A DNA stretch of 64,000 nucleotides, from assembly GCA_048939625.1 (NCBI GenBank), contig JBHLPH010000004.1, positions 32,001 through 96,000 on the forward strand. The letters run 5' to 3'. Under the pieces are notes generated by a model. That model ran no database searches, was not told where the DNA came from, and saw only the letters and a list, made by a program, of their open reading frames with translations. Each line of letters begins with the position of its first letter. The stretch's first letter is position 1. The translations under genes were made by a program, and so were the position numbers. Shown one piece after another: positions 1 to 64,000 of this stretch. This DNA comes from Promethearchaeota archaeon. Lineage in GTDB: Archaea; Asgardarchaeota; Hermodarchaeia; Hermodarchaeales; Hermodarchaeaceae.

Positions 1-534
1 GTCTTTTCAAAGACCCAAAAAATCTATGATTCGGCTCGCGATGAGTTAGTGATAGATTACCTGGGATTTGGAGCGGCCGCTTTCAGCAAGGTAGGCGGTT
101 CTCAAATGGTCAATCCGCCTTTACCATTATATGTGGATATGCAACGGAATGACAAGGCGTTAGCTTTCCAGACAAAAGTGGATGAAACGTCAGAGTTTTG
201 GCGTAAATTTGCTCATGAACTCTATAATCTACAAATGGATTCCGAAGTCATTGAAGAGATGCCTAGAAGCATCAAATTTGTCCTCTCGATACTCCGGTTC
301 GCAGGACATGTAAAAGGAAACGAAGTGACTAAGAAAGGTCGATTTTTCGTCCATGATTTGACAAAAACCGTGGTTGAGAGTTTACCCTTTCCAATAAACA
401 ATCCGTTGGCAATCGTGAATTACCCTGAATATGAAGCCCTTCTCGAATCAGCGCAAGCGCTCCTTTTGAATAATGCTTCAGAAGTCGAGTCTCTCACGAC
501 AGCACCAGTGGATTCTGAACTGATTAATCGGTAG
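1..534 (+). CDS. C-terminal part of a HemN-like radical SAM protein (5' truncated by window)
   Basis: Frame open from base 1; 'DYLGFGAAAFS' resembles the YLGxGxxAxS motif of HemN-like proteins. Confidence 0.55.
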   Translation, partial: VFSKTQKIYDSARDELVIDYLGFGAAAFSKVGGSQMVNPPLPLYVDMQRNDKALAFQTKVDETSEFWRKFAHELYNLQMDSEVIEEMPRSIKFVLSILRFAGHVKGNEVTKKGRFFVHDLTKTVVESLPFPINNPLAIVNYPEYEALLESAQALLLNNASEVESLTTAPVDSELINR

Positions 535-625
535 ATGATGAGTACTAACATCCGCTATCAGAAATCATTTCATAAGAAGTCGCCTAATCCAATGAGGATG
601 TCTCCACTTTATGGTGCATCCAAGT

Positions 626-781
626 TCAGCAATCTGTGGGGATATCTAAAGAGTTGACGACGAGAAAATGAAAGCCATGATTCTCTGGTTCTTTGATGAG
701 TTTGGTGACCGGTGCACCACAATTTAGACATACCTCAACGGTATCAGGTAGTTTCTTTTCGCAAACTGGGCAATGAATCAT
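626..781 (-). CDS. Small zinc-ribbon protein, 51 aa (not in ORF track)
   Basis: Manual translation MIHCPVCEKKLPDTVEVCLNCGAPVTK...; two CxxC; GGTGA just upstream of ATG. Confidence 0.6.
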   Translation of the reverse strand: MIHCPVCEKKLPDTVEVCLNCGAPVTKLIKEPENHGFHFLVVNSLDIPTDC

Positions 782-880
782 GTCGGTCACCCACAGAAAG
801 GCGGTAACTTCACCCCTAAAAACTTCGGTGAACCAAGCAGTATCTAAAATTGCTAGATAAAAGATAGCTAGAAAACTTTG

Positions 881-1675
881 TTAGATTCCGAGATAGTCAC
901 CATGAATGAATTGGTGATTAAACCACGCCACGATGGCTTCCATGGTTTGTTCAAAGGCGATTGGGTTTGTGAGGTTATGATCAGCTCCTTGTACCACAAC
1001 CAGCTCTTTTGGTTCATTGGCAGCCTCGAAAAGCCGTTTTACCCCTTCTAGATCGATTCCTTGATCCGCGTCTCCGGTGATGATGAAAAGCGGGCAGGTT
1101 AGTTTGTGGATTTCTTTCATGGCATTATATTGCGTAGCATCCTGAATCATACGGTTAATGACTCCAGCCCGTATATCTGGTTCCGTAAGACCATGCATTA
1201 CATCCGGAGAGGTTCGTAACAATTCGTCAATTGCAGCAGGAACAACAGGCGATTGAGCAAAAGCAAGGGGATCATAAACTGGTGCACGTAGCGCTATTGC
1301 AGTGATCAAGGGATTGTTAATTGCTTCGATTATGGCGACAGTAGCCCCATAACTTGCGGCGTATAATCCAACCCATTCCGGTGAGATGTGACCAGATGCA
1401 AGGAAATGCTTCATAGCGGCTTGAGCGTCTTTAATCTCACCAGCCAAGCTGAAATAACCATCACTAGATCGAAAGCCACGAAAGTCGAAGGTTAGCACCG
1501 CAAAGCCTGCCTCGGCAAGCCTTGTGGCGATTCCACTAACCTGGTCTGAAGATCCAGGGAATCCATGAAACTTACAGATTCCAGCAAACACACCGTCGCC
1601 TTCTGGAAGCACGAAGTTACCTCGAATTGTTTCTCCCTCAGAAGAGAACATGGTTGGTAAAACGCGGATTGTCAT
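881..1675 (-). CDS. Alpha/beta-fold hydrolase
   Basis: HGF, FDFRGFRSS, nucleophile elbow ASYG, GDAD, ADH. Confidence 0.85.
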   Translation of the reverse strand: MTIRVLPTMFSSEGETIRGNFVLPEGDGVFAGICKFHGFPGSSDQVSGIATRLAEAGFAVLTFDFRGFRSSDGYFSLAGEIKDAQAAMKHFLASGHISPEWVGLYAASYGATVAIIEAINNPLITAIALRAPVYDPLAFAQSPVVPAAIDELLRTSPDVMHGLTEPDIRAGVINRMIQDATQYNAMKEIHKLTCPLFIITGDADQGIDLEGVKRLFEAANEPKELVVVQGADHNLTNPIAFEQTMEAIVAWFNHQFIHGDYLGI

Positions 1676-1843
1676 AAGATGACCTCTATTCTCTTGGGGT
1701 TATTTCGGTTTTAATACGGTTAACACTCCACTCCAAATCCCAATTTGCGGGTTACAATTTATATTCCTAGTGGTGTTGGCACTACTCAGCGACTGAGAAT
1801 TAGCAAAGAGTTTTGAGCCGAGACTTCACCTAATCGAGCCGGA

Positions 1844-3607
1844 GTGATACAAGTGAACAGAACAGATGATGTTTCCGTGTTAATTGGTGGCGAAGCAGGC
1901 GCAGGTATCTCCGCAGCAGGCATTTCATTAGGCAAGGTGTTCATGCGTGGGGGACTTCACGTGTTTGGCACCGTAGATTACCCCTCTCTGATTCGAGGTG
2001 GTCATAACTTTTACATGATCCGTGCGAGCAAGAATCCAGTCTATACTCAATGGGATACTCATGACCTTATTGTCGCTTTAGATGTAAACACAATTCAAAG
2101 GCATCTGAAAGCCCTCAAATCAGATGGGGGTATAATTTATGATAGCGATGAGATTAATGCCAAGATTTCGGATTTGCCAAAAAAAGTTGAGAATCTCTTT
2201 CCTATTCCCCTCACGAATATTGTTAAGGAAGTTCAAGGTCGCGATGTGGTTCGCAACACCATCGCCGTAGGTGCCACTTTGGGGATTTTAGGATTTAACA
2301 TAGAAATCCTTGAAAATATCCTTCAAGAATCCTTCGAACAAAAGGGCGACAAGGTTGTCAGTATGAATGTGAAAGCCGCTCGAGCGGGCTATGACTATGC
2401 TGTCACCCATTATGCGAACAAGCTTGCGCATCAACTGGCTCCTACGAAAAAGATCCAAAAGGATCGAATTTTTCTGAATGGTAACGAAGCTACAGCCTTG
2501 GGAGCCATTGCTGCTGGCTGTCAATTCTATGCTGCTTATCCTATGACTCCGGCATCAGGGTTACTACATTTTCTTATCGCCCAGGCTGAGAAATTTAACA
2601 TGATTACTATTCAAGCAGAAAGTGAGATTGCTGCAATTAATATGGCAATCGGTGCATCCTATGCTGGAGTTCGAGCCATGACCGGCACATCCGGCGGCGG
2701 ATTCTGCCTAATGACCGAAGCTCTCAGCATGGCGGCTATGACAGAAACTCCACTAGTAATTATGTTAGCCCAACGGACAGGCCCCAGCACTGGGCTCCCT
2801 ACATATACCGCACAGAGTGATCTCCGGTTCGCGATTCATGCTGCACACGGCGAGTTTCCACGAGTTGTGATTGCCCCCGGTGATGTAAATGAATGCTTCA
2901 AGTTTACAATTGATGCCTTCAATCTCGCTGACGAGTTTCAAATTCCGGTCATCTTACTCACAGACAAACAGCTTGTCGAAAGTTCGGCATCAATCTCGCC
3001 TTTCACCGCAGAGGGGGTTGAAATCAACCGAGGAAAACTTCTCCCCATGACCCCTTACTCCGGTAAAGAACCGTATTCACGGCATAAACTGACTAATGAT
3101 GGAATTTCGCCCCGTCTAATCCCAGGGACCCCTGGAGCCTTAATTCACTCTGACTCTGCGGTCCACAAAGAAAGTGGTTTCCAAGGCGATGATTGTGCTA
3201 TCGCTACCAAAATGGCAGATAAACGTTATCAGAAACTTCCAGCACTCTTCAAAACCCTAAAGACAAAACCCCTCATCAAGATGTATGGACCCAAAAAAAC
3301 AGATGTCACACTCGTAGGTTGGGGTTCAACCAAAGGAGTAGCCTTGGAAGTGCTTCGCCTCCTAGAAGCGGAGAACATCAAAGCAAACTTCCTGCAAGTG
3401 ATTTACCTTACACCGTTTCCAGCTGAGGAAATCAACGCAGCCTTGGAACGAAAGAACCTCGTTCTAATTGAGGGTAATCAGACTGGCCAGCTGGGAAGCC
3501 TCATCAAAGAGCATACAGGAATCGAAATACCACAACGCATCTTTCGCTATGATGGAAGGGCCTTCAATCCCTTGCAACTCACGCGACGCATCAAGGAGGA
3601 ACTCTAA
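1844..3607 (+). CDS. korA: 2-oxoacid:ferredoxin oxidoreductase alpha subunit (gamma-alpha fusion)
   Basis: GGEAGAG, IRGGHN, GNEA, YPMTPAS, ESEIAA, TSGGG motifs. Confidence 0.95.
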   Translation: MIQVNRTDDVSVLIGGEAGAGISAAGISLGKVFMRGGLHVFGTVDYPSLIRGGHNFYMIRASKNPVYTQWDTHDLIVALDVNTIQRHLKALKSDGGIIYDSDEINAKISDLPKKVENLFPIPLTNIVKEVQGRDVVRNTIAVGATLGILGFNIEILENILQESFEQKGDKVVSMNVKAARAGYDYAVTHYANKLAHQLAPTKKIQKDRIFLNGNEATALGAIAAGCQFYAAYPMTPASGLLHFLIAQAEKFNMITIQAESEIAAINMAIGASYAGVRAMTGTSGGGFCLMTEALSMAAMTETPLVIMLAQRTGPSTGLPTYTAQSDLRFAIHAAHGEFPRVVIAPGDVNECFKFTIDAFNLADEFQIPVILLTDKQLVESSASISPFTAEGVEINRGKLLPMTPYSGKEPYSRHKLTNDGISPRLIPGTPGALIHSDSAVHKESGFQGDDCAIATKMADKRYQKLPALFKTLKTKPLIKMYGPKKTDVTLVGWGSTKGVALEVLRLLEAENIKANFLQVIYLTPFPAEEINAALERKNLVLIEGNQTGQLGSLIKEHTGIEIPQRIFRYDGRAFNPLQLTRRIKEEL

Positions 3608-3632
3608 TACGGAATTGAAGGATGGATGAATA

Positions 3633-4496
3633 ATGGATAAACCAACTCGTGAAAGTATCAAAACCCAAGAAACCAACACCTGGTGCCCAGGATGTGGCAA
3701 TTTTGGTGTGCTCCGCGCATTACAGAGCGCAATCGTGGATTTGGGTCTTCCACAAGACCAGGTCCTGCTGGTAACAGGCATTGGTTGTCATGGAAAAATC
3801 TACAATTACGTTAACGTGAATGGATTTCATGGTATCCATGGACGTGTCCTTCCTGTTATGACAGGGATTAAATTGACAAATCATGACCTTACTGTCATTG
3901 GCCATGCTGGTGATGGTGACCAATTTGATGAAGGTTTAGGTCATTTTCCTCATGCCGCTCGACGTAATATCGATGTTAAGTTGTTCACTCATAACAACAA
4001 AGTCTATGGGTTAACGACGGGACAAACTTCCCCCACTAGCATCCAAGGATATGTAAGCAAAACCACACCTCACGGCTCATTCCCTCCTCGAATTGAACCA
4101 TTACAAATCGCTTTGGCTAGCAACGCATCATTTGTGGCGCGAGGATGGGTCGGTGATGTAGAGCATCTCAAGGAACTTATGAAGGCTGCTATCCAGCACA
4201 AGGGTTTTGCATTTGTCGATATGCTTCAAGTTTGTTTCACATTCAATCGGGTGCAAAATTTCCAGTACTACCGGAACCGTGTCTACAAGCTCGAAGAACA
4301 AGGACACGATGCTTCAGATCTAGCGGCCGCAATGAAACGAGCTAGTGAGTGGGGAGAGAAAATCCCCATTGGTATCTTCTACCGTGAAAATCGACCAGTC
4401 TATCGCAGTTCTTATTCCCAACTCGAAAAGTCGCCTTTAATCAAACAAGCTCCTCAAACTAAGAGGTTTGTTGAAGTCCTTCAAGAACTAGCTTGA
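3633..4496 (+). CDS. korB: 2-oxoacid:ferredoxin oxidoreductase beta subunit
   Basis: WCPGCG, GIGC, TPP-binding GDGD, YGLTTGQTSPT; follows alpha subunit. Confidence 0.95.
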   Translation: MDKPTRESIKTQETNTWCPGCGNFGVLRALQSAIVDLGLPQDQVLLVTGIGCHGKIYNYVNVNGFHGIHGRVLPVMTGIKLTNHDLTVIGHAGDGDQFDEGLGHFPHAARRNIDVKLFTHNNKVYGLTTGQTSPTSIQGYVSKTTPHGSFPPRIEPLQIALASNASFVARGWVGDVEHLKELMKAAIQHKGFAFVDMLQVCFTFNRVQNFQYYRNRVYKLEEQGHDASDLAAAMKRASEWGEKIPIGIFYRENRPVYRSSYSQLEKSPLIKQAPQTKRFVEVLQELA

Positions 4497-4528
4497 AAAA
4501 AAGAGGAAGAGTGCCTGCTAGCTCGGGG

Positions 4529-4966
4529 CTAAGCAGGCTTAATGAAGTAAGCTAAGTCGCCACCTTCAAGTTCTTGTGGTTCAATTTTGACTTTCATGCC
4601 CACTTTGGGTTTACTAGTTAAACCTTTCATGTGCCCAATGAGATGCAAATTATCTTCGAACTCGATGACACCGACCACATAAGGAACATTGGTTCGCCGA
4701 GCGATACCTTCGGGAGCAAAATGCACAATTGACCATGTGTAAAGTGTCCCTTCAGGATTCACTTCAAACCAAGTGAGGTCCTTACCACCACATGGGCAGG
4801 TAAATCGGGGTGGCATGAATTTCTTTCCACAAGACTTGCATTCTGTCGCCAGGAATTTACCTTCCTTCAGCCCATCAATGAACTTGCGAAATTCAGCAGT
4901 CATTCGTTGACGATGCTTAACATCCGAGGACAATTCTTGTACTAAACCTAGTTGGGGTTCACTCAT
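4529..4966 (-). CDS. DUF35 Zn-ribbon/OB-fold thiolase partner
   Basis: CxxCG...PPRxxCPCG, GTLYTWS; adjacent to thiolase. Confidence 0.9.
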   Translation of the reverse strand: MSEPQLGLVQELSSDVKHRQRMTAEFRKFIDGLKEGKFLATECKSCGKKFMPPRFTCPCGGKDLTWFEVNPEGTLYTWSIVHFAPEGIARRTNVPYVVGVIEFEDNLHLIGHMKGLTSKPKVGMKVKIEPQELEGGDLAYFIKPA

Positions 4967-4977
4967 AACATTTCACC

Positions 4978-6189
4978 TCAGGGCTCTAAAATGAAGACGT
5001 TCACAAACTGACCATGTTGGCCAACATTGTGACACAATGCAACTTTTACATCGGGAACTTGACGTTCTTTTTCTGCTTTGCCGAAGACTTGCTTGTAAGC
5101 GTCAACGACCTGTCCGATACCGGTAGCGCCTAAGGGGTGACCCTTAGATTTGAGTCCGCCATCAACATTTACAGGAACTCCTGGTCCGTCAATGTAGGGT
5201 CCACGTTCTTCAGCCCATTTACCTCCTTGACCTCGTTCACAGAAACCAAGATCTTCATAAGCCATGACTTCGGCAACGCTGAAGCAGTCGTGAACATAGG
5301 CGACATCAATATCCTTAGCAGAGCGGCCCGATGATTTATACGCCATCTCCCCAGCTCTCACTGACCCACTCAGATTTGTAAGATTTGGACGATCAGTAAC
5401 ACGCATTGTGTCTGAAGAACAACCAAGACCAGTAATCCAGAGTGGATCACTTGACATCTCCTTCGCTTTTTCTTCATTTGCTAGAATGACGGTTGCAGAA
5501 CCATCGCTAATCAAGCAACAGTCATAGAGGCGAAGGGGTAAGGCAATGGGGACGGCGTTATTAGCATCTTCAATCGAGACTTTTCGACGCAGATGTGCTA
5601 ATTTGTTATAGTAGCCATAATAATGGCTTTTCACTGACACTGCAGAAAGCTGGTCACGTGTAAGTCCATCAACAGCCATCTTTCGTGCAGCGTAAAGGGA
5701 GTAGAAAGTTGGAAAACTAATTCCATAAGGATACTCCCACCTGTGGTCTCCAGCCACTGACATCAATTCAGTTGCGTAAGCAGTGGATACCCAGGTCATT
5801 GTTTCAACGCCGATGGCTGCCATGACATCGAATTGCCCAGATGCAATCTGTGCCCAGGCTGTTCTGATAGCAGTGGAGCCAGTAGCGCATGCAGTTTCAA
5901 CGCGCATTGTGGGTTTGCCAATAATACCGACTTCATCAGCGATGAGTGCGGCAGCAGCACCTTGGCCTGCAAATGCTTCTGCGGCAATGCCGATAACACT
6001 GGCTTCGACATCACCATTTGTAATTCCTGCATGTTCGAGGGCAGGAAAGTATGATTCGTGTGCCAGTTCTCGGATTGTGACGGCGGGATAGGTGGCTTTC
6101 TCGCCTTCAATGTCTTCTTCGATGATTTGGCCGCGTTTGCCGTATTTGCTGTGACCAACGCCCACAATGGCGACTTTTGGTAGTGCCAC
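4978..6189 (-). CDS. Thiolase (archaeal/SCP-x type)
   Basis: ETACATG, HDCFS, GGLKSKGHPLGATG. Confidence 0.93.
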   Translation of the reverse strand: MALPKVAIVGVGHSKYGKRGQIIEEDIEGEKATYPAVTIRELAHESYFPALEHAGITNGDVEASVIGIAAEAFAGQGAAAALIADEVGIIGKPTMRVETACATGSTAIRTAWAQIASGQFDVMAAIGVETMTWVSTAYATELMSVAGDHRWEYPYGISFPTFYSLYAARKMAVDGLTRDQLSAVSVKSHYYGYYNKLAHLRRKVSIEDANNAVPIALPLRLYDCCLISDGSATVILANEEKAKEMSSDPLWITGLGCSSDTMRVTDRPNLTNLSGSVRAGEMAYKSSGRSAKDIDVAYVHDCFSVAEVMAYEDLGFCERGQGGKWAEERGPYIDGPGVPVNVDGGLKSKGHPLGATGIGQVVDAYKQVFGKAEKERQVPDVKVALCHNVGQHGQFVNVFILEP

Positions 6190-6280
6190 TTATTTTTCAC
6201 CTATGTATTGTTCGTATCGTGATACTTCTATCGCGGTTTTCGCTAATAGAATCTTTTGTTGTATTAGTTTAGCTGTGTGT

Positions 6281-7093
6281 TTACTTGCCCTTAAATTTGG
6301 GTTTGGATTTAGAGAACACTGCAGCAATTCCAGTTGAAAGATCTTCAGTATCGAAGGTGGCTAGCATGCCTTCTAGTTCAGTGACATTACCTTTCTCTAC
6401 GGGAACGTCAAAGGAGTGGTTGATTGCGTCTTTAGCCAACTTGAGAGCAATAGGTGCATTATCGGCAAGTGATTGTGCTAGGAACAGGGCTTCACCATGG
6501 AGTTCGTCGCTGGGGACCACCTTGTTTACTAAACCCATTTCGAGGGCTTCATCAGCGAGCACGTCACGACCTGTTAGAACAATTTCCTTGGCTCGGCCCA
6601 TGCCAACAACTCGTGGTAGGCGTTGGGTTCCACCCCAACCTGGGATGAGGCCAAGTTTTACTTCGGGATTGCTGAATTTAGTCTCCTTCGAAGCGACACG
6701 TAAATCACAGGCCAGGCTCATTTCTAATCCTCCGCCCATACAAAGGCCGTGGATTTCAGCGATAAATGGTTTAGGAAAGGCTTCAATACGCCGGAATAGC
6801 TTTTGTCCGGATTCCATGAATTCTTTCGCCATTTTCCTATCTTGAGCCATTTGTGCTGCTGCTGTAAGATCGGCTCCTACTGAGAATGCTTTCTCGGAAG
6901 CAGATCGAATGATAACGGCACGAACGTTGTTGTCTTTTTCGATTTTATCCAGAACATCATTCATATCTTTAATGAGCTCTGGTCCAATCGCGTTGAGTTT
7001 TCCAGGACGGTTTAGGGTGATAACTCCGATTTGTTCTTCTTCGGCAAGAAAGTGCCCTTCAACCGCATAGGTGATAGTTTCATAATCTGCCAT
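6281..7093 (-). CDS. Enoyl-CoA hydratase/isomerase
   Basis: LNRP, FSVGADL, GGGLE, PEVKLGLIPGWGGTQRL. Confidence 0.95.
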   Translation of the reverse strand: MADYETITYAVEGHFLAEEEQIGVITLNRPGKLNAIGPELIKDMNDVLDKIEKDNNVRAVIIRSASEKAFSVGADLTAAAQMAQDRKMAKEFMESGQKLFRRIEAFPKPFIAEIHGLCMGGGLEMSLACDLRVASKETKFSNPEVKLGLIPGWGGTQRLPRVVGMGRAKEIVLTGRDVLADEALEMGLVNKVVPSDELHGEALFLAQSLADNAPIALKLAKDAINHSFDVPVEKGNVTELEGMLATFDTEDLSTGIAAVFSKSKPKFKGK

Positions 7094-7122
7094 TTTCGTT
7101 TTTCCTCCTACTTGATTGAATT

Positions 7123-7983
7123 TTACGAGTATTCGTGAAATCCTTTACCAGATTTCATACCCAGTTCGCCTTTTTCCACCTTTTCCAACAGCAACTTAGG
7201 TGTGGAATAGCAATCACCAAAACCTTCGTGTAAGGTTTTTGCAGTTGCGGCAGCGATGTCCAATCCGACAAAGTCAGCTAGGGTCAAAGGACCCACAGGA
7301 TGATTAGCCCCAAGTTGCATAGCAGTATCGATATCTTCAGCCGTAGCAAGACCTTCCTGGAGAATCCGAATAGCTTCACCCATTAGAGCTCCAAGAATGC
7401 GGTTCACAATGAAGCCAGGTGAATCTTTTACCTTCACAGGCGTCTTATCGAGCTTTTTACTGAACGCAATCGCTGTTTCAATCGTTTCCTCAGAGGTCTT
7501 TTCTCCAACCACAATCTCCACTAATTTCATCGTGTACGGCGGATTGAAAAAGTGTGTTCCTACAACTTTCTCTGGACGCTTGGTTACAGTAGCCATTTCG
7601 GTAACACTAAGACTTGAAGTGTTGGTAGCAAAGATTGTGTCGGGGCGAGCGGCTGTATCCATTTTTTTAAAGAGTTCTTTTTTGGCTTCCATGTTTTCGT
7701 AGATGGCTTCAACAATCAGGTCGACATCTTTGACGGCTTCAGCGACATCAAGGACTGGTTTGATGCCGTCAACAATAGCTTTGGCTCCTTTCAGATCGAG
7801 TTTGCCCTTGTCAACGCCAGTTTTGACCATAGATTTGATTTTGTTCATGCCATTGGTGATGAATTCCTGTTTGATATCGTTGAGGTTGACTTCAATGCCG
7901 TATCGGGCAGCTTGGTAGGCGATGCCTGTGCCCATAGCACCCGCGCCGATAACGGCGATGCGTTTGATTTCCATTTTTTTCAC
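7123..7983 (-). CDS. 3-hydroxyacyl-CoA dehydrogenase
   Basis: GAGAMG, EAIYE, TNTSS, HFFNP, PGFIVNR, GKGF. Confidence 0.95.
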   Translation of the reverse strand: MKKMEIKRIAVIGAGAMGTGIAYQAARYGIEVNLNDIKQEFITNGMNKIKSMVKTGVDKGKLDLKGAKAIVDGIKPVLDVAEAVKDVDLIVEAIYENMEAKKELFKKMDTAARPDTIFATNTSSLSVTEMATVTKRPEKVVGTHFFNPPYTMKLVEIVVGEKTSEETIETAIAFSKKLDKTPVKVKDSPGFIVNRILGALMGEAIRILQEGLATAEDIDTAMQLGANHPVGPLTLADFVGLDIAAATAKTLHEGFGDCYSTPKLLLEKVEKGELGMKSGKGFHEYS

Positions 7984-8110
7984 CTTAATGGTATTCGACC
8001 ATGAGAAGTGTGTTAAAGTAGTTATGCGGAACTTGGTTGTCCTATTTTAATTCAACTAAGCATCGAAAATAGGACCCACCGAGAGAGTACAAAGAAAAGT
8101 TAGTAACGGA

Positions 8111-9496
8111 TTAGAGGAGTTCCTGTGTGCGAATACGCCGGAGTTGAAGTTTTAGTCGAACGAACCTGCGATCATATTCTGCTTCCGTAATAGAACCAGA
8201 GCTGAGTGCTGCTTCGAGTTGTTTCAGTTCTTCAACGATTTGTGCTTCGTTACTCGAAACGATATGCTCCAATGAAGCTGATGAGGAACGATGAGGTTGA
8301 GTGGCTTCTACAGTAACAGGTATGGGTGGCATGCGAGTAGAATGGATTCCTGGTTCTTCGGATGTTATTACCTGAGGTAGTTCTTGTGGAACAACTGTCG
8401 GTGCAAGTTCGGGTGGAGGTTCTTTCTTAGCTTCCATTTTCATTCGTGGTGCTATTACAGGTTTTTCAGATGGTTTCGCTAACATGAATTCGAGTTCTGA
8501 GATGAGTGCGGGGTTGAGGACGTATTTTTTGAGAACAGTTATTCCCGCGTTTTCGGGCTCGGTAATGTTGTGGCAGGAATGGCAGACGAAGATCATTTGA
8601 GGGTGTTTGAAAGAGGAATTACACTGGGGGCATTGGTATCCACGGAAGACCCGGAATTCAGCTTCGTCTCTGGTGCTGATGCCACAGCGGTTACAATAGA
8701 TTTCTTGGTCTTCGGTGATTTTGACACTAACTGTCCCGCAGGTCAGATGTTCGAAGAGCTCGACAGGCTGTGCAGAGGTTTGGCAGCCGGGGCAAAGGAT
8801 ATGGGGATGTAAGTGAAGAGAGTTGCATTTAGGACAAGCCAATGAACTATCAGTCGGTTCAGGAAGGAGGATGCCATAATCAGCTAGACATTCGAGGAGT
8901 TTCATGGCTTCCTCATCATCTAGTCCGGTAATAGAAGAGACGAGGGGATATGAATACCCGATTTTAGTTGTGGCTAGTTCTGGCATCAATTCTCCTTGTT
9001 GTCGAGAAAGAAGGGACTTGATGAGGATTCGGACTTTTTCTTCTCGGAGAATGGCAAGTTCTGCTAGATCTGAAGGCGCTTTACGGGTAGCAAACTCTTC
9101 AAGTTCACTAGTTATGACCTCAAGCAGTTCATTACGAAATTCAATGGTGACGGCTTTGAAGCCATCGGGTTCACGATGCTGATGTGCCAAGATAGGATCG
9201 ATTTGAGCCTCGAGGTTGTCAAAGAATGGATCATATCGGGCTTCGGGGTCCCGAGCACCAACAGCAAGTACCTTCATTAAGACGCGTCCTCGCCGAATGA
9301 GTAGTTTGAAATTCCCCATGGCAATGGAGCTCAATTTTCCTCCCGAAGTTTCTTGGGCGAAATCATGACTTGCTGCAATGAAACCTGAAAATAGATCGGG
9401 GTTAAAGGCGAATCCTGGCACGGTGATATGCGTGAGGAGTAGTCCACTGTTTGCATCGATTAGCCAGATGCCGTAAAGTACCATTGTGGCATACAC
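8111..9496 (-). CDS. Multidomain protein: longin-like N-terminus, Cys-rich TackOD1-like domain, Pro-rich linker, SHOCT-like tail
   Basis: N-terminal 'WLIDANSGLLL...DLFSGFIAA..DFAQE'; several CxxC plus 'EHLTCG'; C-terminal 'GSITEAEYDR'. Confidence 0.6.
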   Translation of the reverse strand: MYATMVLYGIWLIDANSGLLLTHITVPGFAFNPDLFSGFIAASHDFAQETSGGKLSSIAMGNFKLLIRRGRVLMKVLAVGARDPEARYDPFFDNLEAQIDPILAHQHREPDGFKAVTIEFRNELLEVITSELEEFATRKAPSDLAELAILREEKVRILIKSLLSRQQGELMPELATTKIGYSYPLVSSITGLDDEEAMKLLECLADYGILLPEPTDSSLACPKCNSLHLHPHILCPGCQTSAQPVELFEHLTCGTVSVKITEDQEIYCNRCGISTRDEAEFRVFRGYQCPQCNSSFKHPQMIFVCHSCHNITEPENAGITVLKKYVLNPALISELEFMLAKPSEKPVIAPRMKMEAKKEPPPELAPTVVPQELPQVITSEEPGIHSTRMPPIPVTVEATQPHRSSSASLEHIVSSNEAQIVEELKQLEAALSSGSITEAEYDRRFVRLKLQLRRIRTQELL

Positions 9497-9673
9497 CTCG
9501 CACTTGAAAGAATCCTGAATTAGAGGAGTGTCTTTCAGTTCCCGCAGATAACCAAAGATGCATAAAGCCGCGTTTTATCCGAGCTTTGGCAATTCTGCCT
9601 CTGCCGAACATCCCATTTAATACTGTTCCTTCTTGCGAATTTCCCAAAGAAAAATGGAGTTTCACGTAATCCG

Positions 9674-10486
9674 CTAGACTTGACATTGTCGACAGAAATT
9701 CGCAACTCGCAGCCCGGATTTCACCGAGGAAATCGTTGTTGAACACACAGGACAGCGTGCACCACCTTTCCCGTGCACCTGAAGAAAATCACGCACTTCA
9801 AATTGAAGTTCATCCCCAACTCGAGAAGAAATCGTTTTGATGGCATGTTGAAGCACCGATTTCATCGCTGAATATAACGTGTCGATTTCAGTTTCCGTTA
9901 AACTGGATCGCCTTCGAAAGGGTAACACATGGGCTGCAAACAAAATTTCATCTGCATAGGCATTGCCAAGACCAGCAATGAAACGTTGATTGACCAAGAC
10001 ATGTTTAATGAGCGCATTGAATTGCCGAATACGACTTCGAAACACAGCGAGTGTTAAAGCTGAATCAAGTGCATCTGGGCCTTGACTATCGTAGTTGGGG
10101 ATCAATGATGTGGGTTCTCCTTCAAATAATAGATAGAGTTTACCCATGTTTTTGGCATCAATATACCGTAAGTCCCAGCCAGTATCAAGTTGAAGCCGGA
10201 ATCCCATTTTTTTCTGTTTCTTCGTCGAAGGGGATTGAAGCCTGAGTCTTCCAGCAAGCATGAAATTAATGAATAATCGCGCTTCGGGGCTGAAATGAAA
10301 AATAAGGACCTTCCCGTAACGTGAGAAGGCTTTGAGGGAACGGTTTCGGAGTTCTTGATTGAATTGCTCTGCGGTGGGTCGCCGTAGTAGGATTGGGCTC
10401 CCGATTTCCGCGTGCTGGATAGTTCGTCCAGTGAGGGTCCGGTTGAGCACATCTTTGGCTACTTCAAGGTCTGGTAACTCGGGCAC
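9674..10486 (-). CDS. mutM: Fpg/Nei family DNA glycosylase
   Basis: N-terminal PELP, RYGK, H2TH GLGNAYADE, C-terminal CPVC...CRQCQ zinc finger. Confidence 0.9.
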   Translation of the reverse strand: MPELPDLEVAKDVLNRTLTGRTIQHAEIGSPILLRRPTAEQFNQELRNRSLKAFSRYGKVLIFHFSPEARLFINFMLAGRLRLQSPSTKKQKKMGFRLQLDTGWDLRYIDAKNMGKLYLLFEGEPTSLIPNYDSQGPDALDSALTLAVFRSRIRQFNALIKHVLVNQRFIAGLGNAYADEILFAAHVLPFRRRSSLTETEIDTLYSAMKSVLQHAIKTISSRVGDELQFEVRDFLQVHGKGGARCPVCSTTISSVKSGLRVANFCRQCQV

Positions 10487-10522
10487 AGTGCTCCGCTCGC
10501 ATCTATCTTTCCAGATGAGGAT

Positions 10523-11314
10523 TTAAGTGGGTTTTGTCTCGGGTTCCAGTTCTGGTTCAAGCGGTGGTCCGCCTTCACGTTTGAGCAACCAATACGCTAA
10601 GACAAGGAAGATGATGGCAAAGATGGCGAAAAGACATTCGGTAAGGATTCCAGCAATAATCGGATCCATTACTGGGTACAGGACATACTGCAGAATCATT
10701 AGTGGGATATAGTCAAACAGGAAGTGCACTAGTATCGCTAAGAATGCAAAGATGAAACGACTATGCCAGACCGCTAACGCAACAAGAATCGTTGCGGATA
10801 CATGGAAGATGATAGCAATATTCCGTTCAAAAGCCCCTAAGATGAAATTAAGGACCAGATAAGATTCAGGAGGTAAGGGAATGATGGTGATGAGGAATTC
10901 ATAGAGAAAGCCATAGGTCAAAACCGTAAGTACATAGAGTAGGAGCGCTTCACAAATCCCCCAGCCGAGACCAAAACTAAGGGCATGTTTAACGGTCTTG
11001 ATGAAGGAGGGATATTTTCTCACAAATCCGTATTTAATGCCCTCCTCAAAGAGCCCAGCTAAGAATGCTCCCAAAAAAATCATGAGAGCAATGTAGATAG
11101 CATAGAAAGGCGGGGTGATAGTAAGTCCCCAAAGATCGAGGACTAGAAGAATTGGTGTTCGAGCTAGTAAGGCAATAAACCAGAAGAGTCCACCAATGAA
11201 TGCTGATAGCCACATGCTCCCTTTAGAGCGAGCAATTAACAGAAACACGAGAAATGCAGGTAGGACGGCGATGAGGCTACCAATGATAGCGACAAGAATA
11301 AGAAACAGGCTCAT
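10523..11314 (-). CDS. YhfC/PrsW-like glutamic intramembrane protease
   Basis: AGLFEE, FGLGWGICEA, FER...H, H motifs; multiple TM helices. Confidence 0.8.
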   Translation of the reverse strand: MSLFLILVAIIGSLIAVLPAFLVFLLIARSKGSMWLSAFIGGLFWFIALLARTPILLVLDLWGLTITPPFYAIYIALMIFLGAFLAGLFEEGIKYGFVRKYPSFIKTVKHALSFGLGWGICEALLLYVLTVLTYGFLYEFLITIIPLPPESYLVLNFILGAFERNIAIIFHVSATILVALAVWHSRFIFAFLAILVHFLFDYIPLMILQYVLYPVMDPIIAGILTECLFAIFAIIFLVLAYWLLKREGGPPLEPELEPETKPT

Positions 11315-11445
11315 TCTTTACACCAATTTCTCCTTAGTAATAACATGCCATAAATAACTGTAGGCATGTTTAAGGATTCATCTTTTTACTACTCTAAGAA
11401 GTGGTGAAATCCTTAAAGGAAAGAACCGGCTCAACACTCCAGTAG

Positions 11446-12711
11446 GTGAATTTCATGGTAGACCACAAAGTTCGAGATCTGGCTCTTGCTGAAACCGGTC
11501 GCAAGAAAATCGATTGGGCAGAATCGCAAATGCCTGTTCTCATGAGCATTCGAAAGAAATTCGCAAAATCTAAGCCCCTCGAGGGATTGCGGATTTCTGG
11601 TTGCCTCCATGTAACGAAAGAAACTGCAGTGCTGGTTGAAACCTTTGTTGCGGCAGGCGCAGAAGTCGCGTGGAGTGGTTGTAATCCCTTATCAACTCAA
11701 GATGATGTTGCCGCAGCATTAGTGGCAAATGATGTTTCGGTATTTGCTTGGCACAATCTAAACACGGAAGAATACTATTGGTGCATCGATCAAACGCTTA
11801 AGATTAACCCTCAACTAACCTTGGATGATGGCGCTGATCTTATTTTTCGTGTACATACCAAGCAACCCGAGTTAGTTGAGAAAATTCTCGGTGCATCTGA
11901 GGAAACCACCACGGGTGTCCATCGTCTTCGAGCGATGGCTGCGGATGGTAAACTCAAATACCCTGTCATTGCGGCTAACGATTCGGTGACGAAACGAGAA
12001 ATGGATAATATCTTTGGCACGGGGCAATCCGCGCTAGATGGTGTTCTTCGGGCCACAAATATCCTCTTTGCAGGCAGCACGGTTGTTGTCGGCGGATTTG
12101 GTCATTGTGGGCGAGGACTTGCCCAACGTGCTCGAGGGTTAGGTGCTGACGTCATTGTAACCGAGGTTGATTATCTTCAAGCCTTGAAGGCGCGTATGGA
12201 AGGGTATCGTGTGATGCCCATGATTGAAGCAGCTCGTCTTGGAGATGTATTTATCACGTCTACAGGCATGCGTGATGTGATTACCAAGGAGCATTTCAAA
12301 GTCATGAAGGACCGAGCAATTTTAGCAAATGCTGGTCACTTCAACGTTGAAGTCAATGCTGAAGAATTAGCAAAGATGGCTAAAAGTGAGCGTGTAATTC
12401 GGGAAAATAACCGCGAGTACACGTTGAAGGATGGGCGTCGGATTTACCTCTTAGGTGAAGGTCGATTGGTCAACCTTGCTGCTGCTGAAGGTCATCCATC
12501 ATCGGTGATGGACCTATCTTTTTCCAACCAGTTCTATGCGATGCTATACCTGAAAGAACATCATAAAGAGCTGTCTAACGAAGTCTATGTGCTTCCTCGA
12601 GAAATTGATCAAACCATTGCTAAATTGAAGCTCGACTCCATGGATATTAGTATCGACCAACTAACTCCCGAACAACAACGCTATCATCAAGCCTATGCAG
12701 AAGGCACCTAA
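11446..12711 (+). CDS. ahcY: Adenosylhomocysteinase
   Basis: CLHVTKET, CNPLSTQD, EETTTG, EGRLVNLAAAEGHP. Confidence 0.97.
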   Translation: MNFMVDHKVRDLALAETGRKKIDWAESQMPVLMSIRKKFAKSKPLEGLRISGCLHVTKETAVLVETFVAAGAEVAWSGCNPLSTQDDVAAALVANDVSVFAWHNLNTEEYYWCIDQTLKINPQLTLDDGADLIFRVHTKQPELVEKILGASEETTTGVHRLRAMAADGKLKYPVIAANDSVTKREMDNIFGTGQSALDGVLRATNILFAGSTVVVGGFGHCGRGLAQRARGLGADVIVTEVDYLQALKARMEGYRVMPMIEAARLGDVFITSTGMRDVITKEHFKVMKDRAILANAGHFNVEVNAEELAKMAKSERVIRENNREYTLKDGRRIYLLGEGRLVNLAAAEGHPSSVMDLSFSNQFYAMLYLKEHHKELSNEVYVLPREIDQTIAKLKLDSMDISIDQLTPEQQRYHQAYAEGT

Positions 12712-12797
12712 CCAATCAATCCTGCCCAACACGAGCACTTTTCAGTGAGAACCAATCGTAATCTAACCCCTAAACATGAACTGAAGGTGGATTCGGT

Positions 12798-13580
12798 TTG
12801 TCAGATGTAAAACCCTTTATGCTCGCCAAACTCACCTGGGAAGAAGCCAAAGCCCTCTTCGAAGAAACAGACATCGCCATCATTCCCGTCGGTTCCCAAG
12901 AGCAACATGGCCCGGCACTTCCGCTTGATAATGATGCCTTTCAAGCTCAAGAGTTTGCTTACCTTGTTGCGGATAAGCTTTGGCCAAAAATCAAAACCGC
13001 AATTGCACCCCTTATCTCCTATGGCGTCTCGCCTCATCATATGCCCTTTTCTGGCACCATCACCCTCCGACACGAGACCTTTATCGACCTGATTGTGGAT
13101 GTTGGAAAAAGTCTTGCACAGCACGGTGCAAAGAAAATCATCGTCATGAATAGCCATGGAGGCAACACAGCAGCCTTATCCATAGCTCTTCGAAAGCTTC
13201 ATGATGAGGAAAGTTTGTGGTGTGTGGGCATCGAATGGTGGAAAATCACTAGCGATTTAGTAAAAGAAACCTTTGAACCACCCCATTTCCATGCAGATGA
13301 AATGGAAACCTCCGTTGCCTGGGCTCTTGGGCAACGAGTGCTCGAAGACAAGCGCGTGGATGAACCCGGTCGCGAACCAATTCCCGGATTTACTAAAGCT
13401 ACTATGTTTCCCCCGCAACCCCACATCATGCCCATCTGGGATACTACTGACTTTACTGATTCGGGCACAATTGGGTATGCAACACGTGCTGACCCGAAAA
13501 AAGGTCAGAAAATTGTGGATGAGGCGATTAACCGCATTAGCGCATTTATCGAAAAAGTCGCTAAAACGAAAAAGAGCTAA
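12798..13580 (+). CDS. Creatininase family amidohydrolase
   Basis: PVGSQEQHGPALPLDND, NSHGGN, HADEMETS. Confidence 0.9.
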   Translation: MSDVKPFMLAKLTWEEAKALFEETDIAIIPVGSQEQHGPALPLDNDAFQAQEFAYLVADKLWPKIKTAIAPLISYGVSPHHMPFSGTITLRHETFIDLIVDVGKSLAQHGAKKIIVMNSHGGNTAALSIALRKLHDEESLWCVGIEWWKITSDLVKETFEPPHFHADEMETSVAWALGQRVLEDKRVDEPGREPIPGFTKATMFPPQPHIMPIWDTTDFTDSGTIGYATRADPKKGQKIVDEAINRISAFIEKVAKTKKS

Positions 13581-13621
13581 TGTAGTACGGGATTCGGTTT
13601 TTTGGATTTGCTGAATTCACT

Positions 13622-14602
13622 TTACTCTGCAACTTCTTTCTCTTTTGTGAACCAGTAGAGAAGCAACACAATGGCCACTATAACAGAGATGGCAACTGCA
13701 AGAGGAGTTAGTAGGGGGAGAAGGGGTTGTGGAGGTATTTCGTTTACCACGCCCATGATGACTTGTGCGAGTTCAAGATTGCCTGCATAATCAAAAGCTA
13801 AAGCTTCAATTGCATAGACAAACCATCCAATTGCTGTCGTAGTATTCCAGGCATACGTGTATGGTGCTGAAGAAAACGTTCGGTTAATAATGGGATAGTC
13901 CGAAATGGACTGGGATTCTGTGATGGTGAGTTCAACTCTTTGAATGCTACTTCCTTCATCATAAGCACGGATTGTGATGTTAACTATGGTTCCACCAGGA
14001 ATAATCCTGGCATCTGGAGGACTATCAATTATCACCTGAGGTCTAGTCTCATCAATGATGGTGTAATGGTAGTAGGAACTGCCGTTCATTTGAATAGTTG
14101 AAAAGCTACTGATATCAGTGGCGTTGATATAGTATTCAACAAAACTTAGCCAAGGCTGTGCAGGTATTACAGTAGAATATTCAGCTCGGGTTATATTTGC
14201 CATTGGAATGGAAGTCCAGGTTCCATTATCTACTCGGTAGAAAAGAGTCACATGGCTAATGCTGCTCGTGTTTTCGAGTACGTCGCAGGTTATGATGGGA
14301 GTATCCGAATATTCGACCATCGATGGGTTCTGCGAAATATTACCAACAATTGGTCCTAGATTTAGCGATCTTGTTTTTTCTAGAACAGAAAGGAGTTTGA
14401 TTTCAGGAGTGTCAATTTGAGTAGCATATGAATTGTGGCAGTTTGAGGATGAAGGCGCGAGAAGTAGGATTCCAACCTTGGTAGGAGCTAGGTGTTGGAC
14501 ACTACTCGAAATAAGTAGTAAAGATGAGAAAAAAACAAGACCAAGTAAAAGAGACCGACGCATTGTATCCCCAAATACTGTAAAATTACAAATGTAAATC
14601 AA
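13622..14602 (-). CDS. Secreted, C-terminally anchored Ig-like domain protein (likely start 14563)
   Basis: Signal-like MRRSLLL..., 'VEYYINATD', 'AFDYAGN', C-terminal TM. Confidence 0.7.
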   Translation of the reverse strand: MIYICNFTVFGDTMRRSLLLGLVFFSSLLLISSSVQHLAPTKVGILLLAPSSSNCHNSYATQIDTPEIKLLSVLEKTRSLNLGPIVGNISQNPSMVEYSDTPIITCDVLENTSSISHVTLFYRVDNGTWTSIPMANITRAEYSTVIPAQPWLSFVEYYINATDISSFSTIQMNGSSYYHYTIIDETRPQVIIDSPPDARIIPGGTIVNITIRAYDEGSSIQRVELTITESQSISDYPIINRTFSSAPYTYAWNTTTAIGWFVYAIEALAFDYAGNLELAQVIMGVVNEIPPQPLLPLLTPLAVAISVIVAIVLLLYWFTKEKEVAE

Positions 14603-14640
14603 TACTTAACCAGATTCTTTAGGTTGCCTATATGCCAGTT

Positions 14641-15150
14641 TTAAATAACTTCGATAACATCTCTTTCCCGGACTTCTCGCTTGCTGCGAATGCCCATAAC
14701 GCCAGCGGCTAATCCTAAGAACACACCAATGAGGAGGCTAAAGCCTCCAAAGGCTATGGCGATGAAACTGATGAAGAGTGTAAAAATGGAGAACACGAGA
14801 ATAAGCGCAGCACCTGCTCGTCGGTTGATAAATCGCATAAGCGCAGCACCTAGCAGGAGCATGAGGGAATAGAAGATCGATACGCCAATCATGGTGCTCA
14901 TCATCATTAGCATCATTGCTTGGTAGGACAAGAACCAGGGGTCACCTCCAGGAGCCATCCAAAGGAGTGTTTGCCGGATGATTTCGGTGATTTGGTAAAT
15001 GGCAAAGAGATTGAACACGATAGCAAAGAGCGCAATGGCGGGTTCCCGGAGAGGCTTCTCAGGATCCCCTTTGATGAGTTCACTTACCAGAGTCTGTTTT
15101 TCCGAAAACACATTCCAGCCTCCAATGTCATTTACTATGAATAGGTTCAT
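14641..15150 (-). CDS. Hypothetical membrane protein
   Basis: About four hydrophobic helices. Confidence 0.6.
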   Translation of the reverse strand: MNLFIVNDIGGWNVFSEKQTLVSELIKGDPEKPLREPAIALFAIVFNLFAIYQITEIIRQTLLWMAPGGDPWFLSYQAMMLMMMSTMIGVSIFYSLMLLLGAALMRFINRRAGAALILVFSIFTLFISFIAIAFGGFSLLIGVFLGLAAGVMGIRSKREVRERDVIEVI

Positions 15151-15244
15151 GTCCTAGAAGTAAAAGCTTTTAGGTATAGGCTCCTAAAGAAAAACCATTA
15201 GGGTTCGGAAGGGAATAGGGCTGTATCGATACACCATAAAACGA

Positions 15245-18010
15245 ATGCAGCGGAACTGGAAACTCACCTTAGCCATTCTAATTGGCGTCGTTATCGGTAC
15301 CACACTTTTTGCCAGCGCCAATATCGCTAGCGCCGCCACCCTCAATTATATGCTCCAAGAAACCCTCCAAAGCGTTCCTATTGACTTCTCCTACTCCCCC
15401 GAGTATACCCATATCCACGGATACCCGAATAGCACTAACCTTCCGCTGTATCAAACCACCATTGAGGGAGTAGAAGGAGTTCTAGGAACCCATGTTTTAG
15501 CCCACCATTTCAACTATTCATATGGATTCGAAGATTATGTAATCTCAGTAACCACAGGAATCTCCGAAGATTCTCCAGTATGGATTGGTTCGAGTATCAC
15601 TGGTGCCTCCACTCTGGGAACCAATGAAACCTACATTTTACAGCGATCCAGCGATTTAAGCCAATATCCCATTGGGAGTAATTGCACAATTACTATCCAT
15701 GTCGAGAGATGGTCAACGGAACCACTACTTATCAACCTAACCTTGGATGTTGTGGGAATTATCGAATTGACTGATGAAGGATTGAGCCATTTAGGCGAGG
15801 GGGCAATATATCCAAACCCATATTATGGCCGACAAAATGGCTTTATTGTTGATCTCAATCAAACACTTCTCCCTATTATTGATGCCATTGGTAAGTTACC
15901 CTCTTTTCAGTGGGCTGCTGTTCACCCAAAGATTCACATCTATATAGATCGAGGTCGCCTCATTAATCCTTTTGATGTAACGGTATCGATTCAGCAAATC
16001 AACTTGATTGAACAACAAATCAGAAACGAATTAGGATTATCGAGTTATGATTACAGTCTCCAGAATCATCTATCCGTATTTTTGATTATTTTTAGCAGTT
16101 TTGCTGAAAACCAGAAGTATACTTTTCTTCTTATTTCAATGCCCATCTTCTTCATCGCCCTTTATGTGGGAATTACACTAAATGACGTGTCTTTCTCGCT
16201 TCGGCGTCGAGAAGTCGGGTTGTATTTGACCAAAGGTCAAACCCGTCAAGAAATTACTGGTATGTTTGTCATAGAGGGTTTCGTTGTAGGAATTCTTGCC
16301 AGTATACTAGGATTAGCCCTAGCCTTTGCGTTAGTACCCTTCTTCATGGGATCAGGAAGCTATACACCATTGAATCCCCTTCTAGTGGGTCTAGATACCC
16401 TCTTTCTCACCTTTGCTTTCGGTATCTTTCTTGCCGTGATCGCTACCTATTGGCCAGCCCGCAAAGCAGTCCAAATCCCCACGACTGAGGCGATTCGAGA
16501 ATACACTCTTGCCGGTGAACCCACAGGTTACAATAAGGCGATAGCTTGGACCTGCCTTGTTTTAGGCACGTACAAATTAGTTATTTGGATTTTTAGTATT
16601 AATATCGCGAGTTTGCTTCAGGATATCCTTTTTACGAACCCAATCCTCAGTATAGCTGTGGCAATTTGGCTATTGGTGGATTCAGTTCTTAGTTTCTGGG
16701 CACCACTTCTGTTCTTCTATGGGTTCACGATTATTTTGGTTAAAGGCTCCACACGATTTCACGAAAATGCATCACGATTTATTCGCAGAATTATGGGAGA
16801 CCTTGGTGGTGTCGCTGCTCATACTATCCGTCGCCGACCAGGTAGGACTGCTGCAGTCATTTTTATCACTACGCTACTGGTGGGATATAGTGTTCAAACC
16901 GTGGGGATTATTGCAGCTCAACAAGACTTAGTCATAAGAACAGTATACAAAGACGTGGGAGCGGATTTGAAGGTTCAGGTCCGATATCCTGATAACGTAA
17001 CCAACATGCTTGAAGTGATTCGAGCTATACCAGGAGTTGGCGGAGCAAGCTTTGAATTCACGTTTTCGATGCTAACATCATCCGGGAGTACTCAAGTTCG
17101 TGCCATCAATATCAGTGAGTGGATCAATGTTGCTTATTGGGAGTCCGAATGGTTTCCAATACAACCTGCCTCTATTGCGTTACAGCTGTTAGAAGAGAAT
17201 AATCAGTCCATCATCTTAGAACGACTTCGCGCAGTGGAATTGAACATTGAATTAGGCAACTACCTTTCAGTTGAATTTCCAGTGATAGGATTTCAAAGCA
17301 TGCAAGTTGTTGGGTACTTTGGTCCGGAACCAGAGAACCTGGGAAGCTGGGGATATAGTTATTGGTTGGCTGAGTCCACTTGGTCCTATATTTCATATGA
17401 ACACTACCAGGAACTACGCCCAGGACTCGGCTCCGAATCGGGGTATATATTAGTCGCGCTTCAAAATCCTGCATTCAATGATGAGGTCGTTAATGCGATT
17501 GAAGCCTTAGATGACGTTGAGAGCGTCGAATCATCACTTGAGATTTTGGGCGAGTTCAGTACCAATGTTTTTCTGAACGCAAACATCAACATGATGTATA
17601 TGGGATTACTGTTTGCATTTCTGTTGGCATCCCTCGGAACTGCGGTCATCATATTTTTGACCTTGCGGGAACGGCGAACGACTACTGCCTTGATGAGTGC
17701 TCGAGGAATGACTTACGGGCAGACTATAAGAACCCTAGTGGCTGAAACGTTAACAATCATCGGCTTCGCACTTATTGTTGGACTCCTTGTTGGACTGATC
17801 GTGCTATATGGTTCTGTCCGCGGTTCAGTGGGTGTGGGAGGATTCGTTGGCCTCCCAGCTCTATTAGTCGCTCGATTCCTGCCAGCACCCTTCGTGGGAT
17901 TGATGACAGTACAATTAATCGCATTATTAGCCGTCCTCCTCGGAGCCACCCTAATACCGATTCTCATTGAGGCATATACTGCCCGCTATGATACATCCAT
18001 CTTGAGGTGA
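15245..18010 (+). CDS. ABC transporter permease, duplicated FtsX/MacB type
   Basis: 'RRREVGLYLTKG' and 'ERRTTTALMSARG' FtsX motifs; followed by ATPase. Confidence 0.9.
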   Translation: MQRNWKLTLAILIGVVIGTTLFASANIASAATLNYMLQETLQSVPIDFSYSPEYTHIHGYPNSTNLPLYQTTIEGVEGVLGTHVLAHHFNYSYGFEDYVISVTTGISEDSPVWIGSSITGASTLGTNETYILQRSSDLSQYPIGSNCTITIHVERWSTEPLLINLTLDVVGIIELTDEGLSHLGEGAIYPNPYYGRQNGFIVDLNQTLLPIIDAIGKLPSFQWAAVHPKIHIYIDRGRLINPFDVTVSIQQINLIEQQIRNELGLSSYDYSLQNHLSVFLIIFSSFAENQKYTFLLISMPIFFIALYVGITLNDVSFSLRRREVGLYLTKGQTRQEITGMFVIEGFVVGILASILGLALAFALVPFFMGSGSYTPLNPLLVGLDTLFLTFAFGIFLAVIATYWPARKAVQIPTTEAIREYTLAGEPTGYNKAIAWTCLVLGTYKLVIWIFSINIASLLQDILFTNPILSIAVAIWLLVDSVLSFWAPLLFFYGFTIILVKGSTRFHENASRFIRRIMGDLGGVAAHTIRRRPGRTAAVIFITTLLVGYSVQTVGIIAAQQDLVIRTVYKDVGADLKVQVRYPDNVTNMLEVIRAIPGVGGASFEFTFSMLTSSGSTQVRAINISEWINVAYWESEWFPIQPASIALQLLEENNQSIILERLRAVELNIELGNYLSVEFPVIGFQSMQVVGYFGPEPENLGSWGYSYWLAESTWSYISYEHYQELRPGLGSESGYILVALQNPAFNDEVVNAIEALDDVESVESSLEILGEFSTNVFLNANINMMYMGLLFAFLLASLGTAVIIFLTLRERRTTTALMSARGMTYGQTIRTLVAETLTIIGFALIVGLLVGLIVLYGSVRGSVGVGGFVGLPALLVARFLPAPFVGLMTVQLIALLAVLLGATLIPILIEAYTARYDTSILR

Positions 18011-18019
18011 AATGAAACA

Positions 18020-18910
18020 ATGGCATTCATCGAAGTAGAAGATCTGGTTCGAGTATACCGCATGGGACAAGTCGAAGTCCGAGCACTTCGAGGTCTCAAC
18101 CTGAGCGTCAATGAAGGCGAACTCGTCGCAGTGATGGGGCCATCTGGCTCAGGCAAAACTACATTACTAAATATTCTTGGAGGTCTCGATCGATCCACCG
18201 CTGGCCAAGCGAAGGTGGGGGATGTGGATTTGACCTTTCTCTCCAGGAAACAACTTGTCATGTATCGGCGAAACGTGGTTGGACATATCTTCCAAACCTT
18301 GAATCTCATCCCAACCTTATCAGCGGCAGAGAACATTTCACTCCCTATGATAATCGCCCAAGTTCCCCGTAGTGAAAGACGTGCGCGAGTTGATGAGTTA
18401 CTGGATATTGTTCAGCTATCAGATCGGGCCCATCATAAACCTGACGAGTTAAGTGGTGGGGAACAGCAACGGGTAGCAATTGCTGCAGCCTTAGCCAATG
18501 ATCCACCTGTGGTCTTAGCTGACGAACCGACTGGCGAATTGGATTCTGAAACTTCAAAGACTATCGTGGATTTTTTGGGACAAATTAATCGTAAATATAA
18601 CAAAACCATTGTGATGGTCACTCATAACCCGATTGTAGCAGCTGCAACACAGCGGATTCTTCGTATTGAGGACGGGGTGATTATTGCGGCCTATACACCT
18701 GCTGAACTGGAGGCAGGAGCAGAAGGACGTCAAGTAAGCTTTGTGGATCAGATGCAGCAGCGTACTCGTAAATTAGAAGCCGAATTGAAAGAGCTAGATA
18801 AAAAGTTCAAGAAAGGCGAAGTCACTGGGGATGAATATGTCGATGAACGACTTCGATTGAAAGCCGCAATTCAAGGGCTGGAAGATGAAATCCACCGCCA
18901 CGGTGGCTAG
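18020..18910 (+). CDS. ABC transporter ATP-binding protein (LolD/MacB type) with helical C-terminal extension
   Basis: [25 protein letters not shown]. Confidence 0.95.
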
Positions 18911-19018
18911 TCACTCATCTTAGGAAGCTAATGAAGCAGAAACGGAAGTATTAATTGCACTTTTCCCTCCTTTGATGCATAGCAAGATCGTTTCATTGAA
19001 TCAGGAGCCAGTTGAAGT

Positions 19019-19546
19019 ATGCCATTTCGTGATTACATTGCTGCCCCTCACAAACTAGTGTATATCGAGGGAAAAGATCGGTACGAAATTCCGTGTATTT
19101 TCTGTGCAATAATTGAAGGCAACCCACGTGTGAAAACCAAGATTGTGTATCGCGATTCTAAGTATATGGTAATTCTGAACATGTTTCCATTTAACCCCGG
19201 ACATGTGATGGTGGTCCCAATTCAGCATATTGAGAAACTTTCTGAATTCAGTCGAGAGGAATTGAATGCTTTCTTTCAGATGGGTGCAAAAACAGTGCGC
19301 CTTGTGGAAACCGCTTTCAACCCAACCGGTGTAAATATGGGGTTGAACATTGGTTCTGCAGCTGGGGCAAGCATAGAGCACCTCCATCTGCATATCGTTC
19401 CCCGCTACCCACGCGAATTAGGTTTCATGGAAACAGCCGCCGATACGCGAACTTTGGTAATGGATGCTGAAACCACTTTCAAACGATTAAAACCGCATTT
19501 GCATATTCTACAGGAAGACTTAGGCGAAGAAGCAGGAGGAAAGTGA
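19019..19546 (+). CDS. HIT family hydrolase
   Basis: CIFC, PFNPGH, HLHLHIVPR. Confidence 0.92.
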   Translation: MPFRDYIAAPHKLVYIEGKDRYEIPCIFCAIIEGNPRVKTKIVYRDSKYMVILNMFPFNPGHVMVVPIQHIEKLSEFSREELNAFFQMGAKTVRLVETAFNPTGVNMGLNIGSAAGASIEHLHLHIVPRYPRELGFMETAADTRTLVMDAETTFKRLKPHLHILQEDLGEEAGGK

Positions 19547-20091
19547 CATTGGGGAAAAAACGTACCACTGACCATCATGGTATGGTCCAAGTGTATACAG
19601 GACGCGGAAAAGGTAAAACCACCGCGGCATTGGGTCTGGGCCTTCGAGCAGCAGGACATGGTTTTGAAGTGTATATGATTCAGTTCATGAAAGGTCAGAT
19701 TAATTATGGGGAACTCGAAGCGGTGAAACATATTCCGAATTTCACGATTCGACAGTTTGGGCGTCCAGATTTTGTAGATAAAGCAAATCCTGATCCAGTG
19801 GATATCAAATTAGCAAGAGAGGCGCTTGATCATGCCCGAGACATTATCAACGAGGGAAAGGTGGACTTTCTGATTCTCGATGAGGTCAATGTGGCTTTAG
19901 ATTTCCGATTAGTCACAGACCAGGAGGTCTTGGCGTTGATCAAGTCGCGTCCACCTCAAATGGAGCTCATTTTAACCGGACGTTATGCACCTCCAGCGAT
20001 CCTGGAAATCGCGGATTTAGTGAGTGAAGTAAAAGAGATTAAACATCCATACCAGAAGGGAATTGCAGCACGAAAAGGCGTTGAAATGTAA
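19543..20091 (+). CDS. cobO: Cob(I)alamin adenosyltransferase (CobO/BtuR)
   Basis: YTGRGKGKTTAA, QFMKG, ILDE, TGR, KHPY. Confidence 0.95.
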   Translation: MTLGKKRTTDHHGMVQVYTGRGKGKTTAALGLGLRAAGHGFEVYMIQFMKGQINYGELEAVKHIPNFTIRQFGRPDFVDKANPDPVDIKLAREALDHARDIINEGKVDFLILDEVNVALDFRLVTDQEVLALIKSRPPQMELILTGRYAPPAILEIADLVSEVKEIKHPYQKGIAARKGVEM

Positions 20092-20113
20092 GGCATAGGC
20101 AAGGTGATGAGGA

Positions 20114-21787
20114 GTGACGAAGAACCGGCGTGTCAAGAAGGCGCTCCGTGACTGGGAAACGAATGTGCTTACGCCATATAAGAAAAGGAGCCCTGAACGT
20201 GCCGACCAGTTCATGACTACCTCGAGTAAACCGGTGAAAAACCTTTACACGCCAGAGGATGTACCTGAGTTCGATTATCTGCAGGACCTAGGGTTTCCTG
20301 GTCAACCCCCGTTTACGCGTGGGGTGTATCCGACGATGTTTCGTGGTCGACTATGGACCATGCGAATGTATTCGGGTTTTGGGAATGCAGCACAAACGAA
20401 TGAACGATACCGGTATCTCCTCGAACAGGGACAAACGGGACTCAGCGTCGCCTTTGACCTTCCAACCCAGATTGGCTATAATTCCGACCACCCGATGGCA
20501 GCGGGCGAAGTCGGTAAATGTGGAGTCTCGATACCTTCAGTTGAAGATATGGCCATTCTCTTCCAAGACATTCCATTGGACAAGGTGAGTACTAGCATGA
20601 CCATCAACGCGCCAGCGTCAGTATTGCTGGCGATGTATGTTGCCATTGCGAAACGCCAAGGAATCGAGCCCAGGGTTCTCCGGGGTACAATTCAAAATGA
20701 TATTCTGAAAGAGTACGTAGCACGAGGAACCTATATCTATCCACCAGAGCCTTCGATGCGCCTCATCACAGATACTTTTGCTTATTGTCAAAAGGAACTC
20801 CCACGCTGGAACACTATCAGCATCAGCGGGTATCATATTCGGGAAGCAGGAAGTACGGCGACACAAGAAGTGGCTTTTACCTTTGCTAATGGGATTGCGT
20901 ATGTTAATGCAGCAATTGAAGCAGGTCTTCAAGTTGATGAATTTGCCCCACGCCTGTCTTTCTTCTTTGGAGCGCACAACGATCTTTTCGAAGAAGTAGC
21001 AAAATTCCGAGCTGCACGTCGCTTATGGTATAAGATCATGCGGGAACGATTCAATGCTGAAAACCCCCGATCATGGCTGCTTCGATTTCATACGCAAACT
21101 GCTGGGTGTAGTTTGACAGCTCAACAACCTGAGAACAACATAGTTCGAGTTACAATGCAAGCACTTGCAGCAGTGATCGGAGGTACTCAATCACTGCACA
21201 CAAACTCCATGGACGAAGCCCTCGCTCTTCCAACCGAAAAGGCAGCGACTATCGCTTTACGCACCCAACAAATCCTTTCCCAAGAAAGTGGTGCTGCTAA
21301 CACTATTGATCCCTTTGCTGGCTCTTATTATATAGAGAATTTAACCAATGACATCGAAGAGGGAGTCATTAGCTATCTTGACCGTATCGACAAAATGGGT
21401 GGTGTTTTACGGGCGATTGAAGCAGGATACATCCAACGGGAAATCCATGATAGTGCATATCGCTATCAACGAGAAATCGAAACAGGCAAACGCGTTGTTG
21501 TTGGTGTGAACCAGTTTGTTATCGCAGAAGAAGAGCAAGCCACTGACTATCTGCGGGTTGATCCAGCAGTAGAAAAGAGCCAAAATCGGAAGCTTGCCCA
21601 ATTGCGGAAGAGGCGTGATGCAAAAGCGGTGGAATCAGCTCTCGATAGGATAACGGTTTGTGCAGAAGGCACTGAAAACCTGCTTTATCCAATTATTGAT
21701 GCCGTCGAAGTTCAGGCTACATTAGGAGAAATTTGTGACGCTTTACGCTTTGTTTTTGGAGAGTATAAGGCGCCTCAGATTTTCTAG
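20114..21787 (+). CDS. Methylmalonyl-CoA mutase, large substrate-binding subunit
   Basis: WTMRMYSGF (Tyr) and [11 protein letters not shown] (Arg) are MCM-type determinants; ISISGYH. Confidence 0.92.
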
Positions 21788-23040
21788 CGTTCTTTTTGGG
21801 CACCCGCTTGAGATGGAATCGTATACAGGACAATTGGAATCAGAATTAATCCGATGATTGCACCTACCCAATAGACGCCAGAAAGAGTAAGGCTTGCCAG
21901 TACAATTGCCATTATTAGAGGCCCCAAGGTTTGTCCAAGACGGAGCACTAGCCCATTTAGAGACATCACAGCAGCCCGATACTCAAGGGGAGCGAGATTC
22001 ACTAAGAGATTTTGAGTTGTAGGTATGGCTAGTCCCATTGCTACACCAAATAGACCGACTGGAGTGAGAATAAGAAGAAGGGTTGAGGCAAAGGGAATAA
22101 GAAAGAGCCCCAAAGCCGCAAATGGAAAAGCAGCGACTAGGATTACTTTCATGCGAAAGCGTTGTATCAGAAATCCGACCAGGAATGCGGTAATTGCTGA
22201 GGTTACTGAGATGAAGGAAACAACAAGACCGGCAATGAACGAGTTTACGCTAAACGCAGAGACAACTAGGAAGGGTAAGTAAGTGATTATTGCCCCATAG
22301 AGCATGATGAATATAGCCGTGCTTACAATAAATAGTCCCACTACTTGTTTATCCTGGAGGATGTACCCGATTTGCTCAAAATACTCACGTAAGGTCATTT
22401 CTTGATCGGGACAGGGATCTTTTAGCCAAACGATCGCAGCTAATCCGATTGGAAGAGCCAGAAGCGGAAGATAGAATGGAAAATACCAGGCAAAAAGAGC
22501 CAAGAACCCACCAATTGTAGGATAAGCTGCGGTTCCAATACTTTGGACACTCACATTATACCCCATGACCTGTGTGCGTTGTTTTCGGTGATAGAGATCA
22601 CCTATAACTGTAACATTAAGGGAACTAAGTGAAGCTGCACCAACTCCTTGAACAAATCGAAAAATTAGGAGTACAAGAAATGGCGAGAGCCCGAACATTA
22701 AACCTAAGGGCTCGGAAAAAGTGCAGGCAAAACCAGCGAAACCGAATAGGAGAAGAGAGGGAGCTAATACTCGTTTCCGCCCATAATGATCTGCTGCCAC
22801 TCCAAAAAAGGGTGTGAAAAGCACGCCTGGAATCGTGAAAACAATTATGAGTAAACTCACCATTCCTGGGGGTATCCCTAAGGCGATACTCATGGCTGGA
22901 AATGCCGGTGTGATACTAGCAACGCCCAAAACGGCAATCAGGGTGGTACCAAAAATGATGAGCAGATTGGCATTTAGCGAGGGTCGTCCCTCTGGAGCCT
23001 CAATTGGAGGTCCATCATCAGGTTGCATAATGCGCTCCAA
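21784..23040 (-). CDS. MFS transporter
   Basis: About 12 TM helices; motif A '[10 protein letters not shown]'. Confidence 0.9.
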
Positions 23041-23097
23041 CCCCTAACCTTTGATAAAAACGTTTGTGGATTACTACTTAAATGAAACAGAAGTCTT

Positions 23098-23538
23098 TTG
23101 AAGACTACAAGGGGAAAAGATAGCGGAGATGTGACTCGAGTGCGTATTGCTCACATTGGAATTGCCGTCAAAGATGCAGATACAGCCCTGAAACTATACC
23201 GTGATGTCTTAGGGCTAGAACCCTCAAGCGTTGAAATCGTAGAAACCCAGAAGGTAAAGTCTGTCCATATCCCAATCGGAGATTCGAGCATTGAACTACT
23301 TGAATCCACGAGCTCCGAAGGTGTCGTGGCGAAATTTATTGAAAAACGTGGAGAAGGAATTCACCATATCGCCATTGAGGTCGATGATATTAAGGCAGCA
23401 CTTACTCAAATGAAAGCTCAAGGATATCAATTGATTGATGAAACACCGCGAATGGGCGCAGAAAATATGCAGATTGCCTTCGTGCATCCCCGAAGCACTA
23501 ACGGAGTCCTCTTAGAACTCTGCCAATCAAGCCAATAA
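23098..23538 (+). CDS. mce: Methylmalonyl-CoA epimerase
   Basis: HIGIAV, IELLE, GEGIHHIA, FVHP..TNGVLLEL. Confidence 0.93.
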   Translation: MKTTRGKDSGDVTRVRIAHIGIAVKDADTALKLYRDVLGLEPSSVEIVETQKVKSVHIPIGDSSIELLESTSSEGVVAKFIEKRGEGIHHIAIEVDDIKAALTQMKAQGYQLIDETPRMGAENMQIAFVHPRSTNGVLLELCQSSQ

Positions 23539-23541
23539 TAT

Positions 23542-24381
23542 GTGAAACCCATGGAATCCCCACCCATTCCCCTCGAACCACGGAACGATCCTTTTCAGCA
23601 CGCTTTTAATAATACCTCAAAAATCGTGTTCAAACGCCTGCTCCATTTTTCCTCCCTCACTTCGACAAACGAATATCTGAAACCTTTAGCTAAAAGAGGC
23701 GAAATTGAGGGACTGGTTGTGCTTGCTGATGAGCAGACAGAAGGACGCGGACGATTAGGTCGATGCTGGCATTCTCCTGCTGGAGGACTCTATTTCTCCG
23801 TTTTAGTCCGCCCGATGACCATTCCTGCATTACAGACACCACTCATCACCCTAACTACGGGTTTAGCCGTCGCAAAGGTGATCCAAACCGCCCTAGGAGT
23901 CAACCCTGCTTTGAAATGGCCTAATGATATTATGATAGGTAATAAAAAAGTCGCAGGAATTCTTGTTGACTCCGCGTTTATTGGTCAAGACATTGAATAC
24001 GCGATAATTGGAATCGGTGTCAATGCCAACATCCCTCTTGTAGAGTTATCTGAGCCGCTTCAAAGGATAGCAACCACGCTTCAGATTGCACTAAATCGAT
24101 CTGTAAACATCCCGCGTCTGTTTGGCTATCTGATTGGTCAGCTTGAATTCTGGTATATGAAACTGCGTGATAAGGGATTCAAAGCTATTGAACCCCATTA
24201 TCGATCACTGAGTATGACATTGGGAAAAACTATTACAATTGACTTGGGTAACCAGAAGGTTTCAGGGTTGGCAAAGTCATTAGACCCTGACGGGGGATTA
24301 TATGTTCAGACAGCAGATGGGCCGCAAGTTTTTCGGAGTGGAGACGTGGTTTCCTCAAAATCGAAGCCAGACATTGAATAA
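23542..24381 (+). CDS. birA: Biotin-protein ligase
   Basis: STN, QTEGRGRLGRCW, LKWPND, KKVAGIL, GIGVN. Confidence 0.95.
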   Translation: MKPMESPPIPLEPRNDPFQHAFNNTSKIVFKRLLHFSSLTSTNEYLKPLAKRGEIEGLVVLADEQTEGRGRLGRCWHSPAGGLYFSVLVRPMTIPALQTPLITLTTGLAVAKVIQTALGVNPALKWPNDIMIGNKKVAGILVDSAFIGQDIEYAIIGIGVNANIPLVELSEPLQRIATTLQIALNRSVNIPRLFGYLIGQLEFWYMKLRDKGFKAIEPHYRSLSMTLGKTITIDLGNQKVSGLAKSLDPDGGLYVQTADGPQVFRSGDVVSSKSKPDIE

Positions 24382-24433
24382 TCTTAACAAGCCTTTTAGG
24401 CGTAGAATTCTCAGGAGCATTTAGTGAACTACA

Positions 24434-24826
24434 ATGTCATTCACTGGTTTCCAGCTTAATTTGGCTGTTCTAACGGCCCAAATCGATTTTATAGACGGTT
24501 TGATAAACCTGATTTTCGGTGCCTTTGGGCTAATTTTCGTTGTTTTCATTGCCATTTTCGTCGGTATATTCATTTTTGCTTTCTACATGATCTGCAAGAG
24601 CATGCGCGCTGCGGCACGAGACATAGATATGCCAGAACCCGTTCATATTGATCAGGAACTTGGCCATGAAAGACAATTAATTCGAGAAAGTCTTCCTGCT
24701 GAGTGTCCAAACTGTGATGCTCCACTGAAGTATAATGAAGTCATTTGGACAGGACCGCGACAAGCTGAATGCCCTTACTGCGGTACAGTTGTAGAACTCG
24801 AAGAAACAATCGTTGGAGATTCCTAA
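24434..24826 (+). CDS. Membrane protein with C-terminal zinc ribbon
   Basis: TM helix then CPNC...CPYCG. Confidence 0.7.
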   Translation: MSFTGFQLNLAVLTAQIDFIDGLINLIFGAFGLIFVVFIAIFVGIFIFAFYMICKSMRAAARDIDMPEPVHIDQELGHERQLIRESLPAECPNCDAPLKYNEVIWTGPRQAECPYCGTVVELEETIVGDS

Positions 24827-24906
24827 GAAAAAAGAAATTCCGGTGACCAGCCTATAGGTTGATCACCTGTTCACGTATCTTTATCGGATTGCGCAATGAT
24901 TCAGAT

Positions 24907-25284
24907 TTAGCTAGTCTTCCAGAGCAGGTGGATGTTGCAGTATTCCCGTGCCATTTCTGGCTTGCCTTTCATCGGAAAGTCTGCTTCGGGTTTTTGGCCA
25001 GGTTCGAGAAACTGCCGCATGATTGTGCCGTCTTTGACGACTTGAATCCATTCAATCCAGTGCTCATCCGTCATCGGGTGAGGCGTGGAACCGACGATAA
25101 CGTGGAGACCATCCTTAGTCTCTTCCACAACCGGCACATGCTTTTCTGTCTTGAAGTCAGCGGTGTGCTCTTCCATTAGTTTCATGGGTTGTCCACAACA
25201 TACAAGCGTTCCAGTACCAGTGTGCAGGACTTCGACAATATTTCCGCAAACTTCGCATTTGTAGATTTGGAGTAATTCAGTCAT
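24907..25284 (-). CDS. dfx: Desulfoferrodoxin (superoxide reductase)
   Basis: CEVCGN...CCG, EKHVP, HPM..EHWIEW, CNIH. Confidence 0.95.
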   Translation of the reverse strand: MTELLQIYKCEVCGNIVEVLHTGTGTLVCCGQPMKLMEEHTADFKTEKHVPVVEETKDGLHVIVGSTPHPMTDEHWIEWIQVVKDGTIMRQFLEPGQKPEADFPMKGKPEMAREYCNIHLLWKTS

Positions 25285-25326
25285 TTCATAATCACCAATT
25301 ACAGTACCATTCGACTACCGTGAGGA

Positions 25327-25602
25327 CTAACCTGTCCCTCCCTTTGCCTCCTGTTCTTTCTTCTTTTTGACCATTTCTTGGACATCATTGTAGATCTCTT
25401 CACCTACGCATTCTTTGGCGTATTCACAATACTCTACGCAGGACATCGTATCATTGTAGATGGTAAAGCCGCAGTTCTCACAGTCCATCTTCACGTCACT
25501 TGTAAAGAGTTCAACTTCCTCGCCGCATTTCGGGCAGGTTTTGAAGATGATGGTGGGTCGTTTGAGCGGTGCGGCACCAGGGCAGTCATCGATAATCTTC
25601 AT
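25327..25602 (-). CDS. Small Cys-rich metal-binding protein
   Basis: CPG...CPKCGEEVE...CENCG...SCVEYCEYAKEC. Confidence 0.75.
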   Translation of the reverse strand: MKIIDDCPGAAPLKRPTIIFKTCPKCGEEVELFTSDVKMDCENCGFTIYNDTMSCVEYCEYAKECVGEEIYNDVQEMVKKKKEQEAKGGTG

Positions 25603-25653
25603 GGTTACCGACTAAGAGTTAACATCGTTGACCTTAAAACCGGTTTGGTTTTC

Positions 25654-25956
25654 CTACTCTTCGGCCTCATCCTCTTCGCTAGTCTCGTCCGGTTCAGCAA
25701 GCGGCTTCTGCTCAGATTTTGATTCACCCATCGCATCCGGAGCATACCCTGCCACCTTCTCGATAGCCGCAATCAACTGGTCTTTCAATTCTAAGGAGAT
25801 ACGCACACCTTTTTTGGTGGGACGCCAACTCGCTTCTCCAGCCTGATAATAAATCCGAATATCAATTCCAAGGAATCCTTGCCACTCAGAAAGGGATACC
25901 CAAATTTTTTCAGTTTCACTCCGCGGTAACGCCACTGGTTCACCAACAGTCGTCAT
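25654..25956 (-). CDS. PC4/Sub1-like ssDNA-binding protein
   Basis: 'GIDIRIYYQ....WRPTKKGVRI' PC4 signature. Confidence 0.85.
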   Translation of the reverse strand: MTTVGEPVALPRSETEKIWVSLSEWQGFLGIDIRIYYQAGEASWRPTKKGVRISLELKDQLIAAIEKVAGYAPDAMGESKSEQKPLAEPDETSEEDEAEE

Positions 25957-26083
25957 AAAATCACCTTACCCCTCAATACTAGAATTCACCCTATAAAGAA
26001 TCGTATTCGTAGATAAAACAAGGAAAAGGCGGATTCGGCACTCCACATACGGGGGCCTACCCCCGCCATAAATATTCAACAAG

Positions 26084-26248
26084 CTAATCCGTCGGCTCGA
26101 ACATGTCCTTGCCAACGCCGCATACAGGACATACCCAGTCTTCAGGGATATCTTCGAACGCGGTACCTGGTGCGATACCTCCGTCGGAGTCACCGACAGC
26201 GGGATCATAGATGTATCCGCACGCTGTGCAGACATATTTCTGTGCCAT
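26084..26248 (-). CDS. Rubredoxin, 54 aa (not in ORF track)
   Basis: Manual translation [54 protein letters not shown]. Confidence 0.97.
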
Positions 26249-26319
26249 GCTAGGTCACCTGATTTTGTTGGCTGGTTTCGTCGTTATTATTGTTTGGGTG
26301 TTATGAGTAATGCTGCGAT

Positions 26320-26904
26320 TCAGTAGGTTTCGCAGAGCACTTGGAAGTATTTTCGTGCATGGAAACAGGAAGGACACTGTTCAGGTGGTTCTTCTCCTTC
26401 ATGGATGTACCCGCATTCCCGGCACACCCATTTGGTTGGTTGTTTCTTCTTGAAGACAGTTTTCGCTTCGACTTCTTTGAGGAGTTGGGTGTAGCGCGTG
26501 GCGTGGTGAACTTCTGCGTGGGCGATAGAGCGAACTTGTTTGGCAATTGCTTTGAACCCTTCCGCTTCAGCCGTGTCTGCGATTTCGGGATACATCTTAG
26601 TGTGTTCGTAGGTTTCGCCTTCGATGGCGGCTTTAAGATTGTCGATTGTTGTGCCGACTTTCAAGGGAGCGAGCGCGTCAACTGTGATTTCAGGCATAGG
26701 CTTGCCAGTTTGTTGCATGACAGTATGTGCAGCACGCCAAAAGTTTTTAGCGTGGACACGTTCATTATCGGCAGTAACATTGAAGATTTCGGAGATTTGT
26801 TCGTAACCTTCATTTCGGGCAATTTTTGAATAGATATTGTAGCGATTTCGGGCTTGACTTTCGCCGATAAAGGCTTGGACGAGTCCGATTAACGTTTTGG
26901 ACAT
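26320..26904 (-). CDS. rbr: Rubrerythrin
   Basis: GESQARNRY, ExxH pairs, C-terminal CRECGY...CPSC. Confidence 0.95.
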   Translation of the reverse strand: MSKTLIGLVQAFIGESQARNRYNIYSKIARNEGYEQISEIFNVTADNERVHAKNFWRAAHTVMQQTGKPMPEITVDALAPLKVGTTIDNLKAAIEGETYEHTKMYPEIADTAEAEGFKAIAKQVRSIAHAEVHHATRYTQLLKEVEAKTVFKKKQPTKWVCRECGYIHEGEEPPEQCPSCFHARKYFQVLCETY

Positions 26905-27049
26905 AGGGTTCTAACCTCGTTGTTGTATCAATAGGAGTCTGGTTAAGAATCTTTGTGATTTCTAAGCGTTGGGATTTTATCTAAGCACATGGGTTTAAGA
27001 GGAGTGGCTATAGTAGAGAAACCACCCAGTGTAACTAGGAGATGCAAGT

Positions 27050-28609
27050 ATGCCTTCTGACGTGATAAAAAAGAAAATGAAGGAGCTCAACAAGCGCCTA
27101 GATAAAGCTCACCAAGGTGGCGGAAAAGAGCGGATTGAGAAGCAACATAAAACCGGAAAAATGACTGCCCGGGAACGGATTGACCGATTGCTGGATTCGG
27201 GGAGTTTTATGGAATTCGATGCCCTTGTCGAACATCGGTGCACAGAATTCAAAATGGACAAAAACAAAATCCCCGGTGATGGCGTCGTTACAGGCTACGG
27301 TACAATCGATGACCGTCTAGTGTTTGTTTTTAGCCAGGATTTCACCGTGTTTGGCGGAGCACTTGGCGAGATGTTCGGTGAAAAAGTCACCAAGATTATG
27401 GATCTCGCCCTTGAGGCAGGTGCACCCGTCATTGGATTGAATGATTCAGGCGGTGCACGGATTCAGGAAGGCGTAGCTAGCCTTGGGGCATATGGAGAGA
27501 TCTTTTATCGAAACGTTATTGCTTCTGGTGTTATTCCACAAATAAGCGCCATTATGGGACCCTGTGCGGGAGGTGCCGTGTATAGCCCTGCGGTCACTGA
27601 TTTTACGCTGATGGTAAAAAACACAAGCCGCATGTTTATCACAGGACCTAATGTCATCAAAGCCGTAACCGGTGAAGTCATTTCTTTTGAAGAACTGGGT
27701 GGAGCCATGGCACACAACATCAAAAGCGGTGTTGCACAATTTGCCGCAGAAAATGAGGAACATTGTCTCCAACTAATTCGCGACCTGCTATCCTATCTAC
27801 CATCTAACAACGTGGAAGATCCCCCTTATGTTGAACCTACCGATGACCCCCGACGGACGGACCCAGCGTTAAATGAACTACTTCCAGATGATACAACCAC
27901 GCCCTACAATATGAAGCAAGCCATTCTAAGTGTGGCGGATAACCACCAATTCTTGGAGGTCCATGAACACTTTGCTCAGAACATGGTAGTAGGCTTCATC
28001 CGCCTAAATGGTCATCCAGTGGGTGTGGTGGCAAACCAACCAAATTATCTGGCTGGAACCTTAGACATCAATGCGTCGGACAAATGTGCACGGTTTGTCC
28101 GGTTCTGTGATGCGTTTAATATTCCAGTCCTTACCTTTATGGATGTGCCAGGCTTTCTTCCAGGTGTAGATCAGGAACATCGCGGAATCATTCGACACGG
28201 AGCTAAGATTCTTTTTGCATATGCAGAGGCAACAGTGCCTAAGGTGACAGTGATTACCCGGAAAGCTATTGGAGGTGCGTATGTTGTGTTAGGATCTAAA
28301 CATCTTCGAGCAGATGTTGTCTATGCTTGGCCAACTACCGAAATGGCAGTTATGGGTCCTGAAGGCGCAGCGAATATTATTTTCCGTCGTGAAATCGAAA
28401 AATCCAAGGATCCAGAGGCGACCCGCGCTAAACGAATTCAGGAATACCGTGAACGCTTTGCGAATCCCTATTCGGGTGCAGTACGAGGATTCATCGATGA
28501 GGTCATTGAGCCTGCCATTACGCGGTCCCGTGTTATTGCAGCCCTTGAGATGCTGCGGACAAAACGCCAAGTGTTACCCAGAAAGAAGCATGGGAATTGT
28601 CCCCTCTAG
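27050..28609 (+). CDS. Acyl-CoA carboxyltransferase (PccB / transcarboxylase 12S / MmdA type)
   Basis: [37 protein letters not shown]. Confidence 0.95.
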
Positions 28610-28678
28610 CGACAATTAACTAAAATTCAATATATCGCAGAGGATTTCAGACTCTACATAAGCTTATAACTCAGCCCT

Positions 28679-29293
28679 ATGAAGGGAGTACAATACACCC
28701 CCGGCAGAGCTAGGGCGCTTCGGGAGAAATACATGATGAAATGTCCTCATTGTGGTGCAACTGTTAAAGAATTTGATACCTTTTGCTATGCCTGTGGCGC
28801 TGCCCTCGATTCAACTGAAAGTGAATTGGGAAAACCAGTAAGCAAAGCTGAGGAATTCAGCCCAGCGCCAAAGCCACCTCGATATGATTCGATGGATTTT
28901 AGTTTTGCAGGATTCTGGAAACGATTTGCCGCGTGGATAATCGATTTCATTCTTTTGTCCATCTTCGCGATTCCACTTTCCTTTATCTTGGCTTTTGTGC
29001 CTTTTCCTTGGGGATCGTTCATTTCGCTTCCGATTTCTATTTTGATTAGCCTCTTGTATTATGGGTTGCAGGAAAGCTCCGTGCATCAAGCGACCATTGG
29101 GAAACGGGCTCTCGGCATTATTGTAACAGATAATTATGGGAACCGTATAACCTTTGGTCGTGCAGCCGCCCGTGACCTTTCTAAGATTATTTCAGGTCTA
29201 ACACTTGGTATTGGCTTCTTGATCATTGGATTTACTGAGAAGAAACAAGGGCTTCACGATATGATTGTAGGTTGTCTAGTAATCAACAAGTAA
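28679..29293 (+). CDS. Zinc-ribbon plus RDD family membrane protein
   Basis: CPHCG..FCYACG; AGFWKRFAAWIID; GLHD. Confidence 0.88.
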   Translation: MKGVQYTPGRARALREKYMMKCPHCGATVKEFDTFCYACGAALDSTESELGKPVSKAEEFSPAPKPPRYDSMDFSFAGFWKRFAAWIIDFILLSIFAIPLSFILAFVPFPWGSFISLPISILISLLYYGLQESSVHQATIGKRALGIIVTDNYGNRITFGRAAARDLSKIISGLTLGIGFLIIGFTEKKQGLHDMIVGCLVINK

Positions 29294-29444
29294 CCTCTAC
29301 TTCTTAGTCCTGATAGAAGCAGTGGCAGTTAACAGGGATGAATCCAACTTACGGATCACAGAAGCATGGACAGACAGAAGACTAAAAACTGGTAGTGATT
29401 ATTAGCACCTATCGCCCACCATGAGAAGGTGAAGTAATATCACC

Positions 29445-30956
29445 ATGACCACCACGGTTTCAAAACCCATCAAATTTACCGATACAACCTTTCGGGATGC
29501 ACATCAATCCTTACTCGCGACTCGTATGCGAACTGAAGATATGCTTCCGATTGCTGAGAAGATGGACAAGGTGGGCTTTAATTCCATGGAGGTCTGGGGA
29601 GGCGCCACTTTTGATGCCCCATTGCGATTCTTGAAGGAGAATCCCTGGGGGCGTCTCCGACAACTGCGAGCGGTCATCAAGAAGACGAAGCTGCAGATGT
29701 TATTAAGGGGACAAAACATTGTGGGGTATCGGCATTATCCCGATGATACCGTTCGTGAATTTGTGGAACTTGCTGCTCACAACGGCATCGATATCTTTCG
29801 CGTCTTTGACGCATTAAACGATCCTCGTAACATGAAAACAGCGTTAAAAGCAATTCACAAGGTTGGAGCACATGCCCAGCTTAGTTTTAGTTACACTATT
29901 AGCCCTGTGCATAATGTTGAATCTTTTGTAGAGCAGGCCAAGAACCTTGAAGCGATGGGAGCAGATTCAATCTGTATAAAGGATATGGCGGGTTTACTGA
30001 GTCCATTTATTGCCCGAGAACTCGTGATCCGCCTCAAAGAGGAAATCACAGTCCCGATTCAACTCCACTCCCATTATACTTCGGGCATGGCCAGTATGAG
30101 TTACCTTGAAGCAATCAAAGCTGGTGTGGATGTTGTCGATACCGCGATTTCATCCCTTGCTCAATCCACATCTCAACCCCCGCTAGAAACAATGGTTGCA
30201 GTCTTAGAAGGAACCCCATGGGACTCGCACCTAAATCTTGAGTTGCTGTCAGAAATCGCGGCTTATATCCATGATGTCCGGGAACGCTATGAAGCCTATG
30301 AATGCGGAATGGTGGGAGTTGACACGAATGTGCTACAATTTCAAGTTCCAGGTGGCATGATGTCCAACCTAATAAACCAGTTACGTGAACAAAACGCATT
30401 AGACCGTTTGCAAGATGTATTGGATGAAGTACCACGAGTACGAAAGGAAATGGGATATCCCCCGCTGGTAACCCCTTCTAGCCAGATTGTGGGCACCCAA
30501 GCGACACTGAACGTGTTATTAGGTGAACGCTACAAAACCATCCCTGAGGAAGTGAAACAGTATGTTCGTGGATATTATGGTCGCCCACCGGCCCCCATAG
30601 ATCCGAAAATTCAGAAACTCGTGATAGGTAACGAAGAACCAATTACGTGTCGTCCCGCGGATCTACTTGAACCTGCCATTCCCAAGGCACGTAAAGAGCT
30701 GAAAGGAATCACTTCCGAAATGGAAGATATCATTGCCTATATCCTATTTCCTCAACCTGCTCTCGAGTTCTTCGAACACCGTAAATCAAAGGAAGCCTTA
30801 GAGAAGCTTACACCAGAGATTTTGGCTGCAATCACGGCTGCACTCCTAGAAAAACAGCCTAACCAACCTCAAATGCCAAGTTTCCGTCGTCCAAACACAA
30901 ATGGAATTAATGCATGGGTTCTGGCAGGGCGACGAGAAGCAATGGGTTATGATTGA
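29445..30956 (+). CDS. Pyruvate/oxaloacetate carboxyltransferase (transcarboxylase 5S / PycB type) with C-terminal delta/epsilon-like extension
   Basis: RDAHQSLLATR, WGGATFD, IKDMAG, HSH, VTPSSQIVG; no biotinyl domain. Confidence 0.9.
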   Translation: MTTTVSKPIKFTDTTFRDAHQSLLATRMRTEDMLPIAEKMDKVGFNSMEVWGGATFDAPLRFLKENPWGRLRQLRAVIKKTKLQMLLRGQNIVGYRHYPDDTVREFVELAAHNGIDIFRVFDALNDPRNMKTALKAIHKVGAHAQLSFSYTISPVHNVESFVEQAKNLEAMGADSICIKDMAGLLSPFIARELVIRLKEEITVPIQLHSHYTSGMASMSYLEAIKAGVDVVDTAISSLAQSTSQPPLETMVAVLEGTPWDSHLNLELLSEIAAYIHDVRERYEAYECGMVGVDTNVLQFQVPGGMMSNLINQLREQNALDRLQDVLDEVPRVRKEMGYPPLVTPSSQIVGTQATLNVLLGERYKTIPEEVKQYVRGYYGRPPAPIDPKIQKLVIGNEEPITCRPADLLEPAIPKARKELKGITSEMEDIIAYILFPQPALEFFEHRKSKEALEKLTPEILAAITAALLEKQPNQPQMPSFRRPNTNGINAWVLAGRREAMGYD

Positions 30957-30978
30957 CATTAAACATTGAGGGAAAGCA

Positions 30979-31560
30979 GTGACACGAAAATACAAACTAA
31001 CGGTCAACAGCAAAATCGTTGACGTCGAGGTTGAGGGTCCCATCAATGGAATCCTCATTGTTACTATAGGTGAGACTTCGTTTCCCGTGCAAATTAAAGA
31101 CGGTGATACTCAATTAGAAAAATTCGATATTAAAGTAGGCAACGTTAAACACACAATTAGCCTTACACCAAATCCCAATACCTCAGAATTCACGATTAAA
31201 ATCAATAAGGAAACCTATACCGCCTTCTTAGCTAGAGAATCTGTAACACCTTCCCGAAGCATTCGAGCACCAACAATTACTACTGCTCCAACTAGCTTCA
31301 CACCCTCCACTCAGCCTTCAACGGAACCACCCCAAGAATCCGCCGAACCAGGCACAGTAACCGCCCCCTTACCGGGACGTGTTCTCGAAGTCTGTGTAAA
31401 AGAAGCGGATGTCGTCAAACTCGGCGATGTCTTGCTGGTGTTAGAAGCTATGAAAATGGCAAACGAAATTCGCGCCCCTCAAGACGGAACTGTTAAACAT
31501 ATCCATGTTGAAGCTGGAACAGCTGTAGAAAAAGGACAGCCCATGATAAGCTTCCAGTGA
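30979..31560 (+). CDS. Biotin carboxyl carrier protein
   Basis: APLPG...EAMKM biotinylation motif. Confidence 0.95.
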   Translation: MTRKYKLTVNSKIVDVEVEGPINGILIVTIGETSFPVQIKDGDTQLEKFDIKVGNVKHTISLTPNPNTSEFTIKINKETYTAFLARESVTPSRSIRAPTITTAPTSFTPSTQPSTEPPQESAEPGTVTAPLPGRVLEVCVKEADVVKLGDVLLVLEAMKMANEIRAPQDGTVKHIHVEAGTAVEKGQPMISFQ

Positions 31561-31965
31561 ATTGATTGCGATTAAAGCAACTCTGACACAATGAATCTGT
31601 GATGTGAGAAGCCTTTAAGAATAATCTTTGGGCAAACCAGTCTGGGGTATCGATAGGTATGGCTTGCCCTATGTATGATGCCGAAAATAATGTATGCCAG
31701 CAACTTCAGCGAAACTTTCCTGAAGGTGCTCGAACTCCCTGTGAGTTCGTTAATGATCCTTCTCAATGTCCCATCTGTATGATGTGTTCATAGTCTGCAG
31801 ATGGGATTTATTTCCTTATCAGCTACTCAAGATACTATCTAAGCCTAAGTCCATCAAGTAGAGGTCAGATTGTCTATTGCCAAAACCATTAAAACCGCAG
31901 CATCCTAACTGAAGAAACAAGAGACCATTTCTCACATGGTCAGTTCCTTGTGATGGCGACGTCTG

Positions 31966-33642
31966 ATGGAAATAAAAGAGAAGGAAACCGTATCCCAAAT
32001 GAAACGAGAATGGGAAAAGAAGACACTCAAAAAAACCTTAGACCAATCTCCGGAACGGCGAGAACGGTTTATTACCACATCAAGCCGCCCAATCGCTCGC
32101 TTATACACTCCGATTGACGTGGCTGATCTCGATTACGAAAAACACCTTGGATTTCCTGGTCAATTCCCCTTTACTCGGGGAGTTTATCCCTCTATGTATC
32201 GGGGTCGATTTTGGACTATGCGGATGTTCTCTGGGTTTGGAACCGCTGAGCAAACCAATGCACGATACCAGTATTTGCTGGAACAGGGGCAAACCGGGTT
32301 GAGTGTGGCCTTTCACCTGCCAACCATTCAGGGATTAGATTCAGATGACCCGATGTCAAAAGGTGAAATCGGCGTTTGTGGTGTCGCTATTGACTCGCTA
32401 GCAGATATGGAGATTCTGTTTTCAAAGATTCCACTCGACAAGGTTACTACATCCATGACCATTAATGCCCCAGCAGCAGTCCTTCTTTGCCTTTATATTG
32501 CAGCCGCAGAAAAACAAGGAGTCCCACCCACCAAGATCGGTGGTACAATCCAGAATGATATCCTCAAGGAATATCAAGCCCAAAAAACCTGGATTTTCCC
32601 ACCGGATCCTTCCATGCGCATCATTACAAATATCCTCGAGTTTTGCACAAAGAAGGTCCCTCGCTGGAATACTATTAGCATTAGCGGATATCATATCCGT
32701 GAAGCTGGTGCAACAGCAGTACAAGAACTCGCATTTACTCTCGCTAATGGTCTCGCCTATGTGCAGGCGGGTGTCGAGGCTGGATTAAATGTCGACGATT
32801 TTGCGCCTCGTCTTTCCTTTTTCTTTGATAGTCATTTGGACCTTTTTGAAGAAATCGCGAAATTCCGTGCTGCGCGACGAATCTGGGCTCGGGAAATGCG
32901 AGAACGATTCGATGCGAAGAATCCACGGTCCTATCTTCTCCGGTTCCATACTCAAACCGCTGGTGTTAGTCTAACCGCACAACAGCCTGAAAATAACATC
33001 ATCCGAACCACCATTCAAGCTCTAGCAGCTGTTCTCGGTGGTACCCAATCATTGCACACGAATTCCATGGATGAAGCGTGGGCCCTACCGACTGAGAAAG
33101 CTGCAACCATTGCATTACGTACTCAACAAGTCCTTGCATATGAAAGCGGTGTAGCCAACACAATTGATCCATTGGGTGGTTCCTATTTCATCGAGGCGTT
33201 AACCAACGAAATGGAAGAGGAGACCTACAAATACTTTGACCGCATCGAAAAACTCGGCGGTGTCGTCGATGCCATCAAGAAAGGCTTTTTCCAACGCGAA
33301 ATCTCCGATTCCGCCTTTCGATATCAGCGTGAAATCGAAGAAAAAGAACGAATCATAGTTGGGGTCAACGATTACATCACCGATGACCGTCTCGAAATAC
33401 CGGTTCTGAAAATCGATCCTGAAGTCGAACGAACCCAACTAGCCCGCTTGCAAAAGACCCGAAAAACACGAAACAACCAGAAAGTCGATGAATTACTCAG
33501 TCGCCTTCAACGAGCAGCAGAAGGAACTGATAATCTTCTACCACATATCCTCGCCGCAGTCCGCGAATACGCTACGATCGGCGAGATTTGTAACGCATTA
33601 CGAGAAGTATATGGAGAATATCAGGAACCCATCATCTTCTGA
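31966..33642 (+). CDS. Acyl-CoA mutase large subunit, isobutyryl-CoA mutase (IcmA)-type
   Basis: WTMRMFSGF (Phe) and [11 protein letters not shown] (Gln) are ICM-type determinants. Confidence 0.8.
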
Positions 33643-33660
33643 TTAAAAAAACATGAAAAG

Positions 33661-34071
33661 TTGAATTTTATGACCGAAACCACAAAGAAAATCCGTGTGT
33701 TGATTGCTAAACCAGGTCTTGATGGACATGATCGTGGCGCAAAGGTCGTCGCGCGAGCTTTACGGGATGCGGGATTTGAAGTTATCTATACAGGACTACG
33801 TCAAACCCCAGAACAAGTTGCAGAGACCGCTCTCCAAGAGGATGTGGATGTTGTGGGGTTAAGCATCCTGTCGGGAGCGCATATGCGACTTTTTCCTGAA
33901 ATCATGAAGCTCCTCAAGGAAAGGGATATGAATGACGTTCTTGTCATTGCTGGCGGAATCATTCCTGAAGATGATGTCAAACCGCTAAAGAAGCTTGGAA
34001 TCAAAGCTATCTTTGGTCCAGGCACTCCAACGGGTGAAATCGTAGAGTTTATTCGAAAACATACAAAGTAA
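33661..34071 (+). CDS. Acyl-CoA mutase cobalamin-binding small subunit
   Basis: [10 protein letters not shown] (DxHxxG), SILSGAH, GGII. Confidence 0.95.
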
Positions 34072-34079
34072 CCACCGAT

Positions 34080-35054
34080 GTGGGTGTAATGCCTCCAGAT
34101 AGCACAGATTTGGTCAAACAGCTGCTCAAGGGCAATCGCCGGGCAGCAGCACGTTTAATGACATTGGCTGAATCGCTATCCCCGGAAGCTCATGGAGCTA
34201 TTAAGCAACTCTACGCGCATACTGGAAAGGCACACATTATTGGTGTCACTGGACCACCAGGCTCTGGTAAAAGCACGCTTGTTGATAAACTCATTGAACA
34301 CTTTCGCGCCCAGAAACTCACAGTGGGTGTCGTCGCTATAGACCCTAGCAGTCCCTTCTCTGGTGGTGCATTATTGGGAGATCGAATCCGAATGAACCGA
34401 TTTGCTGATGACCATGACGTCTTTATTCGGAGCATGGGTTCTCGAGGCAGCCTAGGCGGATTGGCTTGGGCCACTTATGATGTTGTCCATATTCTTGACG
34501 CCTTTGGAAAAGACATCATTATAGTCGAGACGGTCGGCGCCGGACAAGCCGAAGTCGACATTATCCGGCTTGCTGAAACCATCGTTTTACTTACGGTACC
34601 AGGGCTAGGCGATGATATCCAAACCATAAAGGCGGGCATAATGGAAATCGGCAGTATCTTTGTGATTAACAAGTCAGATCTTGATGGCGCGGATCGCCGA
34701 TATGTGGAACTTCAATCAGCATTGAATTTGGACCAAGAAACCAAAGGATGGCAACCACCAATCATTAAAGTCATTGCGACAAGCAGTGAAGGTGTTGAAG
34801 AACTTGTTAAGGCAATTCAAGATCACCATACATATCTCGTTGAAAGTGGGGAAATTTCTAAGAACCGTGAACAGCGCTGTTGCGCCCAATTGGAAACGAT
34901 TATGGAACAAAGCTTCATTCGTAAATTGTTCATGGATTCGGACGAACGAGCCATATTCCTTGAGCTCGTAAAGGAAGTGAATGATCGGAAAACGGATCCG
35001 TATACAGCTGCGGAACGGCTAATCCTTCATTTAATCGAGGCACCGAAAAAGTAA
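34080..35054 (+). CDS. meaB: Mutase-associated GTPase MeaB
   Basis: GPPGSGKST, DPSSPFSGGALLGDRIRM, ETVGAGQ, NKSD. Confidence 0.95.
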   Translation: MGVMPPDSTDLVKQLLKGNRRAAARLMTLAESLSPEAHGAIKQLYAHTGKAHIIGVTGPPGSGKSTLVDKLIEHFRAQKLTVGVVAIDPSSPFSGGALLGDRIRMNRFADDHDVFIRSMGSRGSLGGLAWATYDVVHILDAFGKDIIIVETVGAGQAEVDIIRLAETIVLLTVPGLGDDIQTIKAGIMEIGSIFVINKSDLDGADRRYVELQSALNLDQETKGWQPPIIKVIATSSEGVEELVKAIQDHHTYLVESGEISKNREQRCCAQLETIMEQSFIRKLFMDSDERAIFLELVKEVNDRKTDPYTAAERLILHLIEAPKK

Positions 35055-35062
35055 ATTCAATG

Positions 35063-35953
35063 CTATTTTCTTTTGGGACTACGACTAGCCTCAAGAGGTG
35101 TCCCTAGACCAACGGTGGGAGTTCCAGACCGAATTTGGTATGGAACTTTGAGATAAGTGGTCACTTCATCTGGTGCCGTGGTTTTCAAGATTTGTACGAA
35201 TTTGGATGGCTGCTTAAGACCTGGAACATCACCATAGCCCCATCGGAGAACTTGGTCAGCCATGCGCTCGCAGGCTGTATGGACATCAGGAACGGTCCCT
35301 CGCCATCCCATGTGTAAGACAAGAGTGTGTCCGAATTTGCGCATCAAGTTGATAAGACGACGAAGGTAGTTGAGGGCAGGGGTAGGTCCAACACCATCAA
35401 TGAAGTCGTCCACATAGGCGAAAATCATGCGAATGGAGCCTTTCCCATGTAGTGAGGAAGTGATGTTGCTAATTGCTGCGGGTAATCCATCTACGGATTG
35501 TATTTCATCCGGTTTACGAGGAGAAACGAGAAGGTTCGGATTACCTCCCATTTTTTTGATTCGCTCCTGGTAGGAGGTCTTGATTAATTCTCTTTCATGG
35601 TCGCCGAACCCACGGAAGGTAAACATGTCCACCCAATGGAAACGATTGTCTTTACTTACTTCTAAGAAGACATTAAAGGACTCAGATAATTTCCGTTCAC
35701 ACCATAATGCGATGGCAACTGGATCAGCATATGTGGTAACTAAAAGAAGGGTCTCAGAGTCTTGCACATCATTTGTAAGCCATTGTATGGATAGGCTGAT
35801 TGGATCAGTGAAGGTCTGATTCTGTACATACATGATGGTCGAAGTACCAGACATAATACCGAAGTATTGGTCGAAGCTCTTGTTAGCAGTATACAACCGT
35901 CTTCGGTCTTCAATTCCCTCAAGTAGAATACGTGAATCCGGTCCTTCACTCAT
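35063..35953 (-). CDS. Degenerate RAD55/KaiC-like protein
   Basis: 'TANKSFDQYFG', 'WVDMFT', 'ERMADQVLR' fit the fold; no Walker A. Confidence 0.5.
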   Translation of the reverse strand: MSEGPDSRILLEGIEDRRRLYTANKSFDQYFGIMSGTSTIMYVQNQTFTDPISLSIQWLTNDVQDSETLLLVTTYADPVAIALWCERKLSESFNVFLEVSKDNRFHWVDMFTFRGFGDHERELIKTSYQERIKKMGGNPNLLVSPRKPDEIQSVDGLPAAISNITSSLHGKGSIRMIFAYVDDFIDGVGPTPALNYLRRLINLMRKFGHTLVLHMGWRGTVPDVHTACERMADQVLRWGYGDVPGLKQPSKFVQILKTTAPDEVTTYLKVPYQIRSGTPTVGLGTPLEASRSPKRK

Positions 35954-36130
35954 CGAAAATAAACTCCCGCCTGTTTATACGATATCTAATAGGCGGAAAG
36001 CATTTAATGGGTTTCCCTCGGCTTTAGCACCTTCTTTTTTTCATCGCGATTTCTGTAATCAGGGCTGAGAAGACTTTTAAGCAAAGTAGTTTCGTGTTAG
36101 CGCCAGTCATGGCAAATGCCATCGTGAGCC

Positions 36131-36943
36131 GTGAGGGCAGCTGACATGAAAATCATTGTTCCCATCAAACAGGTTCCCGAAATCGCAGAAGTCAAAATTG
36201 ACCCCGAAACCAAAACGCTCATCCGAGCCGGGGTCCCTTCAATCCTCAATCCTTTCGACGAATTCGCTGTCGAAGAAGCCGTTCGCATCAAAGAACAATT
36301 GGGTGAAAGCGAGGTTGTAATCATTACTATGGGCCCACCACAAGCTGAAGAAGCACTGAAAAAATGCCTTGCCATGGGAGGAGATCGCGCAGTACACCTC
36401 TCCGATCGCGCGTTTGCTGGAGCAGATACCTGGGCAACCGCATACACTATCGCCCAAGCTATCAAAACTGAAGATCCCTATGATCTCATCATTTGTGGAA
36501 AACAAGCCATCGACGGAGATACAGCACAAGTCGGTCCTGAAATTGCCGAGATTCTTGGCATTCCCCAGGTCACATATGTAGTAAATGTAGAGATAGCTGA
36601 AAGTAAGAAAAGAATCAAGGTGAAACGGGAAACTGATGAGGGATTTGAAATCGTCGAATGTCGACTTCCCGCCCTTCTCACAGCCACAAAGGGCCTCAAC
36701 GAGCCCCGATTACCGAGTCTAATGGCAATTATGAAGGCGAGTAAAAAAGAAATCAAGCTCGTTACAGCAGAAGCCCTCGGTGGTGATACTGACCGGTATG
36801 GGCTCCCCGGATCACCAACCCAAGTCGTAGAAGTGTTCACTCCTGAACAGCGAACAGGTGGCGTCAAAATTGATGGAATCGAAGATCCAGAAGGTGCAGC
36901 TAAACAACTCGTTGAGTGGCTGCTGAAAAAAGGAGTGATTTAG
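36131..36943 (+). CDS. etfB: Electron transfer flavoprotein beta subunit (likely start 36146)
   Basis: KQVP, NPFDEFAVEEA, GKQAIDGDTAQVG, NEPR. Confidence 0.95.
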   Translation: MRAADMKIIVPIKQVPEIAEVKIDPETKTLIRAGVPSILNPFDEFAVEEAVRIKEQLGESEVVIITMGPPQAEEALKKCLAMGGDRAVHLSDRAFAGADTWATAYTIAQAIKTEDPYDLIICGKQAIDGDTAQVGPEIAEILGIPQVTYVVNVEIAESKKRIKVKRETDEGFEIVECRLPALLTATKGLNEPRLPSLMAIMKASKKEIKLVTAEALGGDTDRYGLPGSPTQVVEVFTPEQRTGGVKIDGIEDPEGAAKQLVEWLLKKGVI

Positions 36944-36959
36944 CGGAAGGTGATCTATC

Positions 36960-38153
36960 ATGCTAAATATTGACAAAGAAAAATGCACTGGTTGCAGCCT
37001 CTGTGTGAAAGTCTGCCCCTTTGATGCTATGCATTTGGTTGATGAGAAAGCAGAAGCTGACGAAAAATGCACCCTCTGTGGCGCTTGTGTGAAAGTCTGC
37101 CCTGTCAATGCATTATCAATAGAACGTAAACGTGTGGATCCCTCTAAATTCACGGAATATAAAGGAGTCTGGGTCTGGGCAGAACAAGTCGATGGCCAAC
37201 TCCGCAATGTCGTCTTAGAGTTGCTCGGGAAAGGGCGTGAACTAGCAGACAAACTTGGTGAACCCCTAGGTGCAGTTCTCCTTGGGCATAATGTCGGAAG
37301 CCTGCCCGAAACCCTCATCCAACATGGAGCAGATATCGTTTATATTAGTGACCAAGAGATGCTAGCACAATACACAACGGAAGCTTATACCGATGTGATT
37401 GCAGCCTTGATTGTCACCGAGAAACCCAACATTATCTTATATGGTGCAACAGGCAATGGCCGAGACCTTGGTCCTCGCATCGCAGCAAGGCTCATTCTCG
37501 GCTTGACCGCTGATTGTACCGGTCTGGACATCGACGATAAACGCCAGCTCGTCCAAACTCGTCCCGCGTTTGGCGGTAACATCATGGCCTCCATTCTTAG
37601 TCCTTATACTAGACCCCAGATGGCAACAGTCCGCCCTAACGTCTTCAAAGTCCCCGAACTGGATTCTTCCAGGAAAGGGGAAATCAAACATGTGGATATC
37701 AAGGTTAACAAAGCTGCGGTCCGAACAAAGATTGTAAACACTATTATTGAAATGGAAGAAGGCGCTCTGAAAGTTGATGAAGCTGAAATTGTCGTCACCT
37801 GTGGACGTGGAATCAAAGAACCACAAAATATCGAAGTCGTCGCTGAACTCGCTAACGAATTAAACGCCGCCTTAGGTGGTTCTCGCCCAATTGTTGATCA
37901 AGGTTGGATGAAGCACCATCAGCAGGTCGGCCAATCTGGACGCACCATTGCTCCAAAACTCTACATCGCTTGCGGAATTAGTGGGGCCATACAGCACCTG
38001 GTAGGCATGCGAACGAGTGACGTCATCGTCGCCATTAACACAGATCCTGATGCTCCGATTCATACAGTGTCTGACTTTTCCATTGTTGGTGACATCTTCA
38101 AGATCGTCCCTGCAATTGTCAAAGAGTTGAAGCATGTTAAAGCTCAGAAATAG
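36960..38153 (+). CDS. etfA: Electron transfer flavoprotein alpha subunit with N-terminal 2x[4Fe-4S] ferredoxin
   Basis: Two CxxCxxCxxxCP; GLTADCT, QVGQSG, GISGAIQH. Confidence 0.95.
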   Translation: MLNIDKEKCTGCSLCVKVCPFDAMHLVDEKAEADEKCTLCGACVKVCPVNALSIERKRVDPSKFTEYKGVWVWAEQVDGQLRNVVLELLGKGRELADKLGEPLGAVLLGHNVGSLPETLIQHGADIVYISDQEMLAQYTTEAYTDVIAALIVTEKPNIILYGATGNGRDLGPRIAARLILGLTADCTGLDIDDKRQLVQTRPAFGGNIMASILSPYTRPQMATVRPNVFKVPELDSSRKGEIKHVDIKVNKAAVRTKIVNTIIEMEEGALKVDEAEIVVTCGRGIKEPQNIEVVAELANELNAALGGSRPIVDQGWMKHHQQVGQSGRTIAPKLYIACGISGAIQHLVGMRTSDVIVAINTDPDAPIHTVSDFSIVGDIFKIVPAIVKELKHVKAQK

Positions 38154-38229
38154 ATTTTATGCAGGATTGGTAGTAGTCAATCCTAATGATTCTTGAGTTC
38201 TAACTGGCAGAATTAAAACTAGTGGGTCT

Positions 38230-38669
38230 TTGAACCGATCAGTGCTTAATGCCGTTGGTTTGTTAGCTCTCTGTTGCATTCCACTAGCTCTAATTGGTGT
38301 AATCGTATACAGCCGTTCAACTATAACCCCGAATGATCAATTTTTTACGCTACAAATTTCCGAGATTCCACATCTGAATATTTCATCATGGCGATTGGTT
38401 GTTGATGGACAAGTTACAAATCCCCTTAACTTAACCTATAACGAAGTACTTGTCCTTCATCCTATTTCATTAATCGCGACGTTACAGTGCGTGGAAGGAA
38501 TTGCTGCAACGGCTGAATGGAAGGGTGTAAAACTTGGGGATGTACTTGACCTCGCCCAGAGCAATTCAGCATTATTCGACGTCATCTTTATGGATTCGTC
38601 CTGTTAACCGTAACTATTGTTACGGGCTTTCTCCTGACTCTGGGAGGTAGTTTTCTTTATATCTACTAA
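38230..38669 (+). pseudogene. Truncated/frameshifted MsrP/YuiH-like molybdopterin-binding protein
   Basis: 'WRLVVDGQV', 'LQCVEG...AEWKGV' then stop at 38607; the -1 frame from 38589 reads YGFVLLTVTIVTGFLLTLGGSFLYIY* (TM-like). Confidence 0.6.
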
Positions 38670-38686
38670 CGGACTGCTTTTGTGGA

Positions 38687-39133
38687 CTATGCTTCGAGTG
38701 GTTTTGTAGCGACAATCCCTGCAATGAAGACAAGAAGTCCTGGGAGCCAACTCGAGAGTATGAGGCCTAGCCAGAAGGGAGGCCAAGTGGTGCCAAAGAG
38801 GGTAAAGGCTAGAAAACCAGGGATAAGACCGCAGAGGATCAATGCAAGTAGACCTGTGATGATAAGCCAGAGTCTACTTCGTCCGGGTATGCTCGCCATG
38901 ACGAACCAAATAATCATGAAAATAAAGCCCAAGACGACCGTTAGAAACATCCAGGCCATTGTCGTCGTTGCTAGGTCCAAGAGTGGATCACCGGGTGTAA
39001 ATATTGAGCCAAGGATAATGACGACAAAGATAATGAAGCCAAAGAAGCCATTGGTGACCAGATAGATGAGTTGGAGGATTGCGCCGAGGATGATGAAGAT
39101 CCTGGCGATTGTATTTCTTTCCACCATGATCAC
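38687..39133 (-). CDS. Hypothetical membrane protein
   Basis: Four to five hydrophobic helices; GGAGGTGA upstream. Confidence 0.7.
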   Translation of the reverse strand: MIMVERNTIARIFIILGAILQLIYLVTNGFFGFIIFVVIILGSIFTPGDPLLDLATTTMAWMFLTVVLGFIFMIIWFVMASIPGRSRLWLIITGLLALILCGLIPGFLAFTLFGTTWPPFWLGLILSSWLPGLLVFIAGIVATKPLEA

Positions 39134-39221
39134 CTCCCTGAATCGTGATAAGTAATTGCTATTCAGGTCTGTAAAGTATTAAAATCGAGAGGGTCATGGC
39201 GTAGAATTATCTTTTGAAACC

Positions 39222-39992
39222 TTATTTATGGGCAAGAGAAACGAGATTTCGGCTGGTGGAGGGAGAGAAGGGGGTCTGTTGGTAATCTGCGTAGTATTGG
39301 AGCCGTTTAAACTCAACTGTTCTGAGAAGCTGGGTCAGGTGGGCTTGAGTGAGCTGAAGAACGGGCTGTTCACGAGTTTTGGTTTTCCAGCCGGTTTCAG
39401 TTTTTACAAATGCTGAAAACACCATGGTTGTTGTAATTTCGTTAGATAAATCTTCAAAAAATCGTGCAAAAATCACCTCATTCCCTGCAGTTGTGAATCC
39501 AGCTTTGAGGGGAAAGAAGCGGAAGTGGGTAGTTCGTATTTCTTCGAAGTTAAGTATCTGAGAAACAAAAATGCCATCCTTAGAGAGCAAGGATTTGACT
39601 CCTTGAAGGGCTGTTTTCAAAGCATCAATCGAGGGGAGAAGCGCCAGTGAATTACCTAGGCATAATATAAGATCAAATGGACTCGTCACGGTTGTTTTCG
39701 CATTCTGCATATCGGCAGTGTGGAATTGGACCCTAACTTTGCTTTTCTCGGCATGGCGAGTAGCTGCAGCAATCATTTCTGAACTTATATCCAGACCAAT
39801 TACATCATGGCCTCTCTGAGCTAAAGCAACGGCGTGGCGTCCGCTGCCACAAGCTAAGTCGAGAATTCGGGCTTTTGTTTGGTCCTTTATGAGGCTATTA
39901 ATAAAGGGAAGTTCCCGCTGAAGTCGTTGCTCCCAGTCTATGGATTGGTCATAGACGAGTGCGAGTTCATCAAAGACAGGCATTTTCATCAA
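39222..39992 (-). CDS. Class I SAM-dependent methyltransferase
   Basis: ILDLACGSGRH, GLDIS, FDLILCLGNS. Confidence 0.92.
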   Translation of the reverse strand: MMKMPVFDELALVYDQSIDWEQRLQRELPFINSLIKDQTKARILDLACGSGRHAVALAQRGHDVIGLDISSEMIAAATRHAEKSKVRVQFHTADMQNAKTTVTSPFDLILCLGNSLALLPSIDALKTALQGVKSLLSKDGIFVSQILNFEEIRTTHFRFFPLKAGFTTAGNEVIFARFFEDLSNEITTTMVFSAFVKTETGWKTKTREQPVLQLTQAHLTQLLRTVEFKRLQYYADYQQTPFSPSTSRNLVSLAHK

Positions 39993-41062
39993 CCAGATTT
40001 GGAGGAGGTTTTAGTCTCCCAAAACTTGTCGGGATCCAATGGGACATCATTAAAGGTGCGTTTTGTGTAGGGGCAAACTGCAATACAAGTGGAGCAATCA
40101 CCGCCATTATCGCACCAGAATTCATAGCAGAGTTCAGCATTGACTGGCCATTTTAAAACGCCCGGATTATTGGATTTACAGGAGGGAGTAAAGGTAGGTT
40201 CATCCTCTTTGGAAATGGCGTCGACTTCGCAGGCTTCTGCACAACATTTACAACTACTACAGAATTCGGTGACTCCGAAGTCAATGGGTTGGTCGTAATG
40301 GAGGGGGAGGTTCGTGAAGATTTTACAGAGGCGCACACGTGCTCCAAATTTGGGAGTGATGAGGAGACCATGACGTCCCAGTTGTCCAAGACCAGCATCA
40401 ATTGCAAGGGGAATACTAAGTCCTGTGTCGTTGGCACATTGAATTGCTGTGTACCCGAAATTACGGATAAATTCACCGAGAAGAGCAAGAACGAAACCCA
40501 TTCGGGAATAACCAACACCAGTGGCGGCAGCTGCAGGGATAGCTGGAGAGGTGGCAATGCCTTCGGGATCCATATGAATAGCCATGACGATGGCTGAAGT
40601 ACAATCCTCTGGAATATCAGTATTAGCATAAATCCAATTGGAATTAACTTGGCAAATCCCGACGAGAGAAGCACCATATAGGAAGGCCGCTCGTTTAACA
40701 TAAGCACTCATCTTGAGGGGTTCGGGGACTTCGAAGTCAATTTTCGATAAATCATGGTCCAGTTCTGCTGCAGGTTCACGAAATTTCGAAATTCGAGAGT
40801 GTGCAAAGGTGCCCTTGTAGGTATCGTGGAGGGTCCAAGCGGCTTCCTCTAGGGCAAAATCGACGTGGGAATAACCCGGTTTCGGGTGTCGAATGAGCTC
40901 GGGAACCCGTTCATCGATCATCCGTTGATGACCTGGCCACTGGGAATCCGAATACACGCGGTTGAAAATTAAGTTATCGAGATTATAACGTGCAAGCTGT
41001 TCATCATTAATTGTGTAGGGAGGGTTCTTAACTTGCCTGATATGCTTGATGGGGATTCCCAT
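39989..41062 (-). CDS. Reductive dehalogenase-like cobalamin/Fe-S protein
   Basis: 'GASLVGIC', 'PLAIDAGLGQLGRHGLLITPKFG', FCxxCxxCxxxC and CxxxW...CxxCxxxCP. Confidence 0.8.
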   Translation of the reverse strand: MGIPIKHIRQVKNPPYTINDEQLARYNLDNLIFNRVYSDSQWPGHQRMIDERVPELIRHPKPGYSHVDFALEEAAWTLHDTYKGTFAHSRISKFREPAAELDHDLSKIDFEVPEPLKMSAYVKRAAFLYGASLVGICQVNSNWIYANTDIPEDCTSAIVMAIHMDPEGIATSPAIPAAAATGVGYSRMGFVLALLGEFIRNFGYTAIQCANDTGLSIPLAIDAGLGQLGRHGLLITPKFGARVRLCKIFTNLPLHYDQPIDFGVTEFCSSCKCCAEACEVDAISKEDEPTFTPSCKSNNPGVLKWPVNAELCYEFWCDNGGDCSTCIAVCPYTKRTFNDVPLDPDKFWETKTSSKSG

Positions 41063-41359
41063 GAAGATTCCACCTTATGTGTAATTGTGTCTTGAGGCTT
41101 TTGAACGTTCACTACTGACCACTCGTGGCCTTGAAGGTTTCAACGAAATGAAACACTTCAGTAGAGGTGTTGTAGAAAGAACCGGAGCAACACAGATTAC
41201 ATCAGGTTTGCGCCAATCACACAAAATATCAGCTTTTATGAGGTGCCCAAATAGAGCTTTATGGCATAGGATGGGCTAGTGCCATATTTTATAATCCAAC
41301 ATCAACTGCAGGTAGTGTCTTCTAAGCGCTACACGGTGAACAGAAGAAGTTCAGGTCTG

Positions 41360-42547
41360 CTAGAAGAAAAAGGCGTCTTCATCCTCGTCTTCGGATTCCT
41401 CAGGAGCAGCTTCTTCAGGGGCAGATTCTTTTGTTGTCTCAGAGGATTCGGCTACATCAAAGATAATGGGAGTTCGGGTTTCCTTAGAGGAAGAGTCTGT
41501 CTCAGGTTCGGGTTCTTCCTTAACGACTTCCTCTGGGACTTCTTCTGGTTCAGGAACCGGAGGAATTGGTGGAGGCGTATCTTCCGTTTCAGAGGGTTCA
41601 GTTGGTGTCTCTTCAGCATCTTCAGTTTCATCCTCTTCTTCAGGAAGCTCTTCAGCTACTGGTTCACGAACTGATGGTTCGATTTCTGCGGGTTCAAAAG
41701 TTTCTGCAATTGACTCCTCTTCCTCCTCTTCCTCCTCTTCCTCCTCTTCCTCCTCTTCCTCCTCTTCCTCCTCTTCGTCCTCTTCGTCGTCATCTTCAGC
41801 TTCTATTTCAGTAAAAGGAGTGAGTGTAATGTCTCCATCCTTGACCTCATACAGGTAGAGTAGAGGATCAAAGTCGATTCCTCGCATTTTCTCGATTTGA
41901 CAGGCGCTCTGCCACCCCTCCTCGTCATAAATCTTGTAGAGGGCAATTACTCCATCAACGATGTGTTCAAGGCGTCGAAGATCTTCTTCATCGTGGGCTT
42001 CCCTAGCGATTATGTACAGAAGAATGTTGCCATGATTTTTCTGTGCACTCATCTGGTGATGCAAATAGCTCATCACTTCATCGGGTTCACGGGCTGCATA
42101 AATAATGGAGGTTAACGAGTCGAAAACACCACGAAGATTATTTTCTGGTTTTAAGGTAAGGACGACTCGACGAATCACATCATAGACTTGTCGTGAATTC
42201 CCGATATCATGCACTGAAAAGTCGCTTTCGGGTTCAAACTCTCGCCACCCGAACGCATCCGTGAACGCATCGATTCCAATCAACTGTTGGTTTTTTAATG
42301 CATCATCGACATCGATGCCCTTGGAGCGCAAATGCTCGTAGGCAAAGCGGAGGGGATATTCGGTGCAAAGGAGGTAGGCTAGTTCACTATTGTTAAGTCC
42401 GGTGGCCAGAAAGTTCGAGATGAAGGCATCTGGTCGTGTGCCGGGGTCAATTTCAAGTAAGACAACGTATCCACGTGGAATACCACCACCGAGGGCGTCG
42501 TCGAGGACTGGAATACCGAGGGGTGTTTTGTCTGTCATACTTTCCAC
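41360..42547 (-). CDS. RAD55/KaiC-like protein with degenerate Walker A and long acidic tail
   Basis: 'GIPVLDDALGGGIPRG', 'DPGTRPD' at P-loop, 'IEKMRG'; about 150 aa E/P-rich C-terminus. Confidence 0.8.
   Translation of the reverse strand: MESMTDKTPLGIPVLDDALGGGIPRGYVVLLEIDPGTRPDAFISNFLATGLNNSELAYLLCTEYPLRFAYEHLRSKGIDVDDALKNQQLIGIDAFTDAFGWREFEPESDFSVHDIGNSRQVYDVIRRVVLTLKPENNLRGVFDSLTSIIYAAREPDEVMSYLHHQMSAQKNHGNILLYIIAREAHDEEDLRRLEHIVDGVIALYKIYDEEGWQSACQIEKMRGIDFDPLLYLYEVKDGDITLTPFTEIEAEDDDEEDEEEEEEEEEEEEEEEEEEEEESIAETFEPAEIEPSVREPVAEELPEEEDETEDAEETPTEPSETEDTPPPIPPVPEPEEVPEEVVKEEPEPETDSSSKETRTPIIFDVAESSETTKESAPEEAAPEESEDEDEDAFFF
41715..41786 (+). repeat. 9-bp tandem repeat (TCCTCTTCC)x6 plus 2 variants, encoding poly-Glu on the minus strand
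   Basis: Read directly; gives a run of 20 Glu. Confidence 0.95.
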
Positions 42548-42680
42548 TAGAATGCCCGAGACAATTCTCTGTGAAAAACATTATGGTCTCCTTCGTTTGA
42601 GCTTCGTTGAAGTAAGGTTAATTAAGTGACTTTTCTAAGGTCAGAGTGCAGCAAAGGTCTTTGCTGGAGGCTACAGAAAC

Positions 42681-42857
42681 ATGTCTAAACAGCAATTAAC
42701 GTGTCCACTCTGTGGAAACACAACTTTCAGAAAAGAAGAAGGCCGCATGGATAGTAAATGGGGCTTTACCAGCCACAAAATTACGCTCATGGTCTGTGAA
42801 CAGTGCAGATTCATCATGCAGTTTTCGAAGGGTCGATCCATCTTCGACTTCGATTAA
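42681..42857 (+). CDS. Small zinc-ribbon protein, 58 aa (not in ORF track)
   Basis: MSKQQLTCPLCGNTTFRKEEGRMDSKWGFTSHKITLMVCEQCRFIMQFSKGRSIFDFD; GGAGG upstream. Confidence 0.8.
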   Translation: MSKQQLTCPLCGNTTFRKEEGRMDSKWGFTSHKITLMVCEQCRFIMQFSKGRSIFDFD

Positions 42858-43303
42858 GAATAATCTCGAGTATAATGCTCAGAATCCTCAACAATATTGT
42901 AGCGGTTTCCATCGAGGTCCTCAAACCCAGCCATCATACCCCCCCAGGGCATCTCTTCTGGCAACATGAAAAACCGGACCCCCCGCTCTTTCATTTTCTT
43001 ATAGAAGCCATCGATGTCATGTGTTTCAAATGTAATACCAGTATTGCGTCCAATCTGGTTCAGTTGCCATTCATACATGATTGGGTCTGCATCAGGACTT
43101 GGTTCGACTAAAGCAATTTTTGCTCGTTCGTCAGCTGGACCCAATTCCACCCACCCAAACCGTGGAGCATCTAAAATGACTGGGATTTCCAACACGTCAT
43201 GGAAAAATGCAATCGCTTCTTCTTGGTTTGACACAAAGACACGAACCGTCCAAACTCGATGAATTTCATCCTTAGACTCTATGTGTTTCGGCATAATGAC
43301 CAC
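42854..43303 (-). CDS. VOC/glyoxalase family protein
   Basis: 'AIAFFHDVL', 'ITFETHDID', 'PWGG...FEDLDGN'. Confidence 0.88.
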   Translation of the reverse strand: MVIMPKHIESKDEIHRVWTVRVFVSNQEEAIAFFHDVLEIPVILDAPRFGWVELGPADERAKIALVEPSPDADPIMYEWQLNQIGRNTGITFETHDIDGFYKKMKERGVRFFMLPEEMPWGGMMAGFEDLDGNRYNIVEDSEHYTRDYS

Positions 43304-43377
43304 ACTTCATACGCCTCACATTTTCAACGACATAACTTTTACTGTACAGTTACATCCCACAAACACAAAGCATCATC

Positions 43378-43827
43378 TTGGCTGAGTATACTGCTCACTT
43401 GTTGTTGGAATCGCGAAAGGCTGAAAGTCTCAAGCTAGACAAAGGCTTTAATAGAGCGAGCACCGGAGTGCCGCTGTCAACCCTCGAATGCGAGGTAGAC
43501 TGGCAAGAATCACTTGTTTCAGAGGAATTGAAAAACATCATAATTTCTAATTCTCAGCCGTTATTAGAAGATGAAATAAAAGTAGCAGGTTCTTTAGGAA
43601 TCCAATTGATAAAATTCGTAAGTAAAATCTGTCTGTACGAGAAAACGGAGTGTGTTTCAGTAATTTGGACTGCATCCACTTCGACACGGAAGGACACTAT
43701 TAGATTTGGTCTATTTGCTCCTCCGAATTGCGACAGAAAATCGAATACGTTCACCAGATGGTTACTCAAACAACAGAAAGAAGTTATTCAACTTGCAATT
43801 GGTGAATTGATTTCAGAATCTTCTTGA
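43378..43827 (+). CDS. Hypothetical protein
   Basis: 149-aa ORF filling the gap; no recognised motif. Confidence 0.4.
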   Translation: MAEYTAHLLLESRKAESLKLDKGFNRASTGVPLSTLECEVDWQESLVSEELKNIIISNSQPLLEDEIKVAGSLGIQLIKFVSKICLYEKTECVSVIWTASTSTRKDTIRFGLFAPPNCDRKSNTFTRWLLKQQKEVIQLAIGELISESS

Positions 43828-43916
43828 ATTTGTAAAAAAAATGGGCAACCGTAAAGACTTTTAGACACCACAACAGTGAATGCGCTGTATATTTCAAATT
43901 CTGAGGATGATAGATA

Positions 43917-45146
43917 ATGGATTTTGAGTTTTCACAGGATGAACAACTTTTCCGAGATACTGTCCGGGACTTTGCCCAAAAAGAAATCCGTCCTCATACA
44001 CGGGAAATGGATGAAACGGGCACACTACCCAAGGGCCTCGTCAAAAAGATGGCGGATCTTGGCCTCCTGGGTATCACAATTCCAGAAAAATACGGTGGAC
44101 CTGGTGGAAACTTCATGTTAGCCTGTATTGCCGCTGAGGAACTCGCACGGGGGGATTTAAGCATCGCGATCCCAGTCTTTTATCTCGTCGAAGCAAGCTG
44201 GGCCTGTGTCTTTGCCCGCCACGGTACCGAAGAGGCTAAGCAAGAAATTCTTCCCAAAGTTGCCAAAGGAGAATATTTCTTTGGCATAGCCACGACTGAA
44301 CCCGGTGGAGGGAGTGATATTGTAGGTGCCACCAAAACCACCATTGCTGAAAATGAGGACAAATACGTCGTAAACGGTGAGAAGGTCTACATCAGTGGAG
44401 TTCGCGAATCCACCACCGAAATGCAAGGCCGCTACTTCACTACCGGATACCTCGACAAGCAAGCGTCTCCGAAGCATCGTGGTATTGCTGCCTTCATCTT
44501 ACCCGTCGAAAAAGATACCCCCGGTCTCACCCCCACCCTCTTCGAGGATTGGGGCCGGATGGGCATCAGCACTGGTGGCTTTGCCATGGACAATGTTGAG
44601 ATTCCTAAGCATTGGCTAATCGGCGAACCCAACAAGGGATTCGTGTACGCTATGGAAGGCTTCTCCGCGGCCCGTGTCATCATCGGCGCCACCTGTATTG
44701 GTGCCGCCCTCGAAGGACTGGAAATCGGTATGAACTATGTTCGCCAACGCAAAGCCTTCGGCAAAGAACTCGGTAAATACGAAGGCATCAGCTTCCCCCT
44801 CGCCGAATGGTACAGCAAACTCATGGGCGACCGCCTCGTCATGTACAAAGCTGCCTGGCTCATGGACCAAGTCTATGCCGGCAACACCAAATACAACCAC
44901 TTCGACGTCGCCCTCTGGACCGCCATGGCCAAACTCCGTGCCCCTATCGACGCCTTCGCAATCCTTAACGAAGTCGCTGACTGGCACGGCGCATTCGCAT
45001 ACACAAAGGAATCTGAGTTGGATCTGGGCATTCGCGGTGTCCGTAGCTACTCGATTGGCGCTGAAGGCGGCATGAATATCATGCGGCTCATTATCGGTCG
45101 TGAGCTGCTTGGAAAAGAGTTTGTGCCCTACGATCGTCCGGAATAG
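43917..45146 (+). CDS. Acyl-CoA dehydrogenase
   Basis: TEPGGGSD, NGEKVYIS, RKAFGK, HGAFAY, GAEG. Confidence 0.95.
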   Translation: MDFEFSQDEQLFRDTVRDFAQKEIRPHTREMDETGTLPKGLVKKMADLGLLGITIPEKYGGPGGNFMLACIAAEELARGDLSIAIPVFYLVEASWACVFARHGTEEAKQEILPKVAKGEYFFGIATTEPGGGSDIVGATKTTIAENEDKYVVNGEKVYISGVRESTTEMQGRYFTTGYLDKQASPKHRGIAAFILPVEKDTPGLTPTLFEDWGRMGISTGGFAMDNVEIPKHWLIGEPNKGFVYAMEGFSAARVIIGATCIGAALEGLEIGMNYVRQRKAFGKELGKYEGISFPLAEWYSKLMGDRLVMYKAAWLMDQVYAGNTKYNHFDVALWTAMAKLRAPIDAFAILNEVADWHGAFAYTKESELDLGIRGVRSYSIGAEGGMNIMRLIIGRELLGKEFVPYDRPE

Positions 45147-45361
45147 GATTTAGTGAGTGCTGTTTTTGCACTCCTGCATATCCTCTTGAATGAAAGCCTG
45201 AGAAGAGAGTGCCACTGGTTAGTAATATTTCTAAAGGCATTCGGTCGGCTAACAACCTTAATTGATTATTATGTAGTGTTGGTCTAATTACTTTACATTT
45301 GTCAAAATAACCTAACACTTATTTATTACAAGAGCTGGAGTAGTTCACGGAGGGATGAACA

Positions 45362-45550
45362 ATAGGTTGGCCAACTTGGACAAATCCGACAACCATTGAT
45401 GGACCCAGCCAATTCCAGCTTTGGAGTTTGTGGTACTTCGATATTATCGTAATACTGCTCCTTGCGATCCTCGCCGTTGAAAGTTATCGAGCTTGGAAAT
45501 GCTTTGAAGCTTGTAAAAGACTAGCGAAAGAGAAAGACAAGAAAGAGTAA
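45362..45550 (+). CDS. Small single-TM peptide P1, up to 62 aa, apparent ATA start
   Basis: IGWPTWTNPTTIDGPSQFQLWSLWYFDIIVILLLAILAVESYRAWKC...KE; GGAGG at 45349-53; resembles P2 (49773). Confidence 0.55.
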   Translation: MGWPTWTNPTTIDGPSQFQLWSLWYFDIIVILLLAILAVESYRAWKCFEACKRLAKEKDKKE

Positions 45551-45653
45551 AGACTAGTACAATAATCACCTCAGAGATTCAAACGAACAGCGATTTTCGA
45601 TTACGCCCTCCAGCTCCCTTTTTTTCAGAAGAGAGGGAAGGTGCAACCTGGTA

Positions 45654-47339
45654 ATGAAAAAAACAATCACTCGTGCAAATAAGGTTCATGTAATTCTCAC
45701 CCTAAAATCTAAAAGTGGAAAATCTCTGTTTAAAAAGAAAAAACTCCTTCATGAAGATTTCAAAGATTATGATCCTCACCCTGATTCAATGAATGCAGTG
45801 ATTACCTGGCTCAAAAAAGATGATTGCAAGATTACAGCAAAGGGTTATTTTAGCCTAGCTTTCACTGCGTCAAAATCCTTTGTCGATAAATACTTTGACG
45901 GAGGAAAAGCAATTCCCGTCGAGTTGAAAGAACATGTGGAAAAGAGTGTATTGTCACCAATTTGGAAACTGAGAAACGCAGAACCAACTCCCCCTAGACT
46001 TGATCCTGGTGAACTTTCAGTACCGTCCCCAATCGCTGAACTGGTAAATGCAGATAGTAAACATAGAGAAGGAATTGTTGGAAGAGGAGTGCATGTTGTT
46101 GTAGTTGATACAGGCTTTTGGACTCTTAATCACCCCCAATTTCATCCTTATTATAATGCCACACTTAAGGATCAAGTGCGGAAGCAAATTGACGTTATAC
46201 CTTTGAGAACCGAGTGGGACAAAGCAGAAGACTGGCTTTCTCATGGAACAGCTCTCTGTTCTACACTATTTGCGGTTGCGCCAGGGATTAGACTCACCAT
46301 GATTAAGACAGCAAGTGTTTCAAGTGTTGTTCCAGCAACAGGAGAACCCATTGATAGCGAGGGGCCGTATATTGTTGAGGGGATTTTGAAAGCAATTCAG
46401 TTGGAAGACCAGGCGGATATTCTGTTGGTTTGTGCAGGACCAAATGAGAAGGATGTGGATAGGAATGGAGAGGAGAGAAGAATAGTGGAGCTTGCTTTAA
46501 TCACACTAATTAATCGAGGAGTTGTTGTTATCTTTCCATCTGGAAATTATGTATGGGAAACCGAGGATGGTCAAAGAATCGATGAAGGTGTTGTCGTGTG
46601 GCCTTCAACTCATCCAGATGTAATTTCTGTTGGTGGGGCTTCTCCCCCAGGAATAGCTGGTCCAGCTAATAAAGGGTGGTTTGCTTCACCTGTTGCATCG
46701 AGTGGTGAATCAGTGTTATACCCTCCTCGCCATGTCCCAGATATTTGCGGCTTGTGTGGAAATCTCATACGAGTAGCTGTACCAAATGGCCAAGGTGGCA
46801 CACTTCAGGTTGGTGTAATGAAACCATTCATTGCAGTTCCAGTTCAGTATCAAAGTACTGATGATTTAATGCGGGTTCGTGATGCAACAGCCTTACCTCC
46901 TGTACTTGCTGACGGTTGGACTGTTAGTAACGGAACATCGCTTGCGGCGCCAATGGTTGCTGGCGTCGTTGCTTTAATGCTGCAAATCATTAATGACGCA
47001 GTTGGGTCATTACCGAGTACTTTTCGATCCAGTTATCGAACCCTTTTATCAAGATCTGATAAAAATAAATTATCTTGGAACTCGGTTCGGGCATTCTTTC
47101 CAGGACTTATAAAGAAGATATTACAGAAGACTGCATATGATGTTAAAGAGGGAATAAGTGCTAATCTTGAAGCAGCTAGGCAAAATGAAGATCCTGCAAC
47201 CGGTGTAGGACTCGTTGATGCTAAAAAGGCTTGTAATTTCCTTTCTGTAAATAGTATTTTGAATTTATTAAGGACTGATCCAACAATAATGCACCCCTAT
47301 TTAGGAAGTTTTAGGCTTCCTGATGATTTCTTCCACTGA
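45654..47339 (+). CDS. S8 subtilase-family serine protease
   Basis: VVDTG (Asp), HGT (His), SGN (oxyanion), GTSLAAP (Ser); no obvious signal peptide. Confidence 0.9.
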   Translation: MKKTITRANKVHVILTLKSKSGKSLFKKKKLLHEDFKDYDPHPDSMNAVITWLKKDDCKITAKGYFSLAFTASKSFVDKYFDGGKAIPVELKEHVEKSVLSPIWKLRNAEPTPPRLDPGELSVPSPIAELVNADSKHREGIVGRGVHVVVVDTGFWTLNHPQFHPYYNATLKDQVRKQIDVIPLRTEWDKAEDWLSHGTALCSTLFAVAPGIRLTMIKTASVSSVVPATGEPIDSEGPYIVEGILKAIQLEDQADILLVCAGPNEKDVDRNGEERRIVELALITLINRGVVVIFPSGNYVWETEDGQRIDEGVVVWPSTHPDVISVGGASPPGIAGPANKGWFASPVASSGESVLYPPRHVPDICGLCGNLIRVAVPNGQGGTLQVGVMKPFIAVPVQYQSTDDLMRVRDATALPPVLADGWTVSNGTSLAAPMVAGVVALMLQIINDAVGSLPSTFRSSYRTLLSRSDKNKLSWNSVRAFFPGLIKKILQKTAYDVKEGISANLEAARQNEDPATGVGLVDAKKACNFLSVNSILNLLRTDPTIMHPYLGSFRLPDDFFH

Positions 47340-47567
47340 AGAACCTAAGCTACAATAGAACAATGGTACTTCTAGTGACGACCATACTTCAATAGGAAAG
47401 GCATTTCCTCCTTAGTCAGATTTCGGTTTTGTCGTATCAATATCTTTTGATGGAATTATTAGGTCGTTTTTCGTGGGAAAATTATCTTGGTTAAAGTCTA
47501 AAAGAATTGATGAGCAGGTGAGTAAACTTGATAATCCAGAAAAAGCCCTTAATTACAGGAGAAGGCT

Positions 47568-48539
47568 ATGGACCTCATCGACAAACAAATTATTTTCGAG
47601 CTTCTGATTAGTTATCGCGCCTCGTACCAAGCTATCGCAGAAAAACTCAATTTATCTGTCAATGCTGTTAAAAAACGATTTGAGAAGTTAAAAAATGTTG
47701 GGATAATCCGCGGTGGAGTTTTAGTTCCAATGCCAGTGATGAAAGGAACTGAAGATTGGCTGGCATTATTACGAATGGATGAAGCTACAGCTTCAGATGA
47801 CAGTCTAGAAAAAATTGGGTCTCACGTACTAGTTCAATCGGGAAGCCTTCTGACAGATGGAAGCATCCTCTGTTTCGGGTTCTATGGCGGAGCACAAGAT
47901 CTTCAGGAGATAGGGGCTTTTCTCCGCCAAGTTCAAGGTGTCAAATCTGTGGAATTTCATACAATTCTAGCACCACAAGGAAAGAAGACTGATTTGGCGA
48001 AGAACGATGTAAAGGTACTCCGATGTCTTCGGGAAGCCCCCCGAATCCCGATTAGCAAAATTACTGAAAAAACAGGTATAAATTCAAGACGAGTTCGGAA
48101 TATTCTGCAAAAATTAATTGGAGAAAACGGAGTCGAACCGATCTATTATATTAATTGGAAATCTCAAGGAAAAACTCATCCGAATGATGTTAGTTTCTTA
48201 GTGAGAGTTCATTGGAACCTAAATGCGGGTGGTTATACTGCCTTTATGATTCAGATTCGACACAAGGAAGGTGTGGAAGAAAGGAAAAAAATTACTGATA
48301 TTCTGACAGATAATTATTCTTTCGAGTTTTGGTATGCCTATGCTTCTGCATTTGAGCCCGTGATATTCTGTGTGTTCTTGGTTGAGCACATGAGGGATTC
48401 GATAGAAATTGTAAAAACAGTAGAGCAGATTCCTCAAGCAGTTGAGGTGTATCCGATTTTCGGGTATCCTACGAAGGTTTTTCGTAGTCAGGTTGATGAT
48501 TATTTTGAAGGAATTTTCGAGAATATTGATCAGTACTGA
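47568..48539 (+). CDS. Tandem Lrp/AsnC-type wHTH regulator (paralogue 1)
   Basis: 'MDLIDKQIIFEL..YRASYQAIAEKLNLSVNAVKKR' plus second HTH 'DVKVLRCLREAPRIPISKI'. Confidence 0.85.
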   Translation: MDLIDKQIIFELLISYRASYQAIAEKLNLSVNAVKKRFEKLKNVGIIRGGVLVPMPVMKGTEDWLALLRMDEATASDDSLEKIGSHVLVQSGSLLTDGSILCFGFYGGAQDLQEIGAFLRQVQGVKSVEFHTILAPQGKKTDLAKNDVKVLRCLREAPRIPISKITEKTGINSRRVRNILQKLIGENGVEPIYYINWKSQGKTHPNDVSFLVRVHWNLNAGGYTAFMIQIRHKEGVEERKKITDILTDNYSFEFWYAYASAFEPVIFCVFLVEHMRDSIEIVKTVEQIPQAVEVYPIFGYPTKVFRSQVDDYFEGIFENIDQY

Positions 48540-48640
48540 TGTATTTTGGAGTGATAATTGTAATTTCCGAATATGAAGTGCCTAGTAATTAGAGCTCTGT
48601 CCCTGGCTTCAAGGTATATGGGGTTTACAATTGTGTAAGA

Positions 48641-48717
48641 GGAAAGCCGGGCCCTGGTTGTCCACCGGTGCCCCAGAGGCCCGACACGCCGTTTGTCGAA
48701 CCTCAGGTCCGGTTTCC
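48641..48717 (-). other. Structured 3' RNA element A
   Basis: Minus strand GGAAACCGG...CCGGCTTTCC closing stem; inner 11-bp hairpin GAGGTTCGACA/TGTCGGGCCTC with two G.U pairs. Confidence 0.65.
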
Positions 48718-48725
48718 ACCCATCC

Positions 48726-48869
48726 TCAGCGAATCATAAGCGGAAGTGCCTGTTCGAGACGTGGACCTGCTCGGGGATTGGTTCGACATCCAGCAAATAA
48801 TCGCTCTGCACAGGTCATGCGAGCGACGTGAGCGTGATGATGAAGTTTCCGAGCGGTTTTCTTCTTCAT
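48726..48869 (-). CDS. Basic peptide A, 47 aa (three-member family)
   Basis: MKKKTARKLHHHAHVARMTCAERLFAGCRTNPRAGPRLEQALPLMIR; GGAGG upstream; aligns with peptides B and C. Confidence 0.75.
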   Translation of the reverse strand: MKKKTARKLHHHAHVARMTCAERLFAGCRTNPRAGPRLEQALPLMIR

Positions 48870-48921
48870 GTTGCGTGTACCTCCAAGGTTGTGTTTAACG
48901 AAACAGGGATACGGAAAATTA

Positions 48922-49004
48922 GATATGAATCGATGGGAGCCAATGAGTGCAAGAACAAGCAAAATGAGCAGTATTAATGCCTCATTTTGCACAATGTAGT
49001 GTAA
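48922..49004 (-). promoter_or_regulatory. Conserved promoter box and palindromic operator, unit A
   Basis: Minus TTGCACT-N5-GCTCCCATCGA-TTCATATC; plus TTGCAC-AATGTA-GTGTAA at 48987-49004. Confidence 0.75.
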
Positions 49005-49053
49005 AGTTCGAAAAATACTGCTTCAGAATATGAATAGAGGTATCTTGTAGTTG

Positions 49054-49398
49054 TTAGATCCAGCCACGGAATTTGGCCAGAATCCACAGAATAGCAAAAG
49101 GAGCGATAACCATAAGTTCAATTTGTAAAACAATAATGAAATCCCCTACAGAGGTAGAACCATAGATACTAGAAGTGGCCACCCCACAGAAGAACGCATT
49201 ATACCAAACGAAACACATATCAACTATTGTGAAAAGCGCGGCGAGTGTTCCACCCAGATCAAAAAGCCGACACCCTTTATTCTTCAGGATACTGAAAATT
49301 TGATAAAGTCTTAAGCGAGAATCCTGTGCTTTTCGGGTCGCATTCTGTAAAGTAACAGGTTTGGAACCATTTGGTTTCTGATTATTAGGGAAAGCCAT
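49054..49398 (-). CDS. Hypothetical two-TM protein (start MAFPNN)
   Basis: GGAG before ATG 49398; two hydrophobic segments. Confidence 0.5.
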   Translation of the reverse strand: MAFPNNQKPNGSKPVTLQNATRKAQDSRLRLYQIFSILKNKGCRLFDLGGTLAALFTIVDMCFVWYNAFFCGVATSSIYGSTSVGDFIIVLQIELMVIAPFAILWILAKFRGWI

Positions 49399-49772
49399 TT
49401 TTGTTCTCCATCCAATTTCGTTGAATTCACCCGAAGACCCGTTCGGGCGTTTCATGCCATTAAAGGTTGATTTTACATATCAATCAATGGGAATTAAATC
49501 ATGCAAAAAAATCGAAGCTACTTAAGGAAAAACTCCTTTTTTTGCGATAGGGGGTTCAAAAAAAGAATCTATCTGCTATTAATTTCCATTTGATTAATCT
49601 AAGAGGTTCAAAAGTACTAACCATCTTCTTTTTGGAGCAGTTTAATAAAATGTGAATACTGCTTCTTCTTTAGGCAATTGCAGGAAAAAAAGTCGCTTAT
49701 CTTGAATTTCAGAATCTAATGTGTTAAGGCTTATAAGGGATTAGAGAGGTTTAGCAGTCGGAGGGTTAAACC

Positions 49773-49901
49773 CTGTCATCAACGTGGTTAAACAATCCTT
49801 GGCTGATTGTTCAAGACCCCGGATTTCCCATAATGACGACTATCCTGATTCTCGTGATTATTATCTTAATCATTGAAATCTATAAAGTCAGGAAGGATTA
49901 G
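49773..49901 (+). CDS. Small single-TM peptide P2, up to 42 aa, apparent CTG start (ATG at 49833 gives 22 aa)
   Basis: LSSTWLNNPWLIVQDPGFPIMTTILILVIIILIIEIYKVRKD; TTATAA about 30 bp before GGAGG at 49760-64. Confidence 0.55.
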   Translation: MSSTWLNNPWLIVQDPGFPIMTTILILVIIILIIEIYKVRKD

Positions 49902-49943
49902 GTATTCGGGATTCTGATTCGAATTAGTCATATAGGGAACCAC

Positions 49944-49978
49944 GGGAGTTTTATCAACTCCCTCTCCCTCCTTTTTTT
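49944..49978 (+). terminator. Hairpin plus T-run after P2
   Basis: GGGAGTT-TTATC-AACTCCC, then pyrimidine tract ending in T7. Confidence 0.5.
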
Positions 49979-50115
49979 CAATAGGTTCGAGGTTTTTTCA
50001 AACTAAAATTGCCTTTGAATCCAGAGAAGCGAAGATAGTGAGTTTTCCCATATGAAAATAAATAGAATAAAGATTACCAATATCAGGATTTGAATTTAGA
50101 CCTTGAGGGAGAATC

Positions 50116-53100
50116 ATGAGTAGATTTCCTTTGGGCTTAAGTTACGTATTTATTATCATTTTAATTTGCCCTTCAATCCTAATGCAACCATATTCACCAT
50201 TGCTTCTTGAAGACTATCCCTATAGTACTCCGAAAGACGCGGAATTTTGTACAGAACCACTAGCTTCCGCACATTTATCTACCTCTAAGCGAGCTTTGCC
50301 TATTCAGGGTGGTTCTTGGGTACAATTTCATTCTGAAGCAGAAATCGGGGGAGAGCCAGAGATAACACTTCTTTCGTCAGATACGATCCGATTAGTAGTC
50401 TTACTAGAGTGCCCAGGAATGTGGCGAGATGACATTATATTAAATCATACTGTGTATGACAGACTTGAAATCATTTCAGCAGAGTCAACCGCCGATGTTG
50501 GTAATCCGAACATCCCTGTTCTGACAAAGATGCTAGAAGTTCCTTATGACATTGATGTTTCAGTCGAACTTCTCGATTCAGAATATCAGGATTTATCGGA
50601 TTACCATATTGCACCTAGGCAAGAGTTAGTTTATCCTACTCCATCAATAACGTACCCAAGATTCTTCATTAACACAACAGTCTATAACCAGAATTCGTTT
50701 TATCCAACCTCACTGACTTGGATTGAAGGAAGTCTAGCAGCGAATCCCATTGTAATCCGTGGCCATCGAATAATCACATTGCACTTAGCTCCACTCCAAT
50801 TTAACCCAGATAGACATATTTGTCGAGTATTTTCAAAGATCAAAGTGGCTGTACGATTTGCCCGACCAGCAGCAATTGAACCAATAAGTTCTCGGCTTCA
50901 GAGCTCGGCTTTTGAGGGAATATTAGAGAATTATCTTCTGAATTATCCTCATGGATTTTACAGCGGACTCTCAACATTACAGAATACTACTCCTTGGATT
51001 CCTCCGATTTGGACAATTCTCCCACCGTCAAAACAGATGCCCACGAGCGGATGCGAGTATCTTATTATTTCCCATGATGATTTTGTCGAGAAAGTTAGAC
51101 CATTAGCAAACTGGAAGATTCAGAAAGGCATAACGACAAAACTCATTTCGATTACTGGGGTTTTTAATGAGTTAAACTGGGTAGTAACGTCTGATCCAGA
51201 TACTATTAGGAGTGCAGTTTCAGAATACATTCAGTGGGCATACAATAGCTGGGATTTAGTACCAACTTATGCCCTCCTTGTTGGAGATGAAGCACATATT
51301 CCTCCACATTATATGACAATTCATCCACAGTATCTTACATTGAGTCCAACGGACTTAGGATACTTTCAGCTCGATGGACCCGATTATCTCCCGGAAATGC
51401 TGCATGGGCGACTTTCCGTTGACTCTGATACTCAAGCTGAAACCTTTGTCAATAAAATTCTTCAATACGAACAGAATGGCGTAACTGATCCAACGGGTAA
51501 TTTTTATAACAGAATCTGCGCTAGCGCATACTTCCAAGATAGAGATAATAATGGACAAGAAGATCCTGCATTTCGTCTAACTCAAACTGCTGAAAAGTTT
51601 CGAGAGTATGTAACCTCACGTTCGAATCCTTATGATGTGGACTATTTCTATGTTGCAGGAGCGTACAACTTGGACCCCTTTGCCATTACTCCCTCAACCT
51701 ATGAAGATGGAACACCCCTTGATTCAAGTTTAGCAGGCCATGATTGGTTCCATCATTTTACACAAGCACAGAATGTCATCGATACAATCAACCTTGGATC
51801 GTTTTTGCTATTCAATCTTGGCCATGGAGAATCGCGGAATTTTTACCGTCAATCGAATGGCACTTTTGGTCCATTTGATGGTTGGCAGTATCCACCCTTT
51901 GTAACAGACCAGTTTCACCTGTTGACAAACGGAGACAAACTACCCGTAGTTCTGAGTTTAGATTGTAATACAGGCTGGTTTGATGAAGCCTACGATTATA
52001 GTCCAGCAAATTACGAATCCTTCTCCGAAGAGATTACCAGAAAGGCTGGCGGTGGTGCTGTTGCAGCACTTGGGGCTTCACGGCCCGTTCAGGCACCCGT
52101 GAGCGCGTTAATGCTGGAGGGAATTGCTGATGCAATTTGGGCTGATTATGATGGAAATATCGCCACAGGTGGTTTGAATAATTTGGGACAGATCATCCAC
52201 TATAGCAAGATGCTAGTTATGGAACAATGGGGATATTTGGGTGAAGAATTGTGTTCTGTAAATACATTTGAACTCTACCACCTTTTTGGAGATCCAGAGA
52301 TGCCATTATGGACGCAAGAGCCTGAGGATCTGGAGGTTTATTATCCAACACATATTGGCATGGAGGGAGAGCAACGCTTTGTTGTCCAAGTGACTCGGAG
52401 CGGATTTCCTATTGGTTCAGCAAGAGTCTGTCTTCAAAAAGGCGGAGAGTTATATGCAGTGAATTTCACGGATTCTAGAGGTTATGCGTATTTTTCAGTT
52501 AATCCCATAACAAGTGGATCTATGAATTTGACCGTGACAGCTAAGAACCATCTTCCATATACCACAGTAATTTTCGTTACCAGTGGTGGAGGAGTTCAGT
52601 TAAGTCGAGCCTCTGGGGCTGGAGAAACCACGATTACTATCACTGGAACAAAATTTACAAGTGCTAATATGGTCCATCTCTTCATAGGAAACCCATGGGA
52701 AGAAGAGGGAAGTGGTCAGGTACCTGTGGATGGGAGAGTTGAATTCACCTATACAATTCCAAGTGAACAAACAGAACCACTGAATTTTTGGCTCCGTGAA
52801 ATCCAAGTTATAAGTATTGATCCTCCGATTATTTTCACAGTCCGTGCCGGCGTTTCCTATTACTCACCGTATTTTGAAGCTCCAGATTTGTATACCTATT
52901 GTCAATGGAATGAAGAAACATGGCATTTGAATCCTAAAGGATCATCTGCCAATGAGAATCCCTGTTGGGATAATCCTTCGATAGAGGTGAAAGATGATCA
53001 GGGAAATGTAGTTACATCAGGAAACTTACAAATTGGTTCTATCTATACTATTCATGCTGATATACACAACGCAGGACCAATTCATGCAAATAACGTCAAA

Positions 53101-53715
53101 GTGTTCTTCAACTGGTCTAGATGGGGAATTGGCCAAGTGACTTGGCATGCGATAGGAAATGACACAATTGATGTCCTGCCTTGGGGTCAGTCGATGGCTG
53201 TAATGGTCTTTGTGCCAACTGTTGAAGACATGATTTGTATTCGAGTAGCAGTATCACATCCTGAAGATAGCAATCCTTACAATGATTGGGGTGTTGAAAA
53301 CACCTTAGCACTCTTCACTCCGGACCGCATCGGCATCGAATTGCCAGTCTTCAACCCAACTTCCAGAGAAAGCCATATGTTTATCCAATTGACTCAAGAT
53401 AACATATTAGGTGCTTTGTGGACAGCATCAGTTGATCATATTTCAGATTCACAACTAGGACCAAGTGAATCAACTAATATCATAATCAGTTTCGTTATCC
53501 CAGACGATGTTAGAGAAGGTGATATGCACAATTTCACAATAAACGCCTTTATCGAACAATATATCACAGGGGGAGTCAGTATTTGTCTAACGAAAAGACC
53601 GCCTCAATTAGTGATACCATGGCACCTAATCCTCCCGCTAATTGTTTTAGTGATTATCAGTATTATCATCGTATTCGTTTTTAAGAAGCGCTTTCGAGAA
53701 AGTGATGAAAATTAG
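50116..53715 (+). CDS. Membrane-anchored C25 (gingipain-like) cysteine peptidase
   Basis: Signal-like N-terminus, propeptide ('GNPNIP','PLQFNP'), 'YLII','YALLVGD','GRL', catalytic GHG and DCNTG, 'LFGDP', Ig/CARDB-like region, C-terminal TM. Confidence 0.88.
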   Translation: MSRFPLGLSYVFIIILICPSILMQPYSPLLLEDYPYSTPKDAEFCTEPLASAHLSTSKRALPIQGGSWVQFHSEAEIGGEPEITLLSSDTIRLVVLLECPGMWRDDIILNHTVYDRLEIISAESTADVGNPNIPVLTKMLEVPYDIDVSVELLDSEYQDLSDYHIAPRQELVYPTPSITYPRFFINTTVYNQNSFYPTSLTWIEGSLAANPIVIRGHRIITLHLAPLQFNPDRHICRVFSKIKVAVRFARPAAIEPISSRLQSSAFEGILENYLLNYPHGFYSGLSTLQNTTPWIPPIWTILPPSKQMPTSGCEYLIISHDDFVEKVRPLANWKIQKGITTKLISITGVFNELNWVVTSDPDTIRSAVSEYIQWAYNSWDLVPTYALLVGDEAHIPPHYMTIHPQYLTLSPTDLGYFQLDGPDYLPEMLHGRLSVDSDTQAETFVNKILQYEQNGVTDPTGNFYNRICASAYFQDRDNNGQEDPAFRLTQTAEKFREYVTSRSNPYDVDYFYVAGAYNLDPFAITPSTYEDGTPLDSSLAGHDWFHHFTQAQNVIDTINLGSFLLFNLGHGESRNFYRQSNGTFGPFDGWQYPPFVTDQFHLLTNGDKLPVVLSLDCNTGWFDEAYDYSPANYESFSEEITRKAGGGAVAALGASRPVQAPVSALMLEGIADAIWADYDGNIATGGLNNLGQIIHYSKMLVMEQWGYLGEELCSVNTFELYHLFGDPEMPLWTQEPEDLEVYYPTHIGMEGEQRFVVQVTRSGFPIGSARVCLQKGGELYAVNFTDSRGYAYFSVNPITSGSMNLTVTAKNHLPYTTVIFVTSGGGVQLSRASGAGETTITITGTKFTSANMVHLFIGNPWEEEGSGQVPVDGRVEFTYTIPSEQTEPLNFWLREIQVISIDPPIIFTVRAGVSYYSPYFEAPDLYTYCQWNEETWHLNPKGSSANENPCWDNPSIEVKDDQGNVVTSGNLQIGSIYTIHADIHNAGPIHANNVKVFFNWSRWGIGQVTWHAIGNDTIDVLPWGQSMAVMVFVPTVEDMICIRVAVSHPEDSNPYNDWGVENTLALFTPDRIGIELPVFNPTSRESHMFIQLTQDNILGALWTASVDHISDSQLGPSESTNIIISFVIPDDVREGDMHNFTINAFIEQYITGGVSICLTKRPPQLVIPWHLILPLIVLVIISIIIVFVFKKRFRESDEN

Positions 53716-53783
53716 GATTTTTCAATAAGTGGAAAGAAAACAAATGTGCCATACTCTATTTATAGTCGTGAAGACCACAGAGT

Positions 53784-53799
53784 GTGGATTCGGACCTTT
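53784..53799 (+). promoter_or_regulatory. 16-bp motif GTGGATTCGGACCTTT upstream of regulator 2
   Basis: Identical copy at 54982-54997; both end 83-86 bp before the MD start codon. Confidence 0.6.
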
Positions 53800-53872
53800 A
53801 GGGCGTTCTACAAGCAGAATGGAGTAAATTAGTGATTTAAGTTCTCCATATGACCTCAACATATACCTTAAC

Positions 53873-54850
53873 GTGATTGTTATGGATCTGGTTGACAAGA
53901 ACATTGTGTTCGAGCTTTCCGTCAATTATCGTGCTTCATATCAGACGATTGCCAAGAAACTAAATCTTTCTGTGAATGCTGTCAAGAAACGTATTGAGAA
54001 ACTAAAGGAGAGTGGAATAATTCGGGGAGGTTTATTACTTCCAATGAATGCAATGTTGGGGATGGAAGATTGGATAGCCATTTTGCATACTAAAAACCCC
54101 ACCCCTTCAAGTAATTTTCTTGACACATTGGGAAAACATCCATTGATGACTGCCGCAAGTATTCTTACAGATGGAAGTATTTTGTGCCATGGGAGTTACT
54201 CAGGAGCATATGGTCTTCGAGATATTGGATCGTTTTTACGGCAGATACCTGAAGTGGACTCTGTAGATTTTCATACACTTCTCTCTGTGCCAGGGAAACG
54301 TTGTGAATTATCAACTGCTGACTTGAAAGTCCTGAGATGTCTCTACGAAGAGCCTCGAATTTCTATTATAGATATTTCTAAAAAAACTGGCCTTAGTCCT
54401 CGCCGGATTCGAATGAGCATACACGAATTAATAGGTGAAAACGGCTCCGAACCGGCTCTATACTTGGAGTGGGAGCCGAGGGGTGGTTCTCGTCCTGAAG
54501 AGGTTAGTTTTAAGGTTTCAATTCACTGGGATTTGAATGCTGGTGGATATACGGCATTCATTATGATGATTCGACACGAAGAGGGGAGTGTGTCACAGTC
54601 TAAGATTGTTAGAATGTTAAAAGAACAGTATCCAATGGATTTTTGGTATGCATATGCCTCGGCGTTTGAGCCTGTGATTTTTTGTATTTTTGTCGTTGAA
54701 CACTTACGAGACGCTACAAACATTGCAAATACGATTCGGAAAATCCCTGAAGCGATTACTGCAAATACGATTTTTGGTTATCCAACTAAACGATATCGAA
54801 GTCCTATTGATGACTATTTTGAAGAACTTTTCAAGCAGATCGACGACTAA
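53873..54850 (+). CDS. Tandem Lrp/AsnC-type wHTH regulator (paralogue 2; likely start 53882)
   Basis: Same two-HTH layout; shared 'LNAGG', 'FWYAYASAFEPVIF'. Confidence 0.85.
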   Translation: MIVMDLVDKNIVFELSVNYRASYQTIAKKLNLSVNAVKKRIEKLKESGIIRGGLLLPMNAMLGMEDWIAILHTKNPTPSSNFLDTLGKHPLMTAASILTDGSILCHGSYSGAYGLRDIGSFLRQIPEVDSVDFHTLLSVPGKRCELSTADLKVLRCLYEEPRISIIDISKKTGLSPRRIRMSIHELIGENGSEPALYLEWEPRGGSRPEEVSFKVSIHWDLNAGGYTAFIMMIRHEEGSVSQSKIVRMLKEQYPMDFWYAYASAFEPVIFCIFVVEHLRDATNIANTIRKIPEAITANTIFGYPTKRYRSPIDDYFEELFKQIDD

Positions 54851-54981
54851 TTAGGGTTTTCACAACCTAATCGCTTTCCCTTCATTTTGCTTTACGTCTA
54901 ATTTGATACTGATGTCATCAGTAGTTAGGGGGTCCTTTTAGGTGAGCCGAACAAATTTTATGCTTTAAAATAGTGGTGTAA

Positions 54982-54997
54982 GTGGATTCGGACCTTT
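54982..54997 (+). promoter_or_regulatory. 16-bp motif GTGGATTCGGACCTTT upstream of regulator 3
   Basis: Identical to 53784-53799. Confidence 0.6.
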
Positions 54998-55073
54998 GAG
55001 ACAGCATTGGGTGGTTTTGTTAAGACAATACAGTCTTCAAGCTACTATCCTGCTAGCTGCAAAAAGGCATTAA

Positions 55074-56054
55074 GTGGTGGCAATGGACGCCGTGGACAAG
55101 AACATCATTTTCGAGCTATCGACAAACTATCGTGCTTCATATCAGGCTATTGCTAAGAAAATGGATCTTTCAGTGAATGCTGTTAAGAAGCGAATTGAGA
55201 AACTCAAAGAAAGTGGAGTAATTCGGGGTGGGTTATTACTTCCTATGAGGGCAATGTTGGAGATGGATGATTGGGTTGCCTTATTACGCACTGAAGATCC
55301 AATTCCTTCTGATCAGTTTCTTGATGTTATTGGGGCACATCGGTTAGTGGGATCTGCGAGTATTCTTACGGATGGTAGTATTTTGTGTTTTGGGTGGTAC
55401 CCTGGCTCTTCAGGGCTTGAGGAAATTGGTACATTCTTGCGTTCAACTCCTGGTGTTGAGTCGGTGGAATTTCATACGATTCTTGCGGATCCTGGGAAGC
55501 GCTGCGAGTTGTCTGTATCTGACGTGAAGGTGCTTCGATGTTTGCATAAAGAGCCACGGATGTCAATTAGTGATATTTCTAATGAAACGCGCCTTACGCC
55601 CCGCCGTATTCGGAAAATCATTGATGCGTTAATTGGTGAAAATGGTTCAGAGTCCAATATCTATTTGAATCACCCGTCCAGAGGGGGGAAGCGACCAGAA
55701 GAGGTATGCTTTCAACTAAGTTTGCGTTGGAATTTGAATGCTGGGGGACATACCGCATTTGTAATTATAATTCGCCATGAAGAGGGGGCCCAACCCCGTT
55801 CAAAGATTGTGGATATTCTCAAGGAGAACTTTCCGGTGAAATTTTGGTATGCGTATGCATCAGCCTTTGAGCCGGTGATTTTTTCTGTGTTCGTGGTTGA
55901 GCATATGCGCGAAGCCAGTGAAATCATTGAGACAATTCGTAAGACGCCTGAAGCGATTTCAGCGAATGCAATCTATGGATATCCTTCACGAATATTTCAC
56001 AGTCCCATAGATGATTACTTCGAAAAGCTCTTCAAACGACTAGAAAGAGACTAA
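55074..56054 (+). CDS. Tandem Lrp/AsnC-type wHTH regulator (paralogue 3; likely start 55083)
   Basis: Close paralogue of 53873..54850. Confidence 0.85.
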   Translation: MVAMDAVDKNIIFELSTNYRASYQAIAKKMDLSVNAVKKRIEKLKESGVIRGGLLLPMRAMLEMDDWVALLRTEDPIPSDQFLDVIGAHRLVGSASILTDGSILCFGWYPGSSGLEEIGTFLRSTPGVESVEFHTILADPGKRCELSVSDVKVLRCLHKEPRMSISDISNETRLTPRRIRKIIDALIGENGSESNIYLNHPSRGGKRPEEVCFQLSLRWNLNAGGHTAFVIIIRHEEGAQPRSKIVDILKENFPVKFWYAYASAFEPVIFSVFVVEHMREASEIIETIRKTPEAISANAIYGYPSRIFHSPIDDYFEKLFKRLERD

Positions 56055-56088
56055 AGCAGTGAAAGTTTTGACATAAGGAAAAGGTCTG

Positions 56089-56865
56089 TTAGAGGTCCCA
56101 ATCATATTTTGTGAAGAAGAAAGGATAACAGTCATCAGGTTTGAGTTCTTCAAGAGTTTCAGCAGGTAATAACCAGATATCAGTCTGAGAAGTGTAAGCA
56201 GCTGTTGTGACTTCGAGAACTGGGATTTCATGAATTGGATCATCGAGGGACTTGTTGAGTTTAAGCTCACCGGGTCCGATTTCAATTGGCCCGTAATTGA
56301 TTTTGTTAAGTAAACGGAGTAGTCGAGGATGGTTATCGACGGAAATGCCATCTATACCGGGGAAAGCTTTGAGCAGAAACCAAGGAGTTGCACTAAAGGC
56401 TTCTGGGAAGGGAGTCTGCATGATTGCTTTAATTTCGATTATAGGGATACCATGGCGGGTACACACACCATGTACAGCATTTCCTTTGCGTGTGAGCGTG
56501 ATTGAATCTGCGATTTTTTTGGGAAATCCATATAATTCACGTCCTGCGGCCATAGCGAGATCATTATCAACGGGCATGGCGAGGCAATAGCTTCCCTGTT
56601 CATTATTATATTGGACTTGCACGGAGAGTGCGGCTTCGTTGTAGGGAGCAATGAAGTTAGGTTCGAGAAATTCCGCGACATATGCTGTTCCTAGCGCTTC
56701 GGGGGAGGGTTCCAGTGGAGGGGGAATTATGCGTTTAATGACTTGGAGGTCAGTTTTGAAAATTACCATTAACATGTTGACCTTACCGAGGAGGAAGCCC
56801 TGTGCAAATTTCTTGCTTCGCTTTTTGAGGTCGTCTCGGGAGTGGACTAAACTCATTATAGACAC
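56089..56865 (-). CDS. Acetoacetate decarboxylase (Adc) family protein
   Basis: 'IIPPPLEP', 'PYNEAAL', Schiff-base motif 'AGRELYGFPKK'. Confidence 0.88.
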   Translation of the reverse strand: MSIMSLVHSRDDLKKRSKKFAQGFLLGKVNMLMVIFKTDLQVIKRIIPPPLEPSPEALGTAYVAEFLEPNFIAPYNEAALSVQVQYNNEQGSYCLAMPVDNDLAMAAGRELYGFPKKIADSITLTRKGNAVHGVCTRHGIPIIEIKAIMQTPFPEAFSATPWFLLKAFPGIDGISVDNHPRLLRLLNKINYGPIEIGPGELKLNKSLDDPIHEIPVLEVTTAAYTSQTDIWLLPAETLEELKPDDCYPFFFTKYDWDL

Positions 56866-56876
56866 CGGTTTGTATT

Positions 56877-57677
56877 CTAAGCTGGCTTTGTATTAAAGCG
56901 CTTAGTGTGTCGGTGTCGAAAAACAAAAGTAATTCCGAAAAGGATGACTAGCAATAAAACTCCAAGTCCTAGCCAAAACAGTGTTGTGTAGTTTTGTTCT
57001 TCGAGAGAAAGAATTCCTAAGGTATGGAAGTTGCTGGCTGTTAGTTCACGTGTGACGCGATATGTGTAGATTGCGTGTTGAGAGGCGAGGAGCTCGTAGG
57101 TATACTTGAGAAGAATTCCCTCCGTGTAGTGGAAGTACCAGTTTTCGCTACATTGTTGAAAATCGTCATCAATCGAAAACCATGCAACTGATTGGACTCG
57201 CCAACAGAGAAAGGTTCCGAATTCAAGAGAGATGTAGCTTGATGTGAGAGGGTAATTCCCTGTATACGGGGAGAAAGCCACAGAATGCCCATGGTGCCAT
57301 CTGGAAGTATTGACCCAAAGTGGAGGTTGGAGAGGTCTTTCAAGCAAAGTTCCATTTAATAATATGATTCGCCATGTTGAACTATTGAGGAACATTTCCC
57401 CCTGCAATATATCCTCGTTAGTGGACGAGATATTGATGAGGAAAAGCGAGTTACGTTGCACTGATGTTGCCGATTGGATTGTGAACTGTTCATCCCATTC
57501 ACCCTGCAGGTCATCAGTTACATGGTAGTTGAGAAAAAGCCCAGTGGGTAAAGATGCAAGCCTAGTCGGGATAGAAATTAAGAATGACAGTAATATGACG
57601 AATAACACAAACCGAATTCGTTTCTTTCTTAAAATCCTCATCGTGAACCCTTCAGTGTCAAAGATTGGCATGGGCAA
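56877..57677 (-). CDS. Hypothetical surface protein with N- and C-terminal TM
   Basis: Two terminal hydrophobic helices; 'WYFHYTEGILLKY'. Confidence 0.65.
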   Translation of the reverse strand: MPMPIFDTEGFTMRILRKKRIRFVLFVILLSFLISIPTRLASLPTGLFLNYHVTDDLQGEWDEQFTIQSATSVQRNSLFLINISSTNEDILQGEMFLNSSTWRIILLNGTLLERPLQPPLWVNTSRWHHGHSVAFSPYTGNYPLTSSYISLEFGTFLCWRVQSVAWFSIDDDFQQCSENWYFHYTEGILLKYTYELLASQHAIYTYRVTRELTASNFHTLGILSLEEQNYTTLFWLGLGVLLLVILFGITFVFRHRHTKRFNTKPA

Positions 57678-58635
57678 TCATTTCATCAATCATTGATTCG
57701 CGTAATCCAACATATTTTCGGAGAGGAAAGCTGACCCAAATCTCAACCTTCGAGATATTAGGTGCTTTTCGTATCACGGGAAGGATTTTTTCGGATTCAC
57801 GAATGTGGTTTACAATGAAGACACAATAGATAATCGGTTCAGTGGCAGCAACAAAGGAAAACCAGAATTCGAAGGGGAAGTGGCTTTTGAAGTATTGGAC
57901 AACTCCTTCAGGAGATCCTTTGCCTTCTTCCCAGTTAGTTCGAACAACAAACGCATTACCGCCTCCTGCATTAAGGTCCCAGTAGATGCGAAAATGTAAG
58001 GCAGCTTTGGATTGGCTAATTTCCGGTTTGTATTCTTTATCAACAAGAGTTTCGATGGGAGTTCCAACCTTGCCATGAAAGTCTTGGATGACGCTGCGAA
58101 TGCGTCGAGGTGTTAAACCAGTTTGCTCTGAAATTTGTGAGATAGGCATCCGTGCATCCTCTCGTAGAGATCGGAGGACTTTCAAATGTCCGTCTGTCAT
58201 AGGAATTTTTTGACCACGATCTGCAATGAGAGTGTGAATTTCAACGTTCGCGACGCCTGGCAGTTGGCGAAGAAATCCACCGAGTTCAGATAGACCTTGT
58301 GCTCCGATATATTCTGCGAAGACGAGGATGGATCCATCAGAAAGATAACCAGCACTGAAAACGGATGGATGTGCACCTATGCGGTCTAGAAATTCTGGAC
58401 TGAAATGGGTGTCGCTAAGAGTGATTCGGGCAAGGAACCATTCAGCGTCCATCATGGCTAGACTGAGATACACATAATATCGTTGGATAACTCCTTCTTC
58501 TTCCAGTTTCAATATTCTTTTCTTCACAGCGTTCACTGTAAGGTCTAGCCGAGTTGCGATTGTTTGATAAGTGACTCGACAGTTGGTTGCGAGTTCGAGA
58601 AGAATGCTTTTGTCTACAATATCCAATGGAGGCAC
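57658..58635 (-). CDS. Tandem Lrp/AsnC-type wHTH regulator (paralogue 4, more divergent)
   Basis: 'LDIVDKSILLEL..NCRVTYQTIA..LDLTVNAVKKR', 'WDLNAGG', 'FWFSFVAATEPI'. Confidence 0.85.
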   Translation of the reverse strand: MPPLDIVDKSILLELATNCRVTYQTIATRLDLTVNAVKKRILKLEEEGVIQRYYVYLSLAMMDAEWFLARITLSDTHFSPEFLDRIGAHPSVFSAGYLSDGSILVFAEYIGAQGLSELGGFLRQLPGVANVEIHTLIADRGQKIPMTDGHLKVLRSLREDARMPISQISEQTGLTPRRIRSVIQDFHGKVGTPIETLVDKEYKPEISQSKAALHFRIYWDLNAGGGNAFVVRTNWEEGKGSPEGVVQYFKSHFPFEFWFSFVAATEPIIYCVFIVNHIRESEKILPVIRKAPNISKVEIWVSFPLRKYVGLRESMIDEMIAHANL

Positions 58636-58815
58636 CTTATCTTGGGGGTTGACCTGAATTGGCTGTTCTCGGATATATTTACGAGGAATGGCGAAGCTAG
58701 TCTTTGGATTCTCCGTTGTCAGGAATTCAGCGAGATATAATTCGTAAGCACTCCGGTTTAATCCTTTTGAAATGTAGCATGCCTTTTGAATGCCCTAATA
58801 AAAAATAAATAAAAA

Positions 58816-58940
58816 AGCCGGGTCTTCAGGGTATCCTTCCCCTCCATTTCGGCACTTCCCGGTCCGTGCGCATGGGTGGCAATGGACCATTTTGGACAAC
58901 GGATTCGGAGTTTTCGTCCGGTTACCGAGAAGACCCGGCT
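58816..58940 (-). other. Structured 3' RNA element B (125 nt) followed by U-tract
   Basis: Perfect 12-bp closing stem AGCCGGGTCTTC/GAAGACCCGGCT, inner GGAC/GTCC and GGTCC/GGACC hairpins, then TTTTTATTTATTTTTT. Confidence 0.7.
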
Positions 58941-59000
58941 AAGGTCAGCGTCCAAGGTCCGTGTCACTGGTGTGTCAGTGTCGATCCCTAGTAATCATGA

Positions 59001-59123
59001 TTAGCGTCGTGAAGTTACGACAGCAAAGGTGATTCGGTCTCGTGGAGTGCCTTTGGGGTTTTTCGCACCGGTAACAGCGCGTTCTGCAAGGGCCATTTTG
59101 GCAATTTTCTTTTTCGGAGCCAT
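59001..59123 (-). CDS. Basic peptide B, 40 aa (three-member family; not in ORF track)
   Basis: MAPKKKIAKMALAERAVTGAKNPKGTPRDRITFAVVTSRR; GGTGA upstream. Confidence 0.8.
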   Translation of the reverse strand: MAPKKKIAKMALAERAVTGAKNPKGTPRDRITFAVVTSRR

Positions 59124-59175
59124 TTTTGTTCACCGTCCCGCCGATGCGAGACAATGATACCTAACCCGAAAATTG

Positions 59176-59260
59176 CATATTATTCGATGGGAGCTTGTCA
59201 GTGCAAAAATCCGACAAAAAGAGAGAGAGTGTGCCAACTTTTGCACTAAGTGGTGCAAAA
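59176..59260 (-). promoter_or_regulatory. Conserved promoter box and perfect palindromic operator, unit B
   Basis: Minus TTGCACT-N5-GCTCCCATCGA-ATAATATG; TTTTGCAC-TAAGTG-GTGCAAAA at 59239-59260. Confidence 0.8.
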
Positions 59261-59298
59261 ATCAGGAACGCACCCTGAAAAGGACTTGGGTGGGAGTA

Positions 59299-59423
59299 AA
59301 CCGGGCCTACGAAAGCTCCCGACCACAAGAACCACGAAATTAGATCACCCGTTGCTGAATCGCTACTGCGCCGATTCCCCAGCAACAGGAAGAGGAACAA
59401 GTGGCGGTTGTGTAGGCCCGATT
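59299..59423 (-). other. Structured 3' RNA element C (125 nt)
   Basis: Closing stem AATCGGGCCTAC/GTAGGCCCGGTT (one G.U); inner CCTGTTGCT/AGCAACGGG and GAATCG/CGATTC. Confidence 0.7.
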
Positions 59424-59481
59424 GACGTGGCTGCAAGGGGTTTTTGGTGATCGTTTCTTCACCATAGGGATTCCTCACAGC

Positions 59482-59622
59482 CTAGCGTCGGCTAAGGACC
59501 AGCATGACTGCATATCGAGTCCGAGGTTTTGCTACCGGATGGGGGTTACGGCAGCCGGCTACGGCACGTTCAGTCGCCGACATATCTGCTAGTTTCTTAT
59601 GTTTATGTTCGGATTTGGCCAT
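59482..59622 (-). CDS. Basic peptide C, 46 aa (three-member family; not in ORF track)
   Basis: MAKSEHKHKKLADMSATERAVAGCRNPHPVAKPRTRYAVMLVLSRR; GGAGG upstream. Confidence 0.8.
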   Translation of the reverse strand: MAKSEHKHKKLADMSATERAVAGCRNPHPVAKPRTRYAVMLVLSRR

Positions 59623-59697
59623 CTCAAATCCCTCCAATTGTGTGTCACCAGGATCCCTGTTGGGAATCCCAGAGCAAATACGAATCGGCGTCCGTTT

Positions 59698-59832
59698 GAT
59701 AAGAATCGATGGGAGCAGCCGAGTTCAAAATCCCGCAATTTCCACTTTTGGATTCAGAAATCTTGAACTTCGCAATGCAAAACCGAGTAAGAGGATTTGC
59801 CTTTTTGCGAATTGTTGAACTCTCAAGTGTAA
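59698..59832 (-). promoter_or_regulatory. Conserved promoter box and two phased operators, unit C
   Basis: Minus TTGAACT-N5-GCTCCCATCGA-TTCTTATC; plus TTGAAC-N6-ATGCAA (59763-80) and TTGAAC-N6-GTGTAA (59815-32). Confidence 0.75.
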
Positions 59833-59931
59833 AATTCCGTTCTTCGAGGGATTTTTGATGTGTTAGACCCGAGAGCATTTTAGCCAAGGAGATGTATTTC
59901 TAACAGTGAAACGTCGTTAATATAGTAGTGA

Positions 59932-60432
59932 ATGGAAAGCCCTTTTCTAACGAATTGGTTTGTCTGGGAAAAGAGAGTTGGAGTTGATGGCTGTATGAAT
60001 CCGTTACATGTGTTTCCTTTCAAGTATATGCAGATTATTGTCGCTTTGCTAGCTGAGGGTGAGGTAGACCTTTCGGAGATTCGGTCCTCCACTGGCATGT
60101 GTAGCTTTGATTCCACAGAAGTATCGGATATGCTAGCGTACTTGACAGGATTTGGTCGAGTTGAAGCCCAAGATGATGGTTGGGTTATACATAAAACGGA
60201 AACAAAAGCGGTCTATGAGCGATTTCGCAAGGCATTCCTCGATGATGCTGTGGCGATCCTCACGAATTTATCAACCAAGGCCAAACCGATTGAACAGTTA
60301 CAACAGAAAACTGGTCTTAGTGCAGAGAAAATAAATCTGTATTTGCCGTTCCTTGCAGACATCACTCGATTGGGTGTTATTGGACGGTGTTCAACCGAGC
60401 ACCCAACCATTTGGTGTGTCCAGTCAGAGTAG
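59932..60432 (+). CDS. Hypothetical protein, possibly tandem wHTH (likely start near 59995)
   Basis: Two similar helical repeats 'LSEIRSSTG' / 'IEQLQQKTGL'. Confidence 0.55.
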   Translation: MESPFLTNWFVWEKRVGVDGCMNPLHVFPFKYMQIIVALLAEGEVDLSEIRSSTGMCSFDSTEVSDMLAYLTGFGRVEAQDDGWVIHKTETKAVYERFRKAFLDDAVAILTNLSTKAKPIEQLQQKTGLSAEKINLYLPFLADITRLGVIGRCSTEHPTIWCVQSE

Positions 60433-61146
60433 TTGATTGAGTTGGGGTAGAAGTTCACCAGCTTTACCAGCGAGATGCACATCAACGAGAGGAGTCAAAG
60501 GTGTATCTTCGACGTTTATCTCCAAAATTTTTCCATTGTGCCGTTTGACGATAAGAGGAAAGGAGGCAGCAGGTTGAATCAGAGCAGAAGTACCAATGAC
60601 GAAAATCGTGTCTGCTTTGTTCAATTCAACGATTACCTGATCCATGACTCTTTGTGGAAGTGATTCGCCAAACCAGACAACATTGGGACGAAGATTAGCT
60701 GAACAATCGGGACAGGTAGGAACACCAGAGGCGGGTGTTGTGAGGCGGGACTGGTAGGAGCATTGTGTACATTTGACAGCCCATAGGTTTCCATGGACTT
60801 CGAGGACGTTTGTTGAACCAGCGTGGCGATGGAGCCCGTCGACATTTTGTGTAATCAAAGCTTTGAGTAAGCCCGTTTTTTCCCAGGCCGCTAGCGTTTC
60901 ATGGGCAGGGTTAGGTGTGCACTGAGCGATAAGGTTCTGACGCCAACTATACCAATCCCAGACGAGTTGAGGATTCTGTTTGAAAGCGTTTGACGTGGCA
61001 AGCTCCATAGCATTATATTGTTTCCAGAGCCCATCTTTTCCGCGGAAGGTGGGAACGTTCGATTCTTTGGAGATCCCAGCCCCTGTGAGAGCCACCATGT
61101 AGTGTGTGCTTCTAATGATGTCTACAGCCTGATTAGTTGGGTTCAT
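60424..61146 (-). CDS. cobB: Sir2-family NAD-dependent deacylase
   Basis: TGAGISKES.VPTFRG, TQNVDGLH, HG, Zn ribbon, RPNVVWFGE, GTS. Confidence 0.95.
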   Translation of the reverse strand: MNPTNQAVDIIRSTHYMVALTGAGISKESNVPTFRGKDGLWKQYNAMELATSNAFKQNPQLVWDWYSWRQNLIAQCTPNPAHETLAAWEKTGLLKALITQNVDGLHRHAGSTNVLEVHGNLWAVKCTQCSYQSRLTTPASGVPTCPDCSANLRPNVVWFGESLPQRVMDQVIVELNKADTIFVIGTSALIQPAASFPLIVKRHNGKILEINVEDTPLTPLVDVHLAGKAGELLPQLNQLL

Positions 61147-61276
61147 GGAAGGTTTTGCCCCGTTGAGTGATAATTGAATAAAAACGTGCTATTTAGCTTA
61201 TACGTCCTTGAATGGATGATAAGAGGACAGCTTTTATAGGAGAACGGCGGGAAGGCGGCAAGAGAGCTGATTCGCT

Positions 61277-61822
61277 ATGACTGAAGTTAGGTTACCATCT
61301 TGGCTTCGTTGGTTGAACTTCTTTATGGGTATCATTGCCTTCATTGTTGGTGTCTCAGTGATCTTCTATCCTGATGTGTGGGTCGCCTGGGGCATTGTCA
61401 TCTTAGGAATGATCTATCTTTTGAAAGTGATCATTCGAATGTATGGTGGAGTCACTTATGCCCAGTTCCCGTTGTGGCAACAGGCATTAAGCATCATCAT
61501 CGGACTCGCCCTGATCTTCCTTGGTCTTCCAGTAATTCTAGTTCCCGGATTTGGTGATGCCTGGCTAAGCATCCTCATCTTAGCTGCCCTTCTATTGGTT
61601 GGCGTTGACCAAATCATGAATGGTCTATTTGTGAAGACGAATACTTCGACCCGTCGAATCATTCACATCATCTTCGGTTTCATCTTGATTATCCTGGGCA
61701 TAGTAAACTTCCTGTACTTTGGCTTGGGAATCTGGATAACACTTTATATCATTGCCTTTGCTCTAGTAATCATTGGACTCGATTCTCTGATCCAAGGACT
61801 CACTGGATACCGTTCCATATAA
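61277..61822 (+). CDS. HdeD/DUF308-like membrane protein
   Basis: Six TM helices in repeated pairs. Confidence 0.7.
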   Translation: MTEVRLPSWLRWLNFFMGIIAFIVGVSVIFYPDVWVAWGIVILGMIYLLKVIIRMYGGVTYAQFPLWQQALSIIIGLALIFLGLPVILVPGFGDAWLSILILAALLLVGVDQIMNGLFVKTNTSTRRIIHIIFGFILIILGIVNFLYFGLGIWITLYIIAFALVIIGLDSLIQGLTGYRSI

Positions 61823-61938
61823 CAGCTAAAGATGCAAGAGATGCATGAAAATTCTCAGCCACGCCGATTGGAGTGGCTGAAGTTCTATCTTTCATTTAAC
61901 CCTGAATTAGAGGTACGTGCGTAATTCGTCATTCGGAT

Positions 61939-62154
61939 ATGGAATACTCGCTATGGTTTTTCATCCTCATCACTACAACCGTCATTATACATCTTTATCG
62001 GGCCGTTGAATTCTTTTTTCCGATTTTGACTAAGTTCCTCTTCAATGATGCATTATTTCTGATGAATAGTCTCAAATTAGAATTTACTCTTCTTGCCCTT
62101 TTTATTGGTCTCTATCTCTTCTTCCAATCAAAGATAAAGATCGATTCATTGTAG
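61939..62154 (+). CDS. Small hydrophobic ORF (uncertain)
   Basis: Two hydrophobic stretches only. Confidence 0.3.
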   Translation: MEYSLWFFILITTTVIIHLYRAVEFFFPILTKFLFNDALFLMNSLKLEFTLLALFIGLYLFFQSKIKIDSL

Positions 62155-63744
62155 ACGTCTACGGCGAATGTAGATGTACAGGAGTAATGCAGCCAAGATT
62201 AGGGATCCAAGGAGGAGGACCATAGGAGCTAGCCAGGGATTGAAGAGTGTTGGCGGGACGAGTGATATCGTTACCGTGATGATATTACTCCAAGGCCCAA
62301 GTAGGTTTAAGTTATCACGTGCACGAACGCGAAAATAATAGGTCCCCAAAGGATGATTAGAGAGGAGTTGACTTGTGGCGTTTACATTCCATGTTCGGTC
62401 AGGGATATCAAAGAGGGGGGTTATATCCATTTGGAGCTCATACCCATCGATTGTTGCATCTCCATCAAAGGCTTGGGTCCATGAAAGAATAAGAGTGCCA
62501 TAGGGATTCAGGATTGTTGGAGGAAGCAATTCTACTGGTCCTGGACTCGTTTCCCCATCAAACCCGAACTTGACGAGGAAACCAGTAGTTGTGTCATCAA
62601 GCCAACCACTGGTTGTTCCGGCGAAATAATGAGTGTTGACACCGGTGGTAAACCCGAAGGGTTGACAGGGACCAGCACCACCCCATGATCGTTCCCAATT
62701 GAACTCACCTGTGGTATTGAAATTGAGAAGATTCGCCCGATATCCTGCTACAGGATCTTCATAATGAGCTCCAACAAACACTGTATCTTCTGTCGCAAAA
62801 ATACCAAGCCCTTCATGATTTGATCCGGTATTTTTAATCGTCTCCCAAAGCAGAGTTTTGGTGCTGTTGTATTTGAGTAGGAAAAGTGCACCTGTTGTTG
62901 TAGTGCTAAAAGACTGGGTAGAACCGGTCACATAGACACTTTCGTTACATACATTTACTGCGCGTGCAAGATCCTTCTGTCCGCCACCCCATGTTGTATT
63001 CCATACTTGAATACCGGTGAATGAGTATTTTGCGAGGAAGGCATTATTGCTGAGTCCATCCCAAAGCCCACCATAATCACCTACTAGATACACCCCATCT
63101 GTCCCCACTGCAATACCGAAACCCCGATCAACATTGGTTAAATCCCATGCTTCGGACCAGAGTTCTGTTCCGTCAAAATTAAATTTAGCGATGAGGGCAT
63201 CAGCATCATCAGAACTTGATCGCTGCAGAATTCCAGCGACATAGACTCCATCCACACCAATTGCAACACTAGTAAACCATTCCGCAGGGAAATTTCCAAA
63301 GGAAACGTTCCAAATTTCGTTCCCCTCAAAATCGAGTTTGACGAGGAGTCCATTTATTCCATGAGTTCCATTTGTGGTTTTTCCAGCCAAATATAGGGCA
63401 TCGTTTGAGGTTGCTAAGGCATAGGCAGCTTCATCAACTGGTGTATTCCAAGTTTGATTCCAAAGTTGTTCTCCTTCTGTCGAGTATTTTACTAGAAGAA
63501 TATTTTCGTTGATGTCATCAACGAAAATTTGGCTAGTGCCAGCGACAAAGACTGCACCGGTTGTGAAAGCTGTCGCAGCAAAGCCATCATTTTGGGGGCG
63601 CATCCAAAGTACACCCCACGGATCACCAAGTGCTAATGTGTCTGCTTCTAAGAGGATTGGCTGCTGTGCTGAGAAGATTGTTGAAGCTAATAAACCAGTT
63701 AGAAGAAGTGAAAGGATAATGAACGCTTTTCGGTGGAGTTTCAT
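62146..63744 (-). CDS. Secreted beta-propeller repeat plus FN3 protein with C-terminal TM anchor
   Basis: Repeated 'LVKY..G..WN.TW', 'VYVAG'; FN3-like 'YYFRVRARD..GPWS'; C-terminal TM and RRRR. Confidence 0.8.
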   Translation of the reverse strand: MKLHRKAFIILSLLLTGLLASTIFSAQQPILLEADTLALGDPWGVLWMRPQNDGFAATAFTTGAVFVAGTSQIFVDDINENILLVKYSTEGEQLWNQTWNTPVDEAAYALATSNDALYLAGKTTNGTHGINGLLVKLDFEGNEIWNVSFGNFPAEWFTSVAIGVDGVYVAGILQRSSSDDADALIAKFNFDGTELWSEAWDLTNVDRGFGIAVGTDGVYLVGDYGGLWDGLSNNAFLAKYSFTGIQVWNTTWGGGQKDLARAVNVCNESVYVTGSTQSFSTTTTGALFLLKYNSTKTLLWETIKNTGSNHEGLGIFATEDTVFVGAHYEDPVAGYRANLLNFNTTGEFNWERSWGGAGPCQPFGFTTGVNTHYFAGTTSGWLDDTTTGFLVKFGFDGETSPGPVELLPPTILNPYGTLILSWTQAFDGDATIDGYELQMDITPLFDIPDRTWNVNATSQLLSNHPLGTYYFRVRARDNLNLLGPWSNIITVTISLVPPTLFNPWLAPMVLLLGSLILAALLLYIYIRRRRLQ

Positions 63745-63824
63745 GGTTCATTGGACCTCTTTTGTCGATGTTTTATCCGGTGATTCAAGTATTTGAGGCT
63801 TCGTTTCAGGGCAGAGCATTGGGG

Positions 63825-64000
63825 CTAGAGGCTTTTAAGGGCTTGGCGGATTTTCTCAGCTTGTTGTTGCAGCTTGTCATCAGGTGGTGTCTTTCCATAA
63901 TGGGGGCCGACCTGAATCCGTAATCCGTCCCCTTTGAATCGTGGAATTACGTGGATATGAATGTGAGGGACTTCTTGAAATGCAGCTTTTCCATCTGCTA
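63825..64000 (-). CDS. C-terminal part of a HIT family protein (5' outside window)
   Basis: Manual translation ADGKAAFQEVPHIHIHVIPRFKGDG...ALKSL*. Confidence 0.85.
   Translation of the reverse strand, partial: ADGKAAFQEVPHIHIHVIPRFKGDGLRIQVGPHYGKTPPDDKLQQQAEKIRQALKSL

Follow-up and report, generated by a model that had tools for sequence, protein, structure and literature searches.

Several classes of small gene products provide a frame for interpreting very short ORFs that occur with structured RNA. In dual-function small RNAs such as SgrS/SgrT, RNAIII/delta-haemolysin and SR1/SR1P, a single transcript combines an ORF shorter than 50 codons with a structured RNA domain that is conserved in its own right, and small-protein-encoding sRNAs have reportedly been found in Methanosarcina mazei. 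Type I toxins (Hok, Ldr, Ibs, TisB) are hydrophobic membrane peptides paired with antisense RNA. Further points of comparison are the small basic ribosomal proteins (eL39, eL41, bL34), the helical-hairpin RNA binder Rop/Rom, which is acidic to neutral, and the DNA-binding HU/IHF proteins.

Among known archaea, the Asgard group is most closely related to eukaryotes. Its small proteins and non-coding RNAs are almost unexplored and mostly escape gene callers. We analysed a stretch of 64,000 nucleotides of Asgard DNA (hereafter the window), for which an original prediction had proposed three paralogous micro-genes, A, B and C, encoding an unrecognised family of basic peptides. Our results support this central claim and show, in addition, that many members of the family are followed by an RNA element of their own. 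As far as sequence comparison can tell, neither the micro-protein nor the RNA element resembles anything described, and both appear to be new at the family level.

The micro-gene family and its coding evidence

An ORF check of the window placed all three genes at exactly the minus-strand coordinates originally proposed, each with the predicted SD-like site 6-10 nt upstream:

48726..48869, minus strand: micro-gene A, 47 aa plus stop; SD GGAGG at 48880-48884
59001..59123, minus strand: micro-gene B, 40 aa plus stop; SD GGTGA at 59130-59134
59482..59622, minus strand: micro-gene C, 46 aa plus stop; SD GGAGGG at 59630-59635

C is nested in a 51-aa TTG ORF and A, as had been noticed before, is the ATG-started end of an 88-aa GTG ORF. 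The 88-aa reading is unlikely, because a conserved promoter box (48930-48940) lies inside it and the A-type orthologues found in other genomes begin near the ATG. The GC content of the A/B/C region is 0.40-0.43 vs about 0.46, marking it as a lower-GC accessory region.

The proposed alignment of the three peptides was reproduced, with similarities far above chance (BLASTP E=8e-10 for C vs B and E=2e-8 for C vs A). Amino acids had been said to be kept while the DNA diverged, and this is what we observe: 18 of the 36 aligned residues of C and B are identical, 9 of these 18 are encoded by different codons, and third-position identity between the two genes is 0.31. A profile built from A, B and C also found three further independent copies in the same genome, none of them contained in the profile, at E 2e-9 to 2e-6.

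The original prediction had proposed to look for homologues with intact frames elsewhere and to estimate dN/dS. Intact homologues are present in 17 of the 18 genomes of a single Asgard family in the GTDB (2 genera), at 2-7 family matches per genome, and the family is absent from about 380 other genomes of the phylum. Across five orthologue sets the protein frame is under purifying selection, with dN/dS of 0.08-0.18 in frame vs 1.4-3.1 off frame (0.077 for C, from 5 orthologues, and 0.11-0.18 for B). Conservation of the coding sequences shows a three-base periodicity; identity is 0.50 at third codon positions and 0.82-0.84 at first and second positions for C, and 0.57 and 0.84-0.93, respectively, for B. 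An SD-like site precedes 56 of 65 family genes. Frame disruption, which would have spoken against the prediction, is rare, with stop codons in just 2 of 66 copies and the other 64 intact. Taken together, these patterns indicate that A, B and C are real genes under selection and are probably translated.

A contig scan returned five Asgard MAG relatives and two bacterial loci. One bacterial locus encodes an ABC-transporter ATPase and was rejected as a chance word match; the other, whose translated stretch is full of stops and lacks a clear frame, was likewise treated as chance. Apparent fused or longer forms of the family proved to be just two over-extended ORF calls of the same genes, and long repetitive proteins returned by a search of 1.8 billion representative sequences were spurious.

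The median family member has 46 residues, a net charge of +9, a pI of 11.4 and a GRAVY of -0.76. The longest hydrophobic run among members is about 7 residues, and a segment of transmembrane length is absent. Across 27-46 diverse members, the E, R, N and P of the core ER...G.(R/K)NP do not vary, while G, P and R are almost as strictly kept; conservation extends past the NP motif and to a C-terminal SRR. In the alignments, hydrophobic residues occupy alternating positions of the C-terminal segment in a strand-like manner, and two AlphaFold2 runs both gave a helix-loop-helix at low to modest confidence (pLDDT 66-70).

Database searches returned no known relatives from the PDB, Foldseek or the 1.8 billion representatives. 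Pfam gave no family for A, B or C at E<=10, ribosomal models included, neither NCBIfam nor PADLOC held a matching profile, and PHROGs yielded just two rows at E about 0.3, both function-unknown families. With the two AlphaFold2 models as queries, Foldseek against the PDB and a shape search of the ESM Atlas produced only non-specific helical-hairpin rows, and an ESM Atlas feature search gave no usable match. A likeness to the N-terminus and RN(G/P) motif of eukaryotic eL29/eL39, seen by eye, was dropped because it had no profile support in Pfam. The description of the family as unrecognised thus stands in that no described family matches; it needs qualifying in that several homologues are already annotated as 'hypothetical protein' in NCBI MAG records.

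Predicted transcription units and the 3' RNA element

Each micro-gene is predicted to form its own small transcription unit. The unit appears to comprise a common promoter/operator cassette, a short hairpin-bearing 5' leader, a strong SD, an ORF of 40-50 codons and a stop-proximal hairpin, to which about half of the units would add a closed RNA element of 115-140 nt and a T-run. The upstream elements and the neighbouring regulator genes in the window are as follows:

59695..59730, minus strand: C promoter cassette, with a TTTTGAAC half-site, the invariant GCTCCCATCGA box (59706-59716) and an A/T-rich TATA-like stretch
59239..59260, no strand assigned: palindrome between C and B, a perfect TTTTGCAC-N6-GTGCAAAA; candidate operator
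59173..59208, minus strand: B promoter cassette, with TTTTGCAC (59201-59208), GCTCCCATCGA (59184-59194) and a TATA-like stretch
48919..48956, minus strand: A promoter cassette, with TTCTTGCAC, GCTCCCATCGA (48930-48940) and a TATA-like stretch
57658..58635, minus strand: AsnC-type regulator of 325 aa, double winged-helix (Pfam HTH_24, HTH_AsnC-type), directly downstream of B
47568-48539, plus strand: paralogue of the 325-aa regulator, convergent with A

We infer that the cassette corresponds to BRE/TATA. Its identity is 0.91 across 9 orthologous loci for C and 0.80-0.91 for B, and the palindrome is 0.76-0.80 identical across the genus. Extra GCTCCCATCGA boxes on contigs C12 and C58 lie within long coding frames and are attributed to chance. 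A homologue of the regulator adjoins a micro-gene in 12 fetched loci, all of cassette-bearing types, and no regulator was seen near the D and E subfamilies among the fetched loci. This arrangement suggests a functional link between the AsnC-type regulators and the micro-genes, in which the regulators beside A/B/C-type genes would probably control the common cassette. A check for conserved neighbours that would mark a RiPP or toxin system found unrelated genes beside the three copies outside the window; as read from their translations, these are a dehydrogenase, an ABC ATPase accompanied by a GNAT, and a beta-lactamase-like protein.

The following structures lie 3' of the three ORFs:

59430..59481, minus strand: stop-proximal hairpin of the C transcript, an MFE fold recurring in all C-type orthologues
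59299..59423, minus strand: C-type closed element, with a GGGCCUAC/GUAGGCCC closing stem and CCUGUUG about 30 nt in
58808..58942, minus strand: B-type closed element, with a 12-16-bp GCCGGGUCUUC stem and a highly conserved interior, then a T-run (58795-58815)
48641..48725, minus strand: A-type 3' structure, a shorter closed element that ends GGGCCCGGCUUU; fold -42.7 kcal/mol, z = -2.4

Across the family, the closed element follows about half of the genes and begins 57-66 nt past the stop, a spacing seen in subfamilies B, C, E, L012, L023 and L068 and, at D2 loci, behind the second small ORF. A closing stem, GGGYCUUC, is conserved, and a CCGUUG motif sits at a fixed position, 29-36 nt from the stem start in 22 of 33 elements vs 0.15 expected. 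Compensatory changes preserve pairing in the closing stem and in an inner stem alike. Homologues sharing the upstream box and the downstream hairpin had been proposed as support for a system, and both features recur, the cassette in 20 fetched loci and the closed hairpin in 33. Within the 2.3-Mb genome the closed element is confined to micro-gene loci; the single other match to the closed-stem pattern, on contig C71, falls inside a coding region and was set aside as chance.

The types differ in what is conserved. In the C type, the stem is compensated between orthologues, the motif reads CCUGUUG in the window and CCGUUG in orthologues, and interior identity is just 0.4-0.64. The B-type core is 0.90-0.95 identical across the genus and exceeds the coding sequence in conservation, which argues that it is constrained as an RNA sequence; being invariant, the interior offers no covariation signal to score. 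A covariance model found one copy of the B-type RNA in 11 of the 14 genomes of the genus. In two species this RNA has no B ORF in front of it, with other paralogues present in both, so the RNA can apparently work without its own peptide. Conversely, about 30 of 63 members (the D1 type and most second-genus copies) carry other hairpins instead of the closed element, so the peptide does not seem to need the element in cis.

Rfam gave no match at gathering score over the whole window, and a relaxed threshold over 58600-59800 returned one chance-level row (E 9). Neither a tRNA nor a tmRNA was found, and complements to the conserved RNA loops amounted to single 12-mers at chance level.

Candidate functions

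The best explanation, which we put forward tentatively, is that a nucleic-acid-binding micro-protein works with the family-specific RNA element, by a mechanism that we infer. The peptide would form a small helix-loop-helix, or an arm, around the invariant ER...G.(R/K)NP loop and bind nucleic acid. Its likeliest partner would be the RNA element, which it would recognise by two features common to all paralogues, the GGGYCUUC closing stem and the fixed CCGUUG, and the outcome may be a small ribonucleoprotein or a peptide that controls the fate of its own RNA. Among the functions originally suggested, the evidence favours a peptide-RNA pair or an RNA-binding peptide; the lack of a transmembrane stretch argues against a membrane toxin, and the lack of conserved maturation genes against a processed precursor. 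A more specific version is possible but more doubtful: the peptides and their GGGYCUUC/CCGUUG elements may be a new class of ribonucleoprotein or peptide-RNA module that arose and multiplied in one Asgard lineage, each peptide recognising the stem and motif of its paralogous RNA, while the variable and, in the B type, partly ultra-conserved interior would carry the activity (target pairing, ligand binding or catalysis).

Other readings account for part of these data. Chance open frames in non-coding structured RNAs might be suspected from the very short ORFs and their GC-rich, structured flanks, but the frame-specific selection and codon periodicity effectively refute this, and SD sites, start and stop positions are conserved in >60 copies. 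An unlikely, though more substantial, alternative is that the peptides belong to the small basic proteins that associate with RNA or ribosomes in general, for instance as ribosome-bound proteins specific to the lineage, and that the 3' element does no more than stabilise and terminate very short, highly expressed mRNAs. Size, charge, MAK-type N-termini and strong SD sites do resemble small ribosomal proteins, a strong stem followed by a T-run has the look of 3'-end protection or termination, and half of the family is missing the specific element. However, core ribosomal proteins are not found as 2-7 diverged matches per genome in one taxonomic family, no ribosomal Pfam model is matched even at E 10, and a mere stabiliser would require neither a fixed CCGUUG nor an interior conserved beyond the ORF, and it would not have to be kept where the ORF is missing. 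As cis-acting leader or arrest peptides, whose translation would control downstream RNA folding or termination and read-through to the next gene, the ORFs would explain the order of a short conserved ORF, hairpins at a fixed distance and a T-run, as well as the regulator gene that comes after B; R-N-P also recalls proline-containing arrest motifs. We judge this highly improbable, given that conservation continues beyond the NP motif and includes the C-terminal SRR, that the next gene after A is convergent, leaving no co-directional downstream gene, that downstream genes differ wholly between loci and that the B-type RNA survives without the ORF.

A DNA-binding role is also improbable, albeit less so than the leader reading: the peptide would be either a minimal arm of the HU/IHF kind, its tip formed by the RNP proline, or a small partner of the adjacent double-wHTH AsnC-type regulators. 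HU-beta is the best PDB sequence match, the ER, G, R/K and NP positions aligning ungapped to the arm of the E. coli protein (signature R-x2-R-x-G-x-N-P) over a stretch too short for significance. The ungapped match spans F-x2-[FIM]-x-[VL]-x-ERA...R/K-N-P, a stretch that we take to overlap the classical HU signature. The alternating hydrophobics of the C-terminal segment, the regulator genes at 12 loci and the absence of an HU gene from the genome fit as well. Against this, the HU match is not significant (PDB E 0.71; hhalign probability 1.2%, P 0.044), PF00216 searched against the whole genome in six frames gave nothing at E<=10 although controls matched, and no HU was returned among the 1.8 billion representatives. 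Moreover, both AlphaFold2 runs gave helical models and not a beta-hairpin, the HU dimerisation body is missing, and the D and E subfamilies lack a nearby regulator. HU/IHF homology was thus rejected as demonstrable and kept as a low-probability analogy. Less probable again are small toxins (type I toxin-antitoxin-like) or cationic antimicrobial peptides, with structured mRNAs holding translation down. Multi-copy, strongly cationic ORFs of under 50 aa with long structured UTRs would suit such a role, as would the accessory setting of A/B/C and the ABC ATPase gene adjoining one copy. Yet the peptides are hydrophilic, lack a hydrophobic segment of transmembrane length and have no signal or leader sequence, their strongly conserved polar core (ER, NP) is unlike pore-forming peptides, and strong SD sites speak for efficient translation; the flanks of the three out-of-window copies showed no conserved partner for immunity or export and no antisense partner, and PADLOC gives no match.

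Returning to the RNA-partnered micro-protein that we prefer, the locus is a well-delimited test case, combining a selected peptide family without known relatives, a private RNA family with fixed landmarks, a common promoter/operator cassette and neighbouring candidate regulators. With 40-47 residues the peptides are open to chemical synthesis, and the RNAs to in-vitro transcription, which makes binding, structure and regulation testable without culturing. Should the pair prove to be a new ribonucleoprotein, archaeal RNA-protein modules would gain a new type; should the peptide instead be a minimal DNA binder resembling the HU arm, it would show how small DNA-bending elements can be; and if neither holds, the family still merits entry in protein and RNA family databases for annotation.

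Relation to described systems

With the HU/IHF arm (PF00216, Bac_DNA_binding) the micro-protein shares the local motif F-x2-[FIM]-x-[VL]-x-E-R-A-x(3-4)-G-x-[RK]-N-P, after which comes a hydrophobic segment rich in I and V; the two also have in common a basic character and nucleic-acid binding, the latter presumed for the micro-protein. They differ in that the micro-protein has 40-50 residues and not 90, is without the alpha-helical dimerisation body, and shows helices in low-confidence AlphaFold2 models where HU has a beta-ribbon arm. Type I toxins are likewise multi-copy tiny ORFs on highly folded mRNAs that gene callers often miss, but in contrast to those hydrophobic membrane peptides with antisense RNA, the micro-proteins are hydrophilic, carry a charge of +9 and have no transmembrane segment. 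Length, charge and strong translation signals are shared with eL39, eL41 and bL34; unlike these, the micro-proteins occur in one taxonomic family, where each genome has several diverged paralogues. No ribosomal model of Pfam or NCBIfam matches them, and they are tied to a private RNA element. Rop/Rom is comparable in its short helix-loop-helix, predicted here, and in a structured RNA stem as the proposed partner; there is no sequence similarity, and the likeness is by analogy only.

Dual-function sRNAs resemble the micro-gene units in that an ORF below 50 codons goes together with a structured RNA domain conserved separately from it, the two being predicted here to lie on one transcript. Neither peptide nor RNA is similar in sequence to the examples above or has an Rfam match, and no base-pairing target or seed was found for this RNA. 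What sets the Asgard units apart from these sRNAs is that their RNA domain is itself a paralogous family, co-duplicating with the ORF.

Three related micro-genes under purifying selection

The original prediction described three minus-strand ORFs encoding related basic peptides, and all three were found:

48726-48869, minus strand: micro-gene A, which starts at an ATG and forms the tail of an 88-aa GTG ORF
59001-59123, minus strand: micro-gene B, an ORF
59482-59622, minus strand: micro-gene C, an ORF

MAFFT reproduced the predicted peptide alignment, with invariant positions in the ER...G...NP...PR core, and pairwise BLASTP relates the C peptide to those of B (E = 8e-10) and A (E = 2e-8). C and B agree at half of their aligned residues, their codons differ at half of these agreeing positions, and third codon positions share only 31% identity; the prediction that the amino acids stay conserved despite diverged DNA is therefore correct. 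The longer GTG reading of gene A contains the conserved promoter box, and orthologues of the A type begin close to the ATG position; the gene is therefore the 47-aa form rather than the 88-aa one. No tRNA or Rfam family was detected in the whole window.

Selection, which the original prediction proposed to measure, is purifying: across five orthologue sets, dN/dS is 0.08-0.18 when the proposed frame is read and 1.4-3.1 for both alternative frames. When the C-B locus of nine genomes is aligned over its full length, identity is 82-93% at codon positions 1 and 2 and 50-57% at position 3. A GGAGG- or GGTGA-type site lies 5-10 nt upstream of the start in 56 of 65 family genes. The micro-genes are shown to be independent, selected and protein-coding, and the probability that they are chance ORFs is negligible.

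A profile of the A, B and C peptides identified three more intact copies elsewhere in the 2.3-Mb assembly, on contigs other than that of the window (E 2e-9 to 2e-6). With a 27-sequence profile, the family was found in 17 of 18 genomes of its GTDB family and in none of roughly 380 genomes from elsewhere in the phylum. Copy number is one to seven per genome, in 14/14 genomes of the genus and 3/4 of the sister genus. The homologues proposed as a further check are thus intact in relatives, internal stop codons being confined to 2 of 66 copies. The latter, at G014:C6:44748-44882 (locus L066, three stops) and G003:C98:6145-6264 (L065, one stop), are probably decaying paralogues. Orthologous subfamilies, namely C, B, A, the 'GSKW'-tailed D1 and D2, E and others, recur across the genus, so the duplications predate it.

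Searched exhaustively with HMMER, a set of 1.8 billion representative proteins yielded about 21 tiny clusters and nothing else, and a 5.8-billion-protein index gave 43 matches, each unnamed or annotated 'hypothetical protein'. No fused or longer forms were seen apart from over-extended ORF calls. Some homologues carry Thor- or Odinarchaeota labels and others come from Promethearchaeota or Candidatus Hermodarchaeota MAGs; the host lineage is uncultured sediment Asgard archaea.

The median member has 46 aa, a net charge of +9, a pI of 11.4 and a GRAVY of -0.76. A variable, lysine-rich N-terminus is followed by hydrophobic residues at -7, -4 and -2 relative to the invariant E-R, then by A-x-x-G-x-(R/K)-N-P with a proline and an arginine a few residues on. 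The C-terminal part is a hydrophobic stretch of 6-7 residues ending in S/T-R-R. The peptide thus combines strong basicity with an invariant polar loop. Both AlphaFold2 runs (27- and 46-row alignments) predict a helix-loop-helix fold that places the NP loop at the turn, at a modest pLDDT of 66-70. Foldseek, an Atlas shape search and an ESM feature search found no specific structural relative, and Pfam, NCBIfam, PHROGs and PADLOC contained no matching family.

A linked RNA element

Many micro-genes are followed by a structured RNA, here called the closed element. A hairpin of about 50 nt lies 3' of the stop codon, ahead of the closed element, which begins 57-66 nt past the stop, is 115-140 nt long and precedes a T-run. 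Its closing stem of 10-16 bp reads GGGYCUUC... / ...GAAGRCCC, and CCGUUG occurs 29-36 nt from the stem start in 22 of 33 elements (0.15 expected by shuffling). Compensatory changes preserve pairing in the closing stem and in an inner one. The element stands behind genes of the B, C and E types and behind those of several further subfamilies; a shorter form accompanies gene A. About 30 of the 63 family members end in other terminal hairpins and carry no closed element. A pattern search of the genome for closed elements matched only the micro-gene loci and a single site inside a coding region. Taken together, these results show that the micro-genes are tightly linked to a private family of RNAs whose landmarks are fixed.

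In D2 loci, the element lies behind a second ORF, 27-31 codons long, in which just the hydrophobic-RR tail of the family is retained. A micro-gene cluster was seen at L006:1483-2479 (plus strand; contig C3 of the same genome) and at 10 orthologous loci: some 35 nt past a 45-aa member comes a second ORF (27-31 codons, own SD) with nothing of the family but the hydrophobic-RR tail, and the closed element is next. A third family-like ORF, very diverged, is found about 400 nt beyond (L006:2333-2479).

The interior of the element varies among subfamilies. That of the B type is 90-95% identical across the genus, exceeding the coding sequence; a covariance model of the B element matched once per genome in 11 of the 14 members of the genus and nowhere outside it. 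Two species have the B element directly after the C-like gene's own element, with the B ORF and B promoter absent (L017:1153-1280, minus strand, and L016, in genomes G002 and G004 of the same genus; covariance-model E 1e-10 to 5e-12). Retention of the RNA without its ORF or promoter argues that it is functional in its own right, beyond being the tail of the B mRNA.

Promoter cassette and neighbouring regulators

A cassette common to A, B and C is situated 60-90 nt ahead of the start codon, consisting of a TTTTGCAC-like half-site, a spacer of about 10 nt, the box GCTCCCATCGA and an A/T-rich, TATA-like stretch. The genome has five exact matches to the 11-mer, three at A, B and C and two within coding regions; at the three genes, a TTTTGCAC-like half-site precedes the box. 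The cassette was found in 20 fetched loci with 91% identity across the genus. The surrounding features are:

47568-48539, plus strand: double AsnC-type winged-helix paralogue, ~325 aa, convergent with A
50116-53715, plus strand: peptidase family C25 (gingipain-like), 1199 aa, with propeptide and C-terminal membrane anchor, between micro-genes
53873-54850, plus strand: double AsnC-type winged-helix paralogue, ~325 aa, between the other two
55074-56054, plus strand: double AsnC-type winged-helix paralogue, ~325 aa, between the other two
56089-56865, minus strand: acetoacetate-decarboxylase-family gene, between two regulator paralogues
56877-57677, minus strand: 266-aa protein with no Pfam match, predicted from its translation to be membrane-anchored, between two regulator paralogues
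57658-58635, minus strand: double AsnC-type winged-helix protein, 325 aa, directly downstream of B
59239-59260, between C and B: perfect 8+8 palindrome TTTTGCAC-N6-GTGCAAAA, conserved across the genus

The palindrome is a likely operator candidate. All four regulator paralogues lie within 11 kb; their homologues adjoin 12 fetched loci of cassette-bearing types and none of the fetched D or E loci, and we infer that they bind the cassette. The 46-58-kb stretch has a GC content of 0.40-0.43, against about 0.46 in the remaining window, and may therefore be an accessory region.

Proposed role and comparison with known systems

We tentatively propose, at somewhat less than even confidence, that the micro-peptide would bind nucleic acid, its likeliest partner being what the RNA elements have in common, the stem plus CCGUUG. 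The outcome would be a small RNP or feedback of the peptide on its own RNA. Alternatively, the peptide could be a general RNA or ribosome binder with the element merely a stabiliser, which we consider unlikely. A toxin or antimicrobial peptide is quite improbable, as the peptides lack a transmembrane segment and the loci lack partner genes. A cis-acting leader peptide is less probable still, given that gene A has no downstream gene and that conservation continues past the motif.

The analysis supports an unrecognised micro-protein family, as claimed, and enlarges it to over 60 members accompanied by a linked family of RNAs. Neither protein nor RNA matches a described family, some members being deposited as 'hypothetical protein' only. 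This peptide-RNA-regulator module in Asgard archaea is clean and open to experiment but still an orphan, its function predicted only.

DNA binding, whether by an HU-like arm or in partnership with the AsnC-type regulators, is improbable. The top PDB match of the family is the DNA-embracing arm of HU-beta, at a non-significant E of 0.71 (hhalign probability 1.2%, P 0.044). The pattern F/hydrophobic/V-x-ERA...R/K-N-P coincides, ungapped, with the classical HU signature, in which its proline would be the intercalating residue. We dropped membership in the HU family because the match is not significant, the Pfam HU model has no match in the genome at E 10 and the AlphaFold2 models are helical. The likeness of the micro-protein to the HU-beta arm is kept as a low-probability analogy.

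Follow-up and report, generated by a model that had tools for sequence, protein, structure and literature searches.

A putative promoter-operator cassette with helically phased sites in front of small genes of an Asgard archaeon

The window analysed here, a stretch of DNA of 64,000 nucleotides, comes from an uncultured Hermodarchaeota-like Asgard archaeon, the lineage label being taken from the source names of homologues. Three short genes on its minus strand encode peptide A (48726-48869; 47 aa, basic, with the motif ERxxAGCRxNP), peptide B (59001-59123; 40 aa) and peptide C (59482-59622; 46 aa); an earlier note on this DNA had placed the start of the first at 48870, one nucleotide from the correct start at 48869. 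The family of 40-50-aa basic peptides is unannotated, and 1.8 billion representative proteins contain just 23 clusters of it. A fourth minus-strand gene (49054-49398) encodes a small hydrophobic protein that has no match in Pfam or NCBIfam. Its likely start is ATG 49398, giving 114 aa, since a 133-aa frame would begin just 28 nt past the promoter box described below. The leader of peptide B is predicted to fold into a hairpin (59160-59128) that occludes the ribosome-binding site, and a T-rich terminator follows the gene at about 58815-58790. A hairpin noticed earlier in the leader of peptide C does form, but its fold is no better than that of shuffled sequences (z -0.17). No Rfam match was found across 48300-60100.

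Four tandem Lrp/AsnC-like proteins are encoded nearby: R1 (47568-48539, plus strand), convergent with the peptide A unit, R2 (53873-54850, plus strand), R3 (55074-56054, plus strand) and R4 (57658-58635, minus strand), downstream of the peptide B unit. Co-transcription of R4 with peptide B was considered and rejected, because the long T-rich tract of the terminator lies between them. A gene for a 145-aa double winged-helix protein (59995-60432, plus strand) is divergent from the peptide C unit and is a rival candidate for the regulator.

Each of the three peptide genes is preceded by TTG(C/A)AC-N6-GCTCCCATCGA and then by an AT-rich octamer, so that the common promoter box described in the earlier note holds on the minus strand at the coordinates given there. 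In unit A (48922-49004) the proximal half-site TTGCAC (48952-48947) is followed after 6 nt by the box GCTCCCATCGA (48940-48930) and the TATA-like octamer TTCATATC (48929-48922). The same arrangement is found in unit B (59176-59258), with TTGCAC at 59206-59201, GCTCCCATCGA at 59194-59184 and the octamer ATAATATG at 59183-59176, and in unit C (59698-59832), with TTGAAC at 59728-59723, GCTCCCATCGA at 59716-59706 and the octamer TTCTTATC at 59705-59698. Three exact copies of the box stand in the window, and five copies when one mismatch is allowed, against 0.76 expected. Between its end and the ATG lie 60 nt in units A and B and 83 nt in unit C, which are the 61 and 84 bp of the earlier count, made to the A of the ATG. 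Farther upstream is a palindrome that has one mismatch in unit A (49004-48987), is perfect in unit B (59258-59241) and has two mismatches in unit C (59780-59763), where a third copy, also with two mismatches, follows at 59832-59815. In these three units the distance from each palindrome to the following site is exactly 52 bp, the additional copy of unit C included, as had been claimed.

A weaker palindrome at 49542-49559, previously regarded as isolated, proves to be the distal operator (TTGAAC-N6-TCGCAA) of a complete fourth unit, A2 (49476-49559, minus strand), in front of the small hydrophobic protein. It is completed by the proximal half-site TTGCAT (49506-49501), the box variant ATTCCCATTGA (49494-49484) and the octamer TTGATATG (49483-49476), with a spacing of 53 bp. 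An orthologous unit scoring 46.7 bits is present in genome G012, and the orthologue of peptide A in G014 also sits behind the cassette.

A matrix was built from 20 cassette instances, all from other genomes, and applied with a cut-off of 15 bits. In the 2.31-Mb genome it finds exactly six sites, namely unit A (66.6 bits), A2, B (107.6 bits), C (21.8 bits) and two on contig C61, all of them preceding small genes; these sites outline the putative regulon, the aim of the whole-genome search for the composite motif that had been proposed. The cassette fronts at least six genes in this genome, three for basic peptides of 40-47 aa and three for small membrane or hydrophobic proteins, and the regulon is broader than the peptide genes. 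Several matches to the palindrome without the rest of the cassette (C9:213100, C28:29682, C34:145827, C29:49694, C19:65216 and 13114-13131 of the window) lie inside long open reading frames and were dismissed as chance.

The motif stands well above background. Across 19 genomes of the family, TTGMAC-N6-GCTCCCRTCGA gives 22 matches compared with none for the reversed control, and about 37 cassette units or promoters are counted in the genus when box variants are included. The palindrome, which was no part of the selection of instances, is present at the expected offset with at most two mismatches in 23 of 24 units, although these instances are partly orthologous across genomes and hence not independent; the background for such a match to the 12-base pattern is 7e-5 per genome position. 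The spacing of exactly 52 bp does not extend to the whole genus, being 52 bp in 19 of the 24 units and 53 bp in the other five. In the sister genus the palindrome is retained at a spacing of 52 bp, together with TTGCAC-N6-GCT, but the box is a different one, GCTAAGGCGTA. The exact operator pair was detected in 11 of the 19 family genomes; elsewhere in the phylum 381 genomes yielded none, nor did the controls.

The shared sequences might be remnants of recent gene duplication with no regulatory role: the peptide genes are paralogous and some of their leaders clearly homologous (ACACAATTGGAGGGAT). This is very improbable, for conservation is confined to islands of 0.80-0.96 identity, with the palindrome arms at 0.80 between paralogous classes, whereas the spacers and the far upstream DNA are at the background level of 0.27-0.36. 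Furthermore, the spacing is held within 1 bp, genes unrelated to the peptides (units A2, D and E') sit behind the same cassette, and the cassette persists over two genera. The islands recur over paralogous promoters in about a dozen genomes, and together with the fixed spacing they give good support to the co-regulated set postulated in the earlier note.

It is equally improbable that the palindrome works at the RNA level, as a hairpin that might for instance terminate or process the upstream transcript, and is no DNA operator. It could fold into a stem of 8 bp closed by a 6-nt loop, and in the tandem arrays it lies just 3' of the gene before it (from A2 to A and from C to B). However, its position is fixed to the downstream promoter and not to the upstream gene, it is not followed by a T-run (unit B has its actual terminator elsewhere, in a distinct T-rich tract), it is found in divergent intergenic regions in units D and E', and its arms are conserved in sequence instead of covarying.

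The AT-rich octamer aligns gap-free, base for base, with the canonical TATA box TTTTATAC of an unregulated, leader-homologous paralogue on contig C29, and this exact alignment supports its reading as a TATA box, an A/T-rich element that in archaeal core promoters lies about 26 nt ahead of the transcription start. A k-mer derivation of the general TATA consensus of the genome was uninformative, and a scan for bacterial-type promoters and terminators, which is not relevant to an archaeon, stayed at background level. The box abuts the octamer, in the position of a BRE. Known archaeal BREs are short and purine-rich, with a CGAAA-type consensus; the box is C-rich and 11 nt long, and just its 3' end, TCGA(A/T), resembles such an element. 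Since the genome encodes one TBP gene and six two-repeat TFB genes, one of the TFB paralogues might recognise the box as an extended BRE, in which case an alternative initiation factor would pick the promoter class and the TTGCAC sites would form a separate control layer, an idea compatible with the main explanation below. In addition to the position of the box, its wholesale replacement between genera while the operators stay is what would be expected if a different protein read it. We nevertheless regard recognition by a TFB as somewhat unlikely, because the box was never seen at a promoter lacking a TTGCAC half-site (a degenerate copy on contig C59 is the one partial exception), because it differs from the BREs of other archaea in length and composition, and because its first bases stay in register with the second arm of the palindrome.

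The preferred explanation, to which we assign a probability of roughly 0.7, is that the repeated unit is a lineage-specific archaeal promoter-operator cassette defining a small regulon. Such a unit would combine a weak TATA box (W-T-N-A-T-A-T-S), in this genus the 11-nt box GCTCCC[A/G]TCGA at the BRE position, a single TTGCAC half-site 6 bp 5' of the box, and a full 18-bp palindrome, TTGCAC-N6-GTGCAA, in a register of 52-53 bp, or five helical turns, farther 5'. A winged-helix regulator might bind at the two sites on the same face of the DNA, cooperatively through looping or wrapping, and might thereby control how TBP and TFB are recruited to the weak core promoter. Two features slightly favour activation over repression, namely the location of both sites 5' of the core promoter and a TATA box that is degenerate in comparison with that of the unregulated paralogue.

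The tandem Lrp/AsnC-like proteins are the likeliest regulators, at about even odds, adjacency being the one link between them and the cassette. In this genome a tandem Lrp-like gene is found no more than 1.1 kb from each of the six units, and across the genus one is near 17 of the 24 units, as counted within the available flank. That the four neighbouring proteins are of the tandem Lrp/AsnC type, and the organism archaeal, agrees with what the earlier note had read from the DNA. PF13404 and PF13412 (HTH_AsnC) match twice per chain in R1-R4 (E 1e-13 to 1e-21). Although PF01037 (RAM) gives no Pfam match in these proteins, a C-terminal RAM-type alpha/beta domain is predicted for them, as the Lrp-like profile aligns to solved Lrp/AsnC regulators over positions 1-130 (6.7e-11) and an AF2 model (pLDDT 87) places a beta-alpha-beta-beta-alpha-beta unit after each winged helix-turn-helix (wHTH), that is, twice a wHTH plus a RAM-like unit. 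Basic recognition helices are kept among R1-R4, and the genome has ten tandem Lrp-like paralogues. The prediction of an R4 homodimer (score 0.02) carries no weight either way.

Several observations speak against regulation by these proteins. Classical Lrp sites do not have the 18-bp length and unconserved N6 centre found here, and a palindrome this close to perfect is matched more readily by a symmetric homodimer than by a single chain whose two recognition helices differ. Beside units D and E' the paralogue carries the first recognition helix SSKTIRSR instead of SVNAVKKR, though the operators look alike. In the sister genus, homologues retain helices of the R4 type, whereas other peptide genes have another palindrome. 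Moreover, the best full-length structural match of R4 is an enzyme, the siroheme decarboxylase NirDL (PDB 4CH7; TM 0.56-0.58), so DNA binding by a tandem protein is not assured. In NirDL, as in R4, a single chain holds two units of wHTH plus alpha/beta, but the sequence identity is 11%, and the sequence of R4 fits true Lrp regulators better. The presence of ten paralogues per genome, with no haem-pathway context, also sets the tandem proteins apart from NirDL, and their assignment to the siroheme decarboxylase (NirDL/AhbAB) family was rejected as a similarity of fold alone, the NCBIfam AhbB score being 15.7 bits where the cut-off is 125.

Alternatively, the cassette may be real and its regulator the single-copy 145-aa double winged-helix protein (59995-60432) or some other trans factor, which we consider unlikely. 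This protein adjoins the B/C locus in G001, G004, G007, G013, G014 and an NCBI Hermodarchaeota assembly, and its conservation (56-76% identity) exceeds that of the tandem proteins. Its three invariant cysteines suggest a sensing role, a divergent arrangement of regulator and target is classic, and a homodimer of it would fit the symmetric palindrome. However, of the three loci with a cassette in this genome it adjoins just one, and genomes labelled Thorarchaeota, in which the operator pair was not detected, contain homologues of it. The model reaches a moderate pLDDT of 73, comparison with solved structures gave nothing below E 1e-3, and the top structure matches are generic tandem winged helices such as ESCRT-II and ScpB, not DNA-specific regulators.

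If a tandem Lrp-like protein does act on the cassette, it is conceivable, though improbable, that the single chain reads asymmetric DNA, with one winged helix on TTGCAC and the other on the GCTCCC box, and that two chains pair like domains on the upstream palindrome. They would then bridge five helical turns and set the regulator against TFB and TBP. Such a mode would represent an undescribed form of promoter control in Asgard archaea, exerted over lineage-restricted basic micro-proteins. More generally, no paper on such an Asgard cis-regulatory element was found in the literature searched. The putative cassette is sharply defined, with two sites, a fixed helical phase, few candidate regulators and a six-gene regulon. 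It offers a substrate for the first biochemistry of a lineage-expanded regulator family, and may help to explain the unannotated peptide family.

A possible parallel is found in the Ptr2-activated promoters of Methanocaldococcus jannaschii, in which an Lrp-family protein bound upstream of a sub-optimal TATA box helps to recruit TBP, although the sequence and spacing of the sites differ and activation at the cassette is something that we infer. Arrays of Lrp-type sites are also known in Sulfolobales, for Ss-LrpB at its own gene and at porDAB, and for BarR at the barR-aminotransferase region, where binding is cooperative and accompanied by wrapping or deformation of DNA (PMC4046817, PMC10201364). 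The Ss-LrpB site is the 15-bp TTGCAAAATTTGCAA with an A/T-rich centre (PMC4046817). The site of the cassette is 18 bp long, and its six central positions are neither conserved nor A/T-rich, in contrast to the 13-15 bp semi-palindrome typical of Lrp/AsnC proteins. Its sites are 52-53 bp apart, whereas those of BarR are separated by spacers of 15-17 bp. Unlike the Sulfolobales arrays, the cassette has a hybrid proximal site, consisting of one half-site and an unrelated box, and its candidate regulators are single chains with two Lrp units. In common with those arrays it has several semi-palindromic sites with a TTGCA...TGCAA-type half-site, phased by whole helical turns (here 52 or 53 bp) 5' of an archaeal promoter, and just as the regulator gene adjoins its targets in Sulfolobales, the genes of the candidate regulators do so here.

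The peptide genes A, B and C, all on the minus strand, share an upstream cassette. The 11-mer GCTCCCATCGA (the box) is found at 48940-48930 (A), 59194-59184 (B) and 59716-59706 (C); it is preceded, at a distance of 6 nt, by a proximal half-site, TTGCAC or TTGAAC, and followed by the AT-rich octamers TTCATATC, ATAATATG and TTCTTATC, respectively, with gaps of 60, 60 and 83 nt between the box and the ATG. Palindromes of the TTGCAC-N6-GTGCAA type are located at 49004-48987, 59258-59241 and 59780-59763, the distance to the proximal half-site being exactly 52 bp in each unit, and unit C carries a third copy at 59832-59815 (minus strand). The box, octamers, palindromes and spacing had been reported in the earlier note with coordinates that all proved correct, while the start it gave for peptide A was corrected to 48869.

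The window belongs to contig C53 of an assembly that comprises 2.31 Mb in 83 contigs (44.6% G+C, 88% complete). A scan of it with a position matrix built from 20 instances in other genomes revealed six sites of at least 15 bits, confirming and extending the observation of a shared cassette: units B (107.6 bits), D (81.1), A (66.6), E' (32.3), C (21.8) and A2 (window 49564-49475, 16.7). The "weaker palindrome" noted earlier at 49542-49559 is indeed present; it is not isolated, being the distal site of unit A2, whose box is the variant ATTCCCATTGA, with TTGATATG after it, and whose spacing is 53 bp. This unit is predicted to drive a small hydrophobic protein, the most likely start of which is 49398. 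On contig C61, units D and E' lie on either side of a gene for a tandem Lrp-like protein, and the genes downstream of them encode one protein of 80 aa, which has a membrane segment at its N terminus, and one of 87 aa. Palindrome-only matches elsewhere in the genome lie inside long ORFs, suggesting that the functional sites are those linked to a cassette. A perfect TTGCAC-N6-GTGCAA at window 13114-13131, within a 260-aa ORF (12798-13580) and with no cassette near, is probably a chance occurrence.

Among 19 genomes of the family, GCTCCCRTCGAWW occurs 29 times, compared with 7 for its reversed control, and 24 of the 29 occurrences have the full architecture. In the same genomes TTGMAC-N6-GCTCCCRTCGA gave 22 matches against none for the controls, confined to the genus of units A-C. 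Allowing the box variants GTTTCCATCGA, ACTCCCATCGA, TCTCCCATCGA, GTTGCCATCAA and GCTCCCCTTGA added 13 units, of which two belong to this genome and three to the sister genus. The palindrome was left out when cassette instances were selected. In 23 of 24 units it stands at the expected offset with no more than two mismatches; 19 units have a spacing of 52 bp and 5 a spacing of 53 bp. Other conserved cassette columns are a T-run (-25 to -23), C (-19), TT (-15 and -14), A (-1) and W-T-N-A-T-A-T-S (+11 to +18). Among paralogous classes the palindrome arms are 0.80 identical, whereas the spacers are 0.27-0.36 identical, which rules out that the cassettes are simple duplication remnants. At the B-like locus of the sister genus, the palindrome, its 52-bp distance and TTGCAC-N6-GCT are all retained, with GCTAAGGCGTA as the box; other peptide genes of that genus have a different palindrome, AGTCAC-N5/6-GTGAC, adjoining the TATA box. 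In peptide homologues of the sister genus (L044-L046; genomes G015, G017 and G018) the latter palindrome is conserved immediately upstream of CTTATATAC, with a leader of about 100 nt. The exact operator pair was found in 11 of the 19 family genomes, and 381 genomes from elsewhere in the phylum gave no match; the full cassette is present in GCA_048885965.1, an NCBI Hermodarchaeota assembly. The proposal that these genes form a co-regulated set is thus well supported by conservation and fixed spacing.

Contig C29 carries a peptide paralogue that lacks the cassette and whose leader is homologous to the leaders of C2-type units. In a gapless alignment from the ATG, its canonical TTTTATAC coincides with the cassette octamer TTCATATC; because of this exact agreement in position, the octamer is predicted to be a degenerate TATA box, with the 11-nt box occupying the putative BRE position. 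In archaea, transcription starts some 26 nt past the centre of the TATA box. Such a start would put the proximal half-site at around -50 and the palindrome at about -90 to -105, so that the two sites would precede the core promoter; this arrangement and the weakness of the TATA box would favour an activator. Besides the two candidate regulators described below, one of six TFBs, whose genes (contigs C9, C38, C12, C3 and C45) each encode two cyclin repeats, might read the box. These six genes, with a single TBP gene (contig C34), identify the organism as an archaeon; close protein homologues carry the NCBI labels 'Promethearchaeota archaeon' and 'Candidatus Hermodarchaeota archaeon', and the source is an uncultured Asgard lineage of sediments. 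A gene for a tandem Lrp-like protein (C45:39454-40008) lies roughly 1 kb from the C45 TFB gene (38039-38581).

Every peptide unit is predicted to be monocistronic. For unit B this is indicated by the 3' region (window 58790-58940, minus strand), in which a GC-rich element ending in CCCGGC precedes an extended T-rich stretch (T6 A T3 A T6) that looks like an archaeal terminator. The leader of peptide B forms a predicted hairpin (59121-59160, minus strand; -18.6 kcal/mol, z -5.9) with the ribosome-binding site GGUGA within its 3' arm, and by eye the stem seems to be kept in orthologues via changes on both sides. This hairpin may serve translational control.

The tandem Lrp-like proteins are candidate regulators of the cassette. 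The four encoded in the window (R1-R4, 323-326 aa) have two HTH_AsnC domains apiece, and the family, found across Asgard lineages, has ten full-length paralogues in this genome. Over positions 1-130 the family profile aligns with Lrp/AsnC regulators of solved structure (PH0061, 6.7e-11; also LrpA and FL11). An AF2 model (pLDDT 87, pTM 0.82) has two wHTH and RAM-like units; Lrp regulators match one half of it at about 22% identity. A tandem Lrp-like paralogue lies within 1.1 kb of each of the six units (chance about 2% per locus, three independent loci), making these proteins plausible candidates. However, their two recognition helices, (S/T)VNAVKKR and TPRRIR, are unlike, so that a symmetric palindrome would be an odd target; the first helix differs in the paralogue beside D and E', and the cassette site departs from the classical Lrp type. 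A second candidate is a double winged-helix protein encoded at 59995-60432 (an ORF of 166 aa, annotated in public collections with 145 aa), which is single-copy, 56-76% conserved with three invariant cysteines (Cys36, Cys132 and Cys141), and is encoded next to the B/C locus in six or more genomes. Its fold has no confident match among solved structures. Its neighbours in the Hermodarchaeota assembly are genes for a tandem Lrp-like protein, an S8 peptidase and a peptide with the cassette in front.

The peptides (consensus ERAxAGCRNPHP...SRR) belong to a rare family, with 23 matches, nearly all small, among 1.8 billion representative proteins. Three of the six paralogues in this genome have no cassette (C29:53352-53489, minus; C3:38846-38983, plus; C59:10482-10634, minus); two of these have ordinary strong TATA boxes, and the C59 paralogue has a degenerate box, GCTCCCGTGAATATATG, and no TTGCAC half-site. 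An S8 subtilase (45654-47339) and a 1199-aa C25 (gingipain-like) peptidase (50116-53715) are encoded among the peptide units and regulators of the window; the NCBI Hermodarchaeota assembly likewise has an S8 peptidase beside its cassette.

As for known systems, the top full-length structural match of the tandem Lrp-like model is the enzyme NirDL (TM 0.56-0.58, 11% identity), which is likewise fused. The cassette itself is a phased-operator archaeal promoter of a known type, in a lineage-restricted form that is new.

Follow-up and report, generated by a model that had tools for sequence, protein, structure and literature searches.

Elements B and C, two intergenic stretches that each follow a gene for a small basic protein in this Asgard archaeal genome, are real RNA domains whose structure has been selected on the peptide-sense strand of the transcript. 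On balance, we lean towards reading them as a lineage-specific 3′-UTR RNA module with a role in forming or protecting the 3′ ends of transcripts and with a conserved interior for a putative trans-acting factor. The RNA family as we picture it would comprise domains of about 115 to 170 nt in one family of Asgard archaea (MAGs labelled Thor- or Promethearchaeota), each transcribed in the sense of the upstream gene, as the last part of its transcript, with the upstream gene usually encoding a 40- to 55-aa basic protein of an orphan family. The closing helix would join both ends of the domain and a U-rich tract would follow; together, the two would thus define and probably protect the 3′ end of the transcript. 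The interior is too large and too conserved for a clamp and would serve a trans factor (a protein or another RNA), with the interior blocks as its most likely contact sites. For its set of genes, the module would be a common element of post-transcriptional control or stability, and perhaps also the source of a stable 3′-derived small RNA.

The window analyzed here is the whole 64-kb stretch (G000:C53:32001-96000), part of a genome of 2.31 Mb in 83 contigs with 44.6% GC and 88% completeness. All features of interest, i.e., the peptide genes pepA, pepB, and pepC and elements A, B, and C, lie on its minus strand. A preliminary description of this DNA had placed the three elements, and the distances of B and C from their stop codons, correctly. 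The features are as follows, with positions counted in the window unless a contig is named.

48641-48717 (RNA sense 48717 to 48641), minus strand: element A, 77 nt, starting 8 nt past the pepA stop
48726..48869, minus strand: pepA with its stop codon, 47 aa, a basic member of the ER..G.(R/K)NP family
58790..58815, minus strand: U-rich tract directly past the 3′ arm of element B, UUUUUUAUUUAUUUUUU, likely an archaeal oligo-U termination signal
58807..58942, minus strand: covariance-model match of element B, the best in the window (model R1, 104.6 bits, E 3e-31)
58816-58940 (RNA sense 58940 to 58816), minus strand: element B, 125 nt, starting 60 nt past the pepB stop
58929-58940 with 58816-58827, minus strand: closing helix P1 of element B, AGCCGGGUCUUC/GAAGACCCGGCU
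58943..59000, minus strand: spacer between the pepB stop and element B, with a small hairpin and a AUGAUUACU.GGGA block (folding z -2.8)
59001..59123, minus strand: pepB with its stop codon (59001-59003), 40 aa, a basic member of the ER..G.(R/K)NP family
59184..59194, minus strand: GCUCCCAUCGA box, 61-71 nt upstream of the pepB start, common to pepA, pepC, and pepE
59257..59278, minus strand: small hairpin plus U5, about 20 nt past element C, from the terminator-like scan (hairpin 59262-59278)
59293..59425, minus strand: structured RNA domain of element C (R1, 73.6 bits; inverted repeat I2)
59299-59423 (RNA sense 59423 to 59299), minus strand: element C, 125 nt, starting 58 nt past the pepC stop
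59426..59481, minus strand: spacer hairpin directly past the pepC stop, GCUGUGAGG/CCUUGCAGC enclosing GGUGA/UCACC
59482..59622, minus strand: pepC with its stop codon (59482-59484), 46 aa, a basic member of the ER..G.(R/K)NP family
Contig C9, 32194-32363, sense: element I, the fifth R1 copy in this genome

Structure and transcribed strand

Elements B and C are the top two inverted repeats of the window (I1 and I2), each with 83 nt between its arms, and the GC content of the region is 0.50-0.56 compared to about 0.40 nearby. All three elements open with ARYCGGR and close with RCCCGGYTT, as first described; the ends of B read AGCCGGGUC...GACCCGGCU and those of C read AAUCGGGCC...GGCCCGGUU. P1 of element C is AAUCGGGCCUAC/GUAGGCCCGGUU, and C also has a long internal hairpin built on CCUGUUGCUG/CAGCAACGGG. 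Element B, which has ten orthologs at 79% identity, has an MFE of -54 kcal/mol. Measured against dinucleotide shuffles, folding z scores in sense and antisense are -3.1 and -2.6 for B, -3.75 and -3.2 for C, and -2.4 and -2.0 for A. All three elements fold better than their shuffles (sense z -2.4 to -3.75), by modest margins, and the sense strand does better in each case.

Homologs add covariation. The 420 nt downstream of 62 peptide genes contain an element of 116-140 nt in most members of groups B, C, D, and F and in several others; (C)GGGUCUUC.../...GAAGACCC(G) closes it, and a U-rich tail comes next. The layout of the RNA family is a closing helix of 10-16 bp, with the consensus CGGGUCUUC...GAAGACCCG, and a U-rich tract within a few bases. 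Across an alignment of 33 homologs, 95.5% of the cells of the 10-bp P1 are paired. Double-change cells number 28 versus 10.4 in shuffles, with 0 of 500 shuffles reaching 28, and the pairing collapses if the 3′ partner column is slid by 1-3 positions. Differing stem sequences thus do still pair, with compensatory changes, as had been claimed from the elements of the window. Within the inner 8 bp of P1, the imperfections are G.U on the peptide-sense strand (G.U 12 versus A.C 1), again as first noted, which fits selection on RNA made from that strand; covariation and this asymmetry together support the earlier proposal that selection acts on the transcript. P1 is the most conserved part among paralogs, and it is conserved in sequence, beyond pairing alone.

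The helices of type C point the same way: pairing stands at 94.9% over the 34 predicted pairs, of which 9 show compensatory double changes, and the ratio of G.U to A.C is 37:4 across helices, all counted on the same alignment from which the structure was predicted. A covariance model, R1, consisting of P1 plus sequence and made from peptide-linked copies, scores about 100 bits in sense versus about 20 bits in antisense, an asymmetry that is partly by construction because R1 was built on the sense strand. Identity among orthologous elements is 0.66-0.79. Third codon positions of the neighboring ORF reach 0.51-0.60, and the flanks downstream of the B and D types, at about 0.40, also fall below the elements. 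A coding explanation was considered for the elements and rejected: overlapping ORFs (e.g., a 105-aa frame past the pepC stop) are unconserved, and orthologs carry 1- and 2-nt indels.

Interiors, spacers, and transcript ends

In pairwise alignment B and C are dissimilar, and paralog interiors in general differ strongly. The preliminary description accordingly called the interiors unrelated, which was an overstatement: in a wider alignment, B, C, D, and I all carry a AUCCGUUGUC block some 35 nt from the start of the element, and B and C have AUCCGUUG-type and other blocks in common with further paralogs. An (A)GGUCCA block is common to subtypes B and D, and UGCCACCYAU, by inspection of sequences, is common to subtypes B and F. 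The interiors have diverged among paralogs but are not unrelated, and they are conserved within each orthologous group. Their identity of 66-79% among orthologs, versus 51-60% at third codon positions, also speaks against the idea that they are variable cargo.

The subtypes differ in how much can be read from these interiors. That of type B is almost invariant among 10 orthologs, while the spacer and third codon positions drift, so its inner helices are neither supported nor refuted by covariation. A pseudoknot between CUCCG and UGGAG, once suggested for B, has no covariation support, is lost in two orthologs, and competes with UCCGUU/AAUGGA. In type C, a CCGUUG block forms the 5′ strand of the long covarying hairpin. 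Types D and I have a hairpin, P3, that pairs with wholly different arms (UGCUGG/CCAGCA, GCCGA/UCGGC, and UGGACC/GGUCCA); its pairing was tabulated for D and I, whose closing helices differ in sequence. The P3 loop in D and I is 19-34 nt, C-rich (...CCUCC..), and ends in an invariant ACCUCUUGG. When five loop or single-stranded segments were paired with six peptide start regions in RNAduplex, complementarity to the ribosome-binding sites was not above that of 740 background starts; the 30 tests gave scattered values at the 1-3 percentile, and the C-rich loops have a generic anti-Shine-Dalgarno character only.

The spacers carry structure of their own. The AUGAUUACU.GGGA block of the pepB spacer is also present in alignments behind E-type peptide genes. 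The hairpin in the pepC spacer has an MFE of -23.4 kcal/mol and a z of -4.6, and its outer stem is mostly kept in 4 orthologs, so the observation that the spacer after pepC folds holds up well. At the other end of the element, a run of U6-U8 follows P1 in all B orthologs and a U-tract follows P1 in nearly all copies, and a role in 3′-end formation or stabilization would be in keeping with this position. Element C has a weak U-tract only, and the small hairpin plus U5 at 59257..59278, which overlaps an operator-like palindrome of pepB, is a possible real termination point of the pepC transcript, judging from its sequence. An intrinsic terminator in the strict sense was rejected, as a scan for terminator-like signals (short GC-rich hairpin, loop of 3-8 nt, U-run) made no call at B or C.

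Each peptide gene has its own promoter-like box, and, by sequence comparison, the GCUCCCAUCGA box upstream of pepB is likely a promoter or operator part of the unit. No AT-rich promoter-like box was seen ahead of the B, C, or D elements, and in the I type a 5-nt gap past the stop codon leaves no room for a promoter. The elements are always sense-oriented and at the end of a gene, and would be co-transcribed with that gene.

Two other RNAs were found behind peptide genes. Element A, described earlier as a shorter version of B and C, has no R1 match at E<=1, and its inner hairpin is kept with a compensatory change in 2 orthologs. It is a different, shorter structured RNA outside the B/C/D/F/I model family, and its likeness to them is confined to the ends. 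Behind the E-type peptide genes lies a further 3′ element, about 75 nt long, which is arranged around a CGUUGUGGAC hairpin and precedes a U-tract.

Peptide genes, copy number, and taxonomic range

The small ORFs pepA, pepB, and pepC align around M..ER...G.(R/K)NP..P, and tblastn plus profile searches bring the paralogs in this genome to six, i.e., A, B, C, D (contig C3), E (C59), and F (C29). The family consists of 40- to 55-aa basic proteins with an invariant ER..G.(R/K)NP motif. Its profile finds 66 genes across 19 genomes, with 2-7 genes per genome where present; 17 of the 18 other sampled members of the single taxonomic family have them, while the other 42 genomes of the phylum gave no peptide gene by profile search, bar one marginal hit. 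An exhaustive profile search of 1.84 billion representative proteins returned 23 clusters only, 22 of them short and one a 1452-aa hit that lacks a matched stretch. Sources that give these proteins a name list them as hypothetical proteins of Thorarchaeota, Promethearchaeota, or Hermodarchaeota MAGs. Differences between peptide orthologs pile up at third codon positions (112/60/522 in the D group; 256/120/731 for pepB), and the ORFs are therefore translated and under purifying selection, which spans the full length of the peptides.

The peptides are an orphan family, co-distributed with the RNA family. They have no match in Pfam, NCBIfam, or PADLOC, and a search of the ESM Atlas gave nothing above noise. 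The only hits of a PDB profile search with the family, to the HU beta-arm, were insignificant (E 0.66-1.3), and an AF2 model is a helix-loop-helix of low confidence (pLDDT 66). With a helical model and hits of this quality, an HU-arm fold is unsupported.

R1 finds five sense copies in this 2.3-Mb genome (B, C, D, F, and I) and 50 in the 19 genomes of the family. For most of them (41/50), a same-strand peptide gene is located 50-222 nt upstream, and 8 of the 9 copies without a peptide gene are orthologs of I, in 8 genomes. Training on peptide-linked copies biases R1 towards detecting such copies; further copies of the P1 type would have shown in the whole-genome searches, had any existed. Outside the taxonomic family, 89 genomes of the same phylum gave only 2 marginal R1 hits, so that the peptide and RNA families have the same narrow taxonomic range. 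Element loci are syntenic in up to 10 species of the genus, with each ortholog diverging in place.

The preliminary description assigned one such RNA to every peptide gene. This fails for 25 of the 66, including the whole E group and most genes of a second genus, which have no R1-type element. The I type has the RNA and no peptide gene: it starts 5 nt past the stop of a beta-lactamase-fold hydrolase gene, or, in two genomes, follows a double-Lrp regulator gene in place of the hydrolase. Its closing helix differs in sequence, ACGGCUCCC/GGGAGCCGU, and it retains the D-type core. With an RNA type that has no peptide and many peptide genes that have no RNA, an obligate peptide-RNA pair is unlikely. 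The linkage between the RNA and the peptide genes is strong but not obligate.

Simple patterns are of little use for finding these elements. Scanning the genome by regular expression for GGGYCY-type stems returned 15 hits, versus 15-26 in shuffles, and the pattern alone is therefore uninformative; one of the hits, C45:37499-37647, falls among densely packed genes and appears to be a chance match. A search with 10-mers and nhmmer turned up two weak partial look-alikes, C82:25846-25879 and C23:17396-17429, at an E of about 0.1.

Alternative readings and known RNA classes

The RNA family matches no Rfam or tRNA model, and is previously undescribed and lineage-specific. Searching Rfam 15, as had been advised along with a check for covariation, gave no match in the 64-kb window at the gathering threshold. 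A permissive search (E<=10) of 58700-59700 and the D locus gave one noise hit only, outside the elements, and ARAGORN found no tRNA or tmRNA genes in the window.

How the elements work is a matter of weighing several accounts. Our preferred reading, a 3′-UTR module with a trans factor, shares its 3′-end part with a simpler one, in which a long GC-rich helix and a U-tract terminate short, highly expressed mRNAs or shield them from 3′-to-5′ decay and the interior is functionless. The position of the element at the 3′ end of the gene, ahead of a U-tract, and the conservation of P1 above all other parts among paralogs agree with this. It would leave unexplained, however, why the interior blocks are invariant in 10 B orthologs while the spacer and third positions drift, why motifs are common to paralogs, and why interior helices covary. 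About 100 nt of conserved interior is superfluous for a clamp, and the original remark that the elements are far larger than a terminator needs is correct. We therefore regard a terminator or protector alone as rather improbable. Intrinsic and oligo-T terminators do resemble the elements in having a GC-rich helix at the gene end and a U-run immediately after, but the “loop” here is a conserved, internally folded RNA of about 100 nt. For archaeal RNA polymerase, oligo-T by itself is enough to terminate and no hairpin is needed, so a terminator role of P1 is only an analogy.

A second account makes the peptide itself the partner: each basic peptide would bind the RNA behind its own gene, with P1 as a docking site and the interior as a specific payload, for example, in an autoregulatory loop or a small peptide-RNA particle. 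The placement of 41 of the 50 RNA copies behind peptide genes, the identical narrow range of the two families, the very basic character of the peptides, and the conservation of P1 in sequence, beyond pairing, among paralogs are all consistent with such a cognate pair, and the peptide motif bears a weak, non-significant likeness (E 0.66) to the arm with which HU binds nucleic acids. Yet the I-type RNA sits behind a hydrolase or regulator gene without a peptide in 8 genomes, 25 of 66 peptide genes have no RNA, and the AF2 model (pLDDT 66) is helical, with no HU-like beta arm. That peptide and RNA subtypes correspond is a consequence of synteny and no evidence of co-evolution. We consider a cognate pair possible but doubtful. 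Similarly tentative is a broader version, in which peptides and RNA modules would together form a lineage-specific RNP or post-transcriptional circuit: the helix and the AUCCGUUGUC core might be recognized by a common factor, possibly the peptides, and the divergent interiors, including the C-rich, anti-Shine-Dalgarno-like loops, might have paralog-specific targets.

The neighborhood of pepB suggests a further possibility, an attenuator or riboswitch-like leader, with pepB as leader peptide and element B as a switchable terminator before a double-Lrp regulator gene. This gene (57658-58635) is on the same strand, with element B and its U-tract about 155 nt upstream of it, and many related loci have a double-Lrp gene nearby. 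The downstream context is not conserved among paralogs, however: pepA and its regulator gene point towards each other, and behind the D, F, and I copies lie genes that are unrelated or run in the opposite direction. No alternative antiterminator pairing was seen, and the peptides are under purifying selection over their full length, unlike typical leader peptides. An attenuator is thus very unlikely.

Least credible of all, and already contradicted, is an element acting as DNA, either a MITE/REP repeat or a folded recombination site such as the integron attC behind cassette ORFs. The likeness is superficial: an ORF and then an imperfect inverted repeat with a variable center, with arms of similar length in B and C. 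REP/BIME elements and MITEs share the intergenic position and the imperfect palindrome, but we find only 5 sense copies in 2.3 Mb, with 41 of 50 in the 19 genomes behind peptide genes, at fixed syntenic positions in up to 10 species and diverging in place. Paralog interiors differ strongly, there are compensatory changes, and the imperfections are strand-asymmetric G.U pairs (G.U:A.C 12:1 and 37:4). The copy-number check proposed with the first description thus excludes a MITE or REP. Integron attC sites come closer, with a short ORF, an imperfect inverted repeat, conserved ends, a variable center, and strand-specific folding. Their core sites (RYYYAAC/GTTRRRY) are absent from the ends of B and C, and the elements are therefore not attC; the peptide loci also differ in that a promoter-like box belongs to every gene, synteny is kept while the copies diverge in place, and the interiors are conserved among orthologs. 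Neighboring genes identified at the loci encode regulators, hydrolases, and transferases.

The stakes differ between these readings. Asgard archaea are the closest prokaryotic relatives of eukaryotes, and most cannot be grown; to our knowledge, almost nothing is known about their non-coding RNAs and micro-proteins. What is new here is a structured RNA family, supported by covariation and described by a working covariance model, and an orphan family of 40- to 55-aa basic proteins co-distributed with it, at loci that also have conserved promoter/operator boxes and often lie beside a family of double-Lrp regulators. If the RNA is a shared 3′-end control element or a partner of the peptide, this would be a compact and testable case of coordinated post-transcriptional control. 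If the RNP or circuit reading is true, it would be a new dual-output gene class, with a micro-protein and a regulatory RNA from one transcript. If the RNA is only a stabilizing clamp, it would still be a useful annotation and a possible transcript-stabilizing tool.

Several known RNA classes resemble the elements in part. Y RNAs with Ro60 partners, including bacterial YrlA, have about 100 nt, a conserved end-to-end stem, a variable pyrimidine-rich interior, and a U-rich 3′ tail, but our elements sit in 3′ UTRs rather than in separate genes and have no Rfam Y_RNA match. A search for Ro60/TROVE (PF05731) found no match in this 88%-complete genome while positive controls matched, and the elements are therefore not Y RNA. 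A C/D box sRNA was rejected, as B and C have no RUGAUGA by inspection and no Rfam hit; an AUGAUGU/AUGAUUA block does occur in the spacer, with no matching box D past P1. A type III toxin-antitoxin system (ToxIN-like) was rejected as well, the element being single, unrepeated, and downstream of a 40- to 50-aa protein without a PADLOC, Pfam, or NCBIfam match. Inspection also led us to drop a SECIS or read-through signal (no in-frame UGA) and a hammerhead-like motif (CUGANGA, only in the B type, within P1).

The nearest concepts may be the small RNAs embedded in or derived from 3′ UTRs and, by functional analogy only, the histone 3′ stem-loop. Bacterial CpxQ, SroC, and DapZ are small RNAs of the first kind, and archaeal transcriptomes report 3′-UTR sRNAs. 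Like these, the elements are conserved structured RNAs at the 3′ end of a coding transcript, with the terminator in common, and their conserved loops or single-stranded blocks could act as seeds. In contrast, the module here, known from sequence, is reused behind a paralogous gene family and has one long end-to-end helix. The histone mRNA 3′ stem-loop, a 16-nt hairpin, coordinates processing, stability, and translation with SLBP. Its analogy to the elements would lie in a family of genes for small basic proteins that has a dedicated, conserved 3′ mRNA structure; the domain here, however, is 125 nt with no sequence similarity to the histone hairpin, and the peptides are not histones.

Candidate regulatory sites and double-Lrp genes

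The paralogous genes for the 40-55 aa basic proteins are accompanied by two kinds of potential regulatory sequence, and by genes for a family of HTH proteins:

Window 59239-59260: TTTTGCAC-N6-GTGCAAAA, a perfect palindrome lying between element C (the structured RNA 3' of pepC) and the pepB promoter region
Window 59184-59194 (-): GCTCCCATCGA box upstream of pepB, with an AT-rich stretch after it
Window 47568-48539 (+) and 57658-58635 (-): genes with two AsnC/Lrp-type HTH modules

Four orthologous loci keep the palindrome, which resembles the operator of a dimeric regulator. The GCTCCCATCGA box, again with an AT-rich stretch after it, also lies upstream of pepA, pepC, and pepE, and in all four paralogues it is 60-70 nt upstream of the start codon. 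Judged by sequence, this suggests a common promoter or operator, which would place these peptide genes in a regulon. The 325-aa double-HTH protein has about 10 paralogues in the genome under study (G000), on contigs C53, C9, C61, C45, and C81. In many related genomes, a copy adjoins a peptide/RNA locus; the I-type RNA also has such a neighbour.

The peptide motif and the D locus

An ER-x3-G-x-(R/K)-N-P motif, invariant in the peptide-family alignment (A7), is similar to the RNP turn in the DNA-binding arm of HU/IHF. PDB profile matches for this likeness were below significance, and the AF2 model of the peptide shows no beta arm.

The locus of pepD and its D-type RNA (L001, contig C3) has the following additional features:

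L001:3021-3104 = G000:C3:39020-39103 (+): second micro-ORF, 27 aa, MANKKQIQHRNGSNKDYFVYSLILARR, between pepD and the D-type RNA
L001:2730-2846 and orthologues: TATA-like box, 5'-UTR hairpin, and ribosome-binding site

The micro-ORF has its own Shine-Dalgarno site, is kept in 11 orthologous loci, and ends in ..LILARR, similar to the peptide-family C-terminus. Upstream, ATTTATAT forms a clear TATA-like box of the archaeal kind, and a conserved hairpin, CCCG-N9-CGGG, precedes the GGTGGT ribosome-binding site. The closing helix of the D-type RNA is preceded, at 7-8 nt, by a conserved GATGATGTCAC block.

Other RNA copies and 3' elements

G000:C9:32194-32363 = L054:995-1164 (-): fifth RNA copy, I type, ~170 nt
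G000:C82:25846-25879 (-) and G000:C23:17396-17429 (+): nhmmer matches that partly resemble the D/I core (AUCCGUUGUCC...AGUAGG)
L004:1370-1490 region and 10 orthologues (-): E-type 3' element, ~75 nt

The I-type RNA, orthologous in 8 genomes, shares its core with the D type and differs in closing-helix sequence. It lies directly 3' of a gene for a beta-lactamase-fold hydrolase with a C-terminal membrane anchor. The C82 and C23 look-alikes are weak (E about 0.1) and lack the closing helix; they may be degenerate remnants, or may match by chance. Behind E-type peptide genes lies another conserved element, with AUGAUUACUGUGGGA... and then a hairpin around CGUUGUGGAC, plus a U-tract. The pepB spacer, at about 58975-58995 of the window, has the AUGAUUACU.GGGA block as well.
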